Positions 1 to 64,000 of a DNA stretch of 64,000 bases are shown one piece after another (the stretch's first letter is position 1; each line of letters opens with the position of its first letter). Source of the stretch: Gammaproteobacteria bacterium. Lineage in GTDB: Bacteria; Pseudomonadota; Gammaproteobacteria; CAJXQU01. A program made the translations under genes and the position numbers. A model generated the notes under the pieces. That model had not been told where the DNA came from and ran no database searches. It saw only the letters and a list, made by a program, of their open reading frames with translations. Where the stretch lies: positions 2,080,001 through 2,144,000 of the forward strand of contig CBDEGZ010000003.1 of NCBI GenBank assembly GCA_965238175.1. The letters run 5' to 3'.

Positions 1-128
1 ACGAGGTGGACGTGGTGTGGCAAAAAATATTTGCAGCTGAAACAGCACCTTCAACCGTTATCGAAAGATACACAATTGACACGATGGGCGAAGTTCAGGA
101 AACCCAAATTCAGGCGCTTTTTGAATGA
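1..128 (+). CDS. 3' end of a gene entering the window, possibly a GyrI-like effector-binding protein
   Basis: Open frame from position 3 (EVDVVWQKIFAAETAPSTVIERYTID...QALFE*) ends at TGA 126-128, overlapping the next ATG. Family assignment is tentative. Confidence 0.4.
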   Translation, partial: EVDVVWQKIFAAETAPSTVIERYTIDTMGEVQETQIQALFE

Positions 129-429
129 TTCAATCAATCGTCAAAATACTCAATACTTATAAATTACGGGCGATTATTTCGTTGGTGCTTATCTATATTT
201 CGACGCTGATGAACTGGTATTGGTTGTGGGGTGTGCTGCTACTGATCTGGGCGATCAGTGATTTGATCACTGAACAAACATAGCTTTCTGAACCTATCAG
301 TAGAGACAGCAACCCGATTTTTATTATGTCATTGTCATTACCTGGTTGGCGTTTGGTTTTTATCTGATCATATCACCCTTTAATTTACTTATTGGGGTAA
401 ACCTGAACCATGTCGTCTTTACTCAATAA
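125..429 (+). pseudogene. Disrupted small membrane protein gene
   Basis: ATG 125 gives hydrophobic MIQSIVK...WYWLWGVLLLIWAISDLITEQT, then in-frame TAG at 281. Hydrophobic coding (YYVIVITWLAFGFYLII) resumes after a frameshift in the T-run near 318-322. Confidence 0.55.
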
Positions 430-1561
430 ATATCAACATGTTGCCAGTGCAACACTGGAGGAAACAAAGTCTCTTCCTTTTGCTGTCTATCACGATAAGA
501 ATATATACAAACTCGAGATGGAGAAGCTATTTCACAATGAATGGGTTGTGATTTGCACAGAACGTGAACTGCCGGAGGTTGGTGATTATTATGCATTCGA
601 TTTAGCTGGAGAAGCTGTTGTGATCGTACGTGGCTCGGATGACATATTGCGTGCACTTTCCAATAACTGTCGGCATCGTGGAACGCAATTACTCGATGAT
701 GGTTTTGGGAAAATAGATAAGAAAATTGTATGTCCTTACCACGCATGGGTTTATGACGATCAAGGTGGATTTAAAGGAGCGCCATTTTCTGGGAGTATTG
801 TTGTTGAAAAATCACAACATTGTCTGCCACAGTTTCATCTCGGCATATGTTTGGGATTAGTGTTTGTTAATTTATCCGAAAGTCCCCAGTCGCTTTCGGA
901 GCGCATGCATAGCATTGAAGAATATGCCAGCGTATTTCAGCCAGAGCGATTTGATAATGCACTTCCTGATAATACTGAATACTGGAATGCTAACTGGAAA
1001 TTGGCCATGGAAAATGCGATGGAAAGTTATCATTTGTTTAAAGTACACAAGGGTACGTTAGAAACGATCACACCGACTAAGCAGTCATTTTACGTCGCAG
1101 GTTCAGCAGATTGGACCCTTACTAGCGGAAAGATGATCGATAACTCCAGTAAGATATCAAAGTGGTTGAGTGGAGATTACCCCGAAGTTTATAAACACTA
1201 TCTTCTGGTTTCTCTGCCACCTTCATTCGTTGGCATTATGAGTTACGATTCATTCAGTTGGTTAACGGTGATGCCATCAGATAGTGAGCATTGCACTATT
1301 AGAGCTGGAGCAATTGCACCTAAGTCGGCTGATGATAACAATCAGGAACAGGAATTCACAGCAGCATTTTTTGCTGAAGACAAATGGATTTGCGAACGCG
1401 TACAAAAAGGTATGCATTCTACCCGCGGACATGGCGGCAAGCTGGTTGAAATGGAACGAGTGGTTGCGGATTTTCACCAGTTCCTCGCTACACGGCTTTT
1501 TGACACTGAGAGCAATGAGTTTTACGAAAATCCTGAATCGACTATCTTTGATCAAAAATGA
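410..1561 (+). CDS. Rieske non-heme iron oxygenase alpha subunit (choline monooxygenase/CntA/GbcA-like)
   Basis: Rieske motifs CRHRG and CPYHAW; mononuclear Fe motif NWKLAMENAMESYHLFKVH; C-terminal EDKWICERVQKG. Confidence 0.9.
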   Translation: MSSLLNKYQHVASATLEETKSLPFAVYHDKNIYKLEMEKLFHNEWVVICTERELPEVGDYYAFDLAGEAVVIVRGSDDILRALSNNCRHRGTQLLDDGFGKIDKKIVCPYHAWVYDDQGGFKGAPFSGSIVVEKSQHCLPQFHLGICLGLVFVNLSESPQSLSERMHSIEEYASVFQPERFDNALPDNTEYWNANWKLAMENAMESYHLFKVHKGTLETITPTKQSFYVAGSADWTLTSGKMIDNSSKISKWLSGDYPEVYKHYLLVSLPPSFVGIMSYDSFSWLTVMPSDSEHCTIRAGAIAPKSADDNNQEQEFTAAFFAEDKWICERVQKGMHSTRGHGGKLVEMERVVADFHQFLATRLFDTESNEFYENPESTIFDQK

Positions 1562-1596
1562 GAACTGGAAATTCAGAGATAAAGTTTAACAAAAGA

Positions 1597-1824
1597 TCAA
1601 TAAACATCCTCCAAATCATGTAACTTCAGGAAGTGATTTTTTTCAATTTCAAAAGCCTGTATTTCAAACTCGTTAGATTCACCGTAATCTTTCGCTCGAC
1701 GGTAGAAATCATTCATGTCTCGGTATCGAAAAAGACGTTTTATGATCTCGTCTTGAGTGGTTGTTGACTTTGTATATTCAGCACTATTTTCCATAAAGAC
1801 AATACTAGATAAGAAATATGACAA
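1597..1824 (-). CDS. Hypothetical protein
   Basis: 75-aa ORF filling the gap downstream of czcA; no recognisable motif. Confidence 0.35.
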   Translation of the reverse strand: MSYFLSSIVFMENSAEYTKSTTTQDEIIKRLFRYRDMNDFYRRAKDYGESNEFEIQAFEIEKNHFLKLHDLEDVY

Positions 1825-1908
1825 GTGTTTTACATAAAAGTGATCGTTTTTTTAAGTACCACTATAAAATTTAGAACTACTGATCTTGAGTAACTAATAA
1901 TAGATCAT

Positions 1909-4900
1909 CTAATCATTCACTTTAATCTGGGGTTTTGTTGCAAACCATTTATAGAGAGCTGGGATGACTAATAAGGTCAAAATGGTGGAGGTAATCAACC
2001 CACCGACAACAACGGTTGCTAAAGGTCGTTGGACTTCGCTACCTGTTCCTGTGGATAATAATAATGGGATCATCGCTAATGCGGTGGTTATTGCTGTCAT
2101 GAGCACGGGTCTTAGTCTCAGGCACGCGCCATGAATTGACGCCGTATCAATATCAAGTCCCTTTTCTATGAGCTCATTGAAGTATGTGACTAAGACGATT
2201 CCGTTCATTAACGCGATACCGAAGAGCGAGATGAATCCTACGGATGCTGGCACAGAAAGGTTGAGTTTGCTTAACCACAAGGCCACTACGCCACCGACTA
2301 ATGCCAGCGGAATATTTAAAATAATCAGTGTCGCATTTTTAAGTGATCCAAAGCTGCTATATAACATGATGAAGATAAGTAACAAGGTGATTGGGATAAC
2401 GACTTTTAATCGTTTGTTCGCTTCTTGTTGTAGACGAAATTGACCTCCCCAAGTTACAAAGTAACCGGAAGGTAGATCAACTTTAGTTTCAATTTGTTGT
2501 TGTGCGTCTTCAACAAAAGTAACGATGTCTCGTCCAACAACATTGCTTTGTACGGTAATGAAGCGTTGATTATTTTGACGTGTGATCTGTCTTTGGCCGA
2601 CCAGTTCTTCAACAACGGCAACTTGTTCAAGAGGAACTTTTATACCGCTCGGAGTTTCGACCAATAATTGTTTTATATCTTTTTTTGTCGCTCTGGCATT
2701 AGTGGTATACCTTACAAAGATATCGAAGCGTCGTATACCTTCAAAAATTTGTCCTGCAGATACGCCTCCAACTGCTGCACTGATAACTTGTTGCACATCG
2801 TCAATATTCAGGCCATACCGAGCGATTGCTTTACGATCAGGTTTAATTCTAAGTTGTGGAACACCAGTAACCTGATCAACTTGAACATCAGCAGCACCTT
2901 CGACATCGTTTATTACCGCAGCTATTTGATTTGCTTTTTGTTTTAGAACATCTAAATTATCACCAAAAATTTTTATAGCGAGTTCTGCTTTCACTCCTTC
3001 TAGAAGTTCATCGACTGCCATGGCAATGGGTTGTGTTATATTTGCTTGAATACCTGGAATATTATTGATTTTTTCACGGATCTGCTCTTCAATAAACAAT
3101 TGATCTTTAGGTTTTCTCCATTCTGTATTGGCTTTGAGAATAACGTACATTTCTGCAGAGTTGATTGGATCCGCGTGTGCGCCGACTTCACCGCGACCGA
3201 TACGTGATATTGCTTTTGTGACCTCAGGAATTTCAAGTAATCGTTTTTCAACCAGCATTGTATTTCTTTTGCTTTCTTTTAATGAAATGGATGGTGCCAT
3301 GGTTAAGCGAACAACAATCGTGCCTTCGTTTAATTTTGGTGTGAATTCTGCACCGAGACGTGGGAAAATCAAAATACCCGTGATGATTAAAGCCAGTGCA
3401 AGCATTAAGGCGATTATTCTGTAACGTACAAATAAACTTACCAGTGGTTTATATAATTTAAGGATCAGTTTAACTATAAGAACTTGATGTTCAATATCAT
3501 TTTCAGCTTCTTTTTGTTTGGGTTTACGCATCACAAATGATGCGAGCACCGGCGCAATAAAAATTGCAAATAAAAGTGAGCCACTCATGGCAAGTGCGAT
3601 GGTATAGGCCAAGGGACGAAACGTTTTTCCTTCAACACCTTGCAAAGTAAATAACGGAAGAAAAACAATTACGATAATAATAATCGCAAAGATGATTGGT
3701 CGGCCAACTTCACGACATGCACGGCTAACTATATTAAACACAGGTTCGTTGGTATTTTTTTCGCGTAATAGTCGATCTACACTTTCAATCATTACAACAC
3801 CGCCATCGACCATCATACCAATTGCAATGGCTAAACCACCAAAGGACATTAGATTGGCTGAGATATCGAATAGGTGCATCCAGATAAAGGCGAAGAAGAC
3901 TGAAAATGGGATTGATACTGCTACGACAAAACTAGGACGAAACGCACCAAGGAAAACAAGCAAAATAATGATCACCAAAACAACACCTTGAGTCAGGGCA
4001 TTAGTGACTGTTTTAACGCAAGCTTCTACTAAACTCTTCTGTTCATAATATGGAACGATCTTAATACCTTCTGGCAGGATATTATTTATATCACTTATTC
4101 TTTTTTCAACATCAGCAATCACTGTTGAAGAATTTGAACCCAATAGTTTAATTACCATGCCAGAAACGACTTCTTCAATACCGTTATGTGTTTGCAGGCC
4201 GCGACGGATTGCACCGCCTGTTTTAATCTCAGAGACATCAGACAGAAAAACCGCACTGCCATCGACCGTTTTGATTACGATATTATTTAGGTCATCAATG
4301 CCTTTTGCGAGGCCTACGGAACGTACAATAAATTCTTCAGAATTTTTTTCTATAAATTGTGCACCTACATTTAGATTGTTGGCTTTAATTCGTTCAATCA
4401 CATCTTGTAAAGTGATCGCATAACGTAATAGTGCATTCGGTTTTATTTCGACATGAAATTGTTTTTCGAAGCCCCCAATACCTAAAATCTCTGTAACACC
4501 GGGCACTGTTTGCAGATTAAATTTTACCAACCAATCTTGAACAGTTCGCAGTTCTTCAAGGGAATAATTACCTGTCGTATCTTCTAGATAATAAAACAGG
4601 ACTAATCCCATACCTGTTGAGATGGGACCCATAACTGGCTCACCAAAGCCGTCGGGAATTTGTTCTCTCGCTTCCTGTAACCTCTCGTTAACGAGTTGTC
4701 GAGCAAAATAAATATCTACTCCGTCTTCAAAATAGACGTTGACGACCGACAATCCAAAATTGGATACGGAACGTACATTGTTGATACCGGGTAAACCGGC
4801 CATTGCAACTTCCACCGGATAGGTAACATACATTTCGATCTCTTCCGGAGCAAGTCCTTCCGTCTCAGTAAATACTTGCACCAGATTAGGTGAAACATCC

Positions 4901-5019
4901 GGAAAAGCATCTATCGGCAATTGTGTGTATGCGCGATAACCTGCAAGCATGATCAGAATTGCAGCTAAAAGCATTAACAGTCGATTGTGTAAGCTAAAAT
5001 CAATTAATTTATTAATCAC
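1909..5019 (-). CDS. czcA: CzcA/CusA family heavy-metal RND efflux permease
   Basis: 1036 aa; LPIDAFPDV, GLAPEEIE, GGLAIAIGMMVDG, RLRPVLMTA, GSEVQRPLATVVVGGL. Confidence 0.95.
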   Translation of the reverse strand: MINKLIDFSLHNRLLMLLAAILIMLAGYRAYTQLPIDAFPDVSPNLVQVFTETEGLAPEEIEMYVTYPVEVAMAGLPGINNVRSVSNFGLSVVNVYFEDGVDIYFARQLVNERLQEAREQIPDGFGEPVMGPISTGMGLVLFYYLEDTTGNYSLEELRTVQDWLVKFNLQTVPGVTEILGIGGFEKQFHVEIKPNALLRYAITLQDVIERIKANNLNVGAQFIEKNSEEFIVRSVGLAKGIDDLNNIVIKTVDGSAVFLSDVSEIKTGGAIRRGLQTHNGIEEVVSGMVIKLLGSNSSTVIADVEKRISDINNILPEGIKIVPYYEQKSLVEACVKTVTNALTQGVVLVIIILLVFLGAFRPSFVVAVSIPFSVFFAFIWMHLFDISANLMSFGGLAIAIGMMVDGGVVMIESVDRLLREKNTNEPVFNIVSRACREVGRPIIFAIIIIVIVFLPLFTLQGVEGKTFRPLAYTIALAMSGSLLFAIFIAPVLASFVMRKPKQKEAENDIEHQVLIVKLILKLYKPLVSLFVRYRIIALMLALALIITGILIFPRLGAEFTPKLNEGTIVVRLTMAPSISLKESKRNTMLVEKRLLEIPEVTKAISRIGRGEVGAHADPINSAEMYVILKANTEWRKPKDQLFIEEQIREKINNIPGIQANITQPIAMAVDELLEGVKAELAIKIFGDNLDVLKQKANQIAAVINDVEGAADVQVDQVTGVPQLRIKPDRKAIARYGLNIDDVQQVISAAVGGVSAGQIFEGIRRFDIFVRYTTNARATKKDIKQLLVETPSGIKVPLEQVAVVEELVGQRQITRQNNQRFITVQSNVVGRDIVTFVEDAQQQIETKVDLPSGYFVTWGGQFRLQQEANKRLKVVIPITLLLIFIMLYSSFGSLKNATLIILNIPLALVGGVVALWLSKLNLSVPASVGFISLFGIALMNGIVLVTYFNELIEKGLDIDTASIHGACLRLRPVLMTAITTALAMIPLLLSTGTGSEVQRPLATVVVGGLITSTILTLLVIPALYKWFATKPQIKVND

Positions 5020-5049
5020 TATTTAAGATCTCTATTATTAGTTTTTTGT

Positions 5050-6222
5050 TTAATGTGCATGGCCATCACCAAAAGAGGCTTTTTGCATTTGTGCTTTTAG
5101 AACGAAAGCATTTTTTGAAACATAAAGATCACCGGGAGTTAAACCCTCTAAAATTTGAATATTAGTTTGGTCACTCTTGCCTAATATTACGTGAGTTGCT
5201 TCAAAACCTTCTTCATTTTTAATAAAAACAACAGGCTTATCATCTACTGTTTCTATTGCAGATTTAGGAATGACAATATCGCTGTTAAGGTTTGATAGTG
5301 TGAGGAGAGTTGTGACAAATAAACCAGGTCGCCAGTTACCATCTTTGTTATCAATAACAACGCGGGCACTTGCACCACGAGTTTCTTCAGAAACTTGCGG
5401 ACTGATATAAACAATTTCACCTTCAACCTTGGAGGTACTGAAGTCGGACACAACTTGTACCTGTTGACCTATTTTTATTTTAGTGAGATCCTTTTGGAAA
5501 ATGTTCAGGATCAACCAGACATGTTCAAGATTGGCAATTACAAAAGGACGACTTTCTTCATTTAGTAACTCTCCTTGAACCACGTGTTTTTCTATAATGA
5601 CTCCGTCAGCGGGTGAGCGAATTTCATACAGTGTTAGATCACAATCATCCTTACAGTCATTAACATCTTCGTCAATGCCTATAGCTTTTAATTTTTGTGT
5701 GTTCAGGTTGTATTCAATGTAGGTATTGTCACGGGATTGCTGTGCCTCCAAAAATTCTCTTTCGGAAGTTAACCCTTCTTTTTGTAGTTTTTTTTCGCGG
5801 TTGAAAGTTTTCCTGGCTAATTCATAGCGACTTTTTGCAGCTTCCGTTTCGGCTTTTATTTCCGCTAATTCCCTACTCGAAATAGTTGCTAATAATTCTC
5901 CAGAAACAACACGATCTCCTAAGGTTTTGTAGACTTTTTTTGTGATTCCAGAAACACGAGGAACAATATGGATCAGACGATCAGGATCCAATGAGATTTC
6001 TCCTGACAAAGGAATTGTTTCTTTTATGTTGCCACTAGCCGCTGTATTAATTCTAAGATCAAATTCTTTAATTTCATTCTCAGAAAGTTCTATATGATCT
6101 TCTTCCTCTTCATGATTACCATCACTTGCTACGGCATTCAGGCAAATGACAAAACTGAACAGGCAAGCTAAAAAATAGACTTGTAGTTTATTTTTTGTAC
6201 AAACAATAAATAAAAGTTTCAT
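5050..6222 (-). CDS. czcB: CzcB/CusB periplasmic adaptor (membrane fusion protein)
   Basis: IRSPADGVIIEK, WRPGLFV, His-rich C-terminus; lies between the OMF and RND genes. Confidence 0.9.
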   Translation of the reverse strand: MKLLFIVCTKNKLQVYFLACLFSFVICLNAVASDGNHEEEEDHIELSENEIKEFDLRINTAASGNIKETIPLSGEISLDPDRLIHIVPRVSGITKKVYKTLGDRVVSGELLATISSRELAEIKAETEAAKSRYELARKTFNREKKLQKEGLTSEREFLEAQQSRDNTYIEYNLNTQKLKAIGIDEDVNDCKDDCDLTLYEIRSPADGVIIEKHVVQGELLNEESRPFVIANLEHVWLILNIFQKDLTKIKIGQQVQVVSDFSTSKVEGEIVYISPQVSEETRGASARVVIDNKDGNWRPGLFVTTLLTLSNLNSDIVIPKSAIETVDDKPVVFIKNEEGFEATHVILGKSDQTNIQILEGLTPGDLYVSKNAFVLKAQMQKASFGDGHAH

Positions 6223-7577
6223 TGGACTTCCTCTTTATTAATTTGATCATTTCCTTCACTCAGTGATGATCCAGTTAAACGTTCAATTGAGATCACAACT
6301 TGGTGATATTCTTTGATCGAAGCAATAAGCTGCTGTCGTGTTTCAAAATAGGTGCGCTGAGCATCTAACAAGCTCAATAGATCAAGTTTGCCTAGACGAT
6401 ATATTTTTGTTGCTGCATCAAACGCTTGTTTTGCACTTGGCAAAATTTCATCATTTAGTGTTGTGACTTCGTGATCAAAAATCTTTAATCTTTGATATGT
6501 AATAAGTAATGAAGAACGTAATTTTGTCTCGGTTACTTGTTGTTGTTTTGACGAGCGATTTAGATCGAGTTCAGATAGTTGAACTCCCGTTTGTCTTTTA
6601 TCAAATATATACAAAGGAATTGAGATACCAGCGATTGCAGCGATATCGTCTGTTTCGTTTAAACGACGAATACCGGCACTTACTATGATATCTGGGATCG
6701 TGTCTGCTTGCGCCAGATTAATGGCATTTTCGTGACGACTTAACTCAGTAGCCCAGCGTGCCATTTCAGGATTATTGTTAATTCTGTCTGCGATAGTTGC
6801 TAATTGTGGTAATGGAGATATGCTATAAAAATCCCCTTGTACTTTATTGAAGGTAACATCAGTACCACCCCAACCAGTCACCAAAATTTGTTTTGAAATG
6901 GCTAACTGTCGTTCAGCATTGATCTGATTTAATTTTGATTTTGAAAGCTCAACTCTAGCTTTGATCTCTTCCAATGGTGAAACCTTGCCGGCTTTAACGC
7001 GCTTCTTTACAGTTTGATATATTTCTTCAGCAAGTTTTTTAATTTCCTTTGTGACAGCCAGCTTTTCTTGATCTGCAAGTACATCCGCATAAGCTATTGC
7101 TATTTGAGATAAGAGATCGATACGTTTAACTTCGTAATCCCATCGTGCAAGATCACGATCTGTAGATGCAAGTTGAAGACGTTTCATTCGTTTATCACCT
7201 AATTCAACTAGCTGGCTTAAACTGATGGTAGTTTCTGCTGAGCTTAAACCACTAAGCTCCCCAGAGCCGGCAAAGTTTTCCAGCTCTATTCCTGCTTCAG
7301 GATTCGGAGATAACCCGGCTTTAATCTGATCAATCTCTCTGGCTCTGATTGTCCAGGCATAGGTCGCTAATTCAGGATTGTTTTTAAGTGTCAGGACAAC
7401 TGCTTGTCTGAGTGAAAGGTCGCCTGTTGGTTGGATCAACGGTTGATCAAATTCTTCAGGTGCAATTTCTGGTGGCAATAATAATTCATTATTAACGGCT
7501 GTAACTGCTGTATGCATGAGACATGCAACAGCAAATATTAGTGTTTTTTTAAACATATTTTTTTCTCTATCAACCAA
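6219..7577 (-). CDS. czcC: CzcC/TolC family outer membrane factor
   Basis: LSLRQAV..TLKNNPEL, SQLVELGDKR, YRLGKLDLLSLLDAQR. The start may be ATG 7556. Confidence 0.9.
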   Translation of the reverse strand: MVDREKNMFKKTLIFAVACLMHTAVTAVNNELLLPPEIAPEEFDQPLIQPTGDLSLRQAVVLTLKNNPELATYAWTIRAREIDQIKAGLSPNPEAGIELENFAGSGELSGLSSAETTISLSQLVELGDKRMKRLQLASTDRDLARWDYEVKRIDLLSQIAIAYADVLADQEKLAVTKEIKKLAEEIYQTVKKRVKAGKVSPLEEIKARVELSKSKLNQINAERQLAISKQILVTGWGGTDVTFNKVQGDFYSISPLPQLATIADRINNNPEMARWATELSRHENAINLAQADTIPDIIVSAGIRRLNETDDIAAIAGISIPLYIFDKRQTGVQLSELDLNRSSKQQQVTETKLRSSLLITYQRLKIFDHEVTTLNDEILPSAKQAFDAATKIYRLGKLDLLSLLDAQRTYFETRQQLIASIKEYHQVVISIERLTGSSLSEGNDQINKEEVQ

Positions 7578-7650
7578 ATATATTCTTTCTTGTAAGCCTA
7601 AGTACAGAAAGGTTCGTCATAGTTTGAAAGCTACCTGTGGCAGCGAGAGA

Positions 7651-7965
7651 TTACGTGATAGGAGGGTGGTAAGGTGGTGGGTATTTATAGGAACTGTATA
7701 TTTTCATCCGAAAACTAAAAGTTCCTTTGATCTGTTTGCTCGTAATTGAAGGATTTTTTTGTAGTAGACCAACAGAATGTGAGGATAAATGACAGCAGTG
7801 ATCGCAAGCATTTGAGTCACTTTCATATTCAGTATCTATAGCATCTTTTTCAAATGAGTGATTATTTTGAGTTTCAGCTATTTCGTGCGCATAGGCGTGG
7901 ATAGGCAGGACAATTCCTGAGATGACCATTATTGCCAGTAATATTTTTGCCAATCGAATTCGCAT
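7651..7965 (-). CDS. CzcI-like periplasmic metal-binding protein
   Basis: Signal peptide, CDHCCH motif and C-terminal PPYHPPI; first gene of the czcCBA-like operon. Confidence 0.65.
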   Translation of the reverse strand: MRIRLAKILLAIMVISGIVLPIHAYAHEIAETQNNHSFEKDAIDTEYESDSNACDHCCHLSSHSVGLLQKNPSITSKQIKGTFSFRMKIYSSYKYPPPYHPPIT

Positions 7966-8055
7966 TCCCAGAATATGAACTAGTTACTTATAATTTTCAA
8001 ATCCACTAAGCATATTGGCCTTAAGTTTCCAACTAATAGATCAGGATAGTCTATA

Positions 8056-8126
8056 TTGTAATGGTCAAGAACTGCAGAAATAAAAAAAGTGGCTTAAATT
8101 CCTTCAAGATTACTTGACCATTACAA
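8056..8126. repeat. 14-bp perfect inverted repeat (MITE-like remnant or operator)
   Basis: TTGTAATGGTCAAG (8056-8069) and CTTGACCATTACAA (8113-8126), 43-bp spacer. Confidence 0.6.
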
Positions 8127-8516
8127 GCTGAAGAATGCGGGTAGGGGGAATGATACTTTCCGACAAGAGATGTTATTTGGTTAGAGTTTGTTCAAGTATG
8201 ATTTTGCCCTGCTAAATAGAATATTGATTCTTGTATTTCATCAAAATGAAATAATTATTATCTACATTGTTACCCTGGTTACTTTATTCGGAAAATTAGC
8301 ATGGGGATCAAATGTGCTATCGTTTAATCAGAGGAAAACCGACAAACACGAGTTGATAGTCGATGTCCAGTGAATAAAGTAGGTGCTTGAAACGAAAGTG
8401 ATGGCGGGGAACGATGTCCTGACAGCAACTCAATAATTGTCCAAACAAGGCTTCATACCGTGAATCTAAGGTTTATCTTCGTTGATACGGTATGCATTTT
8501 GCTTTAAGCCTTTTCT

Positions 8517-10352
8517 ATGAAAAACTTCCTAATAGTTCCCTTTTTGTTGTTTCTTTTTTCTTGGGCCGGGCTTGTTTTGTCAGAAACGGAGAATGTCATA
8601 GCTGAGGAGCAGGATCTGTTCAGCTATGATGAAGAGGAATCATCAATCAGGGAAGATCCTAAAGATGTGAGTGAAACAGTTTTGGATGAAGCGGCGACTG
8701 CTCATCTTGAATTGTTCGCTGAAGATCGTTACCCATCAGCAAATACCTGTAAGGTCTGTCATCAGGATCACTATCGCGAATGGTCTGTGTCCCAGCATGC
8801 CTATGCCCAACTTAGCCCGGTTTATATGGCGATGCAAAATACCATCAATGCCAAGACCAGTGGTACTAATGGTGATTTTTGTATTCGCTGTCATACCCAG
8901 GTGGGTATGAATCTTGGGGAATCGACTTATATCTCTAATCTTGAACGTCATCCGACTTCACGTGAGGGTATCACCTGTGTTGTCTGTCATCGGATTAAAA
9001 ATGAATACGGCAAGGTATCAGGCCGAATTGCACTGGTGGAAGGTGATTTATTGACACCGGTTCACGGCCCGATGGGTAACAAGGAGCTAAAACGCGTACT
9101 AGATAATAAGAACGAATATCGGGTGGTTACCAAGGCCGATGAGAAAGGCCGTAAAATTCATACTGATGTTGGCCATTTTCCACAGCTTTCAACCTCCGGA
9201 TTTTGTGCTACCTGCCATGATGTGAATTTATTTAATGGTTTTCGATTGGAAGAGGCATTCTCTGAGTATAAAAATTCACCGGCGGCCAAACGAGGTGTCA
9301 GTTGTCAGGATTGTCATATGGGCACTGAGCAAGGAGCAGAATCTGAATATGCACATGGCCCGGCAGCACGGGTTGGTGGTGTTCCAACCAAGTCACGTAA
9401 GTTGACAAATCATTACTTTGCTGGCCCTGATGCTTCGATCATTCATCCTGGAATATTTCCTCATAATTCTGACGCCGTTGCCATGGCGACGATGGAGGAG
9501 TGGTTACAGTTTGATTATGAATCTGGTTGGGGAACAGACGAGTTTGAAGAACAGATCACCGATGATCAAACTTTTCCTGAACGATGGAAATCAATAGATG
9601 ATCGTTACGATGCACGGGCAATCATCAATAAACAGTTTGAATTACTCGACTGGGCAGATCAGCAACGTATACAGGTGATGCAAAACGGTTATAAGCTGGA
9701 TGAGATTGAAATCCAGCAGGCGAATAAAAAAGGCTTGGCATTTCGCATTAAGGTCAGTAATGGCACTGATGGCCATAATGTACCGACAGGTTTTGATGCA
9801 GAGCGTCTGGTCTGGCTTGAAATTACGGTGACAGATCCTGAAGGTAATACAGTTTTTCGTTCGGGAGATCTTGATCCTAATGGAGATCTGCGTGATAGCC
9901 ATTCGCTTTATGTACATAATGATCAGTTGCCGCTGGATAAACAATTATTTACGCTGCAATCGCGTTTTGTAACACGCAATATCCGTGGTGGTGAAAGAGA
10001 GCAGGTATTGACGATTAATTCCTCCCCGGATCCATTACCTTTTATTCGACCCTTTACTCGTTCGATTATGTTAACTGGACAACCTGCCGGAGTGCGAAAA
10101 CACCGACAAACGATCCCGCCACTCAGTGGCCGGTGGGCTAATTATAAAATTCCTGCCAAGGCTATTACTAGCAGCGGTGAATATCATCTTCAGGTTCGTT
10201 TAAAAGCCGCTGCCGTACCAGTCAATCTGATCGATGCGATTAAACAAGTAGGCTTTGATTATGGCATGTCAGCCCGACAGGTTGCGGCAGGTATCGTTGA
10301 TCAACATATGATGATCTGGGAAAAAGAAATGACATTTAAGATGGAACAATAA
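8517..10352 (+). CDS. Exported pentaheme cytochrome c (c554/c552-like N-terminal domain)
   Basis: Signal peptide; five CxxCH motifs (CKVCH, CIRCH, CVVCH, CATCH, CQDCH); GHNVPTG in the C-terminal domain. Confidence 0.9.
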   Translation: MKNFLIVPFLLFLFSWAGLVLSETENVIAEEQDLFSYDEEESSIREDPKDVSETVLDEAATAHLELFAEDRYPSANTCKVCHQDHYREWSVSQHAYAQLSPVYMAMQNTINAKTSGTNGDFCIRCHTQVGMNLGESTYISNLERHPTSREGITCVVCHRIKNEYGKVSGRIALVEGDLLTPVHGPMGNKELKRVLDNKNEYRVVTKADEKGRKIHTDVGHFPQLSTSGFCATCHDVNLFNGFRLEEAFSEYKNSPAAKRGVSCQDCHMGTEQGAESEYAHGPAARVGGVPTKSRKLTNHYFAGPDASIIHPGIFPHNSDAVAMATMEEWLQFDYESGWGTDEFEEQITDDQTFPERWKSIDDRYDARAIINKQFELLDWADQQRIQVMQNGYKLDEIEIQQANKKGLAFRIKVSNGTDGHNVPTGFDAERLVWLEITVTDPEGNTVFRSGDLDPNGDLRDSHSLYVHNDQLPLDKQLFTLQSRFVTRNIRGGEREQVLTINSSPDPLPFIRPFTRSIMLTGQPAGVRKHRQTIPPLSGRWANYKIPAKAITSSGEYHLQVRLKAAAVPVNLIDAIKQVGFDYGMSARQVAAGIVDQHMMIWEKEMTFKMEQ

Positions 10353-10474
10353 TTGAATATGCACTCCATTAATATGTTGTTAATAGAAGAAATAGTAATG
10401 TAAGACAAATAGTTAAAATGACGTTATTTGTTATGACTTTTATATATCAATCATGTCACTTTTAAAGACAGGCA

Positions 10475-12415
10475 TTGCATTATCAGATGATGAAGAATGA
10501 TAGAAAGGACTACATAAAAATGGATATTGGCGTATCGCAGTTATTGCTAATTTCTACGAGGCATCAAAAAGTTCGGCAACGGAATTTATTGACGATTGGC
10601 CTTGTTATCATTATGCAATTGTTGATTATGCAAACCGTATTTGCGGCACAAATGCTAAATGATATAGGGTTTGTTTCTTTACCGAGTGAGCGCGTGCAGA
10701 TCCATATGGATTTCTCAGAAGTATTGAAGGAAGAGCTTCTCAGTTTTACGATTGATAGCCCATCAAGAATAGTGCTTGATTTTCTGGATACTACGGTGGT
10801 GCTCAAAGACAAAACTCAATTAATCGAGATGGGTTCAGCACATAGTGTAACTGCGATTGAGGCAAATGGCCTGACACGTGTTGTGCTAAATCTTGTGAAG
10901 ATGGTGCCTTATGAACTTAAAGTGGCGGGAAATATTGTCATTCTAACGTTGGGCAATTCTAAAGTATCGAAAATACTGAACCAAGCTGTTGATCAAGTGG
11001 CACCTTCAAACACGATGAGGCAAGAAAACAGTGATGTAGCTGAACAAATAGAAATAGCATCAGCATCAACTTCAGGACTACATCTTAGTGATATCGAGTC
11101 AGAAGCCCATGGTTTACGTTTGCCTGATCAGCCTGTACCTTATCTGGCGGATGAAGAATTGCCAGCGAGAGCAGCTCCACTGTTAGAATTAGGTGGTGAT
11201 TTTCTGGGCACAGGAAAGCTCAAGCCTGGTTTTGGCTTACCGACAGGAGCAGTGTGGCAGCCTCGCTTATGGGTGTATGGAACTCAGCGAACAGCGTTAC
11301 AGCATTACAGGGCAGGTAGCGGGCCTGCTGTCTCTGAATGGATGAATCGTCTGGATTTGTTTGGTAATTTACAACTTACGGGGACAGAACGTATCCTTAT
11401 CGGCTTTACACCCTTTCACGAAGATGATCAGTTTACCGGACAGGTTTTTGAACCGGGCTCGGAACGTGGCTTTAAAAATAACCTGAATCTAGATATTCAG
11501 ACGCTTTTTTTTGAGGGCGATTTAGCGGAGCTCTTTCCGAGGTGGGATTATAGAGATTCGACATCGAATGATCTGGGGTTTTCTATCGGACGACAGGAGA
11601 TCGTTTTTCAGGATGGAATATTGATCGCTGATACTCTGGACGGTGTAGGTATCTCTCGAAATAATGTGCGTTTTACAGGTGTTCCCTGGCTGGTTAATCT
11701 GCGAACTACCTTTTTCTTTGGCTGGGACGAGATCCACCGTAATGACAATCAGGAAGATCGTAATGCCAGTTTGTATGGTCTGTTCACGCAACTAGATACT
11801 TCGTTCAGTACCATTGATTTCGATATTGTTTATGTCGATTCGAATGATCTCGGCGGGGGAGATCTAATTTCTGCTGCAGTAGATTCGATTCAGCGTATTG
11901 GAAAAGTCAGTACGACGTTTCGTATTGCCGGTTCAAAGGCGCTGGATCAACGGACTGCTCAAGCTGACGACGGTGTATTACTGTTTACTGAAATCGCTTG
12001 GGTTCCTCCCTATACCCATAACCATGCTTACATTGATGCTTTTGTCAGCATTGATAACTTTACTTCAGCAGCGCGAGCACCACTTTCAGGCGGCCCATTA
12101 GGGCGTACTGGTCTATTATTTGCGGCATCAGGAATAGGTAGTGTGCCTCCCGCCATTGCTAATGGCACAGGGGATTCTTTTGGGATTATTGCGGGCTATC
12201 AACTATTTTTTGACAACGATAGGCGGCAGTTATTACTTGAAGTGGGTGGTCGTACTGGGGATGATCAAAAGCAGGTTGATACTGTCGGTGTTGGAGTTCG
12301 CTTACAACAGGCACTGGGCAGACGCTTTATTGTTGAACTTAGTAGTTATGCTGCCAAACCGGAGCATATGGATATGCAATATGGAACAAGGGGAGAATTG
12401 TTGATCAAGTTCTAA
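10475..12415 (+). CDS. Outer-membrane beta-barrel with N-terminal AMIN domain
   Basis: N-terminal segment resembles the PilQ AMIN domain (FTIDSPSRIVLDF...TRVVLNL); amphipathic strands follow; terminal Phe (ELLIKF). The true start is probably downstream of 10475. Confidence 0.7.
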   Translation: MHYQMMKNDRKDYIKMDIGVSQLLLISTRHQKVRQRNLLTIGLVIIMQLLIMQTVFAAQMLNDIGFVSLPSERVQIHMDFSEVLKEELLSFTIDSPSRIVLDFLDTTVVLKDKTQLIEMGSAHSVTAIEANGLTRVVLNLVKMVPYELKVAGNIVILTLGNSKVSKILNQAVDQVAPSNTMRQENSDVAEQIEIASASTSGLHLSDIESEAHGLRLPDQPVPYLADEELPARAAPLLELGGDFLGTGKLKPGFGLPTGAVWQPRLWVYGTQRTALQHYRAGSGPAVSEWMNRLDLFGNLQLTGTERILIGFTPFHEDDQFTGQVFEPGSERGFKNNLNLDIQTLFFEGDLAELFPRWDYRDSTSNDLGFSIGRQEIVFQDGILIADTLDGVGISRNNVRFTGVPWLVNLRTTFFFGWDEIHRNDNQEDRNASLYGLFTQLDTSFSTIDFDIVYVDSNDLGGGDLISAAVDSIQRIGKVSTTFRIAGSKALDQRTAQADDGVLLFTEIAWVPPYTHNHAYIDAFVSIDNFTSAARAPLSGGPLGRTGLLFAASGIGSVPPAIANGTGDSFGIIAGYQLFFDNDRRQLLLEVGGRTGDDQKQVDTVGVGVRLQQALGRRFIVELSSYAAKPEHMDMQYGTRGELLIKF

Positions 12416-12420
12416 CGACT

Positions 12421-13707
12421 ATGGAAAGAGATATACTATTTCAAGGATTAGCCTATATTGTCATATTTGCAGCTTTTGTGCAGTTGTTGGCCTTTTTATA
12501 TTCACTCTGGTGTAGCGTTGTACAGGCACGCGTGCAAAATGAGATTTCTATTCAGATGTTACGTCAACAGTTGGGGCAAGAGACATTGACTGCGGCACTT
12601 GAGCGTAGTCGATCAGAATCGGGTTGGACTGGTTTACGTAAATTCAGAATTGATGAGAAAGTTGATGAAGGTGCAGATATTTACTCATTCTATCTCAGCG
12701 CGCATGATGGCCAGATCATACCTTCTTTTCTACCAGGCCAACACCTGACTTTTCGTTTGCGGATACCGGGTAAGGATAAACTGGTGACCTGTTGCTACTC
12801 ACTGTCAGATAGCCCACAGACTGACAGATATCGCATCTCGGTTAAAAGACTCGCACCGCCTGATGAGCAACCAGATCTCCCTGCAGGTTTGGTTTCGGAT
12901 TATTTCCATCACCAGCTTGGAAAGGGTGATATTGTGGATGTCATAAGTCCTTCTGGGAAATTTTATTTGGATATGACCCGACATACACCGGTAGTATTGA
13001 TTGGAGCCGGGATAGGTGTCACACCCGTACTTAGTATGCTCAATAGTATTTGTCAGGCAAATATCCAACGGGAAACATGGTTCTTCTATGGTGTTCGCAA
13101 TAGCAATGAACAGATTATGCGACCTCATCTGGAAATGTTGGCCAATAATAATGAAAATGTACATATGCAGTTTTGCTATAGTCAGCCGCTACATAAAGAT
13201 GAACCAGGGATGGACTTTCATCATCCTGAACGAGTGAGTATAGAACTGTTGCAAAAAATATTACCCTCCAATAATTATGATTTTTACATTTGTGGACCGT
13301 TGGTAATGATGCAGTCCTTGGAAATAGGTTTGAAAGCTTGGGGTGTGCCCGATAATAAGATTCATATGGAGCGGTTTGGTCCTAGTAGTGGAAGTGCACA
13401 AATAGCAGCTAACCAAAAGGTTCTGTCATATAGCGGATCTCAATCATCAGAAGAGTATACGGTCAATTTTGCCCGATCAGGTAAATCAGTGAAATGGATG
13501 GGAACGACGGAAAATCTACTGGAGCTTGCAGAAGAACATGACATTATCATTGATAGTTGCTGTCGGTCTGGTAATTGCGGTACTTGTATGACGGAAATTA
13601 AGTCTGGTGAAATCGATTACCGTGGAATCTCTGAGATGGTGGTCGCTCCTGGATACTGTCTCCCTTGTATTGCCCGACCTTCATCGGATGTTATACTGGA
13701 CGCCTGA
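12421..13707 (+). CDS. Membrane-anchored FAD/NAD(P)H oxidoreductase with C-terminal [2Fe-2S] ferredoxin
   Basis: N-terminal TM helix; YSLSD, GAGIGVTP, YICGP, ERF; CRSGNCGTC...C ferredoxin motif. Confidence 0.9.
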   Translation: MERDILFQGLAYIVIFAAFVQLLAFLYSLWCSVVQARVQNEISIQMLRQQLGQETLTAALERSRSESGWTGLRKFRIDEKVDEGADIYSFYLSAHDGQIIPSFLPGQHLTFRLRIPGKDKLVTCCYSLSDSPQTDRYRISVKRLAPPDEQPDLPAGLVSDYFHHQLGKGDIVDVISPSGKFYLDMTRHTPVVLIGAGIGVTPVLSMLNSICQANIQRETWFFYGVRNSNEQIMRPHLEMLANNNENVHMQFCYSQPLHKDEPGMDFHHPERVSIELLQKILPSNNYDFYICGPLVMMQSLEIGLKAWGVPDNKIHMERFGPSSGSAQIAANQKVLSYSGSQSSEEYTVNFARSGKSVKWMGTTENLLELAEEHDIIIDSCCRSGNCGTCMTEIKSGEIDYRGISEMVVAPGYCLPCIARPSSDVILDA

Positions 13708-13758
13708 GTTACAGATTATTCCCAAAGGCTACTAGAAATATTTAAATGGAGGTTAATA

Positions 13759-14769
13759 ATGAGCCATCTTAATTCAAAAAATATGTTACTTAGATTATGT
13801 GTGGGAGTTACATATCTGCTGTTTTCACGGTGTGTCTCGGCAACTCAGGATCTGCATTTGAATCCAGAAAAGGTTAAAGGCCCCGATGCTTGTGGCGAAT
13901 GCCATGAAGATGAAATGGCTATCTGGAAAAAAACTAAACACTCCACAACCTTTACCAAGTTACCACGCAAGGAAAAGGCTAAGGAAATTGCAGATAGAAT
14001 GGGTATTAAACGGATCAAGGCTGATAGTGATTGTCTGAATTGTCATTTCACCAGTGACCTTGTGGGGGAAAAAGTTAAACCTATTGCCGGCATTACTTGT
14101 GAATCATGTCATTCTGCCGGGCAAGACTGGATTGATGGACATAGTGACTTTGGTGGTAAAGATGTGAAAGCTGAAGATGAAACGTCAGAACACAAAAAAC
14201 AACGCTATGCAGAGGCAGAAAAGGCCGGAATGATCCGACCGAAAAATCTCTACGATCTAGCTCGAAACTGTTTTTCCTGCCATACGGTACCTAACGAAAA
14301 ACTGGTAAATATTGGCGAGCATAAAGCGGGAAGTAAGTTTGAATTGGTGCGTTGGAGTCAGGGTGATCTCAGGCATAATGTTTGGTATTCAAAGGAGAAC
14401 AAAGAGGCTTCCCTGGAGCGACGTCGAATGATGTTTCTGATCGGACAAGTGTTGGATCTTGAATATGGTCTGCGTGGACTTGCCAAGGCCACAAAAAAGG
14501 CTGCTTATGCCACCGCAATGGCCAAGCGAACACAATCTGCTCAACGCAGAGTTGAAAAGCTGGCAACTGTAGTTGAGTCAAAAGAGTTAAATACAATTGT
14601 TGAAACTGTAAAAAATACTGATCTCAAGTTGAATAATAGTAGTTCACTTTTAGCAGCAGCTGACAAAATTTCCAGCTTGGCACAACAGCTGGTTAGCAAA
14701 TATGATGGTAGCCAGTTTGTAGGTTTTGATGCATATTTACCCAAACCTGAAAAATATAAAAAGAATTGA
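13759..14769 (+). CDS. Exported tetraheme cytochrome c (c554-like)
   Basis: Signal peptide; CGECH, CLNCH, CESCH, CFSCH. Confidence 0.9.
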   Translation: MSHLNSKNMLLRLCVGVTYLLFSRCVSATQDLHLNPEKVKGPDACGECHEDEMAIWKKTKHSTTFTKLPRKEKAKEIADRMGIKRIKADSDCLNCHFTSDLVGEKVKPIAGITCESCHSAGQDWIDGHSDFGGKDVKAEDETSEHKKQRYAEAEKAGMIRPKNLYDLARNCFSCHTVPNEKLVNIGEHKAGSKFELVRWSQGDLRHNVWYSKENKEASLERRRMMFLIGQVLDLEYGLRGLAKATKKAAYATAMAKRTQSAQRRVEKLATVVESKELNTIVETVKNTDLKLNNSSSLLAAADKISSLAQQLVSKYDGSQFVGFDAYLPKPEKYKKN

Positions 14770-14833
14770 GTTATCAAGGCTATGCTGACGGGCATGAATA
14801 AACTATAAAAGGTTCTCATCAGTATCAGTCACT

Positions 14834-16561
14834 ATGAACAGAGATATTACATCAATTAAACGCCCAAAAAGATGGGATACCCCTTTCTGTGAAGATATGG
14901 ATGATGCCAAGATTCAGCAGGTGTTATTGCATGAACCCTTTGCCAGTATGGATCGAACACGTTTCCCCCAAAATCTGTCGCTAGAAGGGATCTTGAAGAA
15001 TGATTGCCGGGTGCGTACCTATCGTGATGCAGAAGTTGTCATACGTGCAGGTGATTATGGCCACTCTGCTTTTTTTATCTTAAGTGGTCATGCCAGGGTA
15101 ATCCTTCCAACAAATTTACCTGATGAATTATTGGGTAGAAGCACTATAAAGAAAAAAAATATTTTTAGATCTATCGCCCAATTGTGGACCAATGATCACT
15201 ATCCTGAGGTACGAAATGTTGGTCAATATAAATCGGGTAACACGGAAAATAAAATAGATAATAATGATGAAGTACGTATTTTTTTACAGGATATTCCTGG
15301 TGTTATAAACAGGAACCATTCTACGGTCTTAGAAACTGGAGATATATTTGGAGAGGTTGCAGCACTATCACGTAGCTCGCGTGAAGCCACGGTTATTACT
15401 GAAGGTAAAACAGTTTTGTTGGAAATGCGTTGGGCAGCGTTACGAGATATTAGAAAGTGGATCAATGAATTCCGCTTACATGTTGATCGCCTTTACCGTG
15501 AACAAAGCCTGGTTTCTCATTTGCAGTCAACGGAGTTATTTACCCACTTAAGTCTTGATATTATTGAACATATTGCCGAGCAAACTTTATTTGAATCTCA
15601 CGGTGATTTTGAGTGGTATAAAGAATATAAAAAACAGTTAAGTTCGAGCGAGCCCTCCAGCCGGATCGATAATGCGCCAGTAATCGTTGCTGAAGGTGAT
15701 TACCCAGACGGATTATTATTGATCAGATCTGGTTTCGCCCAGGTTGTAAAGAAAATCAACCATGGTTTTATGACGATGGAATATTTGGGCAGAGGGGCTA
15801 GCTTCGGCTTGGGTGAGATCATTGAGCATTCTCAGGGAAATTCAAAGATCACCTCCAAAACTGGTTTACGAGCGTTGGGATATACGGATGTTTTACGTGT
15901 ACCTACCTTCCTGATCGAAAAATATGTGCTTCCCAACCTTTCACAGAGCAAACGTGTCAAGTTGATCAACACGTACAAAACGATTGCACTAGAAAGTGAT
16001 GAGAATAGTATCCCTGAAGCACCAGTCGATACAGGTTTGCTGGAATTTTTTGTCGAGCACCACTACATTAATGGTGAGGCTACGATGTTGATCGACCTTG
16101 ATAAATGTACACGTTGTGACGAATGTGTGGTGGCATGTGCCACGGCACATAACAACAATCCCCGCTTTAATCGACACGGTGAAACCTATGACCATTATAT
16201 GGTGGCCAATGCCTGTATGCAGTGTTCTGATCCTGTATGCATGATCGGCTGTCCGACAGGTGCCATTCACCGATCAACGACAACAGGTACAGTCACTATC
16301 AACGACAGCAGCTGTATAGGTTGTTCAGTCTGTGCTAATGCGTGCCCTTATAATAATATTCGTATGGTACCTATCAGGGATCAACAGGGAGAACGTATTT
16401 TGGACAAGGATACCAATGTCCCTATCACTAAGGCCACCAAATGTGATCTATGTATAGCTCAGCCTGGCGGGCCTGCTTGTCAGCGTGCATGCCCACATGA
16501 TGCTCTGACCAGGGTGGATATGCATGACTTACCAAAGCTGGCAGAATGGTTAAACCGTTGA
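14834..16561 (+). CDS. Tandem cNMP-binding domain protein fused to a 4x[4Fe-4S] (DmsB/NrfC-like) domain
   Basis: GDIFGEVAALSRSSREATV phosphate-binding cassette; second degenerate cNMP domain; four Cys groups CTRCDECVVAC, CMQCSDPVCMIGCP, CIGCSVCANACP, CDLC...CQRACP; no export signal. Confidence 0.88.
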   Translation: MNRDITSIKRPKRWDTPFCEDMDDAKIQQVLLHEPFASMDRTRFPQNLSLEGILKNDCRVRTYRDAEVVIRAGDYGHSAFFILSGHARVILPTNLPDELLGRSTIKKKNIFRSIAQLWTNDHYPEVRNVGQYKSGNTENKIDNNDEVRIFLQDIPGVINRNHSTVLETGDIFGEVAALSRSSREATVITEGKTVLLEMRWAALRDIRKWINEFRLHVDRLYREQSLVSHLQSTELFTHLSLDIIEHIAEQTLFESHGDFEWYKEYKKQLSSSEPSSRIDNAPVIVAEGDYPDGLLLIRSGFAQVVKKINHGFMTMEYLGRGASFGLGEIIEHSQGNSKITSKTGLRALGYTDVLRVPTFLIEKYVLPNLSQSKRVKLINTYKTIALESDENSIPEAPVDTGLLEFFVEHHYINGEATMLIDLDKCTRCDECVVACATAHNNNPRFNRHGETYDHYMVANACMQCSDPVCMIGCPTGAIHRSTTTGTVTINDSSCIGCSVCANACPYNNIRMVPIRDQQGERILDKDTNVPITKATKCDLCIAQPGGPACQRACPHDALTRVDMHDLPKLAEWLNR

Positions 16562-17379
16562 TGAGATTACCGAAGTTTGTTATTAAACTTTTGTTCGTGA
16601 TTATTCTTGCTATTATCATATGGTTTTTAATTAGTGCTAGGCAGATTAACCTTGAGGCTCAGCAGTATTTCTCTGGCTGGCTTCTGGTAAGCAGTATCTT
16701 GTTGTTAATGCTCTATGGCATTCGTAAAAGATTCTCTATGTTGCCGTTGAAATCCAATGCATGGTGGTTGCAGCTACATATTTATCTGGGCATGTTGACA
16801 ACTTTGGTGTTTTTTTGTCATGTCGAGTGGTCTTTGCCCAATGGCTGGTTGGAAACAACACTGTATATTCTTTTCATCAGTATTCTTCTGAGTGGTTTAA
16901 TTGGGCTGTATCTGAGTAAAACCATACCGCGGAAGCTCACACAACGTGGTGGGGAAGTGATCTATGAACGTATCCCCAGTTTTATCAGGGAATTGCGCGA
17001 GGAAGCACAACAGCTTGTCGTGGAAACCACCAGAAAGACAGGTTCTTCAACCCTGGCTGATTTTTATCTTAATCATCTTGCTGGTTTTTTTGCTAAACAG
17101 AGAAATTTTTCCAGGCATTTAATCCGATCACATAGCCAGATGGTCAAGTTACTGGAAAAGCTGGAGGATCTGGAAAGGTATTTGGATCCAGAGGAGCGAA
17201 GATATGCAAGACAATTTGCTGTATTAGTAAAGAAAAAAGATTATCTTGATTATCACTACGCATTGCAGTTTTTACTCAAGGGTTGGTTGTTGATCCATGT
17301 GCCTCTGATCTCCGGAGTGTTCGTTTTTCTGTGTATGCATGTGGTTTTGGTTTACGCATTTCATAGCGCAGTACAGTGA
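16561..17379 (+). CDS. Integral membrane protein, putative di-heme cytochrome b
   Basis: Several TM helices; two H-x13-H pairs (HIYLGMLTTLVFFCH and HVPLISGVFVFLCMH); ATG overlaps the upstream TGA. Confidence 0.65.
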   Translation: MRLPKFVIKLLFVIILAIIIWFLISARQINLEAQQYFSGWLLVSSILLLMLYGIRKRFSMLPLKSNAWWLQLHIYLGMLTTLVFFCHVEWSLPNGWLETTLYILFISILLSGLIGLYLSKTIPRKLTQRGGEVIYERIPSFIRELREEAQQLVVETTRKTGSSTLADFYLNHLAGFFAKQRNFSRHLIRSHSQMVKLLEKLEDLERYLDPEERRYARQFAVLVKKKDYLDYHYALQFLLKGWLLIHVPLISGVFVFLCMHVVLVYAFHSAVQ

Positions 17380-19610
17380 ATTATATCCCGCTACAAAAAT
17401 TTGACTACCTTAGTAGTCCCTATGCGCGGCCTAATGATAAATGGACTTGTGGTCGAGCCCGTGAAGGTAAACCCTGCCCCCTGGGACCCAATAAGAAAGG
17501 TCACTGCCAGGCTACTTATGAATGTCACCCACATAAGAAAGATGAACGTTGGCTCTGTAGCCGTTCTTCACTACATGGAGGGCGGTGTGAAAATGGGCCA
17601 TTACCTGACGGTGTTTGTTGCCGCAAAATTGAGCGTTGTTGTCCTACCCGTAGCTGGCGGGCCAGGCGTAGCTATATCAGTCGATGGTTTTTTGTATTAT
17701 GTCTGGGCATCTTGGTGCTACTGTTGTTCGGATCAGATAGGGCCGCATTTATAAGTCCGGGTAAATTAACCGCCAGCCATGCTGGTATTGAAGACTGCAA
17801 GAATTGCCATAGTGCCTTTGAAAAGGGGGTGACACATTGGCTGCAGTCAGCACTTAAACTGGATGCCGGTACAGATGACAGTCAGCGTTGTCTATCATGT
17901 CACGTTATCAAGAAAAATGCACAAAGTCCTCATAATCTGGATAAAGATTCTTTAGAAGGATTAACCCGCGAGGCTACGGTAGCCAGTGAAAAGCTGTTCA
18001 TGCCCTATCTGTCTATTGCAACAGGGTTACTACCTGCAAAAGAGCAGCATGGGACATTAACCTGTGCCCTCTGTCATCGGCAACACCAAATGGGTGAAAC
18101 AAACTTTTCAGGTATTAAGGAGCAACGTTGTCAGGTTTGTCATACAGCACAATTTGAGAGCTTTGCAACGGGCCATCCTGAATTTAATCGCTTTGCCTAC
18201 TCGCAGCGTACCCCGATTAATTTTGATCATACCAGCCATTTATATAAACACTTTGAGGATGAAAAGTATAAGGATCAGGCTCAAAAAGAGTGTCTTGAAT
18301 GTCACCAACCGGATGCCGAGGGCCACAGCATGCTAGTAGATTCATTTGATGCGGTTTGTAGTGGGTGTCATCGTTCACAGATCATGGGACAGGAACGATC
18401 AGGCTCGAAAGGTGTGGTCGTGATGAATGTGCCAGGTCTGGATCTGGAAGTTTTGCGTGCAAATGATTTATTGATTGGGAGTTGGCCAGTGTCTTCAGAC
18501 GAAGAACTCACTCCCTTGATGGCCTTATTGTTATCAGCTGATCCTGCCTTCGTTAAGGCACAAAAGCAGCTTGTTGATATCGATCTAATGGATCTATCTT
18601 TGGCAACGGAAGAACAGTTGAAAGCAGTGGTTGATATAGGTTGGTGTATTAAACAATTTCTATTGGCGTTGACAGAACTAGGGACGACTGAGATTAAAAG
18701 AAGATTGGAAATTCTCAGTGAAGAGAAGTTATCTCGAATTCAGATGAAATCTCTGTTGGCATTGCCAGAGGATGTTTTACGCAGTGCACAGCAGCAATGG
18801 TTTCCGCAGTTAATGGAAGAGATGCATCTTTTCGAGGTTGGAGATACTAAGGCTTTACTGCAACTTGGAAAGGTAGTTGATAAAAGTCCGATACCAGTAG
18901 TCCACGATACAGAGAAGCAATCGAAATTAACGTTGGAGTCAGATGAACTTATTTTAGAAGAAGAGTTGCCCCTTGGTGAGAATGATGCTGCCCTTTTTAC
19001 TGAACAAGATGAAGATGATCCCTTTGCTGAAGAAAAATCGACTGAACAAACGAGTATTGCTCCTGTACGACTTGAAGCTGAACAATGGGCAGCTTTTGGT
19101 GGTTGGTTCCGTGGTGATTTTTCTTTATCTTATGCGCCACAGGGACATGCCGATCCCTTTCTAAAACATTGGATAGACTACTTGGCAAGTCAAAAAAACC
19201 ACTTTGAGAAACGTGGTTTTCAAGCTCTTATGAAAGGCACCCCGCCTGGAGCATGTAATAAGTGCCATAGTATTAGTCGCCTAGAAGCTGGTGGAGTTAC
19301 AGTAAACTGGGCATCAGAAGACAAAAAGAGGCTGATGGTTCCCGGTTTTACCAAATTTTCACATACTTCTCATTTTTATACGGCCGATGGTAAGGGGTGT
19401 GAAAATTGTCATATGATTGATAAGAAAGCGGACTATGCTGCGAGTTATGAACAAGATGATCCACATAGTTTTAAAAGCAATTTTAAACCTATACAACGCC
19501 AGGAATGTACGGCCTGTCATCAACAAGGATTAGCAGGGGACACTTGTTTACAGTGCCACAATTATCACGTAACAGATATTCTCTATGAGCTCATGCCAGA
19601 GAAGCATTAA
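17376..19610 (+). CDS. Membrane-anchored decaheme cytochrome c with Cys-rich N-terminal domain
   Basis: Ten CxxCH motifs after a single TM helix; ten Cys before the helix. Confidence 0.88.
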   Translation: MNYIPLQKFDYLSSPYARPNDKWTCGRAREGKPCPLGPNKKGHCQATYECHPHKKDERWLCSRSSLHGGRCENGPLPDGVCCRKIERCCPTRSWRARRSYISRWFFVLCLGILVLLLFGSDRAAFISPGKLTASHAGIEDCKNCHSAFEKGVTHWLQSALKLDAGTDDSQRCLSCHVIKKNAQSPHNLDKDSLEGLTREATVASEKLFMPYLSIATGLLPAKEQHGTLTCALCHRQHQMGETNFSGIKEQRCQVCHTAQFESFATGHPEFNRFAYSQRTPINFDHTSHLYKHFEDEKYKDQAQKECLECHQPDAEGHSMLVDSFDAVCSGCHRSQIMGQERSGSKGVVVMNVPGLDLEVLRANDLLIGSWPVSSDEELTPLMALLLSADPAFVKAQKQLVDIDLMDLSLATEEQLKAVVDIGWCIKQFLLALTELGTTEIKRRLEILSEEKLSRIQMKSLLALPEDVLRSAQQQWFPQLMEEMHLFEVGDTKALLQLGKVVDKSPIPVVHDTEKQSKLTLESDELILEEELPLGENDAALFTEQDEDDPFAEEKSTEQTSIAPVRLEAEQWAAFGGWFRGDFSLSYAPQGHADPFLKHWIDYLASQKNHFEKRGFQALMKGTPPGACNKCHSISRLEAGGVTVNWASEDKKRLMVPGFTKFSHTSHFYTADGKGCENCHMIDKKADYAASYEQDDPHSFKSNFKPIQRQECTACHQQGLAGDTCLQCHNYHVTDILYELMPEKH

Positions 19611-19794
19611 TCCTGTAAACTCAACCTGTAGTGGCGAGGAAATGCATAATGTTCTCACGCACTGAATGAGCGAATTAAAAATGGGTAGCTTAGGTCATTG
19701 AATCAGGTAAAAGAGTCAGCTGAGGATCTTAGATGTACGACTTTGTTTCAGATCATGATCTATAACTTGATTATGAATTTAGCTTCAATATGGA

Positions 19795-19821
19795 AATAGC
19801 CTTATTTGAAATAAGGCTATT
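19795..19821. terminator. Probable bidirectional terminator
   Basis: AATAGCCTTATTT-G-AAATAAGGCTATT between convergent genes. Confidence 0.6.
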
Positions 19822-19830
19822 CATTAAACC

Positions 19831-20982
19831 CTATTGGTTAATGGCTTTACAGATAACAAACTTAGAGTTTGATGCCTCAATGGATGAATTACCAAACAGT
19901 TTTTTCAACTTTTGGTTATAATTCAAGTGACGATTTCCGATTATCCAAAGTTCGCCACTTTGGCGCAAAATATTTTTAGCTTGCTTAAACATGCGTAGTG
20001 CAACTTGATCCGAATTTGCATGTTGCTGATGAAATGGCGGGTTACAGAGAATCAGATCTGCTGAGTTTTGATCAAAGTCACTAAGAGCATCGCCAACACA
20101 GTAAATAGCACTTTTATGATCAGGAAATGCGGATTCAAAAGTTTCCTTTGCCGAAGCAACGGCCATAAATGATTCATCAACGAAATGAATATTCGCATTC
20201 GGGTGAGTTTCTGCCAACTTGAGCCCAATAACTCCATTGCCACAGCCAAGATCAATTATGTTTTTTACTTTGGGCTTTTTAGGTAAATGTTCGATCAAAA
20301 ATCGCGTGCCTATATCCAGACTACGATGTGAGAATACATTGGCATGATTACAGATCCGGTAATTTGTATTTTCTAATGTGTAATAAACTGGATAAGGGCA
20401 GGGTGGTACTACCCTTTCAGGATCTGCTGTTACGAATATAAGTCGAGCTTTTTTCTTGGCTAACGATGTTGTGGTCGGTCCGATATATTTTTCTAGCAGA
20501 TTCCAAACATTTTTGGGTAAGTTTTTAACCATACCTGCCGCGATAATTTTCGTGTTTTGTGAAAGGTTAGTCTGAAGTCTGGACAGTTGCTCCTCTAAAA
20601 GAGCCAGTGTTTTAGGAATTTTGATTAATACCAGATCAAATATTTCATCCGTTGTTTCAAGACTATTAAGAAATGATAACTTAGCTTCAGGTAAATCATT
20701 ATTGACTAAGTTATTTCGAGCAGCTTGTTGTGAAATAAAAGAATCTGACGAATTGTATAAATTACAGTTATTGAATGCGAGTGTTAAAGCACCAAAACTA
20801 TCGTTAAAAATCATTAATTTAAAATTGTTTTTTAATTTTATTTCTTTAGATAGGTACTCAAGTACATACTCATCAGCCGCATCCCAGGCACGTAATCGCT
20901 CTCTGGGATGTTCTGGAAAGCGTAAGAGAAGAAAATCTCCTTGAGGAACAATTAATCTATTATTCTGTAGCCGAGCGTTCAT
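19831..20982 (-). CDS. rlmG: 23S rRNA m2G1835 methyltransferase; first codons now supplied by the Mu-like end
   Basis: LRAWDAADEY, NDSFGAL, DLGCGNG, CNPPFHQ, GNRHL. The native ATG is displaced to 35996-35998. Confidence 0.9.
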   Translation of the reverse strand: MNARLQNNRLIVPQGDFLLLRFPEHPRERLRAWDAADEYVLEYLSKEIKLKNNFKLMIFNDSFGALTLAFNNCNLYNSSDSFISQQAARNNLVNNDLPEAKLSFLNSLETTDEIFDLVLIKIPKTLALLEEQLSRLQTNLSQNTKIIAAGMVKNLPKNVWNLLEKYIGPTTTSLAKKKARLIFVTADPERVVPPCPYPVYYTLENTNYRICNHANVFSHRSLDIGTRFLIEHLPKKPKVKNIIDLGCGNGVIGLKLAETHPNANIHFVDESFMAVASAKETFESAFPDHKSAIYCVGDALSDFDQNSADLILCNPPFHQQHANSDQVALRMFKQAKNILRQSGELWIIGNRHLNYNQKLKKLFGNSSIEASNSKFVICKAINQ

Positions 20983-21069
20983 TTTGAGACATTCTTAGTT
21001 TCATATTGAGAAATGGAATAAAAGCTGATTAATTATCATTTTGAGACATACCATTCCCGGTATGTCTCA
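20966..21069 (+). repeat. Mu-like end with three putative transposase-binding sites
   Basis: TCATTTTGAGA 20979, TCATATTGAGA 21001, TCATTTTGAGA 21036; 11-bp inverted repeat at 21042-21052/21059-21069. Confidence 0.8.
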
Positions 21070-21093
21070 TCTCCATTTTGGCGCTAATTAGTC

Positions 21094-21120
21094 ACGGTTT
21101 AATCGCCGATTAATAACCGT
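21094..21120 (-). terminator. Hairpin downstream of the tail fibre gene
   Basis: ACGGTT-TAATCG-C-CGATTA-AT-AACCGT imperfect stem. Confidence 0.35.
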
Positions 21121-21133
21121 TTAATTTCTCGGG

Positions 21134-21862
21134 TTAATATTTTATGCAGTACATTACTGAAATATTTTTGGGATTAAATCCGTTTTCAGACAAATCCAAA
21201 ACCTGCTCTTCAGTGTTGTCGTTAAATACGGTGTCATTAAAGCGCACCGCATCAATTACAGGTATCGTGCCCAATTGAGTTTCGAAGGTTTGGGTGCTTA
21301 TGGATATATCTGCACCTTTAACATCTTGAAACTCACCCATAACTCGTCCAGGATCGACGCCTTCTCCATTATCCCAAGCGCGGAGAAATTGGCCTCGAAA
21401 ATTGGGAGCTCTAAAAGTTGTTGCTCCATCACCTGTGCTGAAAGCTCCGAACATACCGTTATTAAGGTAATCGTCATCACTAACTAATTTAAAGTTATTC
21501 TCAGGTCTATTGATCCAGTCCCAGAGTCTTTCATTTGTAACGCGTGATAATTCGTCGTCACAGCACTCCAAACTTCCTGCAGGTGGTGTTTCGCCTACGT
21601 GCAGGTATGGCACACCGAGTCCTGATAATTGTAATATGGCTTGAAACAATTGACTGAAATCTCCTTTCGTTTGGTCTGGCTCAAGCCCTGCCCCGGTGAC
21701 GACATTATAGAGTTCCTGCTGGACCATATTAAACCAGTCTTGGCCCGGAACGGTGGCTGGTTGCGAGCCATCTGTCGAGCCTTTTACAAAGTGCCCCGGC
21801 GCACCTTCTGGTTGTATTGCAGGTAATGATGATACGGCTGTTGGGGTGTCTACTAAATGCAT
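21134..21862 (-). CDS. Tail fibre / tail collar domain protein
   Basis: Mu S-like N-terminus (DWFNMVQQEL); collar motif GDGATTFRAPNFRGQFLRAWD. Confidence 0.85.
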   Translation of the reverse strand: MHLVDTPTAVSSLPAIQPEGAPGHFVKGSTDGSQPATVPGQDWFNMVQQELYNVVTGAGLEPDQTKGDFSQLFQAILQLSGLGVPYLHVGETPPAGSLECCDDELSRVTNERLWDWINRPENNFKLVSDDDYLNNGMFGAFSTGDGATTFRAPNFRGQFLRAWDNGEGVDPGRVMGEFQDVKGADISISTQTFETQLGTIPVIDAVRFNDTVFNDNTEEQVLDLSENGFNPKNISVMYCIKY

Positions 21863-21872
21863 TTCATTTCTC

Positions 21873-22451
21873 CTAAACGTAACTGAATAATACGGTGGTA
21901 TGAGCAGGTTTGAGTCGCGTCATCAGGCACTCTAAAAGCTCATTTCCCCATGTCCTTAATGGTTCATCACAGCCAGAATTGACGGTGAATTCGGTTATGG
22001 TTTCGAGCGGTGCGACGACTATCCAGGTGAAAACGATATCTTCTTCCCAAAGAGCGTCGTCTACGCTGCTATCGACAGTAAAAGGACGTAGTTCTTGGAT
22101 GCTTATATCGAAGTTGGCTCGCTTGGCCACCCCGATGTAATATTGTCGAGATTGACCGCCGATTCTGGTGACTTTTTCATGCAGTGCTTTTTGTCTGCCT
22201 GCTATGGTTGTGGGTGGCGACAAACAGGGTTCTGGCAGCGCAAAAGCACGCTCCCATTCGTTGAGTAATTGGACGGTAGTACGTGGGTCAGTTTCTTCGA
22301 TTAATTCAAAGGCTCTTTGCTCGATTGCGGCGAATTCTACCGCCAGCGATTCGAGTGTTTCATCCAATACTGATCCCGGCTCGGATAACCACGCTGCACC
22401 TGTTGTTAGCAGTGCTTTTAGCTGTTGTGTGTAATGTCGGATTCTACTCAT
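21873..22451 (-). CDS. Mu gp48-like baseplate protein (YmfQ/DUF2313)
   Basis: LLNEWERAFALP, GGQSRQY, LECLMTRLKPAHT. Confidence 0.88.
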   Translation of the reverse strand: MSRIRHYTQQLKALLTTGAAWLSEPGSVLDETLESLAVEFAAIEQRAFELIEETDPRTTVQLLNEWERAFALPEPCLSPPTTIAGRQKALHEKVTRIGGQSRQYYIGVAKRANFDISIQELRPFTVDSSVDDALWEEDIVFTWIVVAPLETITEFTVNSGCDEPLRTWGNELLECLMTRLKPAHTTVLFSYV

Positions 22452-23509
22452 TATGCAAATGTCACTGTGCCAAGTTCAGGCATCTCGTTTGTTGCGTGGG
22501 TGACATTATTGGATGGCATTGTGATTTGGTGATCGTTCTCGCCAGAGGCTATCGAAACAGCCTCGCGAATATGTGATATTAAAACGGTCTGACCTGGTTC
22601 AGATTCACGAGCGAACATCGCCAACAATTCCGCCTGAACCGCTGCCTGTGTTGTTGCGTTATTAGGTGATAATCCCGTAATTTCAATATCGACATTAACG
22701 GCTACAGGTGCGACAACAGTGACGACAGCAGTAACCGGTCTAAGACCTTGTATATACGCGTCGACTTCGGCAACTTTTGCCGGATTTGGAATAAAGCCTG
22801 CAGGATCATTATCAGTCACAAATCTCACAACAACCGTGCCATCACCCGCCTCCATTGGGTAGACCCATGCGCGCGTTACACCAGCCACTTGTAACGCCCA
22901 TTGAATATAGTCAAAGCTGGCCCCACCGTGTGGTGGTTGTTGAATTCTGGCCAGTAATCTTTTACGCAGATCATCATCTGATTCGGCAGATGATCCACCA
23001 GTGATTGCAGCACTATCAACGGTGGCTGTTGAGCTGATTCCGGCGATGGGTGAGACCAGCGTTAATTGCGTCGCAGCATCGATGTTTCCGATATCACCAC
23101 CCTCAACGGCGATGATGACCATATCGAGGCTGGTAGCCGTAAAAGTTGCTTCCTCAACGGTTGTAAATTCGACGTTATCCTGACGTTGCAATTTCGTATT
23201 TTTCGGGATAACTAATCCGGCAGAACCGGTGAATGTAACAACGCCTGTCGCCTGTGCTGCAGGCTTTGGTTTTATGCCCCATATGTCGGCCTGACGTTGC
23301 AGAAATTCCGCCTCTGATGTGTCTGGAAAAAACTGTCTCGCCAGCCAATTTAAAAAGCCGTACAGGCCATTAGTTGCCGCCGCGTGGATGCGTGATAACA
23401 CGTTAAGATTTGAGCGGCGTAATTTAGCATCGACACCGGGTAGTCGAGTTTCAAATTCGCTGGTGGCACGCGCTATTAATTCGGTTATTGTGGGTACGTT
23501 ATAGGCCAT
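22451..23509 (-). CDS. Mu gp47 / baseplate J-like protein
   Basis: GGSSAESDDDLRKRLL, PPHGG, DYIQWALQVAGVTRAW. Confidence 0.92.
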   Translation of the reverse strand: MAYNVPTITELIARATSEFETRLPGVDAKLRRSNLNVLSRIHAAATNGLYGFLNWLARQFFPDTSEAEFLQRQADIWGIKPKPAAQATGVVTFTGSAGLVIPKNTKLQRQDNVEFTTVEEATFTATSLDMVIIAVEGGDIGNIDAATQLTLVSPIAGISSTATVDSAAITGGSSAESDDDLRKRLLARIQQPPHGGASFDYIQWALQVAGVTRAWVYPMEAGDGTVVVRFVTDNDPAGFIPNPAKVAEVDAYIQGLRPVTAVVTVVAPVAVNVDIEITGLSPNNATTQAAVQAELLAMFARESEPGQTVLISHIREAVSIASGENDHQITMPSNNVTHATNEMPELGTVTFA

Positions 23510-24022
23510 TTATAATGACTCCCAGAAGGTCTGAAAATTGTATTTTGCAACAGGTGAATTTGGTCGATAAATTGCCACGTTTATGCCGAGCACTCCGGGC
23601 ATAGATAAACGGTTTTTTGTGGGCGTCAAACTACCGGATATTTTGTCTATCCAGCCGGTCTCGACGACGACCTTTTCGGCGACTTGATCTTCTATCATCC
23701 ATTGCAGTGATTCTTGCGCATATTCACGCGCTCGCTGGACGACTTTTAAGGTGTCTTTTTCGCGACTTAATAACCATAATCGTGAGCCGATCAAATCGCC
23801 TTCTACGTCAGCATATGCATCGCCCCACCAGCCACGGCGATTGGTTGTGCCATCAGGGATAATATCGTCAGGTTCTGCCAGTCGATAAGTGAATAATGAA
23901 ATGATTATTGCAGTCTGCAATCCGTCATCTTTACCCAGTCCAGGATTAGATAACGACCAACCGAATGACGGCACTTGTCCGGCTTCTTCTGGCTGGATCA
24001 TGGTGGTTTGGATATCGCTCAT
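23510..24022 (-). CDS. Mu gp46-like baseplate protein
   Basis: LQTAIIISLFT, RRGWWGD, GSRLWLLSREK. Confidence 0.9.
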   Translation of the reverse strand: MSDIQTTMIQPEEAGQVPSFGWSLSNPGLGKDDGLQTAIIISLFTYRLAEPDDIIPDGTTNRRGWWGDAYADVEGDLIGSRLWLLSREKDTLKVVQRAREYAQESLQWMIEDQVAEKVVVETGWIDKISGSLTPTKNRLSMPGVLGINVAIYRPNSPVAKYNFQTFWESL

Positions 24023-24510
24023 GAACACCTCACCTTGTTTGACCCTTCAACTATTTCATAAAGGCCTTGAGACGAGCCATTTGTTACGTGAACTTTGTCA
24101 CCAATTCGAGCGACTTTTTTGCCACCTTCACCACCCAGATGAACATCATCTGACAGCACGACAACCTTCGGCGCTTCTACTTCGATTCGGTCACGATACA
24201 ATGTGATTTTCTGACCTTGATCGTCGTATAGACAAACCTCTCCTTGCTCTAATTCTTTAACCCGATATTTACGGTCGCCAACACCAATACAAACTGGATG
24301 AGAGCGGTCGCCTTTTGGGAATACGATCATTCCTTCGCCGCCGGGATGTGGGTGCGTTGTTAAGCCATAAGTTTGCCAGTGTTCAACGTTGTCCAGCACT
24401 TCGCCTGATAGCATTTTCACTTGTAGTTTTTGCATCAGTGCGTCGTCATCAATTAGCGTTAAAACGCTGCGGCCGATCATTAATTTAACCCGTCGTGCGG
24501 TGTTGGACAA
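24019..24510 (-). CDS. Mu gp45-like baseplate spike, probably 5'-truncated
   Basis: VEHWQTYGLT..P..G, GDRSHP, GEVCLYDDQG, VARIGD. Only a TTG start is available; the upstream frame (IRFQIDRRS) meets a stop without an ATG. Confidence 0.8.
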   Translation of the reverse strand: MSNTARRVKLMIGRSVLTLIDDDALMQKLQVKMLSGEVLDNVEHWQTYGLTTHPHPGGEGMIVFPKGDRSHPVCIGVGDRKYRVKELEQGEVCLYDDQGQKITLYRDRIEVEAPKVVVLSDDVHLGGEGGKKVARIGDKVHVTNGSSQGLYEIVEGSNKVRCS

Positions 24511-24556
24511 GGAACGCCTGTCAATTTGAAATCTTATTTACGAGGGGTAAATAAAA

Positions 24557-24982
24557 ATGACAGCAGAGAATCAGAATCAATATCAACGGGAACGGGAAGC
24601 ACTGAAGTCGCGGATCAAAACGATCTTGCTTGAAGATCACAAAGGCTATAACAGCCCGATCACGCAGGTGGATTTATTTGTTAAAGCAACAAGACAACAA
24701 GTGCGGCCCGGCAGGAAATGGGATGAGACACGCATTGTCCGATCCATCATCCGGCAACTAAGACAAGAAGGATTGCCGATTGGGACTCGTAACGGCACCG
24801 CAGCGGGTTACTTCATCGCCGAAACGGATGAGGAAATGGAGGCCACTATTAACAAGTTCCACAAAGCCGGACTGGGTGGCTTTCGGATGGAGGCTGCACT
24901 AAAAAACATATCTTTCACTGAACTTTTTAAACAGTACCAGCTGGAGCTGGAGGGGCAACAAAATGACAAACAAGCGGCTTAA
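24557..24982 (+). CDS. Phage winged-helix protein (Mu-like early region)
   Basis: VRSIIRQLRQEGLPIG...GYFIAETDEE; SD GAGGGG. Confidence 0.65.
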   Translation: MTAENQNQYQREREALKSRIKTILLEDHKGYNSPITQVDLFVKATRQQVRPGRKWDETRIVRSIIRQLRQEGLPIGTRNGTAAGYFIAETDEEMEATINKFHKAGLGGFRMEAALKNISFTELFKQYQLELEGQQNDKQAA

Positions 24983-25505
24983 AGCCAAAGCATTACCAAT
25001 ACCGAAAAACCGAGATGAAGCAGATCAGTTTTTACATGATATCGGTGATTTACAGCGACAAGTGACGCGAATAAAAACTGCGATGGATGACCAGATTATT
25101 GAAATTAAACGTGGTTTTGAAGATGAGGCTCTGCCTATCAATCAAGAGATTGATGAGAAATTTGCAGCACTGCATTCGTGGGCGGAAAACAACCGGGAAA
25201 CCTTACTTAAAGGAAAGGGGAAATCTTTACATCTTGGGTCTGGCGCGCTCGGCTGGCGCAAGAATCCACCGAAGGTTTCTTTATCAAAAGTCGCGGAAGT
25301 GATTAAAGCCATCAAGCAACTTGGCCACACACATTTTTTACGTACAAAAGAAGAAGTCAACAAAGATGCAATGCTGGTTGATGTTGAATCACAGGCTCTG
25401 GCAGACAGCATCAAAGGCGTGAAAATTGTTCAATCAGAAGACTTCTTTGCCAAGCCTTTTGAGACGCAGATGGAAAGGGTTGAAACGGTTAAGAAGGCAG
25501 CGTGA
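24963..25505 (+). CDS. gam: Mu Gam-like host-nuclease inhibitor
   Basis: KSLHLGSGALGWRKNPPKV, FLRTKEEVNKDAM. Confidence 0.88.
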   Translation: MTNKRLKAKALPIPKNRDEADQFLHDIGDLQRQVTRIKTAMDDQIIEIKRGFEDEALPINQEIDEKFAALHSWAENNRETLLKGKGKSLHLGSGALGWRKNPPKVSLSKVAEVIKAIKQLGHTHFLRTKEEVNKDAMLVDVESQALADSIKGVKIVQSEDFFAKPFETQMERVETVKKAA

Positions 25506-25696
25506 TGAGTGAGGCTGAAGATGTTGTACCGAACATGTATTTCAGTTTGGAAGATCTGGAATTTTGGGTGAAGTCAGAACACGCGACGCTGGGCTGGTTG
25601 AAAAAAACATTGCTCGTTGAAGACCGTGAAAAAGCCATTGAAATACTAGAAGCCGAGATAGTTCGGCGGGATAACGAAACATGTTCGCAAGTATAG
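25502..25696 (+). CDS. Phage hypothetical protein
   Basis: Translationally coupled ORF in the early operon. Confidence 0.55.
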   Translation: MMSEAEDVVPNMYFSLEDLEFWVKSEHATLGWLKKTLLVEDREKAIEILEAEIVRRDNETCSQV

Positions 25697-25932
25697 AAAA
25701 TATATTAGTCAGTATCGCCATCACTGTGATCAGCTTTGGACTTGGTGCGTTGTATCAAGAATGGCAGCAGGAAAAAGAACGGAAGATGCAATCTGCTTGG
25801 AATGCTGAAAATAAAAAGCTTTTAGATCTGGCGACGAAAGAAGCCGCCGCCATCAACGATCTTCTTTCTGACCCTGAGTATCACGATACTGCGATTCTTG
25901 AACAGTGTCCTCGAAAAGGTAACCCAGCATGA
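25681..25932 (+). CDS. Phage membrane-anchored hypothetical protein
   Basis: N-terminal TM helix; coupled ORF. Confidence 0.55.
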   Translation: MFASIENILVSIAITVISFGLGALYQEWQQEKERKMQSAWNAENKKLLDLATKEAAAINDLLSDPEYHDTAILEQCPRKGNPA

Positions 25933-26012
25933 CAGGTTTTCTCTTTTGTCTATTTTGCCTTTGGTTTTTGATCAAAGGCAGTGACAACAACAATTGGCCG
26001 GAGCGTTAATGC

Positions 26013-26477
26013 ATGGCTGTTAAACATCAAAAAGTCGATAACCGTGGACGCTACTACAAGTTGCTGCCAATCGGGAAACGTGCGCTGAACTGGGATGAAG
26101 AAACCTATCGGTTCTTTTTAAAAGAACACGGTGCAAAAGAAGTGAAGGGTAAATTCAGCGCAACGACAATGGATATCGGCCAATTGTCACAAGCACTGGA
26201 AGTGATGAAAAAGAAAGGTTTCAAACCCCAGAAAAAATCCAGCGTGTCGAATATTTCCGACTGGCGAAAAAAACGCATTAACAAAATTACCGCGATGTGG
26301 ATTGCGTTATTTGAAGCCGGTGTGATTCGAGACCGATCAGAAAAAGCCATGATTAGCTGGACGGCCACCATCACAAAAAAAGCACGGCTCGAATGGGCAA
26401 GCAGTGAAGATTTAAACGCCTGCATTGAAGGTCTCAAAACATGGTCTGCACGTGAACGGGTGGCTTTAAGAAAATGA
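26013..26477 (+). CDS. gemA: GemA (Mu gp16 / DUF1018) family protein
   Basis: LNWDEETYR, MKKKGFKP, KITAMW, CIEGLKTW; directly upstream of mor. Confidence 0.85.
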   Translation: MAVKHQKVDNRGRYYKLLPIGKRALNWDEETYRFFLKEHGAKEVKGKFSATTMDIGQLSQALEVMKKKGFKPQKKSSVSNISDWRKKRINKITAMWIALFEAGVIRDRSEKAMISWTATITKKARLEWASSEDLNACIEGLKTWSARERVALRK

Positions 26478-26896
26478 CCGATTGGCTGGACAAAACTGGC
26501 GAGCATTTAAAGGTGATCGACGAATCACTTTTACCACCGCTCGCACAGGAGTTGGTCAGCCTGATCGGATTATCTCAAACCCTGAAATTATTAAAAGCTC
26601 GTGGCGGTGTTCGCACCTTTATACCAAGCACCGTCCGGCAGGGTTCACAGCTCGCGCAAATAGTCAGCATGCAATCTGTCGCGGTTTTAGTTGAACACTT
26701 TGGTGGTGATCGGCTGGACTTTCCCAAAGTCGATCAGCTGGTCAGACAGCTACGAAATCAATCGTTGATCAAGGATTCTCAAGAAGGAAAATCGCATGCG
26801 GAAATTGCGCAAAAATACAAACTGACACGCGAACGCGTGAAGCAAATATTAAGAGAAATTAATCAACCAAGGCCACAGAATATGGAGTTATTTTGA
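26474..26896 (+). CDS. mor: Mor/C family transcription activator
   Basis: LPPLAQELVSLIG, FGGDRLDFPK, LRNQ and a C-terminal HTH (EIAQKYKLTRERVKQIL). Confidence 0.85.
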   Translation: MTDWLDKTGEHLKVIDESLLPPLAQELVSLIGLSQTLKLLKARGGVRTFIPSTVRQGSQLAQIVSMQSVAVLVEHFGGDRLDFPKVDQLVRQLRNQSLIKDSQEGKSHAEIAQKYKLTRERVKQILREINQPRPQNMELF

Positions 26897-27150
26897 TGAT
26901 TTATACAGATAAAGATGCAGTATATTTAAAAAAAGATTCCGGTAAAAAATGGCGCCCAAGCAACTCTACTGAAGGAATGATGTTTGAGAATGCTCTATGC
27001 GCGAATTGCAAAAATGATCAAATGTTCTGCGCTATAAAACATAGAGTGCTCGCTTTCCAAATTGATGACGAACATTACCCAACTGAATGGATTATTGGTG
27101 CAGATGGTCAGCCAACTTGTGCAGCTTACGAGGAAAGAAGTGATGTGTGA
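26893..27150 (+). CDS. Phage Cys-containing hypothetical protein
   Basis: WRPSNSTEGMMF..CANC..EW..GQPTC pattern; coupled ORF. Confidence 0.6.
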   Translation: MMIYTDKDAVYLKKDSGKKWRPSNSTEGMMFENALCANCKNDQMFCAIKHRVLAFQIDDEHYPTEWIIGADGQPTCAAYEERSDV

Positions 27151-27364
27151 AAAGTGTATACGCATTTGTAACGCAATCGGTGTCTTGAATTCTGACGAAG
27201 GAAATAGTGTCACTATAGTCGCGGATAACGCCGATTTTGTTGGCCCTAACAGCATGATTTATTGTAACGGTGATTGGACGGGTTGGGATGAGGTAACCTT
27301 TTCAGGTGATAGCGTTGCCGACGCTTTGGAAAAAGCAGTCGAGGCAAAGCGTAGTTGCTCATAA
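27143..27364 (+). CDS. Phage hypothetical protein
   Basis: ATG 27143 (MCEKC...) after a purine-rich SD-like stretch. Confidence 0.55.
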   Translation: MCEKCIRICNAIGVLNSDEGNSVTIVADNADFVGPNSMIYCNGDWTGWDEVTFSGDSVADALEKAVEAKRSCS

Positions 27365-27454
27365 CAAAATAATGATCACCACCTTCAACGCCCAGTCTAG
27401 CGAATCCGCTACCCCGCCATTAGCTGGGCGTTGCTTTCTAATTGAGGATTCAAA

Positions 27455-27577
27455 ATGAATATTGGAAGAGGAATTGCAGCCGCCGGAATATCCGCATCAA
27501 TTGCATTTGCTGCAGTAAACGGTGTTGAAATAAATCCTACCATTATTGGCCTTTTCATTATCTTCGTACTGTGGTGA
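27455..27577 (+). CDS. Small hydrophobic phage protein (40 aa)
   Basis: SD GAGGA; MNIGRGIAAAGISASIAFAAVNGVEINPTIIGLFIIFVLW; below the ORF-track cutoff. Confidence 0.5.
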   Translation: MNIGRGIAAAGISASIAFAAVNGVEINPTIIGLFIIFVLW

Positions 27578-27584
27578 TTTAGAA

Positions 27585-27875
27585 ATGATCACAACAAAAG
27601 AAATTATCTTAATAATGAACCTGGTTAGTTCATACCAAGATGTAGGAAAAGCCTTCGAACAAATAGAAATTCACGCATCACAGGAATTTGTAATCGTTGA
27701 ATCAAATTTCAGGGTCAGCGTTAAAGAATGCAGCCAGCTCGTGTTTGACGAGCAACGCTCAAGTCCATCACTTGAATCAACAAAAGATCCGCCGAGTGGA
27801 TTTGAGTCACAATCATCACCGCATGAATTCGGATCATGTATGGAATGGTTGCAAGCACGAACCGACAGCCTCTGA
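27585..27875 (+). CDS. Phage hypothetical protein
   Basis: ORF from ATG 27585; no motif. Confidence 0.4.
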   Translation: MITTKEIILIMNLVSSYQDVGKAFEQIEIHASQEFVIVESNFRVSVKECSQLVFDEQRSSPSLESTKDPPSGFESQSSPHEFGSCMEWLQARTDSL

Positions 27876-28032
27876 TGATTCAGGGGCTGTTTTTTTAAAA
27901 TACGTTAGTATGAAAAACCACCTCTTGACGAATAAAGTTGAGAGGCGTAACTTGAACTAGTCAGCCTTCTGACGTTGCGGGGGAAAGCACTTTCTCCTGA
28001 GAATTACCGCTTCATTCAACCATGCTGTGTGC

Positions 28033-28524
28033 ATGGACAAACGATTCGATAAAGCTTTCAATTGGATACTTCTCGCTGAAGGTGGCGAAGTAGACGATCC
28101 CGATGATGCTGGTGGCCACACCAAGTATGGTATTTCAAAAAGATCATACCCCTTCATAGATATTCACTCTCTTACAAAAGAGACGGCGAAAACGATCTAT
28201 TACCGTGACTACTGGCTACCTGCCCATTGTGATGAATTACCTGCGCCTTTAAATACGGCTGTCTTTGACTGCGCGGTCAACTCTGGTGCACGTAGAGCGA
28301 TCTTACTTCTGCAGGTGGCGTTAAAAACCGTTCGTGCTGATGGTGTGATTGGTCGCCGTACACTCGCCGCCATTGCAATGCATGATCCGAAATCGCTTAC
28401 GTCAAGCTACCTATCCGAGCGTGCTATTTTTTATACCAATTTAGCTCAAAAAAAACCAACTCAACGAAAGTTTTTGCGCGGATGGCTTAATCGTCTTTTT
28501 AATTTAATTCAATTCATCAAGTGA
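28033..28524 (+). CDS. Endolysin, glycoside hydrolase family 108 with peptidoglycan-binding domain
   Basis: EGGEVDDPDDAGGHTKYGIS, FDCAVNSG, DGVIGRRTL, FLRGWLNR. Confidence 0.92.
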   Translation: MDKRFDKAFNWILLAEGGEVDDPDDAGGHTKYGISKRSYPFIDIHSLTKETAKTIYYRDYWLPAHCDELPAPLNTAVFDCAVNSGARRAILLLQVALKTVRADGVIGRRTLAAIAMHDPKSLTSSYLSERAIFYTNLAQKKPTQRKFLRGWLNRLFNLIQFIK

Positions 28525-28525
28525 G

Positions 28526-28732
28526 GTGATAAACGTGAACAGTACAAAACCGTGGTACTTATCTTTAACTCTTTGGACTAACGCAATGGTGATGCTTGCC
28601 GCTGTGTTGGGTGGTCTTGGTTATGCACAAATTCCGGTGGATGATCAAACAACACTTGTCGGCGGAATCATGGCTTTGATCAATATCGTTTTGCGATTCA
28701 AAACGAGTAAGGGTGTTACAGCGACCGCATGA
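28526..28732 (+). CDS. Putative holin
   Basis: Two TM helices, KPWYLSLTLW, INIVLRFKT; follows the endolysin. Confidence 0.65.
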   Translation: MINVNSTKPWYLSLTLWTNAMVMLAAVLGGLGYAQIPVDDQTTLVGGIMALINIVLRFKTSKGVTATA

Positions 28733-28914
28733 ATCCGGTTGCAATAACATTAGTCATTATTGCTATCGCAGCCGCCGGATGGTGGCTGCGATCTTTCTAT
28801 GTCGGACGTGTTACCGCTGAGAAAAAAAGTGAAATACAAAAGGAATCTCGCAGCATTGCTGACCGTAATCGGAAATTATCTGATGAAGAACTCGCTGACA
28901 AAATTAGTCGTTAA
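28729..28914 (+). CDS. Putative i-spanin-like membrane protein
   Basis: N-terminal TM helix plus charged tail; overlaps a lipoprotein gene. Confidence 0.45.
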   Translation: MNPVAITLVIIAIAAAGWWLRSFYVGRVTAEKKSEIQKESRSIADRNRKLSDEELADKISR

Positions 28915-29212
28915 TAGCGTCCTACTTTTGATCCTGATCTTTATGTCAGGTTGCGGTGGCGGTGGCGTTGTCGCTCTGCAGGTTATTCAAACAGGTGCAG
29001 TTGGTGCGATGGCTTATCACACTGTCACGAAAAAAGATCCTCCGTTGTTCACTGCTGAATGTGCATGGGCTGAAAGAATTGAATCCAAAGCATCCGGCGA
29101 TGATTTAGTAAAGCGCTGGACGCGCTCAGAATTAATCCAGGTGGCGAATCATAATGATCGCTTCGACTGCCATTGCAAACAAATTGAAGCAGCGTGCGTG
29201 ACGGTAGAGTGA
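28883..29212 (+). CDS. Phage lipoprotein (possible o-spanin)
   Basis: Lipobox-like LLLILIFMSGC from ATG 28883. Confidence 0.55.
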   Translation: MKNSLTKLVVNSVLLLILIFMSGCGGGGVVALQVIQTGAVGAMAYHTVTKKDPPLFTAECAWAERIESKASGDDLVKRWTRSELIQVANHNDRFDCHCKQIEAACVTVE

Positions 29213-29607
29213 ACACTAAACCAAAAACCATCGCGCAGCATATTAAATATTTTTTAATATTTCTTGTCGCCGCATTTCTGATCATTATGTCGGTGATTGT
29301 TATCGCTGATGACGGCTGGCTAGCTGGCGGCAACAAACTCGAAAACTGCCTAGACTTCGCTGACGCCGCCGCCGGCATTACATTACTAAATTCACAACAG
29401 AAAACACAACTTCACAGCAAGCTTGATCAACTTAATGACTATCGCGCTGGAATGTTACGCGACGCGCTAACCTTTGTTGTTTCAGAAAAAATCACCAATC
29501 CATTTACCGCAGAAAATATCGCTCTTAGCCGTTGCAGTGGCCATAAGAAATATGGCCCTACGTTATGGCAATGGAATACCGATGTTGGCTGGACGGGACC
29601 ATATTAA
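29194..29607 (+). CDS. Phage hypothetical exported/membrane protein
   Basis: N-terminal hydrophobic segment; same operon. Confidence 0.5.
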   Translation: MRDGRVNTKPKTIAQHIKYFLIFLVAAFLIIMSVIVIADDGWLAGGNKLENCLDFADAAAGITLLNSQQKTQLHSKLDQLNDYRAGMLRDALTFVVSEKITNPFTAENIALSRCSGHKKYGPTLWQWNTDVGWTGPY

Positions 29608-29624
29608 ATTTAGGGAGTCGACTG

Positions 29625-29846
29625 ATGACAACAGAAATAATGCGCGTGCTTGGAAGGATTGAAGGGAAAGTTGATTGTATGAGTTCTCAAATAGATCACT
29701 TGCGAGACGGTGCTGTAGATCATGGAAAAAGAATTAATAAGTTGGAAGTGTCTGGTGCAAAAAATGCCGTCGTCGCAGGTGGTGTCGCCAGTGTCGGTGT
29801 TGCGCTGATCATTGCCACCGTAAAGTCAAAAATAGGGATGTCATGA
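29625..29846 (+). CDS. Phage coiled-coil protein with C-terminal TM helix
   Basis: LGRIEGKVD coiled coil; sits before the small terminase; SD AGGGAG. Confidence 0.6.
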   Translation: MTTEIMRVLGRIEGKVDCMSSQIDHLRDGAVDHGKRINKLEVSGAKNAVVAGGVASVGVALIIATVKSKIGMS

Positions 29847-29850
29847 TCGG

Positions 29851-30348
29851 ATGCATGATCAAGCAATCAGAGACAAAGTTCGCAAAGCCTACGTTCATGA
29901 CCGTTTGGATTTAAAGGCGGCCTCTAAGCTTGCTGATGTCGGCTACCCAACGGGTTTGCGGTGGAAAAAATCGGCAGCAGAAAACGGAGACGACTGGGAT
30001 AAAGCCAGAGCTGCCAGCCGGATAGCTGCAGGTGGCGTTGGTGACATGACCACCCAAGTCCTCGAAGATTTCGCCATCATGTTTCAAGCCACGATAAAAC
30101 GGCTTAAAGACACTGAGAATATCAACCCGTTAGATGCTGCTAGTGCCATCGCGCAATTAAGTGATTCATACACCAAAGTGATGAAGGCCGCCGGTGGTTC
30201 TGATCGCAAATTAAACAAGCTGGCTGTCGCAATGGAAGTACTTAAATTGCTGTCAGAATTTACACGCGAAAATTACCCTGAAAACGTCGAATCATTTCTC
30301 GTTATGTTGGAACCTTTTGGTAATTATTTGAGTGCTGAACTTAAATGA
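29851..30348 (+). CDS. DUF1804 family protein (putative small terminase)
   Basis: VRKAYV, RWKK...GDDWDKARAA, LAVAMEVL, LEPFG; precedes the large terminase. Confidence 0.8.
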   Translation: MHDQAIRDKVRKAYVHDRLDLKAASKLADVGYPTGLRWKKSAAENGDDWDKARAASRIAAGGVGDMTTQVLEDFAIMFQATIKRLKDTENINPLDAASAIAQLSDSYTKVMKAAGGSDRKLNKLAVAMEVLKLLSEFTRENYPENVESFLVMLEPFGNYLSAELK

Positions 30349-31952
30349 ATTATTCCGGCTCCGCATTTGAAAAAGAGCTTGCTGCTTTTGCTGAAGAACA
30401 GCGCCGACTTATTGAAGCTGAAGTCAGTGGTTTTTCGACTAATGTTGTTGATGGTAAAAAAAGACACGATAAAGCAACGAATGATTTTGAGTATTTTTGC
30501 CGCACCTATTTTCCGCATTATGTGAAGTCTGAAAAATCCGTTTTTCATCATTATGTTTATGAGGAAGCACCGAGACTTATTGATGCTGACAAGGGCTGTA
30601 AAGAAGCTGTTGACGCACCACGTGGTGAAGCAAAGTCGACGCTGTTTACACAGCTATTAAACTTGTGGGTCATTAACACTGAACGCAAGTATTATCCCGT
30701 CATCATCATGGATAGTTTTGACCAATCCTCAATGATGTTGGAGGCGATCAAGGCCGAGCTGGAACACAATCCAAGATTACGGCAGGACTTTCCTGAAGCG
30801 TGTGGTGCTGGGAGAGTTTGGCGTGCTGATGTGATTGTCACGGCCAATAATATAAAGGTTCAGGTGGCTGGCGTTGCGAAGAAAATTCGTGGCTGGCGAC
30901 ATGGTCCATATCGTCCTGATATGTTGACGTTGGATGATATCGAAAATGATGAAAACGTTCGATCGAAAACACAACGCGACAAGATTGAAAGCTGGTTAAA
31001 TAAGGCCGCTTTAAAGCTTGGTCCACCGGATGGATCAATGGATGTTTTTTACGTCGGCACCATCTTGCATTATGACTCGGTTTTAAATCGCACCAAGAAA
31101 AAACCTACCTGGCGATCGCATCATTTCCAAGCCATTATCGAATGGCCAGACAGAATGGATCTGTGGGATAAATGGGAAGAAATTCTCATTAATGACAGTG
31201 AAGAAGCAGCCGATCTTTTCTATAAAAAACGACGTAAAAAAATGGATGCCGGAGCGGTGGTTTCTTGGCCAGGTGTTCGTCCGATAGAACTACTAATGAA
31301 GATACGTGCGGATGATCATCATTCCTTTTCTTCAGAGTATCAGAATGATCCGTCCAATGATGAAAATGCACCGTTTAAAGAGATCCAATTCTGGGTGCAT
31401 AAGCAGCGATTCTGGATTTATTACGGCGCATGTGATCCGAGTCTTGGACGTCAAAATAAAGCGCGTGATCCGTCGGCAATATTGATCGGCGGTTTAGATA
31501 AAGAAACGGGAATTATGGATGTGGTAGAAGCACGAATAAGACGCCGCGTTCCCGACCTGATCATTTCTGACATTATCTCAATGCAGGAAGAATATAACTG
31601 TCTTTTATGGGGCATTGAAACCGTCGCGTTTCAAGAGTTTTTATACACTGAATTAGTAAAGCGCGGTCGTGAAATGGGCGTTCCAATTCCGGCGCGTGGC
31701 ATAAAACAACACACCGACAAAGCGATGCGGATCGAGTCTATGCAGCCGCATATTGCTCACGGCACAATCCGTTTGCACCGCTCACAAACAACGTTATTTG
31801 AACAGCTTCGGCATTACCCGGAAGCCGATCATGATGATGGCCCTGATGCGCTTGAAATGCTCTGGGGAATTGCTAATTCAGGCATGGGTGGATTACCCAC
31901 AGTAACTGGTTCAACCAGACGACAAAAAACCGCATACGCAGGATATGACTAA
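30345..31952 (+). CDS. Terminase large subunit (Mu gp28-like)
   Basis: Walker A-like APRGEAKST, LDDIEND, nuclease CDPSLG, HDDGPDALE. Confidence 0.93.
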   Translation: MNYSGSAFEKELAAFAEEQRRLIEAEVSGFSTNVVDGKKRHDKATNDFEYFCRTYFPHYVKSEKSVFHHYVYEEAPRLIDADKGCKEAVDAPRGEAKSTLFTQLLNLWVINTERKYYPVIIMDSFDQSSMMLEAIKAELEHNPRLRQDFPEACGAGRVWRADVIVTANNIKVQVAGVAKKIRGWRHGPYRPDMLTLDDIENDENVRSKTQRDKIESWLNKAALKLGPPDGSMDVFYVGTILHYDSVLNRTKKKPTWRSHHFQAIIEWPDRMDLWDKWEEILINDSEEAADLFYKKRRKKMDAGAVVSWPGVRPIELLMKIRADDHHSFSSEYQNDPSNDENAPFKEIQFWVHKQRFWIYYGACDPSLGRQNKARDPSAILIGGLDKETGIMDVVEARIRRRVPDLIISDIISMQEEYNCLLWGIETVAFQEFLYTELVKRGREMGVPIPARGIKQHTDKAMRIESMQPHIAHGTIRLHRSQTTLFEQLRHYPEADHDDGPDALEMLWGIANSGMGGLPTVTGSTRRQKTAYAGYD

Positions 31953-33520
31953 TGGTAGATATTAACCCTAAAAGATTAACAGGAAAACGTGGTCTCGGAC
32001 AAGAAATCGCGACACGTTCAACCGATCCAAATTTCTATGCGGCGTTAGAGTTTTTACCGAACCCAGATCCCATCCTTAGACGCATGGGCAAATCGCAAGA
32101 AGCCTATGACATGATCACATCGGATTCACACGTGATGGGCGACCTACGATCTGTTCGATCTGCCTTGCTCGGATTTGAATGGCGTGTCGTCGCTGGCGGT
32201 GATGACACCGCCTCAATGCGCGCACATGAATTATGCGAAAAAACAATGGCCGGTCGACCTGCCGTAAATATGCAGTGGTCTGACATTATCTGGTCAATTG
32301 CTGATGCGACTTTTCGGGGCTACTCAATTCATGAGCTGGTGTGGAAGAAATCTGGCAATGAATTAATGCCCGAAAAAGTCATCGACAGACCACAAAAAAG
32401 GTTCGTTTTCAGCATCGAAAATGAGCTACGGTTATTGACCAAAAACAACATGACCAGTGGCGAAGAATTGGTTGATAAAAAATGGCTGATCACACGCCAC
32501 ATGGCCAGCTATAACAACCCTTATGGAACTGCTGTTTTTTCATCCTGTATCTGGCCACATTTATTTAAGCGATCAGGCTTTAAATACTTTGCTAAATTCT
32601 GCGAAAAATACGGTATTCCAAAGGCTATTGGTAAGGTGCCAAAAGGTACACCGAAAGATGAGCGCGACGAGTTCGCAGACGCCTTAGCGCAAATGGTCGA
32701 AGATGGTGTCGCCGTCATTGATGATGACGGTTCTGTAGAGATGTTGGAACACGGTGTAACGGGTTCGCCAATACAGGAAAGATTGATTGATTTATGCAAT
32801 CGTGAAATGTCAAAAGCGCTCACTAGCCAGACCTTAACATCGGAAATAAAAGATCAAGGATCACGCGCTGCAGCTGAGACTCATCGAGAGCGTGAAACCA
32901 CCGTTAATCAGTCTGATCGGGACATGGTCGCCGACACCATAAATCAGCTTTTCAAATGGATTACAGAAATCAATGTTGCGGGTGCAATACCGCCAAAAAT
33001 TGAGTTCTACGAAGAAGCTCAGCCACGCAAAGAAATGGCGGAATATATCAACGAAGCATTGAAGTCGGTATCACTTAAAAAGTCCGAAGTTTATGAGCGT
33101 TTAGGAATGTCTCCACCGGAAGATGATGACGATATTATTCCGGCTACAAGCTCTAGTTATAACCCGTTTGAACCTGACGATAATCGACGTATAAAACCAT
33201 CACTTAAAGAACAGGAATTCATGCAAAACAATTGCCCAAGTTGTGGTGAAACTCACTTTAAAAAAGGCGACCAGGAATCAGATGACAACGACATGGTTTC
33301 TGACGTAATTGATCAAGCAATAGAGCTGGATGAAGGCATCGATCAGCTATCAGATGAAATTGATAAATTAGTCCAGAAAGCCGAGAAAGAAGGCTTGACC
33401 GTTGAAGAATTTCAGAAGCAATTAAAAAAGTTCAAACCGATACCAGATACGCTGACAAACAACTTGTTTGCCGCAACGCTGGTGACGTATTTACAGGGGA
33501 TTAGTGAGGTAGATCAATGA
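31952..33520 (+). CDS. Portal protein (Mu gp29 / DUF935)
   Basis: NPYG, FCEKYGIP, CNREMSKALTSQTLT, GSRAAAETH. Confidence 0.92.
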   Translation: MVDINPKRLTGKRGLGQEIATRSTDPNFYAALEFLPNPDPILRRMGKSQEAYDMITSDSHVMGDLRSVRSALLGFEWRVVAGGDDTASMRAHELCEKTMAGRPAVNMQWSDIIWSIADATFRGYSIHELVWKKSGNELMPEKVIDRPQKRFVFSIENELRLLTKNNMTSGEELVDKKWLITRHMASYNNPYGTAVFSSCIWPHLFKRSGFKYFAKFCEKYGIPKAIGKVPKGTPKDERDEFADALAQMVEDGVAVIDDDGSVEMLEHGVTGSPIQERLIDLCNREMSKALTSQTLTSEIKDQGSRAAAETHRERETTVNQSDRDMVADTINQLFKWITEINVAGAIPPKIEFYEEAQPRKEMAEYINEALKSVSLKKSEVYERLGMSPPEDDDDIIPATSSSYNPFEPDDNRRIKPSLKEQEFMQNNCPSCGETHFKKGDQESDDNDMVSDVIDQAIELDEGIDQLSDEIDKLVQKAEKEGLTVEEFQKQLKKFKPIPDTLTNNLFAATLVTYLQGISEVDQ

Positions 33521-33729
33521 ACTGGAAAAAGTGCACGTCAAACTCTTTAATTTCCGATACAGGATTGAAAATTTCCAGAGCTATGATCGGCGATAAATGG
33601 AAATATACATTGTGGGTTCCCATTAAGAAAAAAGAAGGTGTGACTAACCCTTATGACGATAATCCCATGAGGCCAGCTGGTCAATTTGGTGATTTAGAAA
33701 CAGCTAAGATGATGGCTGAGAATGAATAG
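33517..33729 (+). CDS. Small inserted phage ORF 1
   Basis: 70 aa; SD GAGGT; flanked by repeats shared with the next ORF. Confidence 0.65.
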   Translation: MNWKKCTSNSLISDTGLKISRAMIGDKWKYTLWVPIKKKEGVTNPYDDNPMRPAGQFGDLETAKMMAENE

Positions 33730-33755
33730 AGATGGGCGACTAGTGAGGTGGATCA

Positions 33756-33911
33756 ATGAATATTTTAGATATACGAATCATTTTATATGAAATCGGGCAG
33801 AGGCTTCTTAAAGCAGGAAATTCGCCAGATGATATACGGACTTTCCTTCAAGATGAAGCAGAGAGGGTAGCACAAGAAATTGAAGATCAAATGGCTTTTG
33901 AGAATGAATAG
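33756..33911 (+). CDS. Small inserted phage ORF 2 (51 aa)
   Basis: MNILDIRIILYEIGQRLLKAGNSPDDIRTFLQDEAERVAQEIEDQMAFENE; SD GAGGT; below the ORF-track cutoff. Confidence 0.65.
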   Translation: MNILDIRIILYEIGQRLLKAGNSPDDIRTFLQDEAERVAQEIEDQMAFENE

Positions 33912-34047
33912 AGATGAGCGACTGACAGATGCTTGAACATCCGCCAGACGCCGGCAAAACGGTGTGTACACCGCAAGCCGGCCGAGGACTCATCTACTGC
34001 TACGCAGCGGTAGGGAGTCTACCAGAAATTTTAATAAGGAGGCTCAA

Positions 34048-34818
34048 GTGAACAAACCAATAATACCGTGGATGGGCGGGAAAAGACGTCTGGCCAAACA
34101 AATAATTGATCTGATTCCAGATGACCATACTTGCTATGTTGAGCCGTTTTCAGGTGGTGCAGCTGTGCTATTTATGAAGCAGCCTTCAAAAGTAGAAGTG
34201 CTTAATGATATCGATGGCGAATTGGTGAATTTATATCGCGTTGTAAAACATCATTTGGAAGAATTTATCAAAGAATTCAAACACTCTTTAGTTAGTCGCA
34301 GAATGTTTGATTGGGAGAAGCTGAAGACACCAGAAACGCTGACTGATATCCAACGCGCAGCACGTTTTTTTTATCTACAAAAACAGTGCTTCGGTGGTAA
34401 AAGAATAAATCAGAGCTTTGGTATATCTGCGACAAACAAACCAGGTTTAAATTTACTTCGCATTGAGGAAGATCTAAGCGATGCTCATTTACGATTATCA
34501 CAAGTTTTTATTGAAAATTTGGCATGGGATAAATGTATAGAAAGATATGATCGTCGGAAGACGGTTTTCTTTTGTGATCCACCCTATTTAGATACGACAG
34601 GGTATGGCGTTGAATTTTCAATTGAACAATATAATCTGCTTGCAACTATGGCTCGAAATATTAAAGGGCGGATGATAATTACATTGAACGATCACCCAAC
34701 GATTAGAGAGATATTTCACGATTTTGACATGATTGAAACCAGTCTGAGATACACGGTTGGTGGCGTTAAAAAGAATCAGGATAAACGACGTGAATTGATT
34801 TTGAGATATGGGATCTGA
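34048..34818 (+). CDS. D12-class N6-adenine DNA methyltransferase
   Basis: PWMGGKRRLA, YVEPFSGG, EVLND, CDPPY; GTG start after AAGGAGG. Confidence 0.93.
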   Translation: MNKPIIPWMGGKRRLAKQIIDLIPDDHTCYVEPFSGGAAVLFMKQPSKVEVLNDIDGELVNLYRVVKHHLEEFIKEFKHSLVSRRMFDWEKLKTPETLTDIQRAARFFYLQKQCFGGKRINQSFGISATNKPGLNLLRIEEDLSDAHLRLSQVFIENLAWDKCIERYDRRKTVFFCDPPYLDTTGYGVEFSIEQYNLLATMARNIKGRMIITLNDHPTIREIFHDFDMIETSLRYTVGGVKKNQDKRRELILRYGI

Positions 34819-35011
34819 CGATAAAAACACTCGATATGCTAGAGACTATCAGTGCAGTGATTGCCCTGAACAGGCGGAGGTTTTCTGGCCAATTGTCGAT
34901 CCTGATATTGAGTCATTTCCGTTTTGCCGCGAGTGTGTAGAAACACAAAAAGCAGTATATTTTATCTTCATCTCAGAAGTTGAACACTGTATGGGATCAG
35001 ACAATGAATGA
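34808..35011 (+). CDS. Small putative Zn-binding phage ORF 3
   Basis: CSDC...CREC; begins MGSDD and ends MGSDNE (direct repeat). Confidence 0.55.
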   Translation: MGSDDKNTRYARDYQCSDCPEQAEVFWPIVDPDIESFPFCRECVETQKAVYFIFISEVEHCMGSDNE

Positions 35012-35690
35012 AGTTGAAGTCACACTAAACGGCACACCTTTTGCGGAAGCGATCCAGTTTTTGAAGGACAAAATTAATCTACCTTCACGACGCTGGGATG
35101 AGCTGTTAGGCCAGATTCACGCTAAAGTGTTCACCGTTGCCGGTGCAATTTCTGATGACCTATTAAACGACCTTCGTAATGATGTGAATGAGTCGATAAA
35201 AAATGGTGAATCAATATCAAAATTCAGAAAACGCTTTGATGAGACCAAGCAAAAACACGGCTGGAATCATCGTGGTAAAAGAGGCTGGAGAACGCGTATT
35301 ATTTATGATGCTAATATGCGATCAGCACACATGGCTGGCCGTTGGCAACAGATCCAGAATACAAAGGACTCGAGACCTTATATAAAGTATGAAACTGTCG
35401 GTGATAATCGCGTCAGGCCCGAACACCAGGTATGGGATGACACTGTATTATCTATTGACGACAGCTGGTGGAATACACACTACCCACCGAATGGCTTTGG
35501 ATGCCGATGCACCGTGCGTACTCTTAATGATAGGCAACTGGAAAGGGAAGGGCTGCAGGTATCAACCGCACCAGCGATTAAGTTGGAAGAACGGATTAAC
35601 AGTGAAACAGGCGAAGTCTACGGCCAAGTGCCAGAAGGCATCGATACAGGTTGGGATTACAACGTCGGAAAAGAATGGTTGAATTTATAG
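35004..35690 (+). CDS. Mu gpF (gp30) minor head protein
   Basis: FTVAG, VGDNRVRPEH, WWNTHYPPNGFGCRC, GIDTGWDYNVG. Confidence 0.92.
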   Translation: MNEVEVTLNGTPFAEAIQFLKDKINLPSRRWDELLGQIHAKVFTVAGAISDDLLNDLRNDVNESIKNGESISKFRKRFDETKQKHGWNHRGKRGWRTRIIYDANMRSAHMAGRWQQIQNTKDSRPYIKYETVGDNRVRPEHQVWDDTVLSIDDSWWNTHYPPNGFGCRCTVRTLNDRQLEREGLQVSTAPAIKLEERINSETGEVYGQVPEGIDTGWDYNVGKEWLNL

Positions 35691-35783
35691 TGCCGTCAAA
35701 ACACTGATAAACAGCCATATAATGGCCGTTAAAACAGTGCTTGAGGGCTATTATACTCGCGTTAAATGACCACTTAACGGCAC

Positions 35784-35820
35784 TTATTCGCGTAATAAAC
35801 GCCATTTATTACGCGAATAA
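35784..35820. repeat. 16-bp perfect inverted repeat near the Mu-like end
   Basis: TTATTCGCGTAATAAA-cgcca-TTTATTACGCGAATAA. Confidence 0.75.
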
Positions 35821-35874
35821 TATATAATTAATTTCACTTTCTGCTTATTTATTCGCGATAAAGTAAACAATTTG

Positions 35875-35991
35875 TCTCAAAATGATTTTAATTAACGATT
35901 TTACGCAAATAGCCCACAAACCGCGCCGTTAAGCCATTTTTCGCTTTTTTTGGTTTCTTTCTCTACATCTCATTATGATCCTAACCCTACA
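35875..35991 (-). repeat. Mu-like end with two spaced putative transposase-binding sites
   Basis: TCTCAAAATGA 35875-35885 and TCTCATTATGA 35968-35978; terminal CTACA ends at 35991. Confidence 0.8.
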
Positions 35992-36003
35992 TATTCATTA
36001 ATA

Positions 36004-36031
36004 ATTTAACATAATATACATTATGCGAACT
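36004..36031 (-). other. dif: dif site (XerCD); left attachment junction of the filamentous prophage
   Basis: Reverse complement AGTTCGCATAA-TGTATA-TTATGTTAAAT matches gammaproteobacterial dif. KOPS-like GGGNAGGG at 8139(+), 35545(+) and 42301(-) all point toward it. Confidence 0.95.
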
Positions 36032-36128
36032 TTGCGAAAAGAAAAAAGGTTAAAAAAAGATACATGGTATTAAGTATTTACAGATTAGCCACGATAAAAA
36101 GAATAATATTAAGGGAAATTTATTATTT

Positions 36129-36404
36129 ATGTGCAAATGCAAAACATGTAACGCCTTAAAAAATGAATCTTTACATGTTGAAAATGAATATCTTGTTTTT
36201 AACAATCAAATAAAAGTAGAAATAAGTGAATTAAGGTTGCTGAGGTGGAAATCTGCATTTTATGATAGAGGCTTAAAACCTAGTTCAGCATCTGCTTTTT
36301 ATCATAGTCAAAATATTCAAGGAATGATGAAATATCCTGAAATGCTTACACCTGCAAATAAAGATAATATTTTAGAAAACCTACTCCTTAAATTGAAGGA
36401 TTAG
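36129..36404 (+). CDS. Inovirus accessory hypothetical protein
   Basis: 91-aa AT-rich ORF. Confidence 0.45.
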   Translation: MCKCKTCNALKNESLHVENEYLVFNNQIKVEISELRLLRWKSAFYDRGLKPSSASAFYHSQNIQGMMKYPEMLTPANKDNILENLLLKLKD

Positions 36405-36516
36405 CTCTACAGAATTCCACTATCGTGGAATCCCATCGCCATAAAGTTATGTGTCCTCGATTGCACTGTTTAGGTTGACAGTGTATAAAAAATGTCTTTT
36501 CTAATTCGAAGGTATC

Positions 36517-37110
36517 ATGGAAATAATTCTAGAAATTCTATCATCAGGTATAGAAATATTCATAAAAACAATGGGAATGGCTGTGAAATTCTTCATTGCA
36601 TTTCTATTTATAGCTATAAGTATATTTTTATACAAATATTATTTAATACTTAACAAACCAATACCTAAAAAAATATTAAAATCAATATTTAAAGGAAAAA
36701 AAGTTATTGAAGAAAAAGTCGATAAAAGAATAATTAAGCATAATAAAAATGAGTATTTAACCACAGAAAATGAAAGAAAATTCTTTTATGCATTAAAAAA
36801 AGCAATTGGAGAAGATTATCTAATCCATTGTCAAACATCCTTAATCGCAATTGTAGAACCAATAGAATATAAAGATAAATCTAGAGCTTGGTCAAAAAGA
36901 GTCGATTTCGTAATAACTGACAATAAAACAAAAATAATAGCTGTCATTGAGTTGGATGATTCATCTCACAACAAAGCTAATAGAATTAAACGTGACAAAT
37001 ACGTAAATAATGCATTAGAACCTCATCATCCATTAATAAGATTTAATACTGAAAAATTCTACAAGCCAGAAAAAATTGCAGAAATTCTTGCATTCCATAT
37101 AACAAAATAA
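36517..37110 (+). CDS. DUF2726 family protein with N-terminal TM helix
   Basis: LTTENERKFF, KRVDFVI, VIELDDSSH, RDKYVN. Confidence 0.85.
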   Translation: MEIILEILSSGIEIFIKTMGMAVKFFIAFLFIAISIFLYKYYLILNKPIPKKILKSIFKGKKVIEEKVDKRIIKHNKNEYLTTENERKFFYALKKAIGEDYLIHCQTSLIAIVEPIEYKDKSRAWSKRVDFVITDNKTKIIAVIELDDSSHNKANRIKRDKYVNNALEPHHPLIRFNTEKFYKPEKIAEILAFHITK

Positions 37111-37206
37111 AGAACCCTTTCATCTCGATAGTGATTGATAAGTTATTAATATAAGAAAAACCGGATTTATTACTATTTGTGTATTATTTTTAATTGATAA
37201 GTTAAG

Positions 37207-37242
37207 GCAACCCACGCGACAGCCTGTCGCTGAGTGGGTTGC
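37207..37242. terminator. GC-rich hairpin (terminator or packaging signal)
   Basis: GCAACCCAC-GCGACAG-C-CTGTCGC-TGA-GTGGGTTGC between convergent phage genes. Confidence 0.55.
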
Positions 37243-37388
37243 TAGCTTTTGTTTTGTTTATGTAAAAAATAAAAAATAATAACGTAGGCTATTGATGTGG
37301 TTATTGAAATTGTAAGTTGGTAGTAAAGAAAGGCATCTGATATCTCTGACAATGAATTTATATACTCATTAAGTTGTTCTTTTCCCAT
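37242..37388 (-). CDS. Small membrane protein (48 aa)
   Basis: MGKEQLNE...IAYVIIFYFLHKQNKS; TAATG coupling to the upstream ORF. Confidence 0.5.
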   Translation of the reverse strand: MGKEQLNEYINSLSEISDAFLYYQLTISITTSIAYVIIFYFLHKQNKS

Positions 37389-37537
37389 TATTTTTTACCT
37401 TCAGTTTTATTAAATAATGTTAATGCTAATACCAATAAAATTGTGTTCAGTGTAAAAAATAAACCTTGTATAAACATGAGCTGTTGGGCTAATGAGTTGT
37501 AGTGGTTACCTAATAATTCTATTAGTTGTTGTTCCAT
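37388..37537 (-). CDS. Small membrane protein (49 aa), possible minor coat
   Basis: MEQQLIELLG...ILLVLALTLFNKTEGKK; SD AGGA. Confidence 0.55.
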   Translation of the reverse strand: MEQQLIELLGNHYNSLAQQLMFIQGLFFTLNTILLVLALTLFNKTEGKK

Positions 37538-37568
37538 GTTTTTATTCCTATTTTTATATAAATCTGAT

Positions 37569-37637
37569 TTAAGTGACCATGATTATTACGGCGACTATTA
37601 GGACTATTAATACTACTGAGAATGGGTCTATTGGCAT
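37569..37637 (-). CDS. Tiny hydrophobic ORF (22 aa)
   Basis: MPIDPFSVVLIVLIVAVIIMVT; SD AGGA. Confidence 0.4.
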   Translation of the reverse strand: MPIDPFSVVLIVLIVAVIIMVT

Positions 37638-37707
37638 GATTGTTTCCTAACATTATTATTAGCTGTGATATTGATAGCGGATGCCCTCGAGTCCGCTAGG
37701 TTGTGAC

Positions 37708-37911
37708 TTATCCGAAGATAGCTGCTTTTGCCCATTTAAATACAATGGCGACGCTGGCAAGTCCAATCATTGCTGAACCGATGGCAGTTATTGAGGCGGT
37801 ACCATCTGTAGTGATTGCAGTTGTTGCGGCTGTTACATCAATTTCTGCAAATGCTGGTGATACTGAAAGTGTGCCCAATGCTGCCAGGCTATATTTTGTG
37901 AATTTATTCAT
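37708..37911 (-). CDS. Major coat protein (pVIII-like)
   Basis: Signal peptide ending PAFA, acidic N-terminus, TM helix and basic C-terminus (FKWAKAAIFG). Confidence 0.9.
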   Translation of the reverse strand: MNKFTKYSLAALGTLSVSPAFAEIDVTAATTAITTDGTASITAIGSAMIGLASVAIVFKWAKAAIFG

Positions 37912-37934
37912 GATGTTTTTCCTATTAATTTAAG

Positions 37935-38420
37935 TTAACGTTTATTTAATATTTGGTGAATTGTTAGCCTAATTATGAAGGCTAATGCTAGTACTAAGGC
38001 ACAAGCACCAAATAAACTTGATGCCTCAGATTCTGATAATTGGGGTGTGTTTAATGTATTGCCTGATTGAAGTTGTTCAAGAGAGTCCAAAGCTTCAGTT
38101 AATTGATTTTGTATATCTGTTTGATTAGTACTATAAAATTCTAAAAGAGATAAAAAAGATGACCGGTTTAAAGAAAGGTGAGTACAAAGAGAAAAACCTG
38201 CTAAAAAATCTGACTCATAATGAATAGCATCAACGAGTTGTTGAGGTGTATCTATAGATTGGCTAGTAAATGTTTGAGTTATAGATCCTGATATATCAAG
38301 TGTGCCAGAGCTGTTTGGTACTGTGCAAACACCATCAAGTTGAGGTGCTGAAAATGCTGATTTAGGAATAATAATCAGTATAAATAAAAATAGTGATAGG
38401 GAATGATATTTATAATTCAT
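37935..38420 (-). CDS. Exported, C-terminally anchored phage protein (enlarged minor coat?)
   Basis: Signal peptide, Cys pair and C-terminal TM helix; directly upstream of pVIII. Confidence 0.55.
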   Translation of the reverse strand: MNYKYHSLSLFLFILIIIPKSAFSAPQLDGVCTVPNSSGTLDISGSITQTFTSQSIDTPQQLVDAIHYESDFLAGFSLCTHLSLNRSSFLSLLEFYSTNQTDIQNQLTEALDSLEQLQSGNTLNTPQLSESEASSLFGACALVLALAFIIRLTIHQILNKR

Positions 38421-39441
38421 CTGGTTTTATCCTGCTTAAAATTTGTTGCTGTTGATGAGATTGAATTCTTTGACGTTGTGGCTCTTTTTGAAAGTCAAAC
38501 ATGCCATCTCTAATGAAGCCCTTACAGAAGTTTAATGTAACGTGTGCACGTGTTCCCTGTTGAGTTATACATTTGCAATCCTGGCCTGTGTCATAACAGG
38601 CTGTAATTCTTGGAACAGTTCTAACTTTTAAATGGTCTGAGTAAATGGGAGCAGACCAAGGAAGATTAACTTCAGCTATATAATTTTCTGGTTGTGTAAA
38701 ATATTGCTGTTCTATCTTAATTTTTTTAGGTATTTGATAGTTTGGTTCAAAAGGATTCTCATCAGTTTGTAGCTGATTATTCGCTGTAGTACGACCGGCA
38801 AAGTCATCAGCGTCTTTAGTAAATAAGTCATAAATTGTTGATACTCCAAATGTGATTACTCCAATGATGACTACACCAGCTACCGCAGCTTTCACAAGTC
38901 CTTTCGGTATTCTTTTTTTTACTGTGTGTTGGTCTGATGAGTGATATAGCTCGTAGACTTCTTTTGGAAATTTGAATGTGCTTTTTTCTACACCAGGAGC
39001 GTGGAAGCTTCTTGTATCTGAAACGTCGAGTACTTTTTCACTTCTGTATAACGTACTGAATTCACCTTTTGTCGGTGAGCGTTCTAAGTGGAAATGTGTT
39101 TCTACTAGCCTTCTTACCCATACGTCTAATAGTGCTGGATGTTGTGTTACAAAAATAAAATCTAAGCCTTTATGCCGGTGTGTACTGAATGCTGTTATCC
39201 ATTCTTTTGCATCGCCCTTTTGTCTGGTTTTTGCGTAATCCTGCATTTCATCAACTACTACTAATGCACCTTGTGGGTAATTCTGCCAGTTTTCTAAGTC
39301 GTCACGTTCTTCTGTATTGATTTTCAATCCGTTGAAGTTAATAGAGATAACATGCCTGCCCTTCTCTATTTGTTGAAGCATATATTCAACTGTATAAAGT
39401 GATTTGCCGTGACCTGGACGACCTGTGATTAATGTGATCAT
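38410..39441 (-). CDS. pI / Zot-like assembly ATPase
   Basis: MITLITGRPGHGKS, VVVDEMQ, HRHKGLD, TQHP, single TM helix. Confidence 0.95.
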   Translation of the reverse strand: MITLITGRPGHGKSLYTVEYMLQQIEKGRHVISINFNGLKINTEERDDLENWQNYPQGALVVVDEMQDYAKTRQKGDAKEWITAFSTHRHKGLDFIFVTQHPALLDVWVRRLVETHFHLERSPTKGEFSTLYRSEKVLDVSDTRSFHAPGVEKSTFKFPKEVYELYHSSDQHTVKKRIPKGLVKAAVAGVVIIGVITFGVSTIYDLFTKDADDFAGRTTANNQLQTDENPFEPNYQIPKKIKIEQQYFTQPENYIAEVNLPWSAPIYSDHLKVRTVPRITACYDTGQDCKCITQQGTRAHVTLNFCKGFIRDGMFDFQKEPQRQRIQSHQQQQILSRIKPDEL

Positions 39442-39794
39442 TAACTAGTTCCTAATGAGAGTTTTTTAATGGCGCCTGATGCGATTGCCAGTGTTGATAC
39501 CGATGTATAGGTAGTGATTATCAGTGTGATAGCATCTTGCAATCTGAGTATGTGCATGATTTGCAGGGCTTCACTAAAGCCAACTACTGAACCAAATGTA
39601 AGATAGCTATTAAGCTGTGATGTGACTGTATTGATAAATAAATCAAGCCCTTCATAGACAACATATCCAACACCAAATACTGCTATTAGTTTAAAAAGTA
39701 TGCCTATCGCTGCTATCTTAAATATTGAGAGAATTCCGGCTCCTGTAAAGAAACTGTACAGCGCAGGTGCTGCTGCTATTGCTGGTAATGGCAT
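39441..39794 (-). CDS. pVI-like minor coat protein (DUF2523-like)
   Basis: 117-aa hydrophobic protein between pIII and pI. Confidence 0.8.
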   Translation of the reverse strand: MPLPAIAAAPALYSFFTGAGILSIFKIAAIGILFKLIAVFGVGYVVYEGLDLFINTVTSQLNSYLTFGSVVGFSEALQIMHILRLQDAITLIITTYTSVSTLAIASGAIKKLSLGTS

Positions 39795-41371
39795 TAGACT
39801 ATTACTCCTCTATATACGATTGAAAATGAGAATAACCAGGCACTAATCATGATGAAATTTGATATCAACGCAGCTAAATTGCAGAAGAGTTCAAAACTGA
39901 CTGTGAACTGATTGCCTAGTACGGTGGTTGATAATGGTGCTGGACAGTTTCCAGCGGTATTCTGTTCGGCTATTTCCCCGAGACTAACGGTGGTTGAGTT
40001 GTTATCTAATTGGGTACTTAGGTCTTCAAACTCAGTTGGAACGTCATTACCGAATACACTTTGTACTTCTGCTGTGGTTGGTGCGTGGTTTGGTTTTTCT
40101 TCTACCTGGTTATTACAACGGGTTTCCCATTGTTGATATATTTGATGACAGGTCAATACATCGCCGGAACAGGTTGGAGCTGTGGTACATGAGGTGCCAC
40201 CACTGATGGTGCCCTGCTCTTCTTCTCCTTCTCCAATGGCTGCTACTACTTCGTCTAGTTTGCCTGACAATGTTCCTGTTTGTGAATCTATGGCCCCTAC
40301 TACGTTTGCTGAGTTGGTATTAATTTGGTCTGTTTGTGCATCTAAGGATGACTGAAGATCATTAAGCCTGTTTTTATTTCTTTGGCTTTCAAAGAAGGTG
40401 TCATAGGTAACATTTGTATTTTCAACTAGATTGTTCTCTATTGTTTGGTTGCCGGTTTCTACCGTAGCCTGCAGGGTATCTGTTTTGTTGTTTATTGTTT
40501 GGTTGCCGGTTTCTACTGTTGTTTGTAGTGTTGCTATGTTTTGGTCTACTGTGTCGACTGAGGTTTGAACGGAATCGATTTTTGTTGACGTAGTTTGGTT
40601 ACCATTTTCTATTGTTGTTTGTGCAGTATCGATTTTATTTGATAGTTCTTGGTTACCGGTTTCTACTGTATTAGCTAAATCATTTAATTCTTGTGAGACA
40701 ATACCGCCACTTGGTGGGTTTTCTGGGTCTATTTCTTGGTCTGGGTCAAGTGCTGGAAGTGGATCACCAATTGCTGTAACAAGTGGTAAGCCTGATGGAC
40801 AGTCATCTCCTGTGTAATAGCGGTTTGCCCAGAATAATTTAGGTTCGTTTGCTGACCAAAAATAGCTTCCGTGTGGTGATGCTTTACATGACAGTCCTTC
40901 TTCCGGTGCAACGCAAACTGATTCAGTTGATTCAAAACTAGTTGTAGCCCATTCATATTCATGGTCTGAGCAGTAGTCAGGAGTAATACATTGTCCTGTT
41001 TGATAGTTGATTGTTGAGCCTTCTGGACATGTATGGGTAAGTATTATTTGAGCGTATGTTCCCGAATCGCTATACGGTGGAATATTGTATATTCTGTCAT
41101 ATGAGCACGTTAGTGTATTGCCGGTGATACTTTGACCTGTTGAAGACCAGTAAAATCCATATACTGATTCATTGCTTGGGTCATAGTTATCGAAAACTGT
41201 TGTGTGATATGAACAGAATTGCGAAAGACCTGATGAGTCTAAATATACTGTTGCTGAACCATATGTGCCGTTGATTCTAGTCGTATGATATATAGAATAG
41301 TAATCCTCTGCATATGTGTATGTGCTGTTGATTACTAATATAGCGAATAGTATTTTTTTGAAAGTTTTCAT
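39794..41371 (-). CDS. pIII-like adsorption protein
   Basis: Signal peptide from ATG 41371; Cys-rich domains; ETGNQ repeats; C-terminal CPAP...C-TM anchor. Confidence 0.88.
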   Translation of the reverse strand: MKTFKKILFAILVINSTYTYAEDYYSIYHTTRINGTYGSATVYLDSSGLSQFCSYHTTVFDNYDPSNESVYGFYWSSTGQSITGNTLTCSYDRIYNIPPYSDSGTYAQIILTHTCPEGSTINYQTGQCITPDYCSDHEYEWATTSFESTESVCVAPEEGLSCKASPHGSYFWSANEPKLFWANRYYTGDDCPSGLPLVTAIGDPLPALDPDQEIDPENPPSGGIVSQELNDLANTVETGNQELSNKIDTAQTTIENGNQTTSTKIDSVQTSVDTVDQNIATLQTTVETGNQTINNKTDTLQATVETGNQTIENNLVENTNVTYDTFFESQRNKNRLNDLQSSLDAQTDQINTNSANVVGAIDSQTGTLSGKLDEVVAAIGEGEEEQGTISGGTSCTTAPTCSGDVLTCHQIYQQWETRCNNQVEEKPNHAPTTAEVQSVFGNDVPTEFEDLSTQLDNNSTTVSLGEIAEQNTAGNCPAPLSTTVLGNQFTVSFELFCNLAALISNFIMISAWLFSFSIVYRGVIV

Positions 41372-42186
41372 GCCCATACTACCTCGCCATCTGGTAGTAA
41401 AAATCGTTTTTTTCTTGCCCATGTTGATAGCCAGAAGAAGCCATCCCGGTATTCATAATTGTTATTAAATTCGACACCGAGTAATGATTCTATTGAACGC
41501 TGAGTGTAGAAATCGCTTAATGATATATGGACATATTTGACTAATTTATTGACATTGATATTGAGTGATGTTCGATATCTTCTTCTTGATATTTCTACAC
41601 AGTCCATTGCTTTGGTAACGTATTTTGCTAAGTAAGATGCTAGGTTAATTGGTGCCCAGAGCTTTTTATTTCTGGGTGTTGTGATATCAACATTTCCGCC
41701 GGTTTTACCGTCTTCCCTTCTTGTGATGTGGTACCACTCTTCTCGAACTATTTGAATCATGATGAAGCCTTTAAGTGCAATGTGTAGGTGATATCCACCG
41801 TGTTTATGTCGTTCTGGAACAGCTACGTAGTCAAACTTAATATTTCGTTTTTTTAGATTTCTGAGCAGTAGTTTGAAATCTCTCCATAGCTTGTTGAAAT
41901 CTGTCATGCAGCCGCGGTATGTGATGGTGAGCATTCGGTCTGCTTGGATGGTTGCTATTTTTTGTCTAACGACTTTTTTTGCTCTACACGATGCCGCTAT
42001 TTTGGAATTCTCTGACATTTCATCTTTGTTTTCGGCTTCACGTTGTTTGCCACCTTTGTTTCTACCGAACTCCATCGATGCCCAAGTTGTGGCCTCAGCG
42101 TTACCGTCAGGGTAAGTAACGCAAGTGATACCTTTGGTATTGGGCGACTGATGGTCATTTAATAAGTTCGCTGATGAAGAATCCAT
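41368..42186 (-). CDS. HUH rolling-circle replication initiator
   Basis: MLTITY (motif I), YHLHIA (motif II), YLAKYVTK (motif III, two Tyr). Confidence 0.9.
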   Translation of the reverse strand: MDSSSANLLNDHQSPNTKGITCVTYPDGNAEATTWASMEFGRNKGGKQREAENKDEMSENSKIAASCRAKKVVRQKIATIQADRMLTITYRGCMTDFNKLWRDFKLLLRNLKKRNIKFDYVAVPERHKHGGYHLHIALKGFIMIQIVREEWYHITRREDGKTGGNVDITTPRNKKLWAPINLASYLAKYVTKAMDCVEISRRRYRTSLNINVNKLVKYVHISLSDFYTQRSIESLLGVEFNNNYEYRDGFFWLSTWARKKRFLLPDGEVVWA

Positions 42187-42297
42187 AATAAAACCCGTTT
42201 CGTTACTTTAACTGATTGATTTTTAAGGGGAGGTTCAGATACGTTAGTGTTACAAGTCTAGTAAAAGCAGCTGCGCTGCTTTTTCTTTAAACCTTCT

Positions 42298-42555
42298 CTA
42301 CCCTACCCTGCTATATTCGTAACTGTGTTGCTCTGTGGGCTGTGTATTGATGACCCACTTTGCTAATAATGTTTCTGCGATTACGATGCAGCTCTCGTAA
42401 TCTGAGGCGCATCCAGCTAGCCGCATTGTTGCTGTTTCATTGTCGTAATATCTTGTTGATATCACTTCATATCCGCAGTCAAATGGTTTGATGGTAAATT
42501 TGACTGCTGTCCCATCTGGTAATGCAATTGGGTGTGTGAAGAGTTCGTTATTCAT
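42298..42555 (-). CDS. Inovirus hypothetical protein
   Basis: Coupled ORF (ATGA overlap). Confidence 0.55.
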   Translation of the reverse strand: MNNELFTHPIALPDGTAVKFTIKPFDCGYEVISTRYYDNETATMRLAGCASDYESCIVIAETLLAKWVINTQPTEQHSYEYSRVG

Positions 42556-42806
42556 GATTTAAGTCCTTCGTTAATTGGTGTGTGAAGTACTTCTTGTCTG
42601 AGTTCTTTTTTATGGTGATTAATTATTTGCTGTCTGATCGGTTGTGTCTGTGGTGCTGTGAAGAAGACTGATTTTGATATTTTGTTTTTTTGGTCTTGAT
42701 ACTCCAGATAGCAAACTGATTTAAAGGATAAAACAGTCTCCATGACCTTAAGGATGATTTGGCCATTGTGATATGGGATGTTGGAGACTGTTTTAAAAAG
42801 CGCCAT
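42552..42806 (-). CDS. Inovirus hypothetical protein
   Basis: ORF between the SSB-like gene and rep. Confidence 0.55.
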   Translation of the reverse strand: MALFKTVSNIPYHNGQIILKVMETVLSFKSVCYLEYQDQKNKISKSVFFTAPQTQPIRQQIINHHKKELRQEVLHTPINEGLKS

Positions 42807-42812
42807 GTCTTT

Positions 42813-43103
42813 TTAACTTAATGGCGCTGGTTCTTTAAATTGTGATTGTTCTGTCATTATCAGAGTTCTCGACGCCTCGAGTGAACCGTATGAGTTTACT
42901 CGTGGTTCGTATGACAATAGGTAGTAGCCCGGTTTTGGTACTTGTTGATTTTCTGGTATTGAGAATCGTGTTAGTTCAGTTCCCGTGTGTTGGTTGTCCT
43001 GGTTATATTTAAAACCCAGTGTGTTGATTTCTTTTACCGTGAATGTGTCGTTTATTTTTCGTGGTGCGACGGTGGTTTTGTCTGAGATTTTGACTATTAG
43101 CAT
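42813..43103 (-). CDS. pV-like ssDNA-binding protein
   Basis: About 96 aa from ATG 43103; PKPGYYLL...RVNSYGSLE resembles inovirus G5P C-termini. Confidence 0.65.
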   Translation of the reverse strand: MLIVKISDKTTVAPRKINDTFTVKEINTLGFKYNQDNQHTGTELTRFSIPENQQVPKPGYYLLSYEPRVNSYGSLEASRTLIMTEQSQFKEPAPLS

Positions 43104-43214
43104 TTGTTTGCCCTCGTTAGTTGTTTGGGTGGTCAGGCCAGGTTTCAGATAACGAAGGCGCTCTCTTTCTCCCTTTCTGACCATTGGTCGGCCCTTTTGG
43201 ATTTGGGGTCGATG

Positions 43215-43275
43215 TGGGAAGGATAGTCCCGAACATAGACTATGTCAACATTTAGGGACGTAGTAAATTGGGACG
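43215..43275. promoter_or_regulatory. Divergent promoter/operator region of the inovirus
   Basis: Repeated GGGAC/GTCCC half-sites and the palindrome ACATAG-A-CTATGT between divergent ssb and repressor genes. Confidence 0.45.
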
Positions 43276-43312
43276 TTTAATAATAAAGTATTTAAAAAGA
43301 GGAATTATTGAT

Positions 43313-43711
43313 ATGGGTACGTTGGATATTGTTAGTAGAATTAAAAATAAAATAGGTAAAGATTCAGACTATGCTGTAGCTAAAGCTTTAGGTGTAAATA
43401 GACAAAACATATCTAATTACAGAATAAGAAATACAGTAATGTCGCCTGATGATGCTTTAAAAGCTGCTGAAATTTTAGAGGTTAATCCAGAAGATATTGC
43501 ACTTGAATTATTTGCAGAGAAATCTAAAAAAGAAGAAACAAAAGAATTTTGGAAAAAGCGTTTAAAGGAAGCTGCTATCCCTATGATTTTAATGGGATTT
43601 TTATCTTATCCTCCTTCAGTATCAGAAAATAAAAATTTAACCCATGTTATACATTATGCGAACATATTAATATTGAAAAGTAGAGAATTACTTAGGCTTG
43701 TGCTGACTTAA
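43313..43711 (+). CDS. Inovirus HTH repressor (DUF3693/RstR-like) spanning the att core
   Basis: SDYAVAKALGVNRQNISNYR HTH; EFWKK; reads through 43648-43663 as IHYAN. Confidence 0.85.
   Translation: MGTLDIVSRIKNKIGKDSDYAVAKALGVNRQNISNYRIRNTVMSPDDALKAAEILEVNPEDIALELFAEKSKKEETKEFWKKRLKEAAIPMILMGFLSYPPSVSENKNLTHVIHYANILILKSRELLRLVLT
43637..43664 (-). other. dif-like right junction with degenerate XerD arm
   Basis: TTAACCCATGT-TATACA-TTATGCGAACA; XerC arm and spacer intact. Confidence 0.88.
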
Positions 43712-44489
43712 ACAGATTGAAAAAGTTCGTCGTTGAAGCCTGTATCACATCTTCAACCGCAATTCCTCTGAGATTGGCCACAAATTCTGCGACATGTCTT
43801 ACATAAGCTGGTTGATTAGATTTTCCTCTATGTGGTGCCGGTGCTAGATAAGGAGAATCTGTTTCGACTAATAAACGATCTAAAGGGATTCGTTTAGCAA
43901 CATCTTGAACTTGTTGTGCATTTTTGAATGTCACAATACCTGAGAATGAAATATAGAAGTTTAGATCCAACGCTTTTTTTGCAATATCATAATCATCAAC
44001 AAAACAGTGCATTACACCTGTAGCTTTATCTGCTTTATGTTCTTTCATGATCGCGATGGTATCATTGCCAGCTTCTCTGGTGTGAATAACCAGTGGTTTA
44101 TCGACAATATTTGCGGCTTCTATGTGAGTGATAAAGCGGTTGTGTTGCCATGTAAGATCACCTTCGCTGCGAAAATAATCCAGCCCTGTTTCACCTATAG
44201 CCACCACATTTGGATCATTTTTAGATAAATCCACCAGTATTTCGACTGACGGTTCTGTTTTAACGTCGGTATTCGGGTGTACACCAACAGAAGCAAAAAT
44301 ATGTGCGTGTTCGGATGATATTTGTTTGATTTCTGGATATGAGTCAAGATCAACTGAAATACAAAGCATATGCCCTATTCCAGCTTCTTTTGCATTTGCC
44401 AATATTTGTTCAAGACCTCCATCGTATTTGATCAAGGGTAGATGACAGTGGGAATCGACGAGTTTTAACTCAGGTTGTATCTCAGGCAT
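43692..44489 (-). CDS. tatD: TatD family DNase (YcfH)
   Basis: VDSHCHL, GVHP, GETGLDY, HTRE, ETDSPYLAP. Confidence 0.95.
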   Translation of the reverse strand: MPEIQPELKLVDSHCHLPLIKYDGGLEQILANAKEAGIGHMLCISVDLDSYPEIKQISSEHAHIFASVGVHPNTDVKTEPSVEILVDLSKNDPNVVAIGETGLDYFRSEGDLTWQHNRFITHIEAANIVDKPLVIHTREAGNDTIAIMKEHKADKATGVMHCFVDDYDIAKKALDLNFYISFSGIVTFKNAQQVQDVAKRIPLDRLLVETDSPYLAPAPHRGKSNQPAYVRHVAEFVANLRGIAVEDVIQASTTNFFNLFKSAQA

Positions 44490-44519
44490 TATAAGGAACC
44501 CCAGAGGTTCCTGTAGAAC

Positions 44520-44876
44520 CTACATTGTATGTGTTTGTCGCTCAGATCCTACCGCACCTGATAACTCTGTTTCAATTTTATTTTGCGTGGCACCTTTATC
44601 AAGATCACTAAAACGCACACCTATTCCTGGTACTTTAGTGCCTTGAGCGCCTTTTGGCGTTATCCAAACAACAGTTCCAGCAACGGGAAGTTTATCTTTG
44701 CTTTCCATTATAGTCAGAAGCATAAAAACTTCGTCACCTAATTTGTAGATTTTTGACGTAGGAATAAACAAGCCACCATTTTTAATATAAGGCATATAGG
44801 ATGCGTACAATGAGCTCTTATCACGTATTGAAAGTGATAGGATGCCTTGGCCTCCTGCATCTGGTAATTTTGTCAT
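44520..44876 (-). CDS. pilZ: PilZ type IV pilus protein
   Basis: LYASYMPYIKNGGLFIPT...THTM; holB-pilZ-tatD synteny. Confidence 0.95.
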   Translation of the reverse strand: MTKLPDAGGQGILSLSIRDKSSLYASYMPYIKNGGLFIPTSKIYKLGDEVFMLLTIMESKDKLPVAGTVVWITPKGAQGTKVPGIGVRFSDLDKGATQNKIETELSGAVGSERQTHTM

Positions 44877-44881
44877 TTAAT

Positions 44882-45895
44882 TTATCTCAATTTGTCCCAT
44901 TCTAGGGTAAGGCTTTCCATTATTGTTACATCTTTCAAACTTGAGTTGTTTGAAAGCAGCTTTTGGTATTCAAGTAATTTATCGTAAAACAAGAATATTC
45001 CTTGAATATCAATATTTTCAACCAACTTTATTATCCTCTGCAATATGTCTTTACTAATCAAATTCAACGACTTATTTTCACTACTATTTACATTATCATC
45101 TAATCTTATTTTGATCATATCCTGGCTGATTTTGATCAGCCAAAACAAAGTGTCTCCAGGCGTATATTTTGACCATTTTTCTGCTGCTTCAATAGGATCA
45201 AATTGACCGTTGGCGATATTTTCCAAATCTAAGAGTAAGCTTAATCTATCAATAACTACTGTTTCATCATGTTCGACTTCATCTAAAAATAGTGGTCCAC
45301 AGCCTGATACAAGGACGGTGTCAATCAAATTATCATCAACTTTACCAACCAACCACTCTTTCACATGCATAGATGATGCCGATATTTTGATTTTCTGACA
45401 TCGGCTTCTAATCGTTATCGGTAATGTTGAAGGTTGGTGACTTACTAACAGGATTAAAGTATCGCCAGGCGGTTCTTCTAATGTCTTTAACAGGCCATTC
45501 GCGGCGCTAGTATTCATCGCTTCTGCAGGGTGAACAATAATGATTTTTCGCTTGCCTGTATGACTCTGTAGTTGAGTGAATTTAACCAGATTACGGATTT
45601 GATCAATCTTGATTGCCTTTCCCTCTTCTTCAGGGCAAACAATCAATAAATCAGGATGAGTTTCTGCTTTGATAAGCATGCATCCCTTACATTCAGAACA
45701 ACTCTGGCCAGAGTTGTTAGGGTTTTCACATAAGACAGATGTTGCAAATGAAGTTGAGAATTTTATGAGTCCAGTGCCTTTCAAACCTGTGATCAATAAT
45801 GCATGTGGCAACCTGTCATTACAGAGCATTGTTTGGAGTTGTGTCCATTCAGTTTCTTGCCAAGGATAGACCCAAGGATGTACGGATAATGACAT
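44882..45895 (-). CDS. holB: DNA polymerase III delta' subunit
   Basis: HALL, Zn-binding Cys, HPD, AANGLLKTLEEP, TIRSRC. Confidence 0.95.
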   Translation of the reverse strand: MSLSVHPWVYPWQETEWTQLQTMLCNDRLPHALLITGLKGTGLIKFSTSFATSVLCENPNNSGQSCSECKGCMLIKAETHPDLLIVCPEEEGKAIKIDQIRNLVKFTQLQSHTGKRKIIIVHPAEAMNTSAANGLLKTLEEPPGDTLILLVSHQPSTLPITIRSRCQKIKISASSMHVKEWLVGKVDDNLIDTVLVSGCGPLFLDEVEHDETVVIDRLSLLLDLENIANGQFDPIEAAEKWSKYTPGDTLFWLIKISQDMIKIRLDDNVNSSENKSLNLISKDILQRIIKLVENIDIQGIFLFYDKLLEYQKLLSNNSSLKDVTIMESLTLEWDKLR

Positions 45896-45907
45896 AGGTT
45901 TACTTTT

Positions 45908-46528
45908 TCAGCCAAGCTCTTGTTTCAAAATAGATAAGACCTGTTGTTTTACGACGTCTAGTGGTTGTGCTGCATCGATAACCTTAACTCTTTGCGGATC
46001 ATTTTTAGCGATCTGCAAATAACAACGTCTAACTGCGTTAAAAAACTCAATAGCTTCAGATTCAAACCGGTCTTTTTCACTTCGCTTAGCGGCACGCTCC
46101 AGACCCATTTCAACTGGCGCGTCGAGTAATAATGTAAGATCAGGTTTAAGAGACTGCTGTACCCAGTTTTTTAAGAATGTGATCCGTTCTTCCGATATAT
46201 TTCGTCCTAGTCCCTGGTAGGCATAACTTGCATCAGTAAACCGATCACAAAGCACGACTTTTCCGGAATCAAGAGCGGGTTGAATTACTTTATTTATATG
46301 TTCGGCTCTAGCCGCAAACATTAGTAGTAATTCAGTATCTGCAGCCATACCGATATGTTTGTTATCTAATACCAGCTCACGTATAGCTTCACCAATAGGG
46401 GTACCGCCAGGCTCACGCGTTATAACAAGTTCTCTGCCCTGGTTTCGCAGATATTCGGCAATAAACTCAAGCTGTGTTGTTTTACCAACGCCTTCGACAC
46501 CTTCTAATGTGACAAACAGGCCTGACAT
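45908..46528 (-). CDS. tmk: Thymidylate kinase
   Basis: EGVEGVGKTT, TREPGGT, CDRFTDASYAYQG. Confidence 0.97.
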   Translation of the reverse strand: MSGLFVTLEGVEGVGKTTQLEFIAEYLRNQGRELVITREPGGTPIGEAIRELVLDNKHIGMAADTELLLMFAARAEHINKVIQPALDSGKVVLCDRFTDASYAYQGLGRNISEERITFLKNWVQQSLKPDLTLLLDAPVEMGLERAAKRSEKDRFESEAIEFFNAVRRCYLQIAKNDPQRVKVIDAAQPLDVVKQQVLSILKQELG

Positions 46529-47541
46529 TATCGTTTTAATTGGTATTTTTTGACCGCAGCATCATGTTCCTTAAACGTCACTGAGAAATAATGACTACCA
46601 GTCCCATCTCCTTTTGCAACAAAAAATAAGGTATCTCCTTTTTCTGGATGCAAAGCTGCCTCTAGTGAAGCTGCACCAAACATAGCAATTGGCGTTGGCG
46701 GCAAACCTTTACGAGTATAGGTATTATAAGGCGTGTCAGTTGTGAGGTGTTTACGTGTAATATTACCGTCATATGTTGATCCAATACCGTAGATAACGGT
46801 TGGATCTGTTTGTAATTTAATATTTTTTTGTAATCGTCTGACAAATACTCCAGCAATAGTGGGTCGCTCATCTGCCCTCCCTGTTTCTTTCTCGATAATG
46901 GAAGCCATGATCATAGCTTCGTAAAGTGATTTGTAAGGTAGATCTTTTTCGCGTGCAGCCCATAACTTCTGTGAGTTTGTTTCCATTGCTTCATAAGCTC
47001 GTTTTAGAATATCAAAATCACTGGATCCAACTGTATAAAAGTAACTGTCTGGAAAAAAACGTCCTTCAGGGTGCTCTTCAGGCCTATTCAATTTGAACAT
47101 GATCTGATCTTGCGTCAACCCGGACAACTCTTTTTTCAAATCATCTTTAGCCGCTAAAGCATTAAGAACCTGATCAAATGTCCAACCTTCAACGAGAGTT
47201 ATGCTATGTTGAACAACACGACCTTCTGTCACCATCGTAAGAAAGTCATTAGGGGTCATACCTTGAGTAATCTCATATTCACCCGCTTGAATACGGTTAT
47301 CCAACTCACGGAGTCTGGTAGATAACCTAAGGAACTCCGGATGATCATAAACTTTTATTTGACTGAGTTTATGAGAAATTATCTTCATATTATCACCAGC
47401 ATTTACTACGAAGGTGGTTGGATTCTCTTGAAGTGTCACTGGAGAATCTAACGACTTTTGCATATCAGTATATAGCCAGGCAATAAAGAGAATGCCTGCA
47501 AACACAACGCTAAATAAAGTGGAGACTAAAAATTTGATCAT
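46528..47541 (-). CDS. mltG: Endolytic transglycosylase MltG
   Basis: ASIIEKETG, LQTDPTVIYG, PYNTY..GLPPTPI. Confidence 0.96.
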   Translation of the reverse strand: MIKFLVSTLFSVVFAGILFIAWLYTDMQKSLDSPVTLQENPTTFVVNAGDNMKIISHKLSQIKVYDHPEFLRLSTRLRELDNRIQAGEYEITQGMTPNDFLTMVTEGRVVQHSITLVEGWTFDQVLNALAAKDDLKKELSGLTQDQIMFKLNRPEEHPEGRFFPDSYFYTVGSSDFDILKRAYEAMETNSQKLWAAREKDLPYKSLYEAMIMASIIEKETGRADERPTIAGVFVRRLQKNIKLQTDPTVIYGIGSTYDGNITRKHLTTDTPYNTYTRKGLPPTPIAMFGAASLEAALHPEKGDTLFFVAKGDGTGSHYFSVTFKEHDAAVKKYQLKR

Positions 47542-47567
47542 GATCTATTCAAACACCCTTCCATCAT

Positions 47568-48416
47568 TTAGCTTGTTAACTGGAGCATTAATTTTTCAGT
47601 TATATTCCCTGGATCATTATAAGTAGTCGTCTCATCCGTAATAAGATTTTTTACCGGCCAAATTTTGATCAAACTATTACATAAAAATAATTCATCTGCA
47701 TACTTGATATCCGTAAGCGTAAAATCATCTATAGAAGTTTTAATATTTAGTTTCGAAGCCAACTCTAGAATAACTTCTCGCATTATTCCTTGTATGCCTG
47801 ATTGGGTGATCTGTGGCGTACACAAACTATTATTTTTGACAAAAAACAGATTACTCATTGTCCCTTCTATAACGTGATCAGCATCATTTAGCATAATGCC
47901 TTCCGCAATATTTGTACCGAGCCATTCAGATCGCGCCATCACTTGTTCAAGGCGGTTCAGATGCTTAATTCCTGCCAGCCTACAATTTAAACTTAAACGC
48001 GTTTCACAAAGGCGAATAACCACTGGATCTATATTTTCATCAAGATATGGCCAATCGGAAATACTCAATATTCTTGTTGAGTTTTGTGACGCAGGTGTTC
48101 TATAACCTCGCCCACCTTTACCGCAAGTAATAGTGATTTTCAGGACAGCCTTACCCTGCTTATCTAACGAGAATTGATCCGCGAGTTGTAATGCCTCTTT
48201 TTTAAGCAATATAAGATCCGGGGGGTCGATCAGTAGTTGCTGACATCCTCTGATCAAGCGAGCAGTATGTCTATCCCAATACTCCAGCTGCCTATTTGTT
48301 ATTGCGATAGTTTCAAATAAACCATGTCCATATTGCAAGCCGCGATCTTTAGCTGAAATGTTTGTCGAATACTTACCATTAACAAGGATAGTTTTATTTT
48401 TTTCAACAGTTTGCAT
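47568..48416 (-). CDS. pabC: Aminodeoxychorismate lyase
   Basis: DRGLQYGHGLFET, GIKHLNRLEQV, EGTMSNLF. Confidence 0.95.
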   Translation of the reverse strand: MQTVEKNKTILVNGKYSTNISAKDRGLQYGHGLFETIAITNRQLEYWDRHTARLIRGCQQLLIDPPDLILLKKEALQLADQFSLDKQGKAVLKITITCGKGGRGYRTPASQNSTRILSISDWPYLDENIDPVVIRLCETRLSLNCRLAGIKHLNRLEQVMARSEWLGTNIAEGIMLNDADHVIEGTMSNLFFVKNNSLCTPQITQSGIQGIMREVILELASKLNIKTSIDDFTLTDIKYADELFLCNSLIKIWPVKNLITDETTTYNDPGNITEKLMLQLTS

Positions 48417-48451
48417 AGTAAAGTTGAATCTAATTCTATTATTGGTTCTAG

Positions 48452-49690
48452 TTATATTTTGCGGAAAACCAAGCTGCCATTAGTACCACCAAAACCAAAA
48501 GAATTCGAAAGTGCGATATCGATTTTCATGTCTCTGGTAATATTCGGAACATAGTCAAGATCACAGTCAGGATCAGGCGTTGTATAGTTGATCGTTTGTG
48601 GGGCAACTTGTTCGTGTAATGCCAGTGCGACGAATACCGCTTCCATTCCACCCGCAGCCCCTAGTGCATGACCTATCATTGATTTAGTTGAGCTCATCGC
48701 AAGCTTATAGGCATGATCGCGACAAACAGACTTAACCGCCTGTGTTTCTGCAACATCACCTGCGGGTGTAGAGGTTCCATGGGCATTAATGTAATCAATT
48801 TGATCGGGGTTCACACCAGCATTTTTCAATGCCGTCACCATGCAGCGGGCTGCGCCTTCGCCACCTTCTGAAGGGGCTGTCATGTGATAAGCATCACCAC
48901 TCATACCCGAGCCGAGCAGTTCAGCATATATTTTTGCACCTCGTGCCTTCGCATGTTCATACTCTTCAAGCACCATTACTCCAGCGCCATCACCTAATAC
49001 GAAACCATCACGATCTTTATCCCAGGGCCGACTCGCGGCCTCAGGATCGTCATTGCGAGACGATAAAGCTCTCGCTGCCGCAAATCCGCCTAAACCTGTG
49101 GATGTTGTGGCCATCTCAGCACCACCAGCAACCATTACATCTGCATCACCGTATTCGATCATTCGAGCAGCATCACCAATACTGTGTGTGCCTGATGCGC
49201 AAGCTGTGACGATTGCATAGTTAGGCCCCTTAAGACCAAAATGTACTGAGAGATTGCCCGAGGTCATATTGATAATGCTACTTGGTATGTAGAAGGGGGA
49301 GATTCTCTTCGGACCGCGGTTCTGCACTGTATCACGTGCTTTTTCTATTCCATCTAAACCACCAATACCTGAACCAATGACAACCCCGATCCGGGTTGCA
49401 TTTTCTTCAGTGACTTCCAGGCCAGAATCTTGAAAAGCCTGTATGCCAGCAGCCATACCATAATGAATGAAAACATCCATTTTTCGGGCTTCTTTAGCAG
49501 AAATATATTCCGTTATATCGAAATCTTTTATTGATCCACTAAAGCGAGTTGCATATTCAGAAACATCGAGAGATGTTATTGGGCCAATCCCACTTTTACC
49601 TGCTTTAATGGCTTCCCAGGAGGATTCAACAGTATTACCAACCGGAGTGATTAAGCCTAATCCAGTAATGACGACACGTTTTTTACTCAT
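48452..49690 (-). CDS. fabF: Beta-ketoacyl-ACP synthase II
   Basis: [31 protein letters not shown]. Confidence 0.97.
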
Positions 49691-49812
49691 GATATTTTTC
49701 TTTTGATCGGGTTTGTTTTAGTGATAGAACGCCTTCTCATATCACTTCAATTCCACAATAGATCGCCAATCCATGACGACAATTAATTATTTATTAAATC
49801 ATATCAGAAAAC

Positions 49813-49853
49813 GAAAAAGGCCGTGCCATAATTTATATGACACGGCCTTTTTC
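49813..49853 (-). terminator. Rho-independent terminator after acpP
   Basis: GAAAAAGGCCGTG...CACGGCCTTTTTC stem. Confidence 0.85.
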
Positions 49854-49871
49854 TAGCTTGCTTTTGTCGAA

Positions 49872-50108
49872 TTAACTGGCGTTTGCGTTTACATAGTCAA
49901 TAGCCAATTGAACTGTCGTAATATTTTCAGCTTCTTCATCAGGAATTTCAGTTTTAAATTCTTCTTCTAGTGCCATGACTAACTCAACCGTATCGAGTGA
50001 ATCTGCACCTAGATCATCAACAAAGGAGGCTTCATTAGTGACCTCTTCTTCTTTTACGCCAAGTTGCTCAACGACTATTTTCTTGACCTTTTCTTCTATA
50101 CTACTCAT
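49872..50108 (-). CDS. acpP: Acyl carrier protein
   Basis: [20 protein letters not shown]. Confidence 0.98.
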
Positions 50109-50250
50109 TGTGGAAATTCCTCCAAATTAACTCTATATCTCCATACAATCCATGATTGCATGGGCCCTCGTATTCTATGTGTTTTACATTAAGTTGCAAG
50201 CGATTATACAACTCATAAACTAATTATCTTTATATCTCAATAAGATAAGT

Positions 50251-50994
50251 TTATGGCATATACATGCCACCATTAACATTTAAAGTTTCCCCTGTTATAA
50301 ATCCTGCTTCTTCTGAAGCTAAAAATACTACAGCGTTAGCAATATCACTAACATCACCCATCCGACCTATAGGGATATTTTTTAACATAGAGTCTCTTTG
50401 ATTAGTGTCAAGCTCTCTAGTCATATCAGTTTCAATAAATCCGGGTGCTACTAAATTAACTGTAATTCCACGAGATGCGATTTCATGTGCCATCGATTTA
50501 GTAAAACCGCTCATGCCAGCTTTTGCTGCACAATAGTTAGCCTGGCCAGGGTTTCCCATTAGACCAACGACAGAACCAATATTAATCACACGACCATAAC
50601 GTGCCTTCATCATTCCTCTTAAGAAAGCCTTACTCATTCTAAATATAGAGGTTAGATTTGTTTCTATTACGGTATCCCATTCTTCATCTTTCATCCGCAT
50701 TAAAAGATTATCTCGCGTAACCCCGGCGTTATTTATAAGAATAGAGGGAGACTTATCATTCTCCTTCAGGTTCTCTACTAACGCAGCTACAGATTCTGGA
50801 TTAGAAACATCCAATAGATGTGCATCTCCTTCAAAGTTATTATCTTTAAGTGTATTACGTATGGTTTCTATTCCATTTTCTGAGGTTGCAGTGCCGATAA
50901 CATAAGCGCCCTGCTTTGCCAGTGCTAACAGAATAGCCTGGCCGATACCGCGGGTCGCTCCCGTAACTAGAGCCGTTTTATCTTTGAGTTTCAT
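50251..50994 (-). CDS. fabG: 3-oxoacyl-ACP reductase
   Basis: TGATRGIG, NNAGVTRD, YCAAK. Confidence 0.97.
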   Translation of the reverse strand: MKLKDKTALVTGATRGIGQAILLALAKQGAYVIGTATSENGIETIRNTLKDNNFEGDAHLLDVSNPESVAALVENLKENDKSPSILINNAGVTRDNLLMRMKDEEWDTVIETNLTSIFRMSKAFLRGMMKARYGRVINIGSVVGLMGNPGQANYCAAKAGMSGFTKSMAHEIASRGITVNLVAPGFIETDMTRELDTNQRDSMLKNIPIGRMGDVSDIANAVVFLASEEAGFITGETLNVNGGMYMP

Positions 50995-51917
50995 GAAGTT
51001 GCTTTCTCCAAAGAAGCTGAGTCAAAAACAGGATGACAGATTAGCTGCCGATCAATTCTTTTACTCAAGCCTGAGAGTACTTTACCTGGGCCACATTCAA
51101 TAATTTGTTCAGAATCTTGTGACACAACTTGCATAACATCAACCCATCGAACCGGTTGATGGAGTTGATCAATTAATGCTTGTTTAATATCTCCAGACTC
51201 TGATCGCGTTTTAGCATCAACATTATGTACAACAGGAATTTTCGGAGATTTAATCGTGACTGAGTCTAACCGTTCTTTTAAAGCATCTGCTGCTGGGAGC
51301 ATAAGTGGACTATGTGATGGAACACTTACTGGAAGTAATACCGCACGCTTTGCACCCGCCTCTTTTAATATTTCAATAGCTTTATCAACCGTTGAGGCTG
51401 TTCCAGCAATAACAATTTGACCTGGTGAATTAAAGTTCGCACAGGAAACCAGGCCATCATCTTGAGTACTCGTTAATGTACAAATATCTGCCACCACATC
51501 ATCTTCCATGCCAAGGATAGCTGCCATAGCCCCTTCTCCTGCAGGCACCGCTTCTTGCATAAAACGGCCACGATCGGCTACCAAAGCAACTCCATCTTGA
51601 AAATCGAGTGCGCCAGCGCAAACGAGAGCTGTATATTCGCCCAAACTATGACCAGCTAACACAGAAGATTTTTGAGTTAATTTTGTATCGAGAACACGCC
51701 ATACTGAAACACCCGCTGCTAATAGTGCAGGTTGGGTACGATCAGTTCGGTTGAGATCAGTATCTGGCCCATTTTTGACAAGATCCCAAAGATCATAACC
51801 AAGAACTTCAGATGCTTCCGCGTAGGTTTTCTCAACAACGGAATTCGATTCTGCGAGTTCGGAAAGCATTCCGACTGCTTGAGAACCCTGACCGGGGAAA
51901 ATAAATCCTGTTTTCAT
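50991..51917 (-). CDS. fabD: Malonyl-CoA:ACP transacylase
   Basis: FPGQGSQ, GHSLGEY, VSVPSH. Confidence 0.97.
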   Translation of the reverse strand: MKTGFIFPGQGSQAVGMLSELAESNSVVEKTYAEASEVLGYDLWDLVKNGPDTDLNRTDRTQPALLAAGVSVWRVLDTKLTQKSSVLAGHSLGEYTALVCAGALDFQDGVALVADRGRFMQEAVPAGEGAMAAILGMEDDVVADICTLTSTQDDGLVSCANFNSPGQIVIAGTASTVDKAIEILKEAGAKRAVLLPVSVPSHSPLMLPAADALKERLDSVTIKSPKIPVVHNVDAKTRSESGDIKQALIDQLHQPVRWVDVMQVVSQDSEQIIECGPGKVLSGLSKRIDRQLICHPVFDSASLEKATS

Positions 51918-51936
51918 ATGTAATATCTCACCAACA

Positions 51937-52878
51937 CTAATATCTAACTAAGGCTGAACCCCAGGTGAAGCCTCCCCCAAAGGCTTCTAACAATAACAAT
52001 TCACCCCTTTTAATTTTTCCATTTCTTACTGCATGATCTAAAGCCAGGGGAACAGAGGCAGCAGAGGTATTACCATGCTCTCCAACAGTAACAACGACAT
52101 GATCCATGTTCATTCTAAGCTTTCTTGCTGTTGCTTGGATAATACGGATATTGGCTTGATGAGGAATAAGCCAATCTATGTCACTTTTTTGGAGGTTATT
52201 TGCCTCTAATGTTTCGTCTACGATTCGACCTAAAGTATTAACTGCAGTTTTAAATACTTCATTACCCTGCATAGTAATAAACGACTCTCCTGCAGGAACT
52301 TGGAGTAGTGCATCATAATCACCATCTGCATGTATGTGCGAACTAAGTATGCCAGGCTTATCGCTAGCTTCGATAATGACTGCACCAGCACCATCCCCAA
52401 AAAGAATACAAGTACCCCTATCAGTCCAATCCAAAATTCTCGACATGCTTTCCGCACCAATCACGAGTGCACGTTTTGCACCATTTGTTTTAATAAAACG
52501 ATTGGCCACATCTAAAGCGTAAATAAAACCTGTGCACACGGCTTGAATATCAAATGCTGGACATTCATGTATTCCTAGCTTTTTTTGTAGTAAACAAGCC
52601 GTACTTGGGAAAATTCGATCTGGAGTGGTAGTTGCAAAAACAATTAGATCTATATCATTCGCTTGAAGACCTGCAGCTTCTATAGCACGCAAGGAGGCTT
52701 GTTCGGCCAGATCACAAGTAGTTTGCCCTTCAGCAACAATATGTCGTTGTTTAATCCCGGTTCGTTCTTTGATCCATTCATCAGTAGTATCTACCGTTTC
52801 AGCCAATTCCGCATTTGTAAGTACTCGTTCGGGAAGGTAGCTACCGGTGCCGATTATTTTGGAGTAAACCTTGCTCAT
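51937..52878 (-). CDS. fabH: Beta-ketoacyl-ACP synthase III
   Basis: [30 protein letters not shown]. Confidence 0.97.
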
Positions 52879-52882
52879 ATAC

Positions 52883-53884
52883 TTAAACTAAGTGGGTTCC
52901 AAGTTGAGTTTTGATTTGTTCGGGAACATTCTTTTCAATTTCTGTAATTGCTTCTTCAATCGCATGTGCAAACGAAAGCATGTCTGCACTGCCATGACTT
53001 TTAATAACGATTCCTTTTAATCCTAATAAGCTTGCGCCATTATAACGACGGGGGTCAATACGTTTTTTTATCGCATTAAGAACAGGACGACTCATCAGTG
53101 CTCCGATCTTAGTAAAAACAGAACGCGAAAACTCTTCCTTTGCAAATGAGGTTAACATATGAGCAACACCTTCGCTGGCCTTTAATGCAACATTCCCCAT
53201 AAAACCATCGCAGACTATTACATCTGTTTTGCCAGTATATATATCATTTCCTTCAACAAATCCGACATAATTCAATTTACTATCAGATAGCAATTTTGCT
53301 GCACTTTTTACACGTTCATTGCCTTTTACCTCTTCTTCACCAACATTAAGTAATCCAACGGTTGGCTTTTCTAAATTCTTAACCGCACTGACTAAAACAG
53401 AGCCCATCACCGCAAATTGGAACAGCTGCTCTGCGCTAGAATCAACATTTGCCCCTAAATCTAATACGTGCGAGCTACCATCGATCCCAGGCATACCACT
53501 ACAAATTGCAGGTCTATCAATTCCAGGTAACATCCGTAAGACGAAACGTGCGGTTGCCATCAAGGCCCCCGTATTTCCAGCACTTACACAGGCGTCAGTT
53601 GTACCCTCTTTAACAAGGTTAATCGCCACACGCATTGAGGAATCTTTCTTTCTTTTTAGTGCAAGTGAAGGAGACTCATCCATTTCGACAATCTCAGTTG
53701 CGTTGTGGACGGTTATTTGAGGGTTTTCAGACTCACCCTCTGTTTTGAGAATATCTATCAACACACCTTCTTTCCCGCTCAGGATTAGATGTAAAGTTGG
53801 GTGTTTTTTGAGAATATGGAGACACGCTGGAACAGTAACAGAAGGACCAAAGTCACCACCCATAGCATCTATAGAAATTTTCAT
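52883..53884 (-). CDS. plsX: Phosphate acyltransferase PlsX
   Basis: [27 protein letters not shown]. Confidence 0.97.
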
Positions 53885-53954
53885 TAGAAAATTATCTGAT
53901 CAATGAAGAATTAAGAGACCTCCTCGATCAGATTTTGAAGTCAACTGAAAGAAA

Positions 53955-54131
53955 TTAATCTTCAGTATTAATGACTTTTCGACCTTTGTAGTATCCATCA
54001 GGACTTACATGGTGTCGTAGATGTACTTCACCTGTTGTTGGGTCAGTTGATAAAGTCTTCGTTGTTAACGCATCGTGTGAACGACGCATTCCTCTTCTCG
54101 AAGTACTTTTCTTGCTCTTTTGTACAGCCAT
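53955..54131 (-). CDS. rpmF: 50S ribosomal protein L32
   Basis: Hand translation [22 protein letters not shown]...[17 protein letters not shown] (58 aa, absent from the ORF track). Confidence 0.97.
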
Positions 54132-54644
54132 TTATAACTCCTGATCGTTTTTCAATTTAGCCAAAATCGCAAATGGATTTGGTTTCTCTGTTTCCTGTAA
54201 TTTCTCAATTATAGCATTATTCGGACATTTTCCTTCATCGTGTAAAGGCGAAAATGGCAGAGCCAATATCACCTCGTCTTCGATTAATTCTGCGAGTGGC
54301 AGCGATTCTTCCACTACCGTCACAATTTCATATCCCTGATCTTCCAGATGACCTTCCGCAGACTCTCCAATGACAAACTCTAATTGGATATTATCCCGAA
54401 CCGGTACTTTAACCGGATTCAAACAACGCTGACAGATCATGCTAACTTCTGTTGCAAACTTACCGATGGCGACATTAGATCGATTATTTCGATCAAATTT
54501 GAGATCAAACTTCACAATACCGCTACCATCGTCCAAACTTAAGGTCAGACGTTGCAATTGATCCACATTAATTTGGCCTTCCAGGTTCTCACCTGTTTTG
54601 GCAAATTTTATTGGATCAATGTGCTCTGGGAATTGGTTTACCAT
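54132..54644 (-). CDS. yceD: YceD (DUF177) protein
   Basis: CQRCL, LIEDEVILALP, PNPFAILAKLK; upstream of rpmF. Confidence 0.93.
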   Translation of the reverse strand: MVNQFPEHIDPIKFAKTGENLEGQINVDQLQRLTLSLDDGSGIVKFDLKFDRNNRSNVAIGKFATEVSMICQRCLNPVKVPVRDNIQLEFVIGESAEGHLEDQGYEIVTVVEESLPLAELIEDEVILALPFSPLHDEGKCPNNAIIEKLQETEKPNPFAILAKLKNDQEL

Positions 54645-54697
54645 AAGCGGCGCACATTATAGGGGATCATTTAACTAAATGGTAATAAAATAATGCG

Positions 54698-55321
54698 ATG
54701 AATAAAAACAACCTTCAAACCCTAGAAACACGACAAATGGATCAAACTTTGATACTCGGATCTTCATCCATTTATAGAAAAGAATTACTACAACGTATAG
54801 GCCTTGATTTTGCGATTGATTCACCTGACATTGATGAAACAAGAAGAACCGGTGAAAGACCTGATGAATTAGTTAAACGACTTTCCTATGAAAAAGCAAA
54901 AGTCATTGCTGAAAGACATCCACAATCATTAATTATTGGTTCGGATCAAGTTGCCGTAAATGGCGATCAGATCTTAGGTAAACCCGGCAATAAACATATC
55001 GCCACGGAACAGCTAGAACAGGCGAGTGGCCGGTGCGTAACGTTTTTGACAGGCTTATGTCTCTTAAACGCGGACACCACCCAATTTCAGATCGATGTTG
55101 TCCAGTATAATGTTCATTTTCGACAACTAACTACTGATCAAATTTGCGCCTATTTGGAGAAGGAGCAACCTTTCAACTGCGCCGGCAGTTTTAAATCCGA
55201 AGGTTTGGGTGTTGCGTTATTTGAGAAAATGGAAGGCGGAGATCCAACCGCTTTAATTGGTCTCCCCCTTATTAGGCTTATTAGTATGCTGCGAAAAGAA
55301 GGGATCGAGGTTTTATCTTAA
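54698..55321 (+). CDS. yceF: Maf-like nucleotide pyrophosphatase (YceF)
   Basis: LILGSSSIYRKELL, IGSDQV, LGKP, CAGSFKSEGLG. Confidence 0.92.
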   Translation: MNKNNLQTLETRQMDQTLILGSSSIYRKELLQRIGLDFAIDSPDIDETRRTGERPDELVKRLSYEKAKVIAERHPQSLIIGSDQVAVNGDQILGKPGNKHIATEQLEQASGRCVTFLTGLCLLNADTTQFQIDVVQYNVHFRQLTTDQICAYLEKEQPFNCAGSFKSEGLGVALFEKMEGGDPTALIGLPLIRLISMLRKEGIEVLS

Positions 55322-56278
55322 CCAGAACGAACCCTGCTGACTAAAAATTTGAGCGCTAGCTGAAGCACCCATCTGCTTCGCTAATTTCTCAAAGTATGGC
55401 TCATGTGTAGTGAAATCGACAATTTCTTCGGCACCAATAACCTCTCGCGCTACGTAGCTGCTACTTCCCAATGCGTCAACAAGACCAAGTTCGACACTTC
55501 TTTCACCTGTCCAGATTAAACCACTAAACGTATCTCTATCAGATTTTAGACGATTACCACGACCTTCTTTGACCGTTGTAATAAATTGATTATGTATATC
55601 GCCAAGCATATTTTTAACATGTTTCATTTCATCATCATTAACAGGTGTGAATGGATCCAAGAATCCTTTATGTTCACCAGCAGTAATTAAACGGCGTTCC
55701 ACACCCAGTTTTTCCATTGTGTCTACAAATCCAAAACCGTTCATAATGACGCCGATAGAGCCAACCAGGCTCGCTTTATCTGCATATATTTTGTCTGCAG
55801 CAGCAGCAATATAATATCCACCAGAGGCGCAAATATCGGTGATCACAGCATAGAGTGGAATGTCGGGATGTGCTTTTCGTAGTCGTTTTATCTCATCGTT
55901 TATATAGCCCGATTGCACAGGACTACCGCCGGGACTATTGATACGAAGAATAATGCCTTTAGTACCTTTATCTTCAAACGCACTTCGTAAGGCCGGGATG
56001 ATACGATCTGCACTTGCTTCCGCTTCTGGTGCAATAACACCTGTTAATTCAACTAAAGCTGTGTGAGATCCTCCTCCCTGATTACCTGATTTCCAATCTT
56101 TAGGGGCATAAAGCCAAATTATAGCAAATAGGTAAGCGAACATTAGAAACTTAAAGAAAAGCCCCCAACGTCGTGTTTTTTTCTGTTCTTCCAATGCGGA
56201 ATTGGCGAGTTTGACAATTACTTCTCTTTCCCAATTGTTATTAGATACGGGGCTAGATGAATTTGGTTTCTCTGACAT
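55313..56278 (-). CDS. sppA: S49 family signal peptide peptidase
   Basis: RINSPGGS, ASGGYYIA, GSIGV. Confidence 0.92.
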   Translation of the reverse strand: MSEKPNSSSPVSNNNWEREVIVKLANSALEEQKKTRRWGLFFKFLMFAYLFAIIWLYAPKDWKSGNQGGGSHTALVELTGVIAPEAEASADRIIPALRSAFEDKGTKGIILRINSPGGSPVQSGYINDEIKRLRKAHPDIPLYAVITDICASGGYYIAAAADKIYADKASLVGSIGVIMNGFGFVDTMEKLGVERRLITAGEHKGFLDPFTPVNDDEMKHVKNMLGDIHNQFITTVKEGRGNRLKSDRDTFSGLIWTGERSVELGLVDALGSSSYVAREVIGAEEIVDFTTHEPYFEKLAKQMGASASAQIFSQQGSFWLR

Positions 56279-56287
56279 ATTTTTTCT

Positions 56288-57325
56288 CTAAAAAGTGATT
56301 GGAATATTATACAGTTCTGACAAGCCATTTAATGCTTTTACAGTCGCTGGATCAAGCGGCACTCCGTTCTTCTGATTGTATTCATATTGTTCCCAACGTG
56401 TTTCTCCAGGGATCATCACATTCCCTTCAACAGTACTAGAATCCTTAACCAATTCAACCAGTTGTTCCATACGCTCATAGTATGTATCTATATCTAAAAA
56501 ACGGCTGATATCTATGGCCATGAAAAAATGACCGTTTTTACCAGGTTCCTTATAATTGGTGAACATTGAATTCACTTCAGATGAGAACATTGCTCCGGTT
56601 AAGACGCTGCTCAGGATCTCAATCATTAAAGAAAGACCATAACCCTTTGCCCCACCAAAAGGCAGCAAAGCACCTTCATCAACCTTGTTTGGATCGGAAA
56701 TAGAATTTCCTTGTCTGTCAATCGCAATTCCTTCGGGGAGTTCTTTCCCCTGTTCAGCATATTTCATAACTTGAGCACCCGCTATCGCGGTCGTTGCCAT
56801 ATCCAACATCATACTTTTACCATTACGTCGCGGGGCACCAAAGGCAAAAGGATTTGTTCCAAAAACTGCTTTTATTCCCCCGTATGGTGCAACTTTTGAA
56901 ATTGAGTTACTGAGTGCGATACCAATCATTCCTTGCTCTGCTGCAAGTTGAACATAATATGCGCTCGTACCAAAATGATTACTATTTTTTACACCAACAA
57001 CACCAACCCCAAATTCTTTGGCCATATCAATTGATCTCATCATAGCTTTATGACCAACATAATGACCAATTCCCTGATCACCATTCATAACGGTAACAGC
57101 ACTGTTTTCATTACTGTATTCCGGCTCACAAGGACATTTGATCAAACCAAGTCCAATTCTTTTAGTATAGGCAGGTAATCGCCAGACACCATGTGTCGGT
57201 CGACCAATCTGATCACTCCAAATCAGCGCTTTAGCAAAAATTCGAGATTGTTCATCAGAAGCATTTACTGATCGTAAAACATTGCTGACAAATTCTTGAA
57301 GGGTTTTTAGAGATACTCTTTTCAA
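56288..57325 (-). CDS. Ldh_2 family NAD(P)H oxidoreductase
   Basis: GRPTHGV, NSNHFG, GTNPFAFG, DMATT, FGGAKGYGL, IPGE. Confidence 0.9.
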   Translation of the reverse strand: MKRVSLKTLQEFVSNVLRSVNASDEQSRIFAKALIWSDQIGRPTHGVWRLPAYTKRIGLGLIKCPCEPEYSNENSAVTVMNGDQGIGHYVGHKAMMRSIDMAKEFGVGVVGVKNSNHFGTSAYYVQLAAEQGMIGIALSNSISKVAPYGGIKAVFGTNPFAFGAPRRNGKSMMLDMATTAIAGAQVMKYAEQGKELPEGIAIDRQGNSISDPNKVDEGALLPFGGAKGYGLSLMIEILSSVLTGAMFSSEVNSMFTNYKEPGKNGHFFMAIDISRFLDIDTYYERMEQLVELVKDSSTVEGNVMIPGETRWEQYEYNQKNGVPLDPATVKALNGLSELYNIPITF

Positions 57326-58542
57326 GATAAGAACTTTAATCTTTTAGAGACAGCACTTGAGAAATCAGCCCATATTTTTGCTAAAAAAGGTCCAGGATCA
57401 TCCAAACTAAAATAGGGAAAAACCAGAGCAGGACCTTTGATGCTTTTCAGCCATTCTATTGTTGTGATCTCACCTAAACGACGCAGTTCTATAAGTGATA
57501 AACAATCCAATAAGACCATCCAACGTCGAACACCAATTTTATAGCTAGTCTTTTCTGGCAAAGGTTTGCCTGTGAGATGACAATAAATAATATAAGCCAT
57601 ATCCAACCCACTTTTCGCAACAATGGCCTGAGCAGCAGAGAAACGTGGATTACATTCTATTATCTTCAGTTGACCATCGCGTACATCATGTTTGAATTCG
57701 ATATGCCCCATTCCGCGGAAACCAATACCTTTAAAAAAGCGTTGTCCCATTTCTGCTGTTTCCGGCAACCATTCCGTAACATGTAGGCAGCCATTACCAG
57801 AATTTTTCGGGTAGCGTCTTATTATCTTATGTGTATATTGAAAAAGCTCGTTACCCTCTTCGTCCATATAAGTGTAGTAGGCGCTCTGCAAATCATCAGC
57901 CCCAGGAATCATTTCCGTCACCATCAATTCAAGATCTTTATCTAAAAGACTTTTCACATTATTTCTAAGCTCTTCTTTATCATTTGCGGTGAGGTATTTT
58001 TTATTTTTGAAATGTTGCTGAAACAAATGTGAATGAAGTGGTTTGATCATTACAGGGAATAATATTGTGTTCTTGACTGTATCGACATCTTCAAGAACAT
58101 CTATATTGTAAAATGCCGGTGCCGGGCACCCAGCAGATTTGCCTAAGATTAATGTTTTCTGTTTGTTCAGCATTGCAAGATCAATTTCTGGAATATTATT
58201 ATCCATAATGAAATATTCTGTAAGTGCCTTTTTGTTGTGGGCAATATATTCGACAGCATGATCACTACATACCATAATCACACAACCTTTTAATTCAGGA
58301 TGTTTGTTTGATAATAATAACTCTTCCCAAAAGACATCAGGTTTGGTCTTTGCCGGGTATGGATAACTTTTTAGACAATAACGTGATTTGAAGGTGGGAG
58401 AATCAAACTGCGCTGAGATATAAACAGGGATTCCTCTACGGCCAAAGCTGCGCGCCAGAGAAATCGTATTTTCTTGTCCTCCAAGAATTAAGACGGGGAT
58501 GTTTTTATTTGTGTTCATAAAGTTAAGTTTTCTTACTTTCAC
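57322..58542 (-). CDS. ATP-grasp carboxylate-amine ligase
   Basis: FPVMIKP, TEMIPG, IEFKHDVRDGQLKIIECNPRF. Confidence 0.88.
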   Translation of the reverse strand: MKVRKLNFMNTNKNIPVLILGGQENTISLARSFGRRGIPVYISAQFDSPTFKSRYCLKSYPYPAKTKPDVFWEELLLSNKHPELKGCVIMVCSDHAVEYIAHNKKALTEYFIMDNNIPEIDLAMLNKQKTLILGKSAGCPAPAFYNIDVLEDVDTVKNTILFPVMIKPLHSHLFQQHFKNKKYLTANDKEELRNNVKSLLDKDLELMVTEMIPGADDLQSAYYTYMDEEGNELFQYTHKIIRRYPKNSGNGCLHVTEWLPETAEMGQRFFKGIGFRGMGHIEFKHDVRDGQLKIIECNPRFSAAQAIVAKSGLDMAYIIYCHLTGKPLPEKTSYKIGVRRWMVLLDCLSLIELRRLGEITTIEWLKSIKGPALVFPYFSLDDPGPFLAKIWADFSSAVSKRLKFLS

Positions 58543-59654
58543 TTTCTATTTGGACTATGAATTTGAGCTTCCTTATACTTAATTTGCTCGAAAACATATT
58601 CAATAATTATTGGTGCTATAGATATTCCTTGAGTGCTATTTGAGACTAACGCATGGTGATGAAGACCTGGTGTTGTATTAATTTCATTTACAACACAGCC
58701 GCTTTCATTTAGCGGGAGAGTACAATCAGTCATCATCAAATCTACACCAGAGAGCGTCACGTTTATTACTTTACTTATCTCTCTCCCGTAATCCACAATC
58801 GATGAGTGAATTTCATTCATAACGGAATGGTTTTCAAACCGAGAGCACTGATTCGTTGCTGTTTTAACTTCAACGCGCTCACCTTCGGCAGGTATATCAT
58901 TTAAACTAGATCCTCGATCTGATAACGTATATTTGCAATCAAGATCGACTGTCAGAGGTGATAATGCATATGGTACCGTACTATCCAACCTTGTACGATT
59001 TTCTTTATCAATTAAGCTTTCTATGGTGCTTGTGCCATCACCTGTTACACCAGGAGAATCCCTCTTTATCGCATCAATGAGCTCACCATTCAGATAAAGC
59101 AAACGATAATTTTCACCAGGCAATTCCTTTTCAATAATCAGCTTATTTGAAAAGGCAGATGCTTTATTAGAAGATTTATTTAACCTTGAAAAAGTATTCA
59201 CCTTTGTTGTGATCCCCCAACCTCCAGCACCTTCATTAGCTGGTTTTACAACGAAGTTTCCAGAATGCTTTGACATAAAACTTTTTGCTAATGATGTTGT
59301 TGACAAATCATACTCAAGATAATCAGAAACAAGGTGCCCTTGTTCGTTCAAAAGTTTATTAACCAAAGGCTTGTTACCTGCAATTCCTAAAGTGATATGA
59401 TCATCAAGCATTACCTCACCACGTCGCACAAAGGTCGTTTTACCATCACGATTAAGTCGGTAATAGCCATATCCTATAGAATCAATTTCAGCACCAATCT
59501 GATCTGCTAACGTCACCCAATAATTATCGAAGAATTTTTCTCTAGTTACTTCGAATTGATTTCTTAATTTCCATTCCTTGCTAAAAAGAACTGCATGCCC
59601 TCTTTCTAGACCTCTTCGACCGAGAAAGAATCCTTTCTTTATTTTTTCGATCAT
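58539..59654 (-). CDS. ATP-grasp ligase (cyanophycin synthetase/GshF-like module)
   Basis: VVKPANEGAGGWGIT, GENYRLL, GDGTSTIESLI, GVDL, NEINTTPGL. Confidence 0.85.
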   Translation of the reverse strand: MIEKIKKGFFLGRRGLERGHAVLFSKEWKLRNQFEVTREKFFDNYWVTLADQIGAEIDSIGYGYYRLNRDGKTTFVRRGEVMLDDHITLGIAGNKPLVNKLLNEQGHLVSDYLEYDLSTTSLAKSFMSKHSGNFVVKPANEGAGGWGITTKVNTFSRLNKSSNKASAFSNKLIIEKELPGENYRLLYLNGELIDAIKRDSPGVTGDGTSTIESLIDKENRTRLDSTVPYALSPLTVDLDCKYTLSDRGSSLNDIPAEGERVEVKTATNQCSRFENHSVMNEIHSSIVDYGREISKVINVTLSGVDLMMTDCTLPLNESGCVVNEINTTPGLHHHALVSNSTQGISIAPIIIEYVFEQIKYKEAQIHSPNRK

Positions 59655-59686
59655 TTATTAACTCCAAAACCCAACTATTGAATATA

Positions 59687-60406
59687 TTATTTTTTGTTGA
59701 TTACACAGCCCGTAGAATCAAGGTATTTATCCACCCATTGATTTGAAAACTTGCCTTTTTTCACATCAGCAACATAAGACTCAAGTGATTTTTTCTGCAA
59801 GTATAGTTTTGCAAGTGTGTCTTTAGCAAATTCCTGTCGTACAACAACAAGACCACTTTGATCACCAACAATAATATCGCCTGGGTTGACGACTATCCCA
59901 CCACAAGAGATAGGGTAATTAATCTCACCTGGCCCGCGGTGTAATGGGCCTATAGGTGTTTCACCTCGAGCAAAAACTGGCATGCCTACCTCGCGTACAT
60001 CAGGAACATCTCGGATCAAACCATCAATCACGAATCCAGCAATTCCTCGATGTTTTGCTTTACTGGAAATCAGATCACCAAGTACGGCATTGCTTTTTGA
60101 GCCTCCCGCATCTATGACGACGATATCACCAGGTTTAGCAATATCTAGTACCTTATGTACCATCAAGTTATCACCTGGAAACACTTTTACTGTGCAAACA
60201 GGACCACAAATACTTTCAGTATTCACCATATTACGAATGCCCGTATTAATTGCATACATCCGGTTTAATATGTCGGAAATATCGGGCGATTCAAACTGGC
60301 TATACTCTTCAATGATTTTTTTTGAAGGGCGTTTAAAATTCTCTCGAACTCGGAAGCCTGGCCCAGGATTCATTTCTGCGGATTTTGGTGTTGATTTAGC
60401 TGACAT
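59687..60406 (-). CDS. RraA family / HMG aldolase-like protein
   Basis: GDNLMVHK, PGDIVVID, GDL, DGLIRD, GDIIVGD. Confidence 0.88.
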   Translation of the reverse strand: MSAKSTPKSAEMNPGPGFRVRENFKRPSKKIIEEYSQFESPDISDILNRMYAINTGIRNMVNTESICGPVCTVKVFPGDNLMVHKVLDIAKPGDIVVIDAGGSKSNAVLGDLISSKAKHRGIAGFVIDGLIRDVPDVREVGMPVFARGETPIGPLHRGPGEINYPISCGGIVVNPGDIIVGDQSGLVVVRQEFAKDTLAKLYLQKKSLESYVADVKKGKFSNQWVDKYLDSTGCVINKK

Positions 60407-60499
60407 AGTTAACCTCTTAATAAATCACTTATTGTTTTTTAGATAAAAGCGAGACCACCTTTTTAAGATAACGCTCGTTTTCCCCACTCATTTTTTGAA

Positions 60500-61561
60500 T
60501 TACTGGTTTCTTTCACCTTCTATTTTAGAATGAATGGCAGGTCCTCTACGTGGGCCAGTGTTGTAATGATCGGCAAATTCTTCAGTGAGCTCACGCGCTC
60601 CATCAAGATTTACCCATTGACGGAGTAACAGCCTTCTTTTCTTGGGATCTTCATGATCGATAAATGAATCACGATTATGAAAAACAGTATTGTTATTTAG
60701 GAAAGCAATATCACCGACCTCTAAATAAACATCAAAACGAATATCATCTCGCATAGCTAATTCAGCTATATAGTTAATGGCTTCTTTCTCAAGTGTAGTA
60801 AGAGGTTCAACTCCAGGTAATTCTTCTGCAGTTAGAATCGCTTTTTGGTTATAGCGGCAACTGAGTTGATCTTTGTAATAGCTAAATACAGGCACTCTGT
60901 GTTGAGTAATATCCTGATATGGACCAATGGGTCCGTTGCCACGGATATTGTAGTGAAAGCCAGTATATAGAGGTTCTAAATATTCTGGGTGTGTCTCGAC
61001 CAGTTCATTATAAATCGCCATCGTGCATGAAATATTATTCACCCCACCTTCTTTGGCCGGACGAACGCAGAGTAATACAACTAAATCTCCAGAGTCGCAA
61101 TGAGGAGTTAACTGTGCATTAGTTGTATAACCGCGCACCGCTATGTTGGTAGCATAATCACCACCACGATCGCATACATGATCGATTAACGTTCCCTTTG
61201 TATCTTGATTAAATTTCTCACCAAAATGTTTTGTAATACCGGCATAAAGTAACTCGATATCGTCAAGATCCAGGCCTTCGATAGGTGCACCACGCAATAC
61301 AGAAAAACCATAACCTTGATCGAGTTCAGTTTGCATTTGTGATAAAAGCAATCCAAATTGTGGAAGGGGGAAGTTTTCTTTTTTGATATTTTCGACGGTA
61401 CATTCATTCGCTTTTGCAATTTGCAGTGCAGCCAGAATTTCTTGTTGTTGAACAGTAGAAATTATATGTAACCATGACGTGCTTTCCTTCATGTCCTCGG
61501 CATACCAGATGGTGCCGCCGGTTACTTTTCCCTTTAATATTTCAGTTGGCATTATTTGCAA
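60500..61561 (-). CDS. TauD/TfdA (clavaminate synthase-like) Fe(II)/2OG dioxygenase
   Basis: HCD (HxD), GDIAFLNN..VFHNR, RRLLLRQW. Confidence 0.88.
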   Translation of the reverse strand: MQIMPTEILKGKVTGGTIWYAEDMKESTSWLHIISTVQQQEILAALQIAKANECTVENIKKENFPLPQFGLLLSQMQTELDQGYGFSVLRGAPIEGLDLDDIELLYAGITKHFGEKFNQDTKGTLIDHVCDRGGDYATNIAVRGYTTNAQLTPHCDSGDLVVLLCVRPAKEGGVNNISCTMAIYNELVETHPEYLEPLYTGFHYNIRGNGPIGPYQDITQHRVPVFSYYKDQLSCRYNQKAILTAEELPGVEPLTTLEKEAINYIAELAMRDDIRFDVYLEVGDIAFLNNNTVFHNRDSFIDHEDPKKRRLLLRQWVNLDGARELTEEFADHYNTGPRRGPAIHSKIEGERNQ

Positions 61562-61744
61562 TTCTCCTTATAACTAAAGTTTAGAACGATTTCCTCCAGA
61601 TATACTTTTTATAGGGGAAATTTACAGATGATTCAGGGTAAGGTCGAGAACTTAACTGGAGGATCTAGTTAAATATCGTGGCTAACAACATGAAAACTAA
61701 TGAAAACCAATCTCGAGAAAGTCAACATCTACTTAAAACTCACA

Positions 61745-62800
61745 TTAGTCCAAAGTTGTAGGAGCACAAACATCAAGCCCCTTAAGCTGAGTCAAGCGTC
61801 TTATCATAGGTACATATTGAAGACACTCAGAGCGTGACACACCTAAACTGACAATAAGTTCTTTGACTGATTTATTTACATCAGCTTTTTTAATAGCCTC
61901 TAGCTCTAATTCAGAAATGGTGAATTCTTTTTCACCACCAACATAAACCTGGATCACTTCTTTCCAATAAAGTCGCGTGTAATGACGACTGATTCTCTCC
62001 AATTTTGGAGAAACTTTAACGATGTGTTCTAAAAATTGATCATCGTTTGAAGCTAACAATGATTGGGATGTCTCCTGTTGTGTAACAGTCGAAGGATCTT
62101 CACCAATAGGGTCAAGATCCATTGCATTAAATTTAAGATATAGGACACTTGTATTCGCAGGTAACTCACGTTCGTGATAGATAGAGTTTCCACGAAACAG
62201 CAGAACATCGCCTGGCTCCGCATAAATTCTGACCGGCTCAATACCTTGCAATATATTTTCAGGAAGATCTTCTTCATCAAGGCTAGCCCGGTATAAAGCG
62301 GTAGAATTTAAAGGGTTAACATCCAACAAATTTTCAGGCCATAAAACGACATGAGAACCCTCTGGGATCACAAGTGGCAAGCCAACCGTTAACTCAGCTG
62401 CGACGCGATCTTTATGTGGTGGAACATGATTTTTTGCTTCTGATTCGTAAACTTTAATATGCCGTTCACAAAGCTTGAATTTTTCCATCGGCAGCCTCGC
62501 GGTTTTAGCCATTGTTTCAAAACCACTGCCGTAAAAGTCCCATTCTTCAAAATCGTATAAATATTGACGCTTTTTGCCCTTAAAGTGCCAGTTTTCCAAA
62601 TCTTTACTGTTTTCTTCTTGCTTCGCCGCCTGGGCTTTTGCAACCTCTAAAAAGTCAAGATCAATACCATTTTTTACTAATACATAGCCATTTTTGACAT
62701 ACTTATCGACATAATCTTGAGGATTGTAAGTAAAAATATTTTTCTTACTTTTGAAATATGGGGATCTTACTTCTAATGCTCCTGATACGATACTTTCCAA
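61745..62800 (-). CDS. Putative Fe(II)/2OG oxygenase with extra C-terminal domain
   Basis: PPHKDR (HxD) and GDVLLFRGNSIYHER. Confidence 0.65.
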   Translation of the reverse strand: MESIVSGALEVRSPYFKSKKNIFTYNPQDYVDKYVKNGYVLVKNGIDLDFLEVAKAQAAKQEENSKDLENWHFKGKKRQYLYDFEEWDFYGSGFETMAKTARLPMEKFKLCERHIKVYESEAKNHVPPHKDRVAAELTVGLPLVIPEGSHVVLWPENLLDVNPLNSTALYRASLDEEDLPENILQGIEPVRIYAEPGDVLLFRGNSIYHERELPANTSVLYLKFNAMDLDPIGEDPSTVTQQETSQSLLASNDDQFLEHIVKVSPKLERISRHYTRLYWKEVIQVYVGGEKEFTISELELEAIKKADVNKSVKELIVSLGVSRSECLQYVPMIRRLTQLKGLDVCAPTTLD

Positions 62801-63017
62801 TTGTCTTCACCTCATTCCATTGATATTTCAGCAATAATAATACTTGAACTCTATTTGCACTTTATAGCGGCACTAATAATAGATAATTGAGTCGTCGACA
62901 CACAAACACTCAAGTGATTATTATCTTAGATCAATTTTGTGAACAAGTTGACATTCTTTTTCGACACGAGGGTAACTGTAATCTAAACGTAACAATAGAA
63001 GCTCTTAAGTAATTAAT

Positions 63018-64000
63018 CTACCAATCTATTTCCACGTCCAACTGAGTAGAGAGTTCTTTCAGTGCCGATATGGTTTCGTGATCAATATTAATACCTTTTT
63101 TACAGCTGGTTTTGTACTGATCCCAGCGTGCTTCACCAGGAAATAGTACTTTTTTATGATCAAAACCTTCGGCAGAATCTTTTACTAACGTCAATAATTC
63201 TTCTATTCGCAGATGATAGTCTTCGATAGAAATGAGTTTTCCTATATCGATAGTGATAAAGAAGTGTCCATTATCACCACTCTCTTCAAAGTTTTTATAC
63301 ATGGATTTAACGCCGTGAGAAAAGCCCGCCCCCATCAATACTCCTGACAAGATCTCAACCATAAGAGAAATACCAAATCCTTTTGCCCCACCAAAAGGTA
63401 ACAAGGATCCACTAGCCACCTTATTTGGATCTGTAATTGGATTACCGTTTTTATCAATTGCAATGCCCTCTTCTAACTGAATACCCTGCTCACCACTTTT
63501 CGTGATCGAAGAACCCGCACTGGAGGCTGTGGCCATATCCAATAGAATATGTTCACCATTTTTTCTGGGTGCGCCAAATGCAAAAGGATTCGTTCCTAAT
63601 ACCGATTTTACCCCACCATAGGCTGCAACTTTAGGAAAGGAATTGCTCATGACTAACCCAATCATTCCTGACTGACATGCCTGATTGATATAATAAGAAC
63701 CTGCTCCAAAAAAATTGCTGTTGTTAACTCCCACAACCCCAACCCCCATTTGTTGTGCGATTTTTATTGCTTTTTCCATTGCAAGATAGGCAATGTAATG
63801 GCCTGAGCCTTCGTCTGCATTCATAACAGAAACTGAGGCTGTGGATTGAATAGTCTTAGGAGAGCAAGGAGATTTTATCAATCCTTTTTTGAAACGTTTA
63901 GTCAATAAAGGCAGTCGCCAGACACCTTGGTTATGTCGCCCAATTTGATCACACCAAACTAAAACCTGACTTAATATCTTTGCTTCTTTCACATCACAAT
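63018..64000 (-). CDS. Second Ldh_2 family oxidoreductase (5' end outside the window)
   Basis: GRHNQGVWRLP, GTNPFAFGAPR, FGGAKGFG, FPGE; the frame stays open to the window edge. Confidence 0.88.
   Translation of the reverse strand, partial: CDVKEAKILSQVLVWCDQIGRHNQGVWRLPLLTKRFKKGLIKSPCSPKTIQSTASVSVMNADEGSGHYIAYLAMEKAIKIAQQMGVGVVGVNNSNFFGAGSYYINQACQSGMIGLVMSNSFPKVAAYGGVKSVLGTNPFAFGAPRKNGEHILLDMATASSAGSSITKSGEQGIQLEEGIAIDKNGNPITDPNKVASGSLLPFGGAKGFGISLMVEILSGVLMGAGFSHGVKSMYKNFEESGDNGHFFITIDIGKLISIEDYHLRIEELLTLVKDSAEGFDHKKVLFPGEARWDQYKTSCKKGINIDHETISALKELSTQLDVEIDW

What the first reader, a model, noticed from the sequence alone, without database searches (positions are those of the whole stretch)
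8517..19610. Putative cyclic-nucleotide-controlled electron conduit from cytoplasmic NAD(P)H to the cell surface
Seen: seven co-oriented genes giving 19 CxxCH motifs (5+4+10), a beta-barrel, a TM-anchored FAD/NAD(P)H/2Fe-2S reductase, a cNMP+4x[4Fe-4S] protein and a membrane protein with two H-x13-H pairs. The last three genes overlap at their stop/start codons. Known: porin-cytochrome conduits such as MtrCAB/MtoAB couple to the quinone pool through CymA-type proteins, and spaced His pairs ligate b hemes in ferric-reductase/NOX-type domains. Inference: a chain NAD(P)H-FAD-2Fe2S-4Fe4S-heme b-decaheme-periplasmic hemes-porin that may bypass quinones and be gated by a cNMP. From memory, similar clusters have been predicted computationally as porin-cytochrome candidates, so novelty needs checking. 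I know of no biochemical characterisation.
Basis: partly seen in the sequence, partly recalled or inferred. Interest (0 to 1): 0.8.

Follow-up and report, generated by a model that had tools for sequence, protein, structure and literature searches.

The report
Regulated NAD(P)H-to-surface multiheme electron chain (ptd)

Summary
Seven co-oriented genes (8517-19610) carry 5+4+10 CxxCH motifs, a Cys-free outer-membrane-type protein, a membrane-anchored FAD/NAD(P)H/2Fe-2S reductase, a cytoplasmic protein with two cNMP-type domains and four Cys4 clusters, and a membrane protein with two H-x13-H pairs.

The block is conserved: all seven genes lie together in 49 of 80 fetched loci from at least seven phyla.

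It is not new as a cluster. It matches, gene for gene and in order, the ptdABCDEFG operon named in bioRxiv 10.1101/2023.11.21.568154, which calls its function "completely unknown". I found no characterisation.

New here:
- The four PtdF histidines are invariant (71 of 71).
- PtdE has four, not two, cluster motifs and an intact cNMP phosphate-binding cassette.
- PtdG carries a family-specific cytoplasmic 2xCys4 domain.
- Nucleotide cyclases adjoin the cluster in 12 of 80 loci, and FHA domains are fused to PtdE in several lineages.

The parts
8517..10352 (+). ptdA: secreted pentaheme c-type cytochrome (611 aa) with a heme-free C-terminal half
   Evidence: It has 5 CxxCH, as do 44 of 44 aligned homologues. 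Six further conserved His suffice for bis-His ligation, and there is no CxxCK. It has an N-terminal hydrophobic signal-like segment. Its only PDB relative is the T. tepidum pentaheme cytochrome c552, 5ze8, E 1.8e-10. It matches Pfam Cytochrome_C554.
10475..12415 (+). ptdB: putative outer-membrane beta-barrel. The conserved core starts at about residue 222 (nt ~11138). Residues 1-221 are a lineage-specific extension with a signal-like helix and a weak AMIN-like match.
   Evidence: It has no Cys. The C-terminal residue is Phe in 42, Leu in 7 and Tyr in 3 of 52. A crude count gives about 18-20 amphipathic segments. Alignment A3 shows the conserved core. It has no Pfam or PDB relative. The AMIN match is E 0.0044, below the cut-off. 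The fold was not computed.
12421..13707 (+). ptdC: membrane-anchored FAD/NAD(P)H reductase with a C-terminal plant-type 2Fe-2S domain. The anchor is residues 13-31 (nt 12457-12513). The cluster Cys are 381, 386, 389 and 416 (nt 13561-13668).
   Evidence: Pfam finds FAD_binding_6, NAD_binding_1 and Fer2. The best NCBIfam match is the reductase part of flavohemoprotein, 252 bits against a cut-off of 432. A hydrophobic N-terminus occurs in 56 of 59 homologues, and the four cluster Cys are 100% conserved.
13759..14769 (+). ptdD: periplasmic tetraheme cytochrome of the c554 type, with a helical C-terminal part
   Evidence: It has 4 CxxCH, as do 70 of 70 homologues, plus four further conserved His. 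Pfam Cytochrome_C554 matches at E 8.7e-15. PDB 1bvb (cytochrome c554) matches at E 5.5e-7.
14834..16561 (+). ptdE: cytoplasmic regulatory Fe-S subunit. It has two cNMP-type domains and a four-cluster ferredoxin wire. The phosphate-binding cassette of domain 1 is residues 172-187 (nt 15347-15394). The 16 cluster Cys span residues 425-553 (nt 16106-16492).
   Evidence: Pfam finds cNMP_binding and Fer4 families. All 16 Cys are invariant in 19 diverse sequences. In the cassette, Gly173 and Glu174 occur in 73 of 73 and Arg183 in 70 of 73. PDB relatives of the Fe-S part include HycB3/HycB4, an arsenate-reductase-type Fe-S subunit, NrfC, the nitrate reductase beta chain and the formate dehydrogenase-N Fe-S subunit; relatives of the N-terminal part are PKG/PKA cNMP domains. 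None of 72 homologues has a hydrophobic N-terminus.
16546..17379 (+). ptdF: five-helix inner-membrane protein with two H-x13-H pairs (His78 nt 16777-16779, His92 16819-16821, His251 17296-17298, His265 17338-17340) and a cytoplasmic domain of about 110 aa between helices 4 and 5. It is a presumed di-heme b transmembrane wire. An alternative start lies at 16561.
   Evidence: The four His are 100% conserved in 71 sequences and invariant in alignment A2. Helices were predicted. Members give only weak Pfam matches: DUF4405 in 34 of 61, Ni_hydr_CYTB in 17 of 61 and Ferric_reduct in 9 of 61. One Atlas sister cluster is auto-named 'Ferric reductase like transmembrane component'.
17376..19610 (+). ptdG: bitopic decaheme cytochrome. 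It has a cytoplasmic duplicated Cys4 domain (residues ~16-98, nt 17421-17669), a membrane helix (residues 101-119, nt 17676-17732), and a periplasmic part with 6 + 4 CxxCH separated by about 290 heme-free residues.
   Evidence: It has 10 CxxCH, as do 57 of 60 homologues. Ten further conserved His are present, and eight N-terminal Cys are conserved in at least 93%. The Cys domain has no Pfam or PDB relative. It occurs in 672 representative clusters, and in all 150 listed it begins within the first 22 residues. The internal duplication gives z>3 in 32 of 32 homologues tested.
7966..8516 (.). 551-bp non-coding stretch upstream of ptdA. It presumably holds the promoter or operator, but no recognisable control element was found.
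   Evidence: The sequence was read. Promoter-like sites do not exceed the shuffled expectation (23 found against a mean of 30.7). There is no Rfam match. Fur, FNR and CRP box scores match shuffled sequence across the loci.

Best explanation
The window holds one copy of the ptdABCDEFG cluster.

Proposed mechanism, steps inferred unless marked:
1. PtdC, held at the inner face of the membrane by its N-terminal helix, oxidises NAD(P)H and passes single electrons through FAD and its 2Fe-2S cluster.
2. The electrons enter the four-cluster wire of the cytoplasmic subunit PtdE.
3. PtdE docks on PtdF. The two invariant His pairs of PtdF sit on two parallel helices and hold an inner and an outer heme b, which carry the electron across the membrane as in NOX/FRE enzymes, cytochrome b or NarI.
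4. The electron is taken up by the ten bis-His hemes of PtdG, which is anchored beside PtdF by one helix and a cytoplasmic 2xCys4 domain.
5. It passes through the periplasm by way of tetraheme PtdD to pentaheme PtdA.
6. PtdA sits in or at the PtdB barrel and delivers the electron to an outside or outer-membrane-proximal acceptor.

Shown here: the cofactor motifs, their conservation, the topology signals and the gene linkage.

Energetics: moving electrons outward from NAD(P)H leaves protons inside and consumes membrane potential. The chain therefore conserves no energy. This fits a regulated, special-purpose reductase better than a respiratory pathway. Candidate purposes are reduction of Fe(III), Mn or humic compounds for acquisition, or production of reduced oxygen species.

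Regulation sits in PtdE. Its cNMP domain keeps the residues that bind the cyclic phosphate. Cyclases are frequent neighbours. Some lineages add an FHA domain.
For: Identity:
- The seven products and their order match the preprint's description of PtdA-G (passages read).

Linkage:
- Of 80 loci, tblastn finds PtdE in 80, F in 77, G in 74, D in 73, C in 67, A in 53 and B in 53.
- All seven lie together in 49 of 80.
- E-F-G are consecutive and co-oriented in all 74 loci that have G.
- A and B are adjacent in 50 of 52 loci that have both.
- The stop and start codons overlap at E/F and F/G.

Cofactor sites:
- 16 of 16 PtdE cluster Cys are invariant.
- The PtdC 2Fe-2S Cys are 100% conserved.
- The four PtdF His are conserved in 71 of 71.
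- Heme motifs and enough extra His for bis-His ligation are conserved in A, D and G.

Topology:
- PtdE has no export signal (0 of 72).
- The PtdC anchor is present in 56 of 59.
- The PtdG helix is preceded by Arg-rich sequence.

Regulation:
- The cassette is conserved and aligns with PKG/PKA cassettes.
- Class III cyclases occur in 12 of 80 loci in at least four different arrangements and clades.
- An FHA domain is present in 7 of 8 long PtdE forms tested, at two different positions.
- Ser/Thr kinase neighbours occur in 3 of 80 loci.

Outward direction:
- The PtdA relative 5ze8 is called 'low-potential' in its paper's title. I saw only the reference-list entry.
- Bis-His hemes are generally low-potential (established knowledge).
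- The carriers' record titles name mostly open-ocean, lake, groundwater and soil-associated lineages rather than known metal respirers.
Against: - No structure or complex could be computed, so PtdE-PtdF docking, the PtdF fold and the PtdA-PtdB fit are untested.
- PtdF shows no significant profile similarity to E. coli MsrQ or YodB. Its Pfam matches to di-heme families are weak.
- PtdE-PtdF also resembles NarH-NarI, which has a quinol site, so quinone coupling cannot be excluded.
- No fused PtdF forms were found (weak evidence).
- No iron-uptake genes are conserved beside the cluster, and no Fur-type boxes stand out. This speaks against the iron-acquisition version.
- The window itself has no neighbouring cyclase.
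- The window's cassette has Glu where 59 of 73 homologues have Thr or Ser.
- The window's PtdC has Cys where 98% of homologues have the Arg of the RxYS-type FAD motif.
- PtdC is absent from one fully flanked locus, L066.
- The preprint reports transcription in an anoxic water layer, which would also fit respiration.
Confidence: 0.5

Rival explanations
1. Respiratory extracellular electron transfer coupled to quinol. PtdF would act as a quinol dehydrogenase, like CymA, CbcL or NarI, feeding PtdG, PtdD and PtdA/B for dissimilatory reduction of Fe(III), Mn(IV) or humics. PtdC and PtdE would be a side input or a redox sensor.
For: The layout is like a porin-cytochrome system, and the preprint suggests iron reduction in oxygen-deficient water, where ptdAB are highly transcribed. 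A cytoplasmic four-cluster protein on a di-heme b membrane protein is the NarH-NarI design, which has a quinol site (established knowledge; nitrate reductase beta chain among the PDB relatives).
Against: A dedicated NAD(P)H reductase is linked in 67 of 80 loci, and a cytoplasmic Fe-S wire would be superfluous for a quinol oxidase. PtdF gave no match to nitrate-reductase gamma, NrfD or NapC/NirT families; its weak Pfam matches are to DUF4405, Ni_hydr_CYTB and Ferric_reduct. Many carriers' record titles name open-ocean or soil-associated lineages.
Confidence: 0.17
2. An NAD(P)H-driven periplasmic reductase for a soluble substrate such as nitrite, NO, hydroxylamine or peroxide. PtdA would be the catalytic NrfA-like pentaheme enzyme and PtdB merely the substrate or product porin.
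For: The preprint places PtdA in the NrfA COG and notes ptd genes in nitrite oxidisers and in MAGs that transcribe nod. PtdC is most like the reductase of NO-inducible flavohemoprotein (252 bits). PtdD is of the c554 type; cytochrome c554 is known as a partner in hydroxylamine oxidation (the role is recalled).
Against: All five PtdA motifs are CxxCH, none is CxxCK, and six further His are conserved, enough to make every heme six-coordinate. PtdA scores 15.8 bits against Pfam Cytochrom_C552 (cut-off 24.1). Its solved relative 5ze8 is described in the papers seen as a cytochrome of unknown function related to ExtKL and to a nanowire cytochrome, not as an enzyme.
Confidence: 0.15
3. Inward electron uptake. 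Electrons from an outside or periplasmic donor such as Fe(II), reduced humics or sulfide would run through A/B, D, G, F and E to PtdC to make NAD(P)H for autotrophs.
For: The cluster occurs in lineages named Nitrospinota, SAR324, Acidiferrobacter and Methylococcales. Related porin-cytochrome pairs (MtoAB, PioAB) are thought to work inward, as stated in passages of PMC6344600.
Against: Inward transfer to NAD(P)+ at about -320 mV, against a membrane potential that is negative inside, would need a donor far below -400 mV. No energy-coupling subunit is present among the seven genes. Most carriers' record titles do not name lithoautotrophic lineages. The thermodynamic argument is inference from established bioenergetics.
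Confidence: 0.05
4. Two unrelated systems that merely lie side by side: an outer-membrane pair PtdA/B and an inner-membrane redox sensor or transducer PtdD-G. In the second system, periplasmic hemes would report redox state to the cNMP/FHA-bearing PtdE, with no bulk electron flow.
For: The A-B(-C) and (C-)D-E-F-G modules move relative to each other: the orders are ABCDEFG in 21 loci, DEFGABC in 12 and cbaDEFG in 7. Eleven loci show CDEFG only. PtdE carries signalling domains.
Against: Both modules stay within one locus in 49 of 80 cases across phyla, despite rearrangement. Several A/B-less loci end at contig edges. Four Fe-S clusters, two hemes b and ten hemes c are more wire than a sensor needs. 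PtdE has no output domain such as a DNA-binding, kinase or cyclase domain.
Confidence: 0.06

Closest known systems
ptdABCDEFG operon (penta/tetra/deca-heme cluster) named in bioRxiv 10.1101/2023.11.21.568154
   Same: The seven products and the order are the same: a pentaheme protein with a heme-free C-terminal half, a porin-like protein, a FAD/NAD(P) oxidoreductase, a tetraheme protein, a cNMP/4Fe-4S protein, a ferric-reductase-like membrane protein and a decaheme protein. Homologues occur in marine Alphaproteobacteria, Gammaproteobacteria and Planctomycetota, as the preprint says, and in Nitrospinota (the preprint names Nitrospirales).
   Different: Nothing differs in kind. My reading differs in detail:
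- PtdE has four Cys4 motifs, where the preprint says two clusters.
- PtdG is bitopic, with a cytoplasmic 2xCys4 domain the preprint does not mention in the passages I read.
- Carriers are not only saline. Record titles name groundwater (L035) and Lake Baikal (L076). L058 is titled Opitutus sp. GAS368, a strain that PMC5615132 says came from forest soil.

The preprint's own sequences and Tables S7 and S8 were not available to me.
NADPH oxidase / ferric reductase (NOX, FRE, FRO) and bacterial MsrQ-type ferric-reductase-domain proteins
   Same: Both draw on NAD(P)H and FAD on the cytoplasmic side. Both have two stacked hemes b held by two His pairs on two parallel helices, about 13 residues apart. 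Both transfer electrons outward without conserving energy, and both are under tight regulation (family features recalled).
   Different: The flavin domain is a separate protein. A 2Fe-2S cluster and a four-cluster wire are interposed. PtdF has five predicted helices, plus one from PtdG, rather than six. Its sequence similarity to Ferric_reduct is marginal (9 of 61 members, best E 0.0015), and it shows none to E. coli MsrQ. The outer heme would feed 19 c-hemes rather than O2 or Fe(III) directly.
Porin-cytochrome conduits: MtrCAB/MtoAB/PioAB, and Geobacter ExtHIJKL with the pentaheme ExtKL beside the porin ExtI
   Same: A multiheme cytochrome gene sits directly before a barrel gene (A and B adjacent in 50 of 52 loci). 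PtdA is related to T. tepidum c552. PMC11976967 groups that protein with ExtKL by structure, and extKL lies in a cluster with the porin gene extI (passages). The ExtKL NCBIfam model is PtdA's best hit.
   Different: PtdB matches no known porin family. PtdA scores 35.8 bits against the ExtKL model (cut-off 250) and 28.1 against the DmsE/MtrA-type decaheme model (cut-off 192). No lipoprotein-type surface cytochrome is encoded. The inner-membrane input is not CymA, ImcH or CbcL. Homology of PtdB to ExtI could not be tested.
Transmembrane redox complexes built from a cytoplasmic Fe-S protein, a di-heme b membrane protein and a periplasmic multiheme cytochrome (Tmc/Hmc of sulfate reducers), and NarH-NarI / FdnH-FdnI modules
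   Same: The three-layer design is the same. PtdE's Fe-S part is related to the nitrate reductase beta chain, the formate dehydrogenase-N Fe-S subunit, NrfC and HycB four-cluster wires.
   Different: Tmc and Hmc use HdrD-like Fe-S proteins and carry electrons inward (recalled). PtdE adds cNMP and, in some lineages, FHA domains. PtdF is not recognisably NarI- or FdnI-like. A dedicated NAD(P)H reductase and an outer-membrane module are attached.

Membership tests
ptdABCDEFG cluster (bioRxiv 10.1101/2023.11.21.568154) | Penta-, tetra- and deca-heme proteins (counted as CxxCH) in one cluster | tested here: met
   The window has 5, 4 and 10 CxxCH. The same counts hold in 44 of 44, 70 of 70 and 57 of 60 homologues.
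ptdABCDEFG cluster (bioRxiv 10.1101/2023.11.21.568154) | Interspersed porin, FAD/NAD(P) oxidoreductase, cNMP/4Fe-4S protein and ferric-reductase-like membrane protein, in the order A to G | tested here: met
   Pfam domains and order are shown. The same order occurs in 21 of 80 loci, and all seven genes lie together in 49 of 80. The porin and ferric-reductase labels rest on indirect evidence.
ptdABCDEFG cluster (bioRxiv 10.1101/2023.11.21.568154) | Sequence homology to the proteins the authors named (their PtdA query and Table S7) | not testable with these tools
   Their sequences and supplementary tables were not available. I tested only homology to clusters in the same kinds of marine MAGs.
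MtrAB/MtoAB/PioAB porin-cytochrome conduits | MtrB/PioB-family barrel (Pfam family name recalled) | tested here: not met
   PtdB and its 51 homologues match no porin family. The sole exception is one member with OprB at E 0.014.
MtrAB/MtoAB/PioAB porin-cytochrome conduits | MtrA/DmsE-family decaheme cytochrome inserted in the barrel | tested here: not met
   The DmsE-family model gives 28.1 bits against a cut-off of 192.2 for PtdA and no hit for PtdG.
Pentaheme cytochrome family of ExtKL / GSU2801 / T. tepidum c552 | Five-heme domain related to 5ze8, followed by an immunoglobulin-like domain | tested here: inconclusive
   The heme domain aligns to 5ze8 at E 1.8e-10 over residues 59-273. The C-terminal part aligns only marginally. 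The ExtKL equivalog model gives 35.8 bits against a cut-off of 250. No fold comparison was possible.
Ferric reductase domain / NOX superfamily | Two His pairs on two parallel transmembrane helices, spaced about 13 residues, ligating two hemes b | tested here: met
   His78/92 and His251/265 lie in predicted helices 3 and 5 and are conserved in 71 of 71 sequences. Heme binding itself was not tested.
Ferric reductase domain / NOX superfamily | Significant sequence or fold similarity to Ferric_reduct (PF01794) proteins | tested here: inconclusive
   Ferric_reduct matches 9 of 61 members (best E 0.0015), DUF4405 matches 34 of 61 (best 3e-6) and Ni_hydr_CYTB matches 17 of 61. hhalign against E. coli MsrQ gives probability 0.4%. 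The fold was not computed.
Ferric reductase domain / NOX superfamily | FAD/NAD(P)H domain fused to or directly docked on the heme domain | tested here: not met
   The reductase is a separate gene (ptdC), with its own 2Fe-2S cluster and the PtdE wire between. No longer fused PtdF forms were found (weak evidence).
PKA/PKG/CAP-type cyclic-nucleotide-binding domains | Phosphate-binding cassette with the invariant Gly-Glu and Arg that hold the ribose and cyclic phosphate | tested here: met
   In domain 1, Gly173 and Glu174 occur in 73 of 73, Arg183 in 70 of 73 and Thr or Ser at 184 in 59 of 73 (the window has Glu). The cassette aligns with PKG/PKA cassettes. Domain 2 is degenerate: Glu328 in 68 of 73, Arg346 in 57 of 73, with a 16-residue insert. 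Ligand binding was not tested.
Four-cluster ferredoxin wires (DmsB/NrfC/HybA/NarH/HycB type) | Four Cys4 motifs for four [4Fe-4S] clusters | tested here: met
   All 16 Cys are invariant. PDB profile hits include HycB3 at E 1.1e-20, plus an arsenate-reductase-type Fe-S subunit, NrfC, the nitrate reductase beta chain and the formate dehydrogenase-N Fe-S subunit. No NCBIfam equivalog reaches its cut-off.

The most novel reading that the evidence does not exclude
Ptd is a two-membrane bacterial counterpart of NADPH oxidase or ferric reductase. It would be a second-messenger-gated (cNMP, and in some lineages phospho-threonine), quinone-independent chain that spends NAD(P)H and membrane potential to deliver electrons outside the cell. 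In aerobic bacteria of ocean, lake, groundwater and soil it would serve non-respiratory ends: regulated extracellular superoxide production, or reductive mobilisation of Fe, Mn or humic-bound metals. The PtdG 2xCys4 domain would be a new metal-binding module that clamps the Fe-S subunit to the membrane wire.
Probability: 0.3. Interest if true: 0.85.

Novelty: new member of a known kind. Interest (0 to 1): 0.55.

Why it matters
The cluster is widespread. The PtdE family has thousands of database members at about 50% identity across phyla, and the PtdG-specific domain defines 672 clusters at the 50% identity level. Yet no function is known.

If the proposed mechanism holds, three things would follow:
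- It would be the first bacterial route from cytoplasmic NAD(P)H to the outer membrane that bypasses the quinone pool.
- It would be the first electron conduit placed under cyclic-nucleotide control.
- It would offer a concrete enzyme candidate for two unexplained processes: reduction of iron or manganese, and extracellular production of reactive oxygen by non-metal-respiring bacteria in oxic and low-oxygen waters.

The parts list and invariant residues given here make this directly testable.

Tried and rejected
Tools that were unavailable or gave nothing:
Each retry followed 20 other calls, as the tool asked. No fold search was therefore possible.
No verdict on docking exists.
- The Atlas did not hold the window's PtdF. 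A stored homologue returned only its own family, one cluster auto-named ferric-reductase-like, and no structure search.

Searches for relatives that found nothing useful:
- hhalign of the PtdF profile against E. coli MsrQ and YodB showed no similarity.
- PDB profile searches for PtdF, PtdB and the PtdG N-domain gave nothing below E 0.1. PtdG as a whole gave nothing below E 0.01.
- A search for longer, fused PtdF forms found none (weak evidence).

Searches for control elements that found nothing:
- Fur, FNR and CRP consensus scans upstream of ptdA, ptdC and ptdD in all loci gave observed means equal to shuffled means, for example Fur 10.79 against 10.34. An AT-rich Fur-like stretch upstream of ptdA in the window scores 13 of 19, no better than the best scores in other loci.
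- Rfam found no riboswitch or RNA family.
- Promoter and terminator scans were not above chance.

Readings considered and rejected:
- The Verrucomicrobia porin-multiheme cluster of PMC5615132 is not the same system. Its periplasmic cytochrome has eight heme sites (passages).
- No gene other than the cyclase is a conserved extra neighbour. The next most frequent neighbour occurs in 6 of 80 loci.

Paper not available:
- The T. tepidum c552 paper (PubMed 29691716) is not held. I saw only its title.

Full report
**What is there.** Between 8517 and 19610 the + strand carries seven consecutive ORFs. The intergenic gaps are 122, 5, 51 and 64 nt, followed by two overlaps.
- The ptdF stop and the ptdG start share GTGA.
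- The ptdE stop overlaps the ptdF start by 16 nt, or by 1 nt (TGATG) if the second ATG is used. The database copy of this very protein (P0121, 272 aa) uses that second start.
- CxxCH occurs 5, 4 and 10 times in ORFs 1, 4 and 7. That is 19 in 3,617 aa, against none in the 44 other ORFs of at least 150 aa in the window (13,798 aa).

**The seven products.**
- ORF1 (611 aa) has a signal-like N-terminus. Its pentaheme region matches Cytochrome_C554 and, in the PDB, only the pentaheme cytochrome c552 of Thermochromatium tepidum (5ze8, E 1.8e-10). The C-terminal half has no hemes.
- ORF2 (646 aa) has no cysteine. It ends in Phe, and the last residue is Phe in 42, Leu in 7 and Tyr in 3 of 52 homologues. 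It shows about 18-20 alternating amphipathic segments in a crude scan and has no relative in Pfam or the PDB. A barrel is likely but was not shown.
  - Its first ~221 residues are peculiar to this lineage: a signal-like helix and a sub-threshold AMIN match.
- ORF3 (428 aa) has an N-terminal membrane helix, then FAD_binding_6, NAD_binding_1 and a C-terminal Fer2 domain.
- ORF4 (336 aa) is a tetraheme c554-type cytochrome.
- ORF5 (575 aa) has no export signal. It has two cNMP-type domains and four Cys4 motifs, whose 16 Cys are invariant in 19 diverse homologues. Its solved relatives are four-cluster wires: HycB3/HycB4, an arsenate-reductase-type Fe-S subunit, NrfC, the nitrate reductase beta chain and the formate dehydrogenase-N Fe-S subunit. 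The N-terminal part is related to PKG/PKA nucleotide-binding domains.
- ORF6 (277 aa) has five predicted helices and His78/His92 and His251/His265.
- ORF7 (744 aa) has a Cys-rich N-terminal ~100 residues, one membrane helix (101-119) preceded by Arg-rich sequence, then six CxxCH, about 290 heme-free residues and four more CxxCH.

None of the seven proteins reaches the curated cut-off of any NCBIfam model.

**Conservation as a block.** The ORF5 family is large and well conserved. There were 4,083 hits among 8,000 scored candidates. The best 120 were 49-64% identical; 115 of them covered at least 96% of the query, and the other five were one shorter form and four FHA-bearing longer forms. All carry cNMP_binding and Fer4 domains.

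By record title these come from Alpha-, Beta- and Gammaproteobacteria, Planctomycetota, Verrucomicrobiota, Kiritimatiellota, Bacteroidota, Nitrospinota, SAR324 and Acidobacteriota.

tblastn with the seven window proteins finds them in these numbers of the 80 loci:

| Window ORF | Loci with a match |
|---|---|
| ORF5 | 80 |
| ORF6 | 77 |
| ORF7 | 74 |
| ORF4 | 73 |
| ORF3 | 67 |
| ORF1 | 53 |
| ORF2 | 53 |

Many loci are cut by contig ends. The arrangement is as follows:
- All seven genes are present in 49 of 80 loci.
- The window's order occurs in 21 loci, D-E-F-G-A-B-C in 12, and inverted C-B-A before D-E-F-G in 7.
- E-F-G are consecutive and co-oriented in all 74 loci that have G.
- A and B are adjacent in 50 of the 52 loci that have both.

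A quick FastTree of 73 ORF5 sequences mostly follows the phyla, with a few cross-phylum placements. It puts the window next to a gammaproteobacterial MAG, L047. The window's own flanks (a plsX-fabHDG-fabF-pabC-mltG-tmk-holB gene run) also look gammaproteobacterial.

**It already has a name.** Full-text searches led to one paper that describes this arrangement: bioRxiv 10.1101/2023.11.21.568154. I read passages and the whole Discussion. It names a ptdABCDEFG operon with these products:
- PtdB, a porin;
- PtdC, a FAD/NAD(P) oxidoreductase;
- PtdD, a tetraheme protein;
- PtdF, a ferric-reductase-like membrane protein;
- PtdG, a decaheme protein.

The preprint notes the 5ze8 relative and reports high ptdAB transcription in an oxygen-deficient zone. 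It says all its examples are from saline habitats and states that the function 'remains completely unknown'.

No other paper in the held library contains 'ptdABCDEFG', PtdA with PtdG, or cyclic nucleotide-binding with multiheme and extracellular electron transfer. 'ptd operon' and similar terms otherwise hit phosphite-oxidation genes. The porin-multiheme cluster of freshwater Verrucomicrobia (PMC5615132, passages) is different, because its periplasmic cytochrome has eight heme sites.

**What this analysis adds.**
1. The four PtdF histidines are conserved in 71 of 71 sequences.
   - With the N-terminus inside (positive-inside rule), helices 3 and 5 run in parallel. His78+His251 then lie near the cytoplasmic face and His92+His265 near the periplasmic face. 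This is the geometry that holds two stacked hemes b in NOX/FRE enzymes and in cytochrome b (established knowledge; inference here).
   - Family members hit DUF4405 (34 of 61), Ni_hydr_CYTB (17 of 61) and Ferric_reduct (9 of 61) only weakly.
2. PtdE has four cluster motifs, not two.
3. PtdG is bitopic.
   - Eight N-terminal Cys are conserved in at least 93% of 60 sequences.
   - They form an internal duplication of a four-Cys unit: z>3 in 32 of 32 homologues tested, and 2 of 1,000 shuffles reach the window's score.
   - The domain has no Pfam or PDB relative.
   - A profile search of 1.84 billion representatives finds it in 672 clusters (583 at E<=1e-10). In all 150 listed it starts within the first 22 residues, mostly of proteins of 650-1,100 aa. 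It is a signature of PtdG.
4. Heme counts and enough extra conserved His for bis-His ligation hold across the family: A in 44 of 44, D in 70 of 70, G in 57 of 60.
5. The PtdC anchor is present in 56 of 59 homologues, and its four 2Fe-2S Cys are 100% conserved.
6. By record titles, carriers also include groundwater (L035) and Lake Baikal (L076) MAGs, and a MAG titled Opitutus sp. GAS368 (L058). PMC5615132 says that strain was isolated from forest soil.

**Regulation.** In cNMP domain 1 the phosphate-binding cassette is intact across the family:

| Position | Conservation |
|---|---|
| Phe172 | 71 of 73 |
| Gly173 | 73 of 73 |
| Glu174 | 73 of 73 |
| Arg183 | 70 of 73 |
| Thr or Ser at 184 | 59 of 73 (the window has Glu) |

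The cassette aligns with those of PKG and PKA. Domain 2 is degenerate. Clustering the 604 non-ptd ORFs of the 80 loci gave one recurrent extra neighbour, a class III adenylate/guanylate cyclase, in 12 of 80 loci. The next most frequent neighbour is in 6.

The cyclase is directly adjacent in 9 loci. Seven of these are Pirellulales-type loci where it is divergent from ptdC. One is a SAR324 locus with a 7TMR-DISM sensor cyclase upstream of ptdA. One is a Tepidisphaeraceae locus where it is convergent after ptdG. In three alphaproteobacterial loci it lies 1.6-2.1 kb beyond ptdC. On the PtdE tree these fall in at least four separate places.

The seven Pirellulales cases are one clade and count as one event. 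Cyclases are numerous in these phyla, so this is supportive rather than decisive.

PtdE also carries an FHA domain in 7 of 8 long forms tested, N-terminal in three and internal in four. A Ser/Thr kinase is a neighbour in 3 of 80 loci, two of which have FHA-PtdE. PtdE is thus the signal-receiving subunit. The window itself has no cyclase or kinase beside the cluster.

**Mechanism and direction.** I propose the chain NAD(P)H, PtdC (FAD, 2Fe-2S), PtdE (four 4Fe-4S), PtdF (two hemes b), PtdG (ten hemes c), PtdD (four), PtdA (five) at PtdB.
- Shown: the motifs, their conservation, the sidedness signals and the gene linkage.
- Inferred: every contact and the direction.

The direction follows from bioenergetics. 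Electrons moving inward to NAD(P)+ against a membrane potential that is negative inside would need a donor far below -400 mV, and no coupling subunit is present. Outward flow is strongly downhill but leaves protons inside and consumes membrane potential. It is therefore costly, conserves no energy and is plausibly why it is gated.

This favours a NOX/FRE-like special-purpose reductase over respiration. The acceptor is unknown. No iron-uptake genes or Fur-like boxes accompany the cluster, so the iron-acquisition version has no contextual support.

**What remains open.**
The PtdF fold, PtdE-PtdF docking and the fit of a cytochrome in the barrel were not examined.
- Profile comparison of PtdF with E. 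coli MsrQ and YodB found nothing.
- PtdE-PtdF also resembles NarH-NarI, so a quinol site cannot be excluded.
- PtdA could still be an enzyme, although it has no CxxCK and has enough conserved His for five six-coordinate hemes.
- PMC11976967 (passages) groups T. tepidum c552, PtdA's only solved relative, by structure with Geobacter ExtKL, whose gene lies in a cluster with the porin gene extI. This makes ExtKL-ExtI the nearest studied analogue of PtdA-PtdB. I could not fetch ExtI to test homology.

**Verdict.** The cluster is a new member of a described but uncharacterised kind. Interest is moderate to high, because a widespread system of unknown function now has a specific, testable mechanism and a list of invariant residues.

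Noticed in passing
window 17421-17669 (PtdG residues ~16-98): A cytoplasmic domain made of two repeats of a four-Cys unit. It has no Pfam or PDB relative and occurs only at the N-terminus of PtdG-type proteins (672 representative clusters). The metal or cluster it binds is unknown.
   Followed up: yes
window 12790-12792 and 13558-13560 (PtdC residues 124 and 380): The window's PtdC has Cys where 98% of 60 aligned sequences have Arg, in the RxYS-type FAD motif. It also has Cys where 98% have Gly, just before the first 2Fe-2S cysteine. This could affect FAD binding or be a trait of this lineage.
   Followed up: partly
window 10475-11137 (PtdB residues 1-221): An N-terminal extension absent from most homologues. 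It has a signal-like helix, a sub-threshold AMIN-like stretch (E 0.0044) and a low-complexity linker. A few other loci (L039, L070) have different long N-terminal extensions.
   Followed up: partly
L016, L017, L025, L029, L054 (PtdE genes); L022, L029, L054 (neighbours): FHA domains are fused to PtdE at two different positions. Ser/Thr kinases with PEGA domains lie nearby in three loci. This suggests phospho-threonine input in some lineages.
   Followed up: partly
window 21134-35690: Mu-like phage genes. Tail fibre, Gp48, baseplate J, Gp46 and Gp45 lie on the - strand. Gam, GemA, endolysin, DUF1804, large terminase, portal, a Dam-type methylase and Mu F lie on the + strand. No transposase was seen among the ORFs scanned, so the element looks incomplete or rearranged.
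   Followed up: no
window 36000-42186: A low-GC stretch (0.30 at 36001-38000) lies next to a filamentous-phage-like module with a Zot-family assembly ATPase, a replication protein and a 542-aa protein matching phage families of unknown function.
   Followed up: no
window 1909-7577 (- strand) and 7651-7965 (-): An RND efflux operon (outer-membrane factor, membrane-fusion protein, AcrB-type pump) runs divergently from ptdA. A 104-aa ORF with no family lies between them.
   Followed up: no
L024 and L026: A MAG titled Kiritimatiellae and a MAG titled Gammaproteobacteria, whose isolate names share a prefix, have almost identical PtdE (branch lengths 0 and 0.01). One contig is probably mis-binned, so phylum counts from MAG titles should be read with care.
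   Followed up: no
literature: The gene name 'ptd' is also used for phosphite-oxidation genes, so the two systems can be confused in text searches.
   Followed up: no
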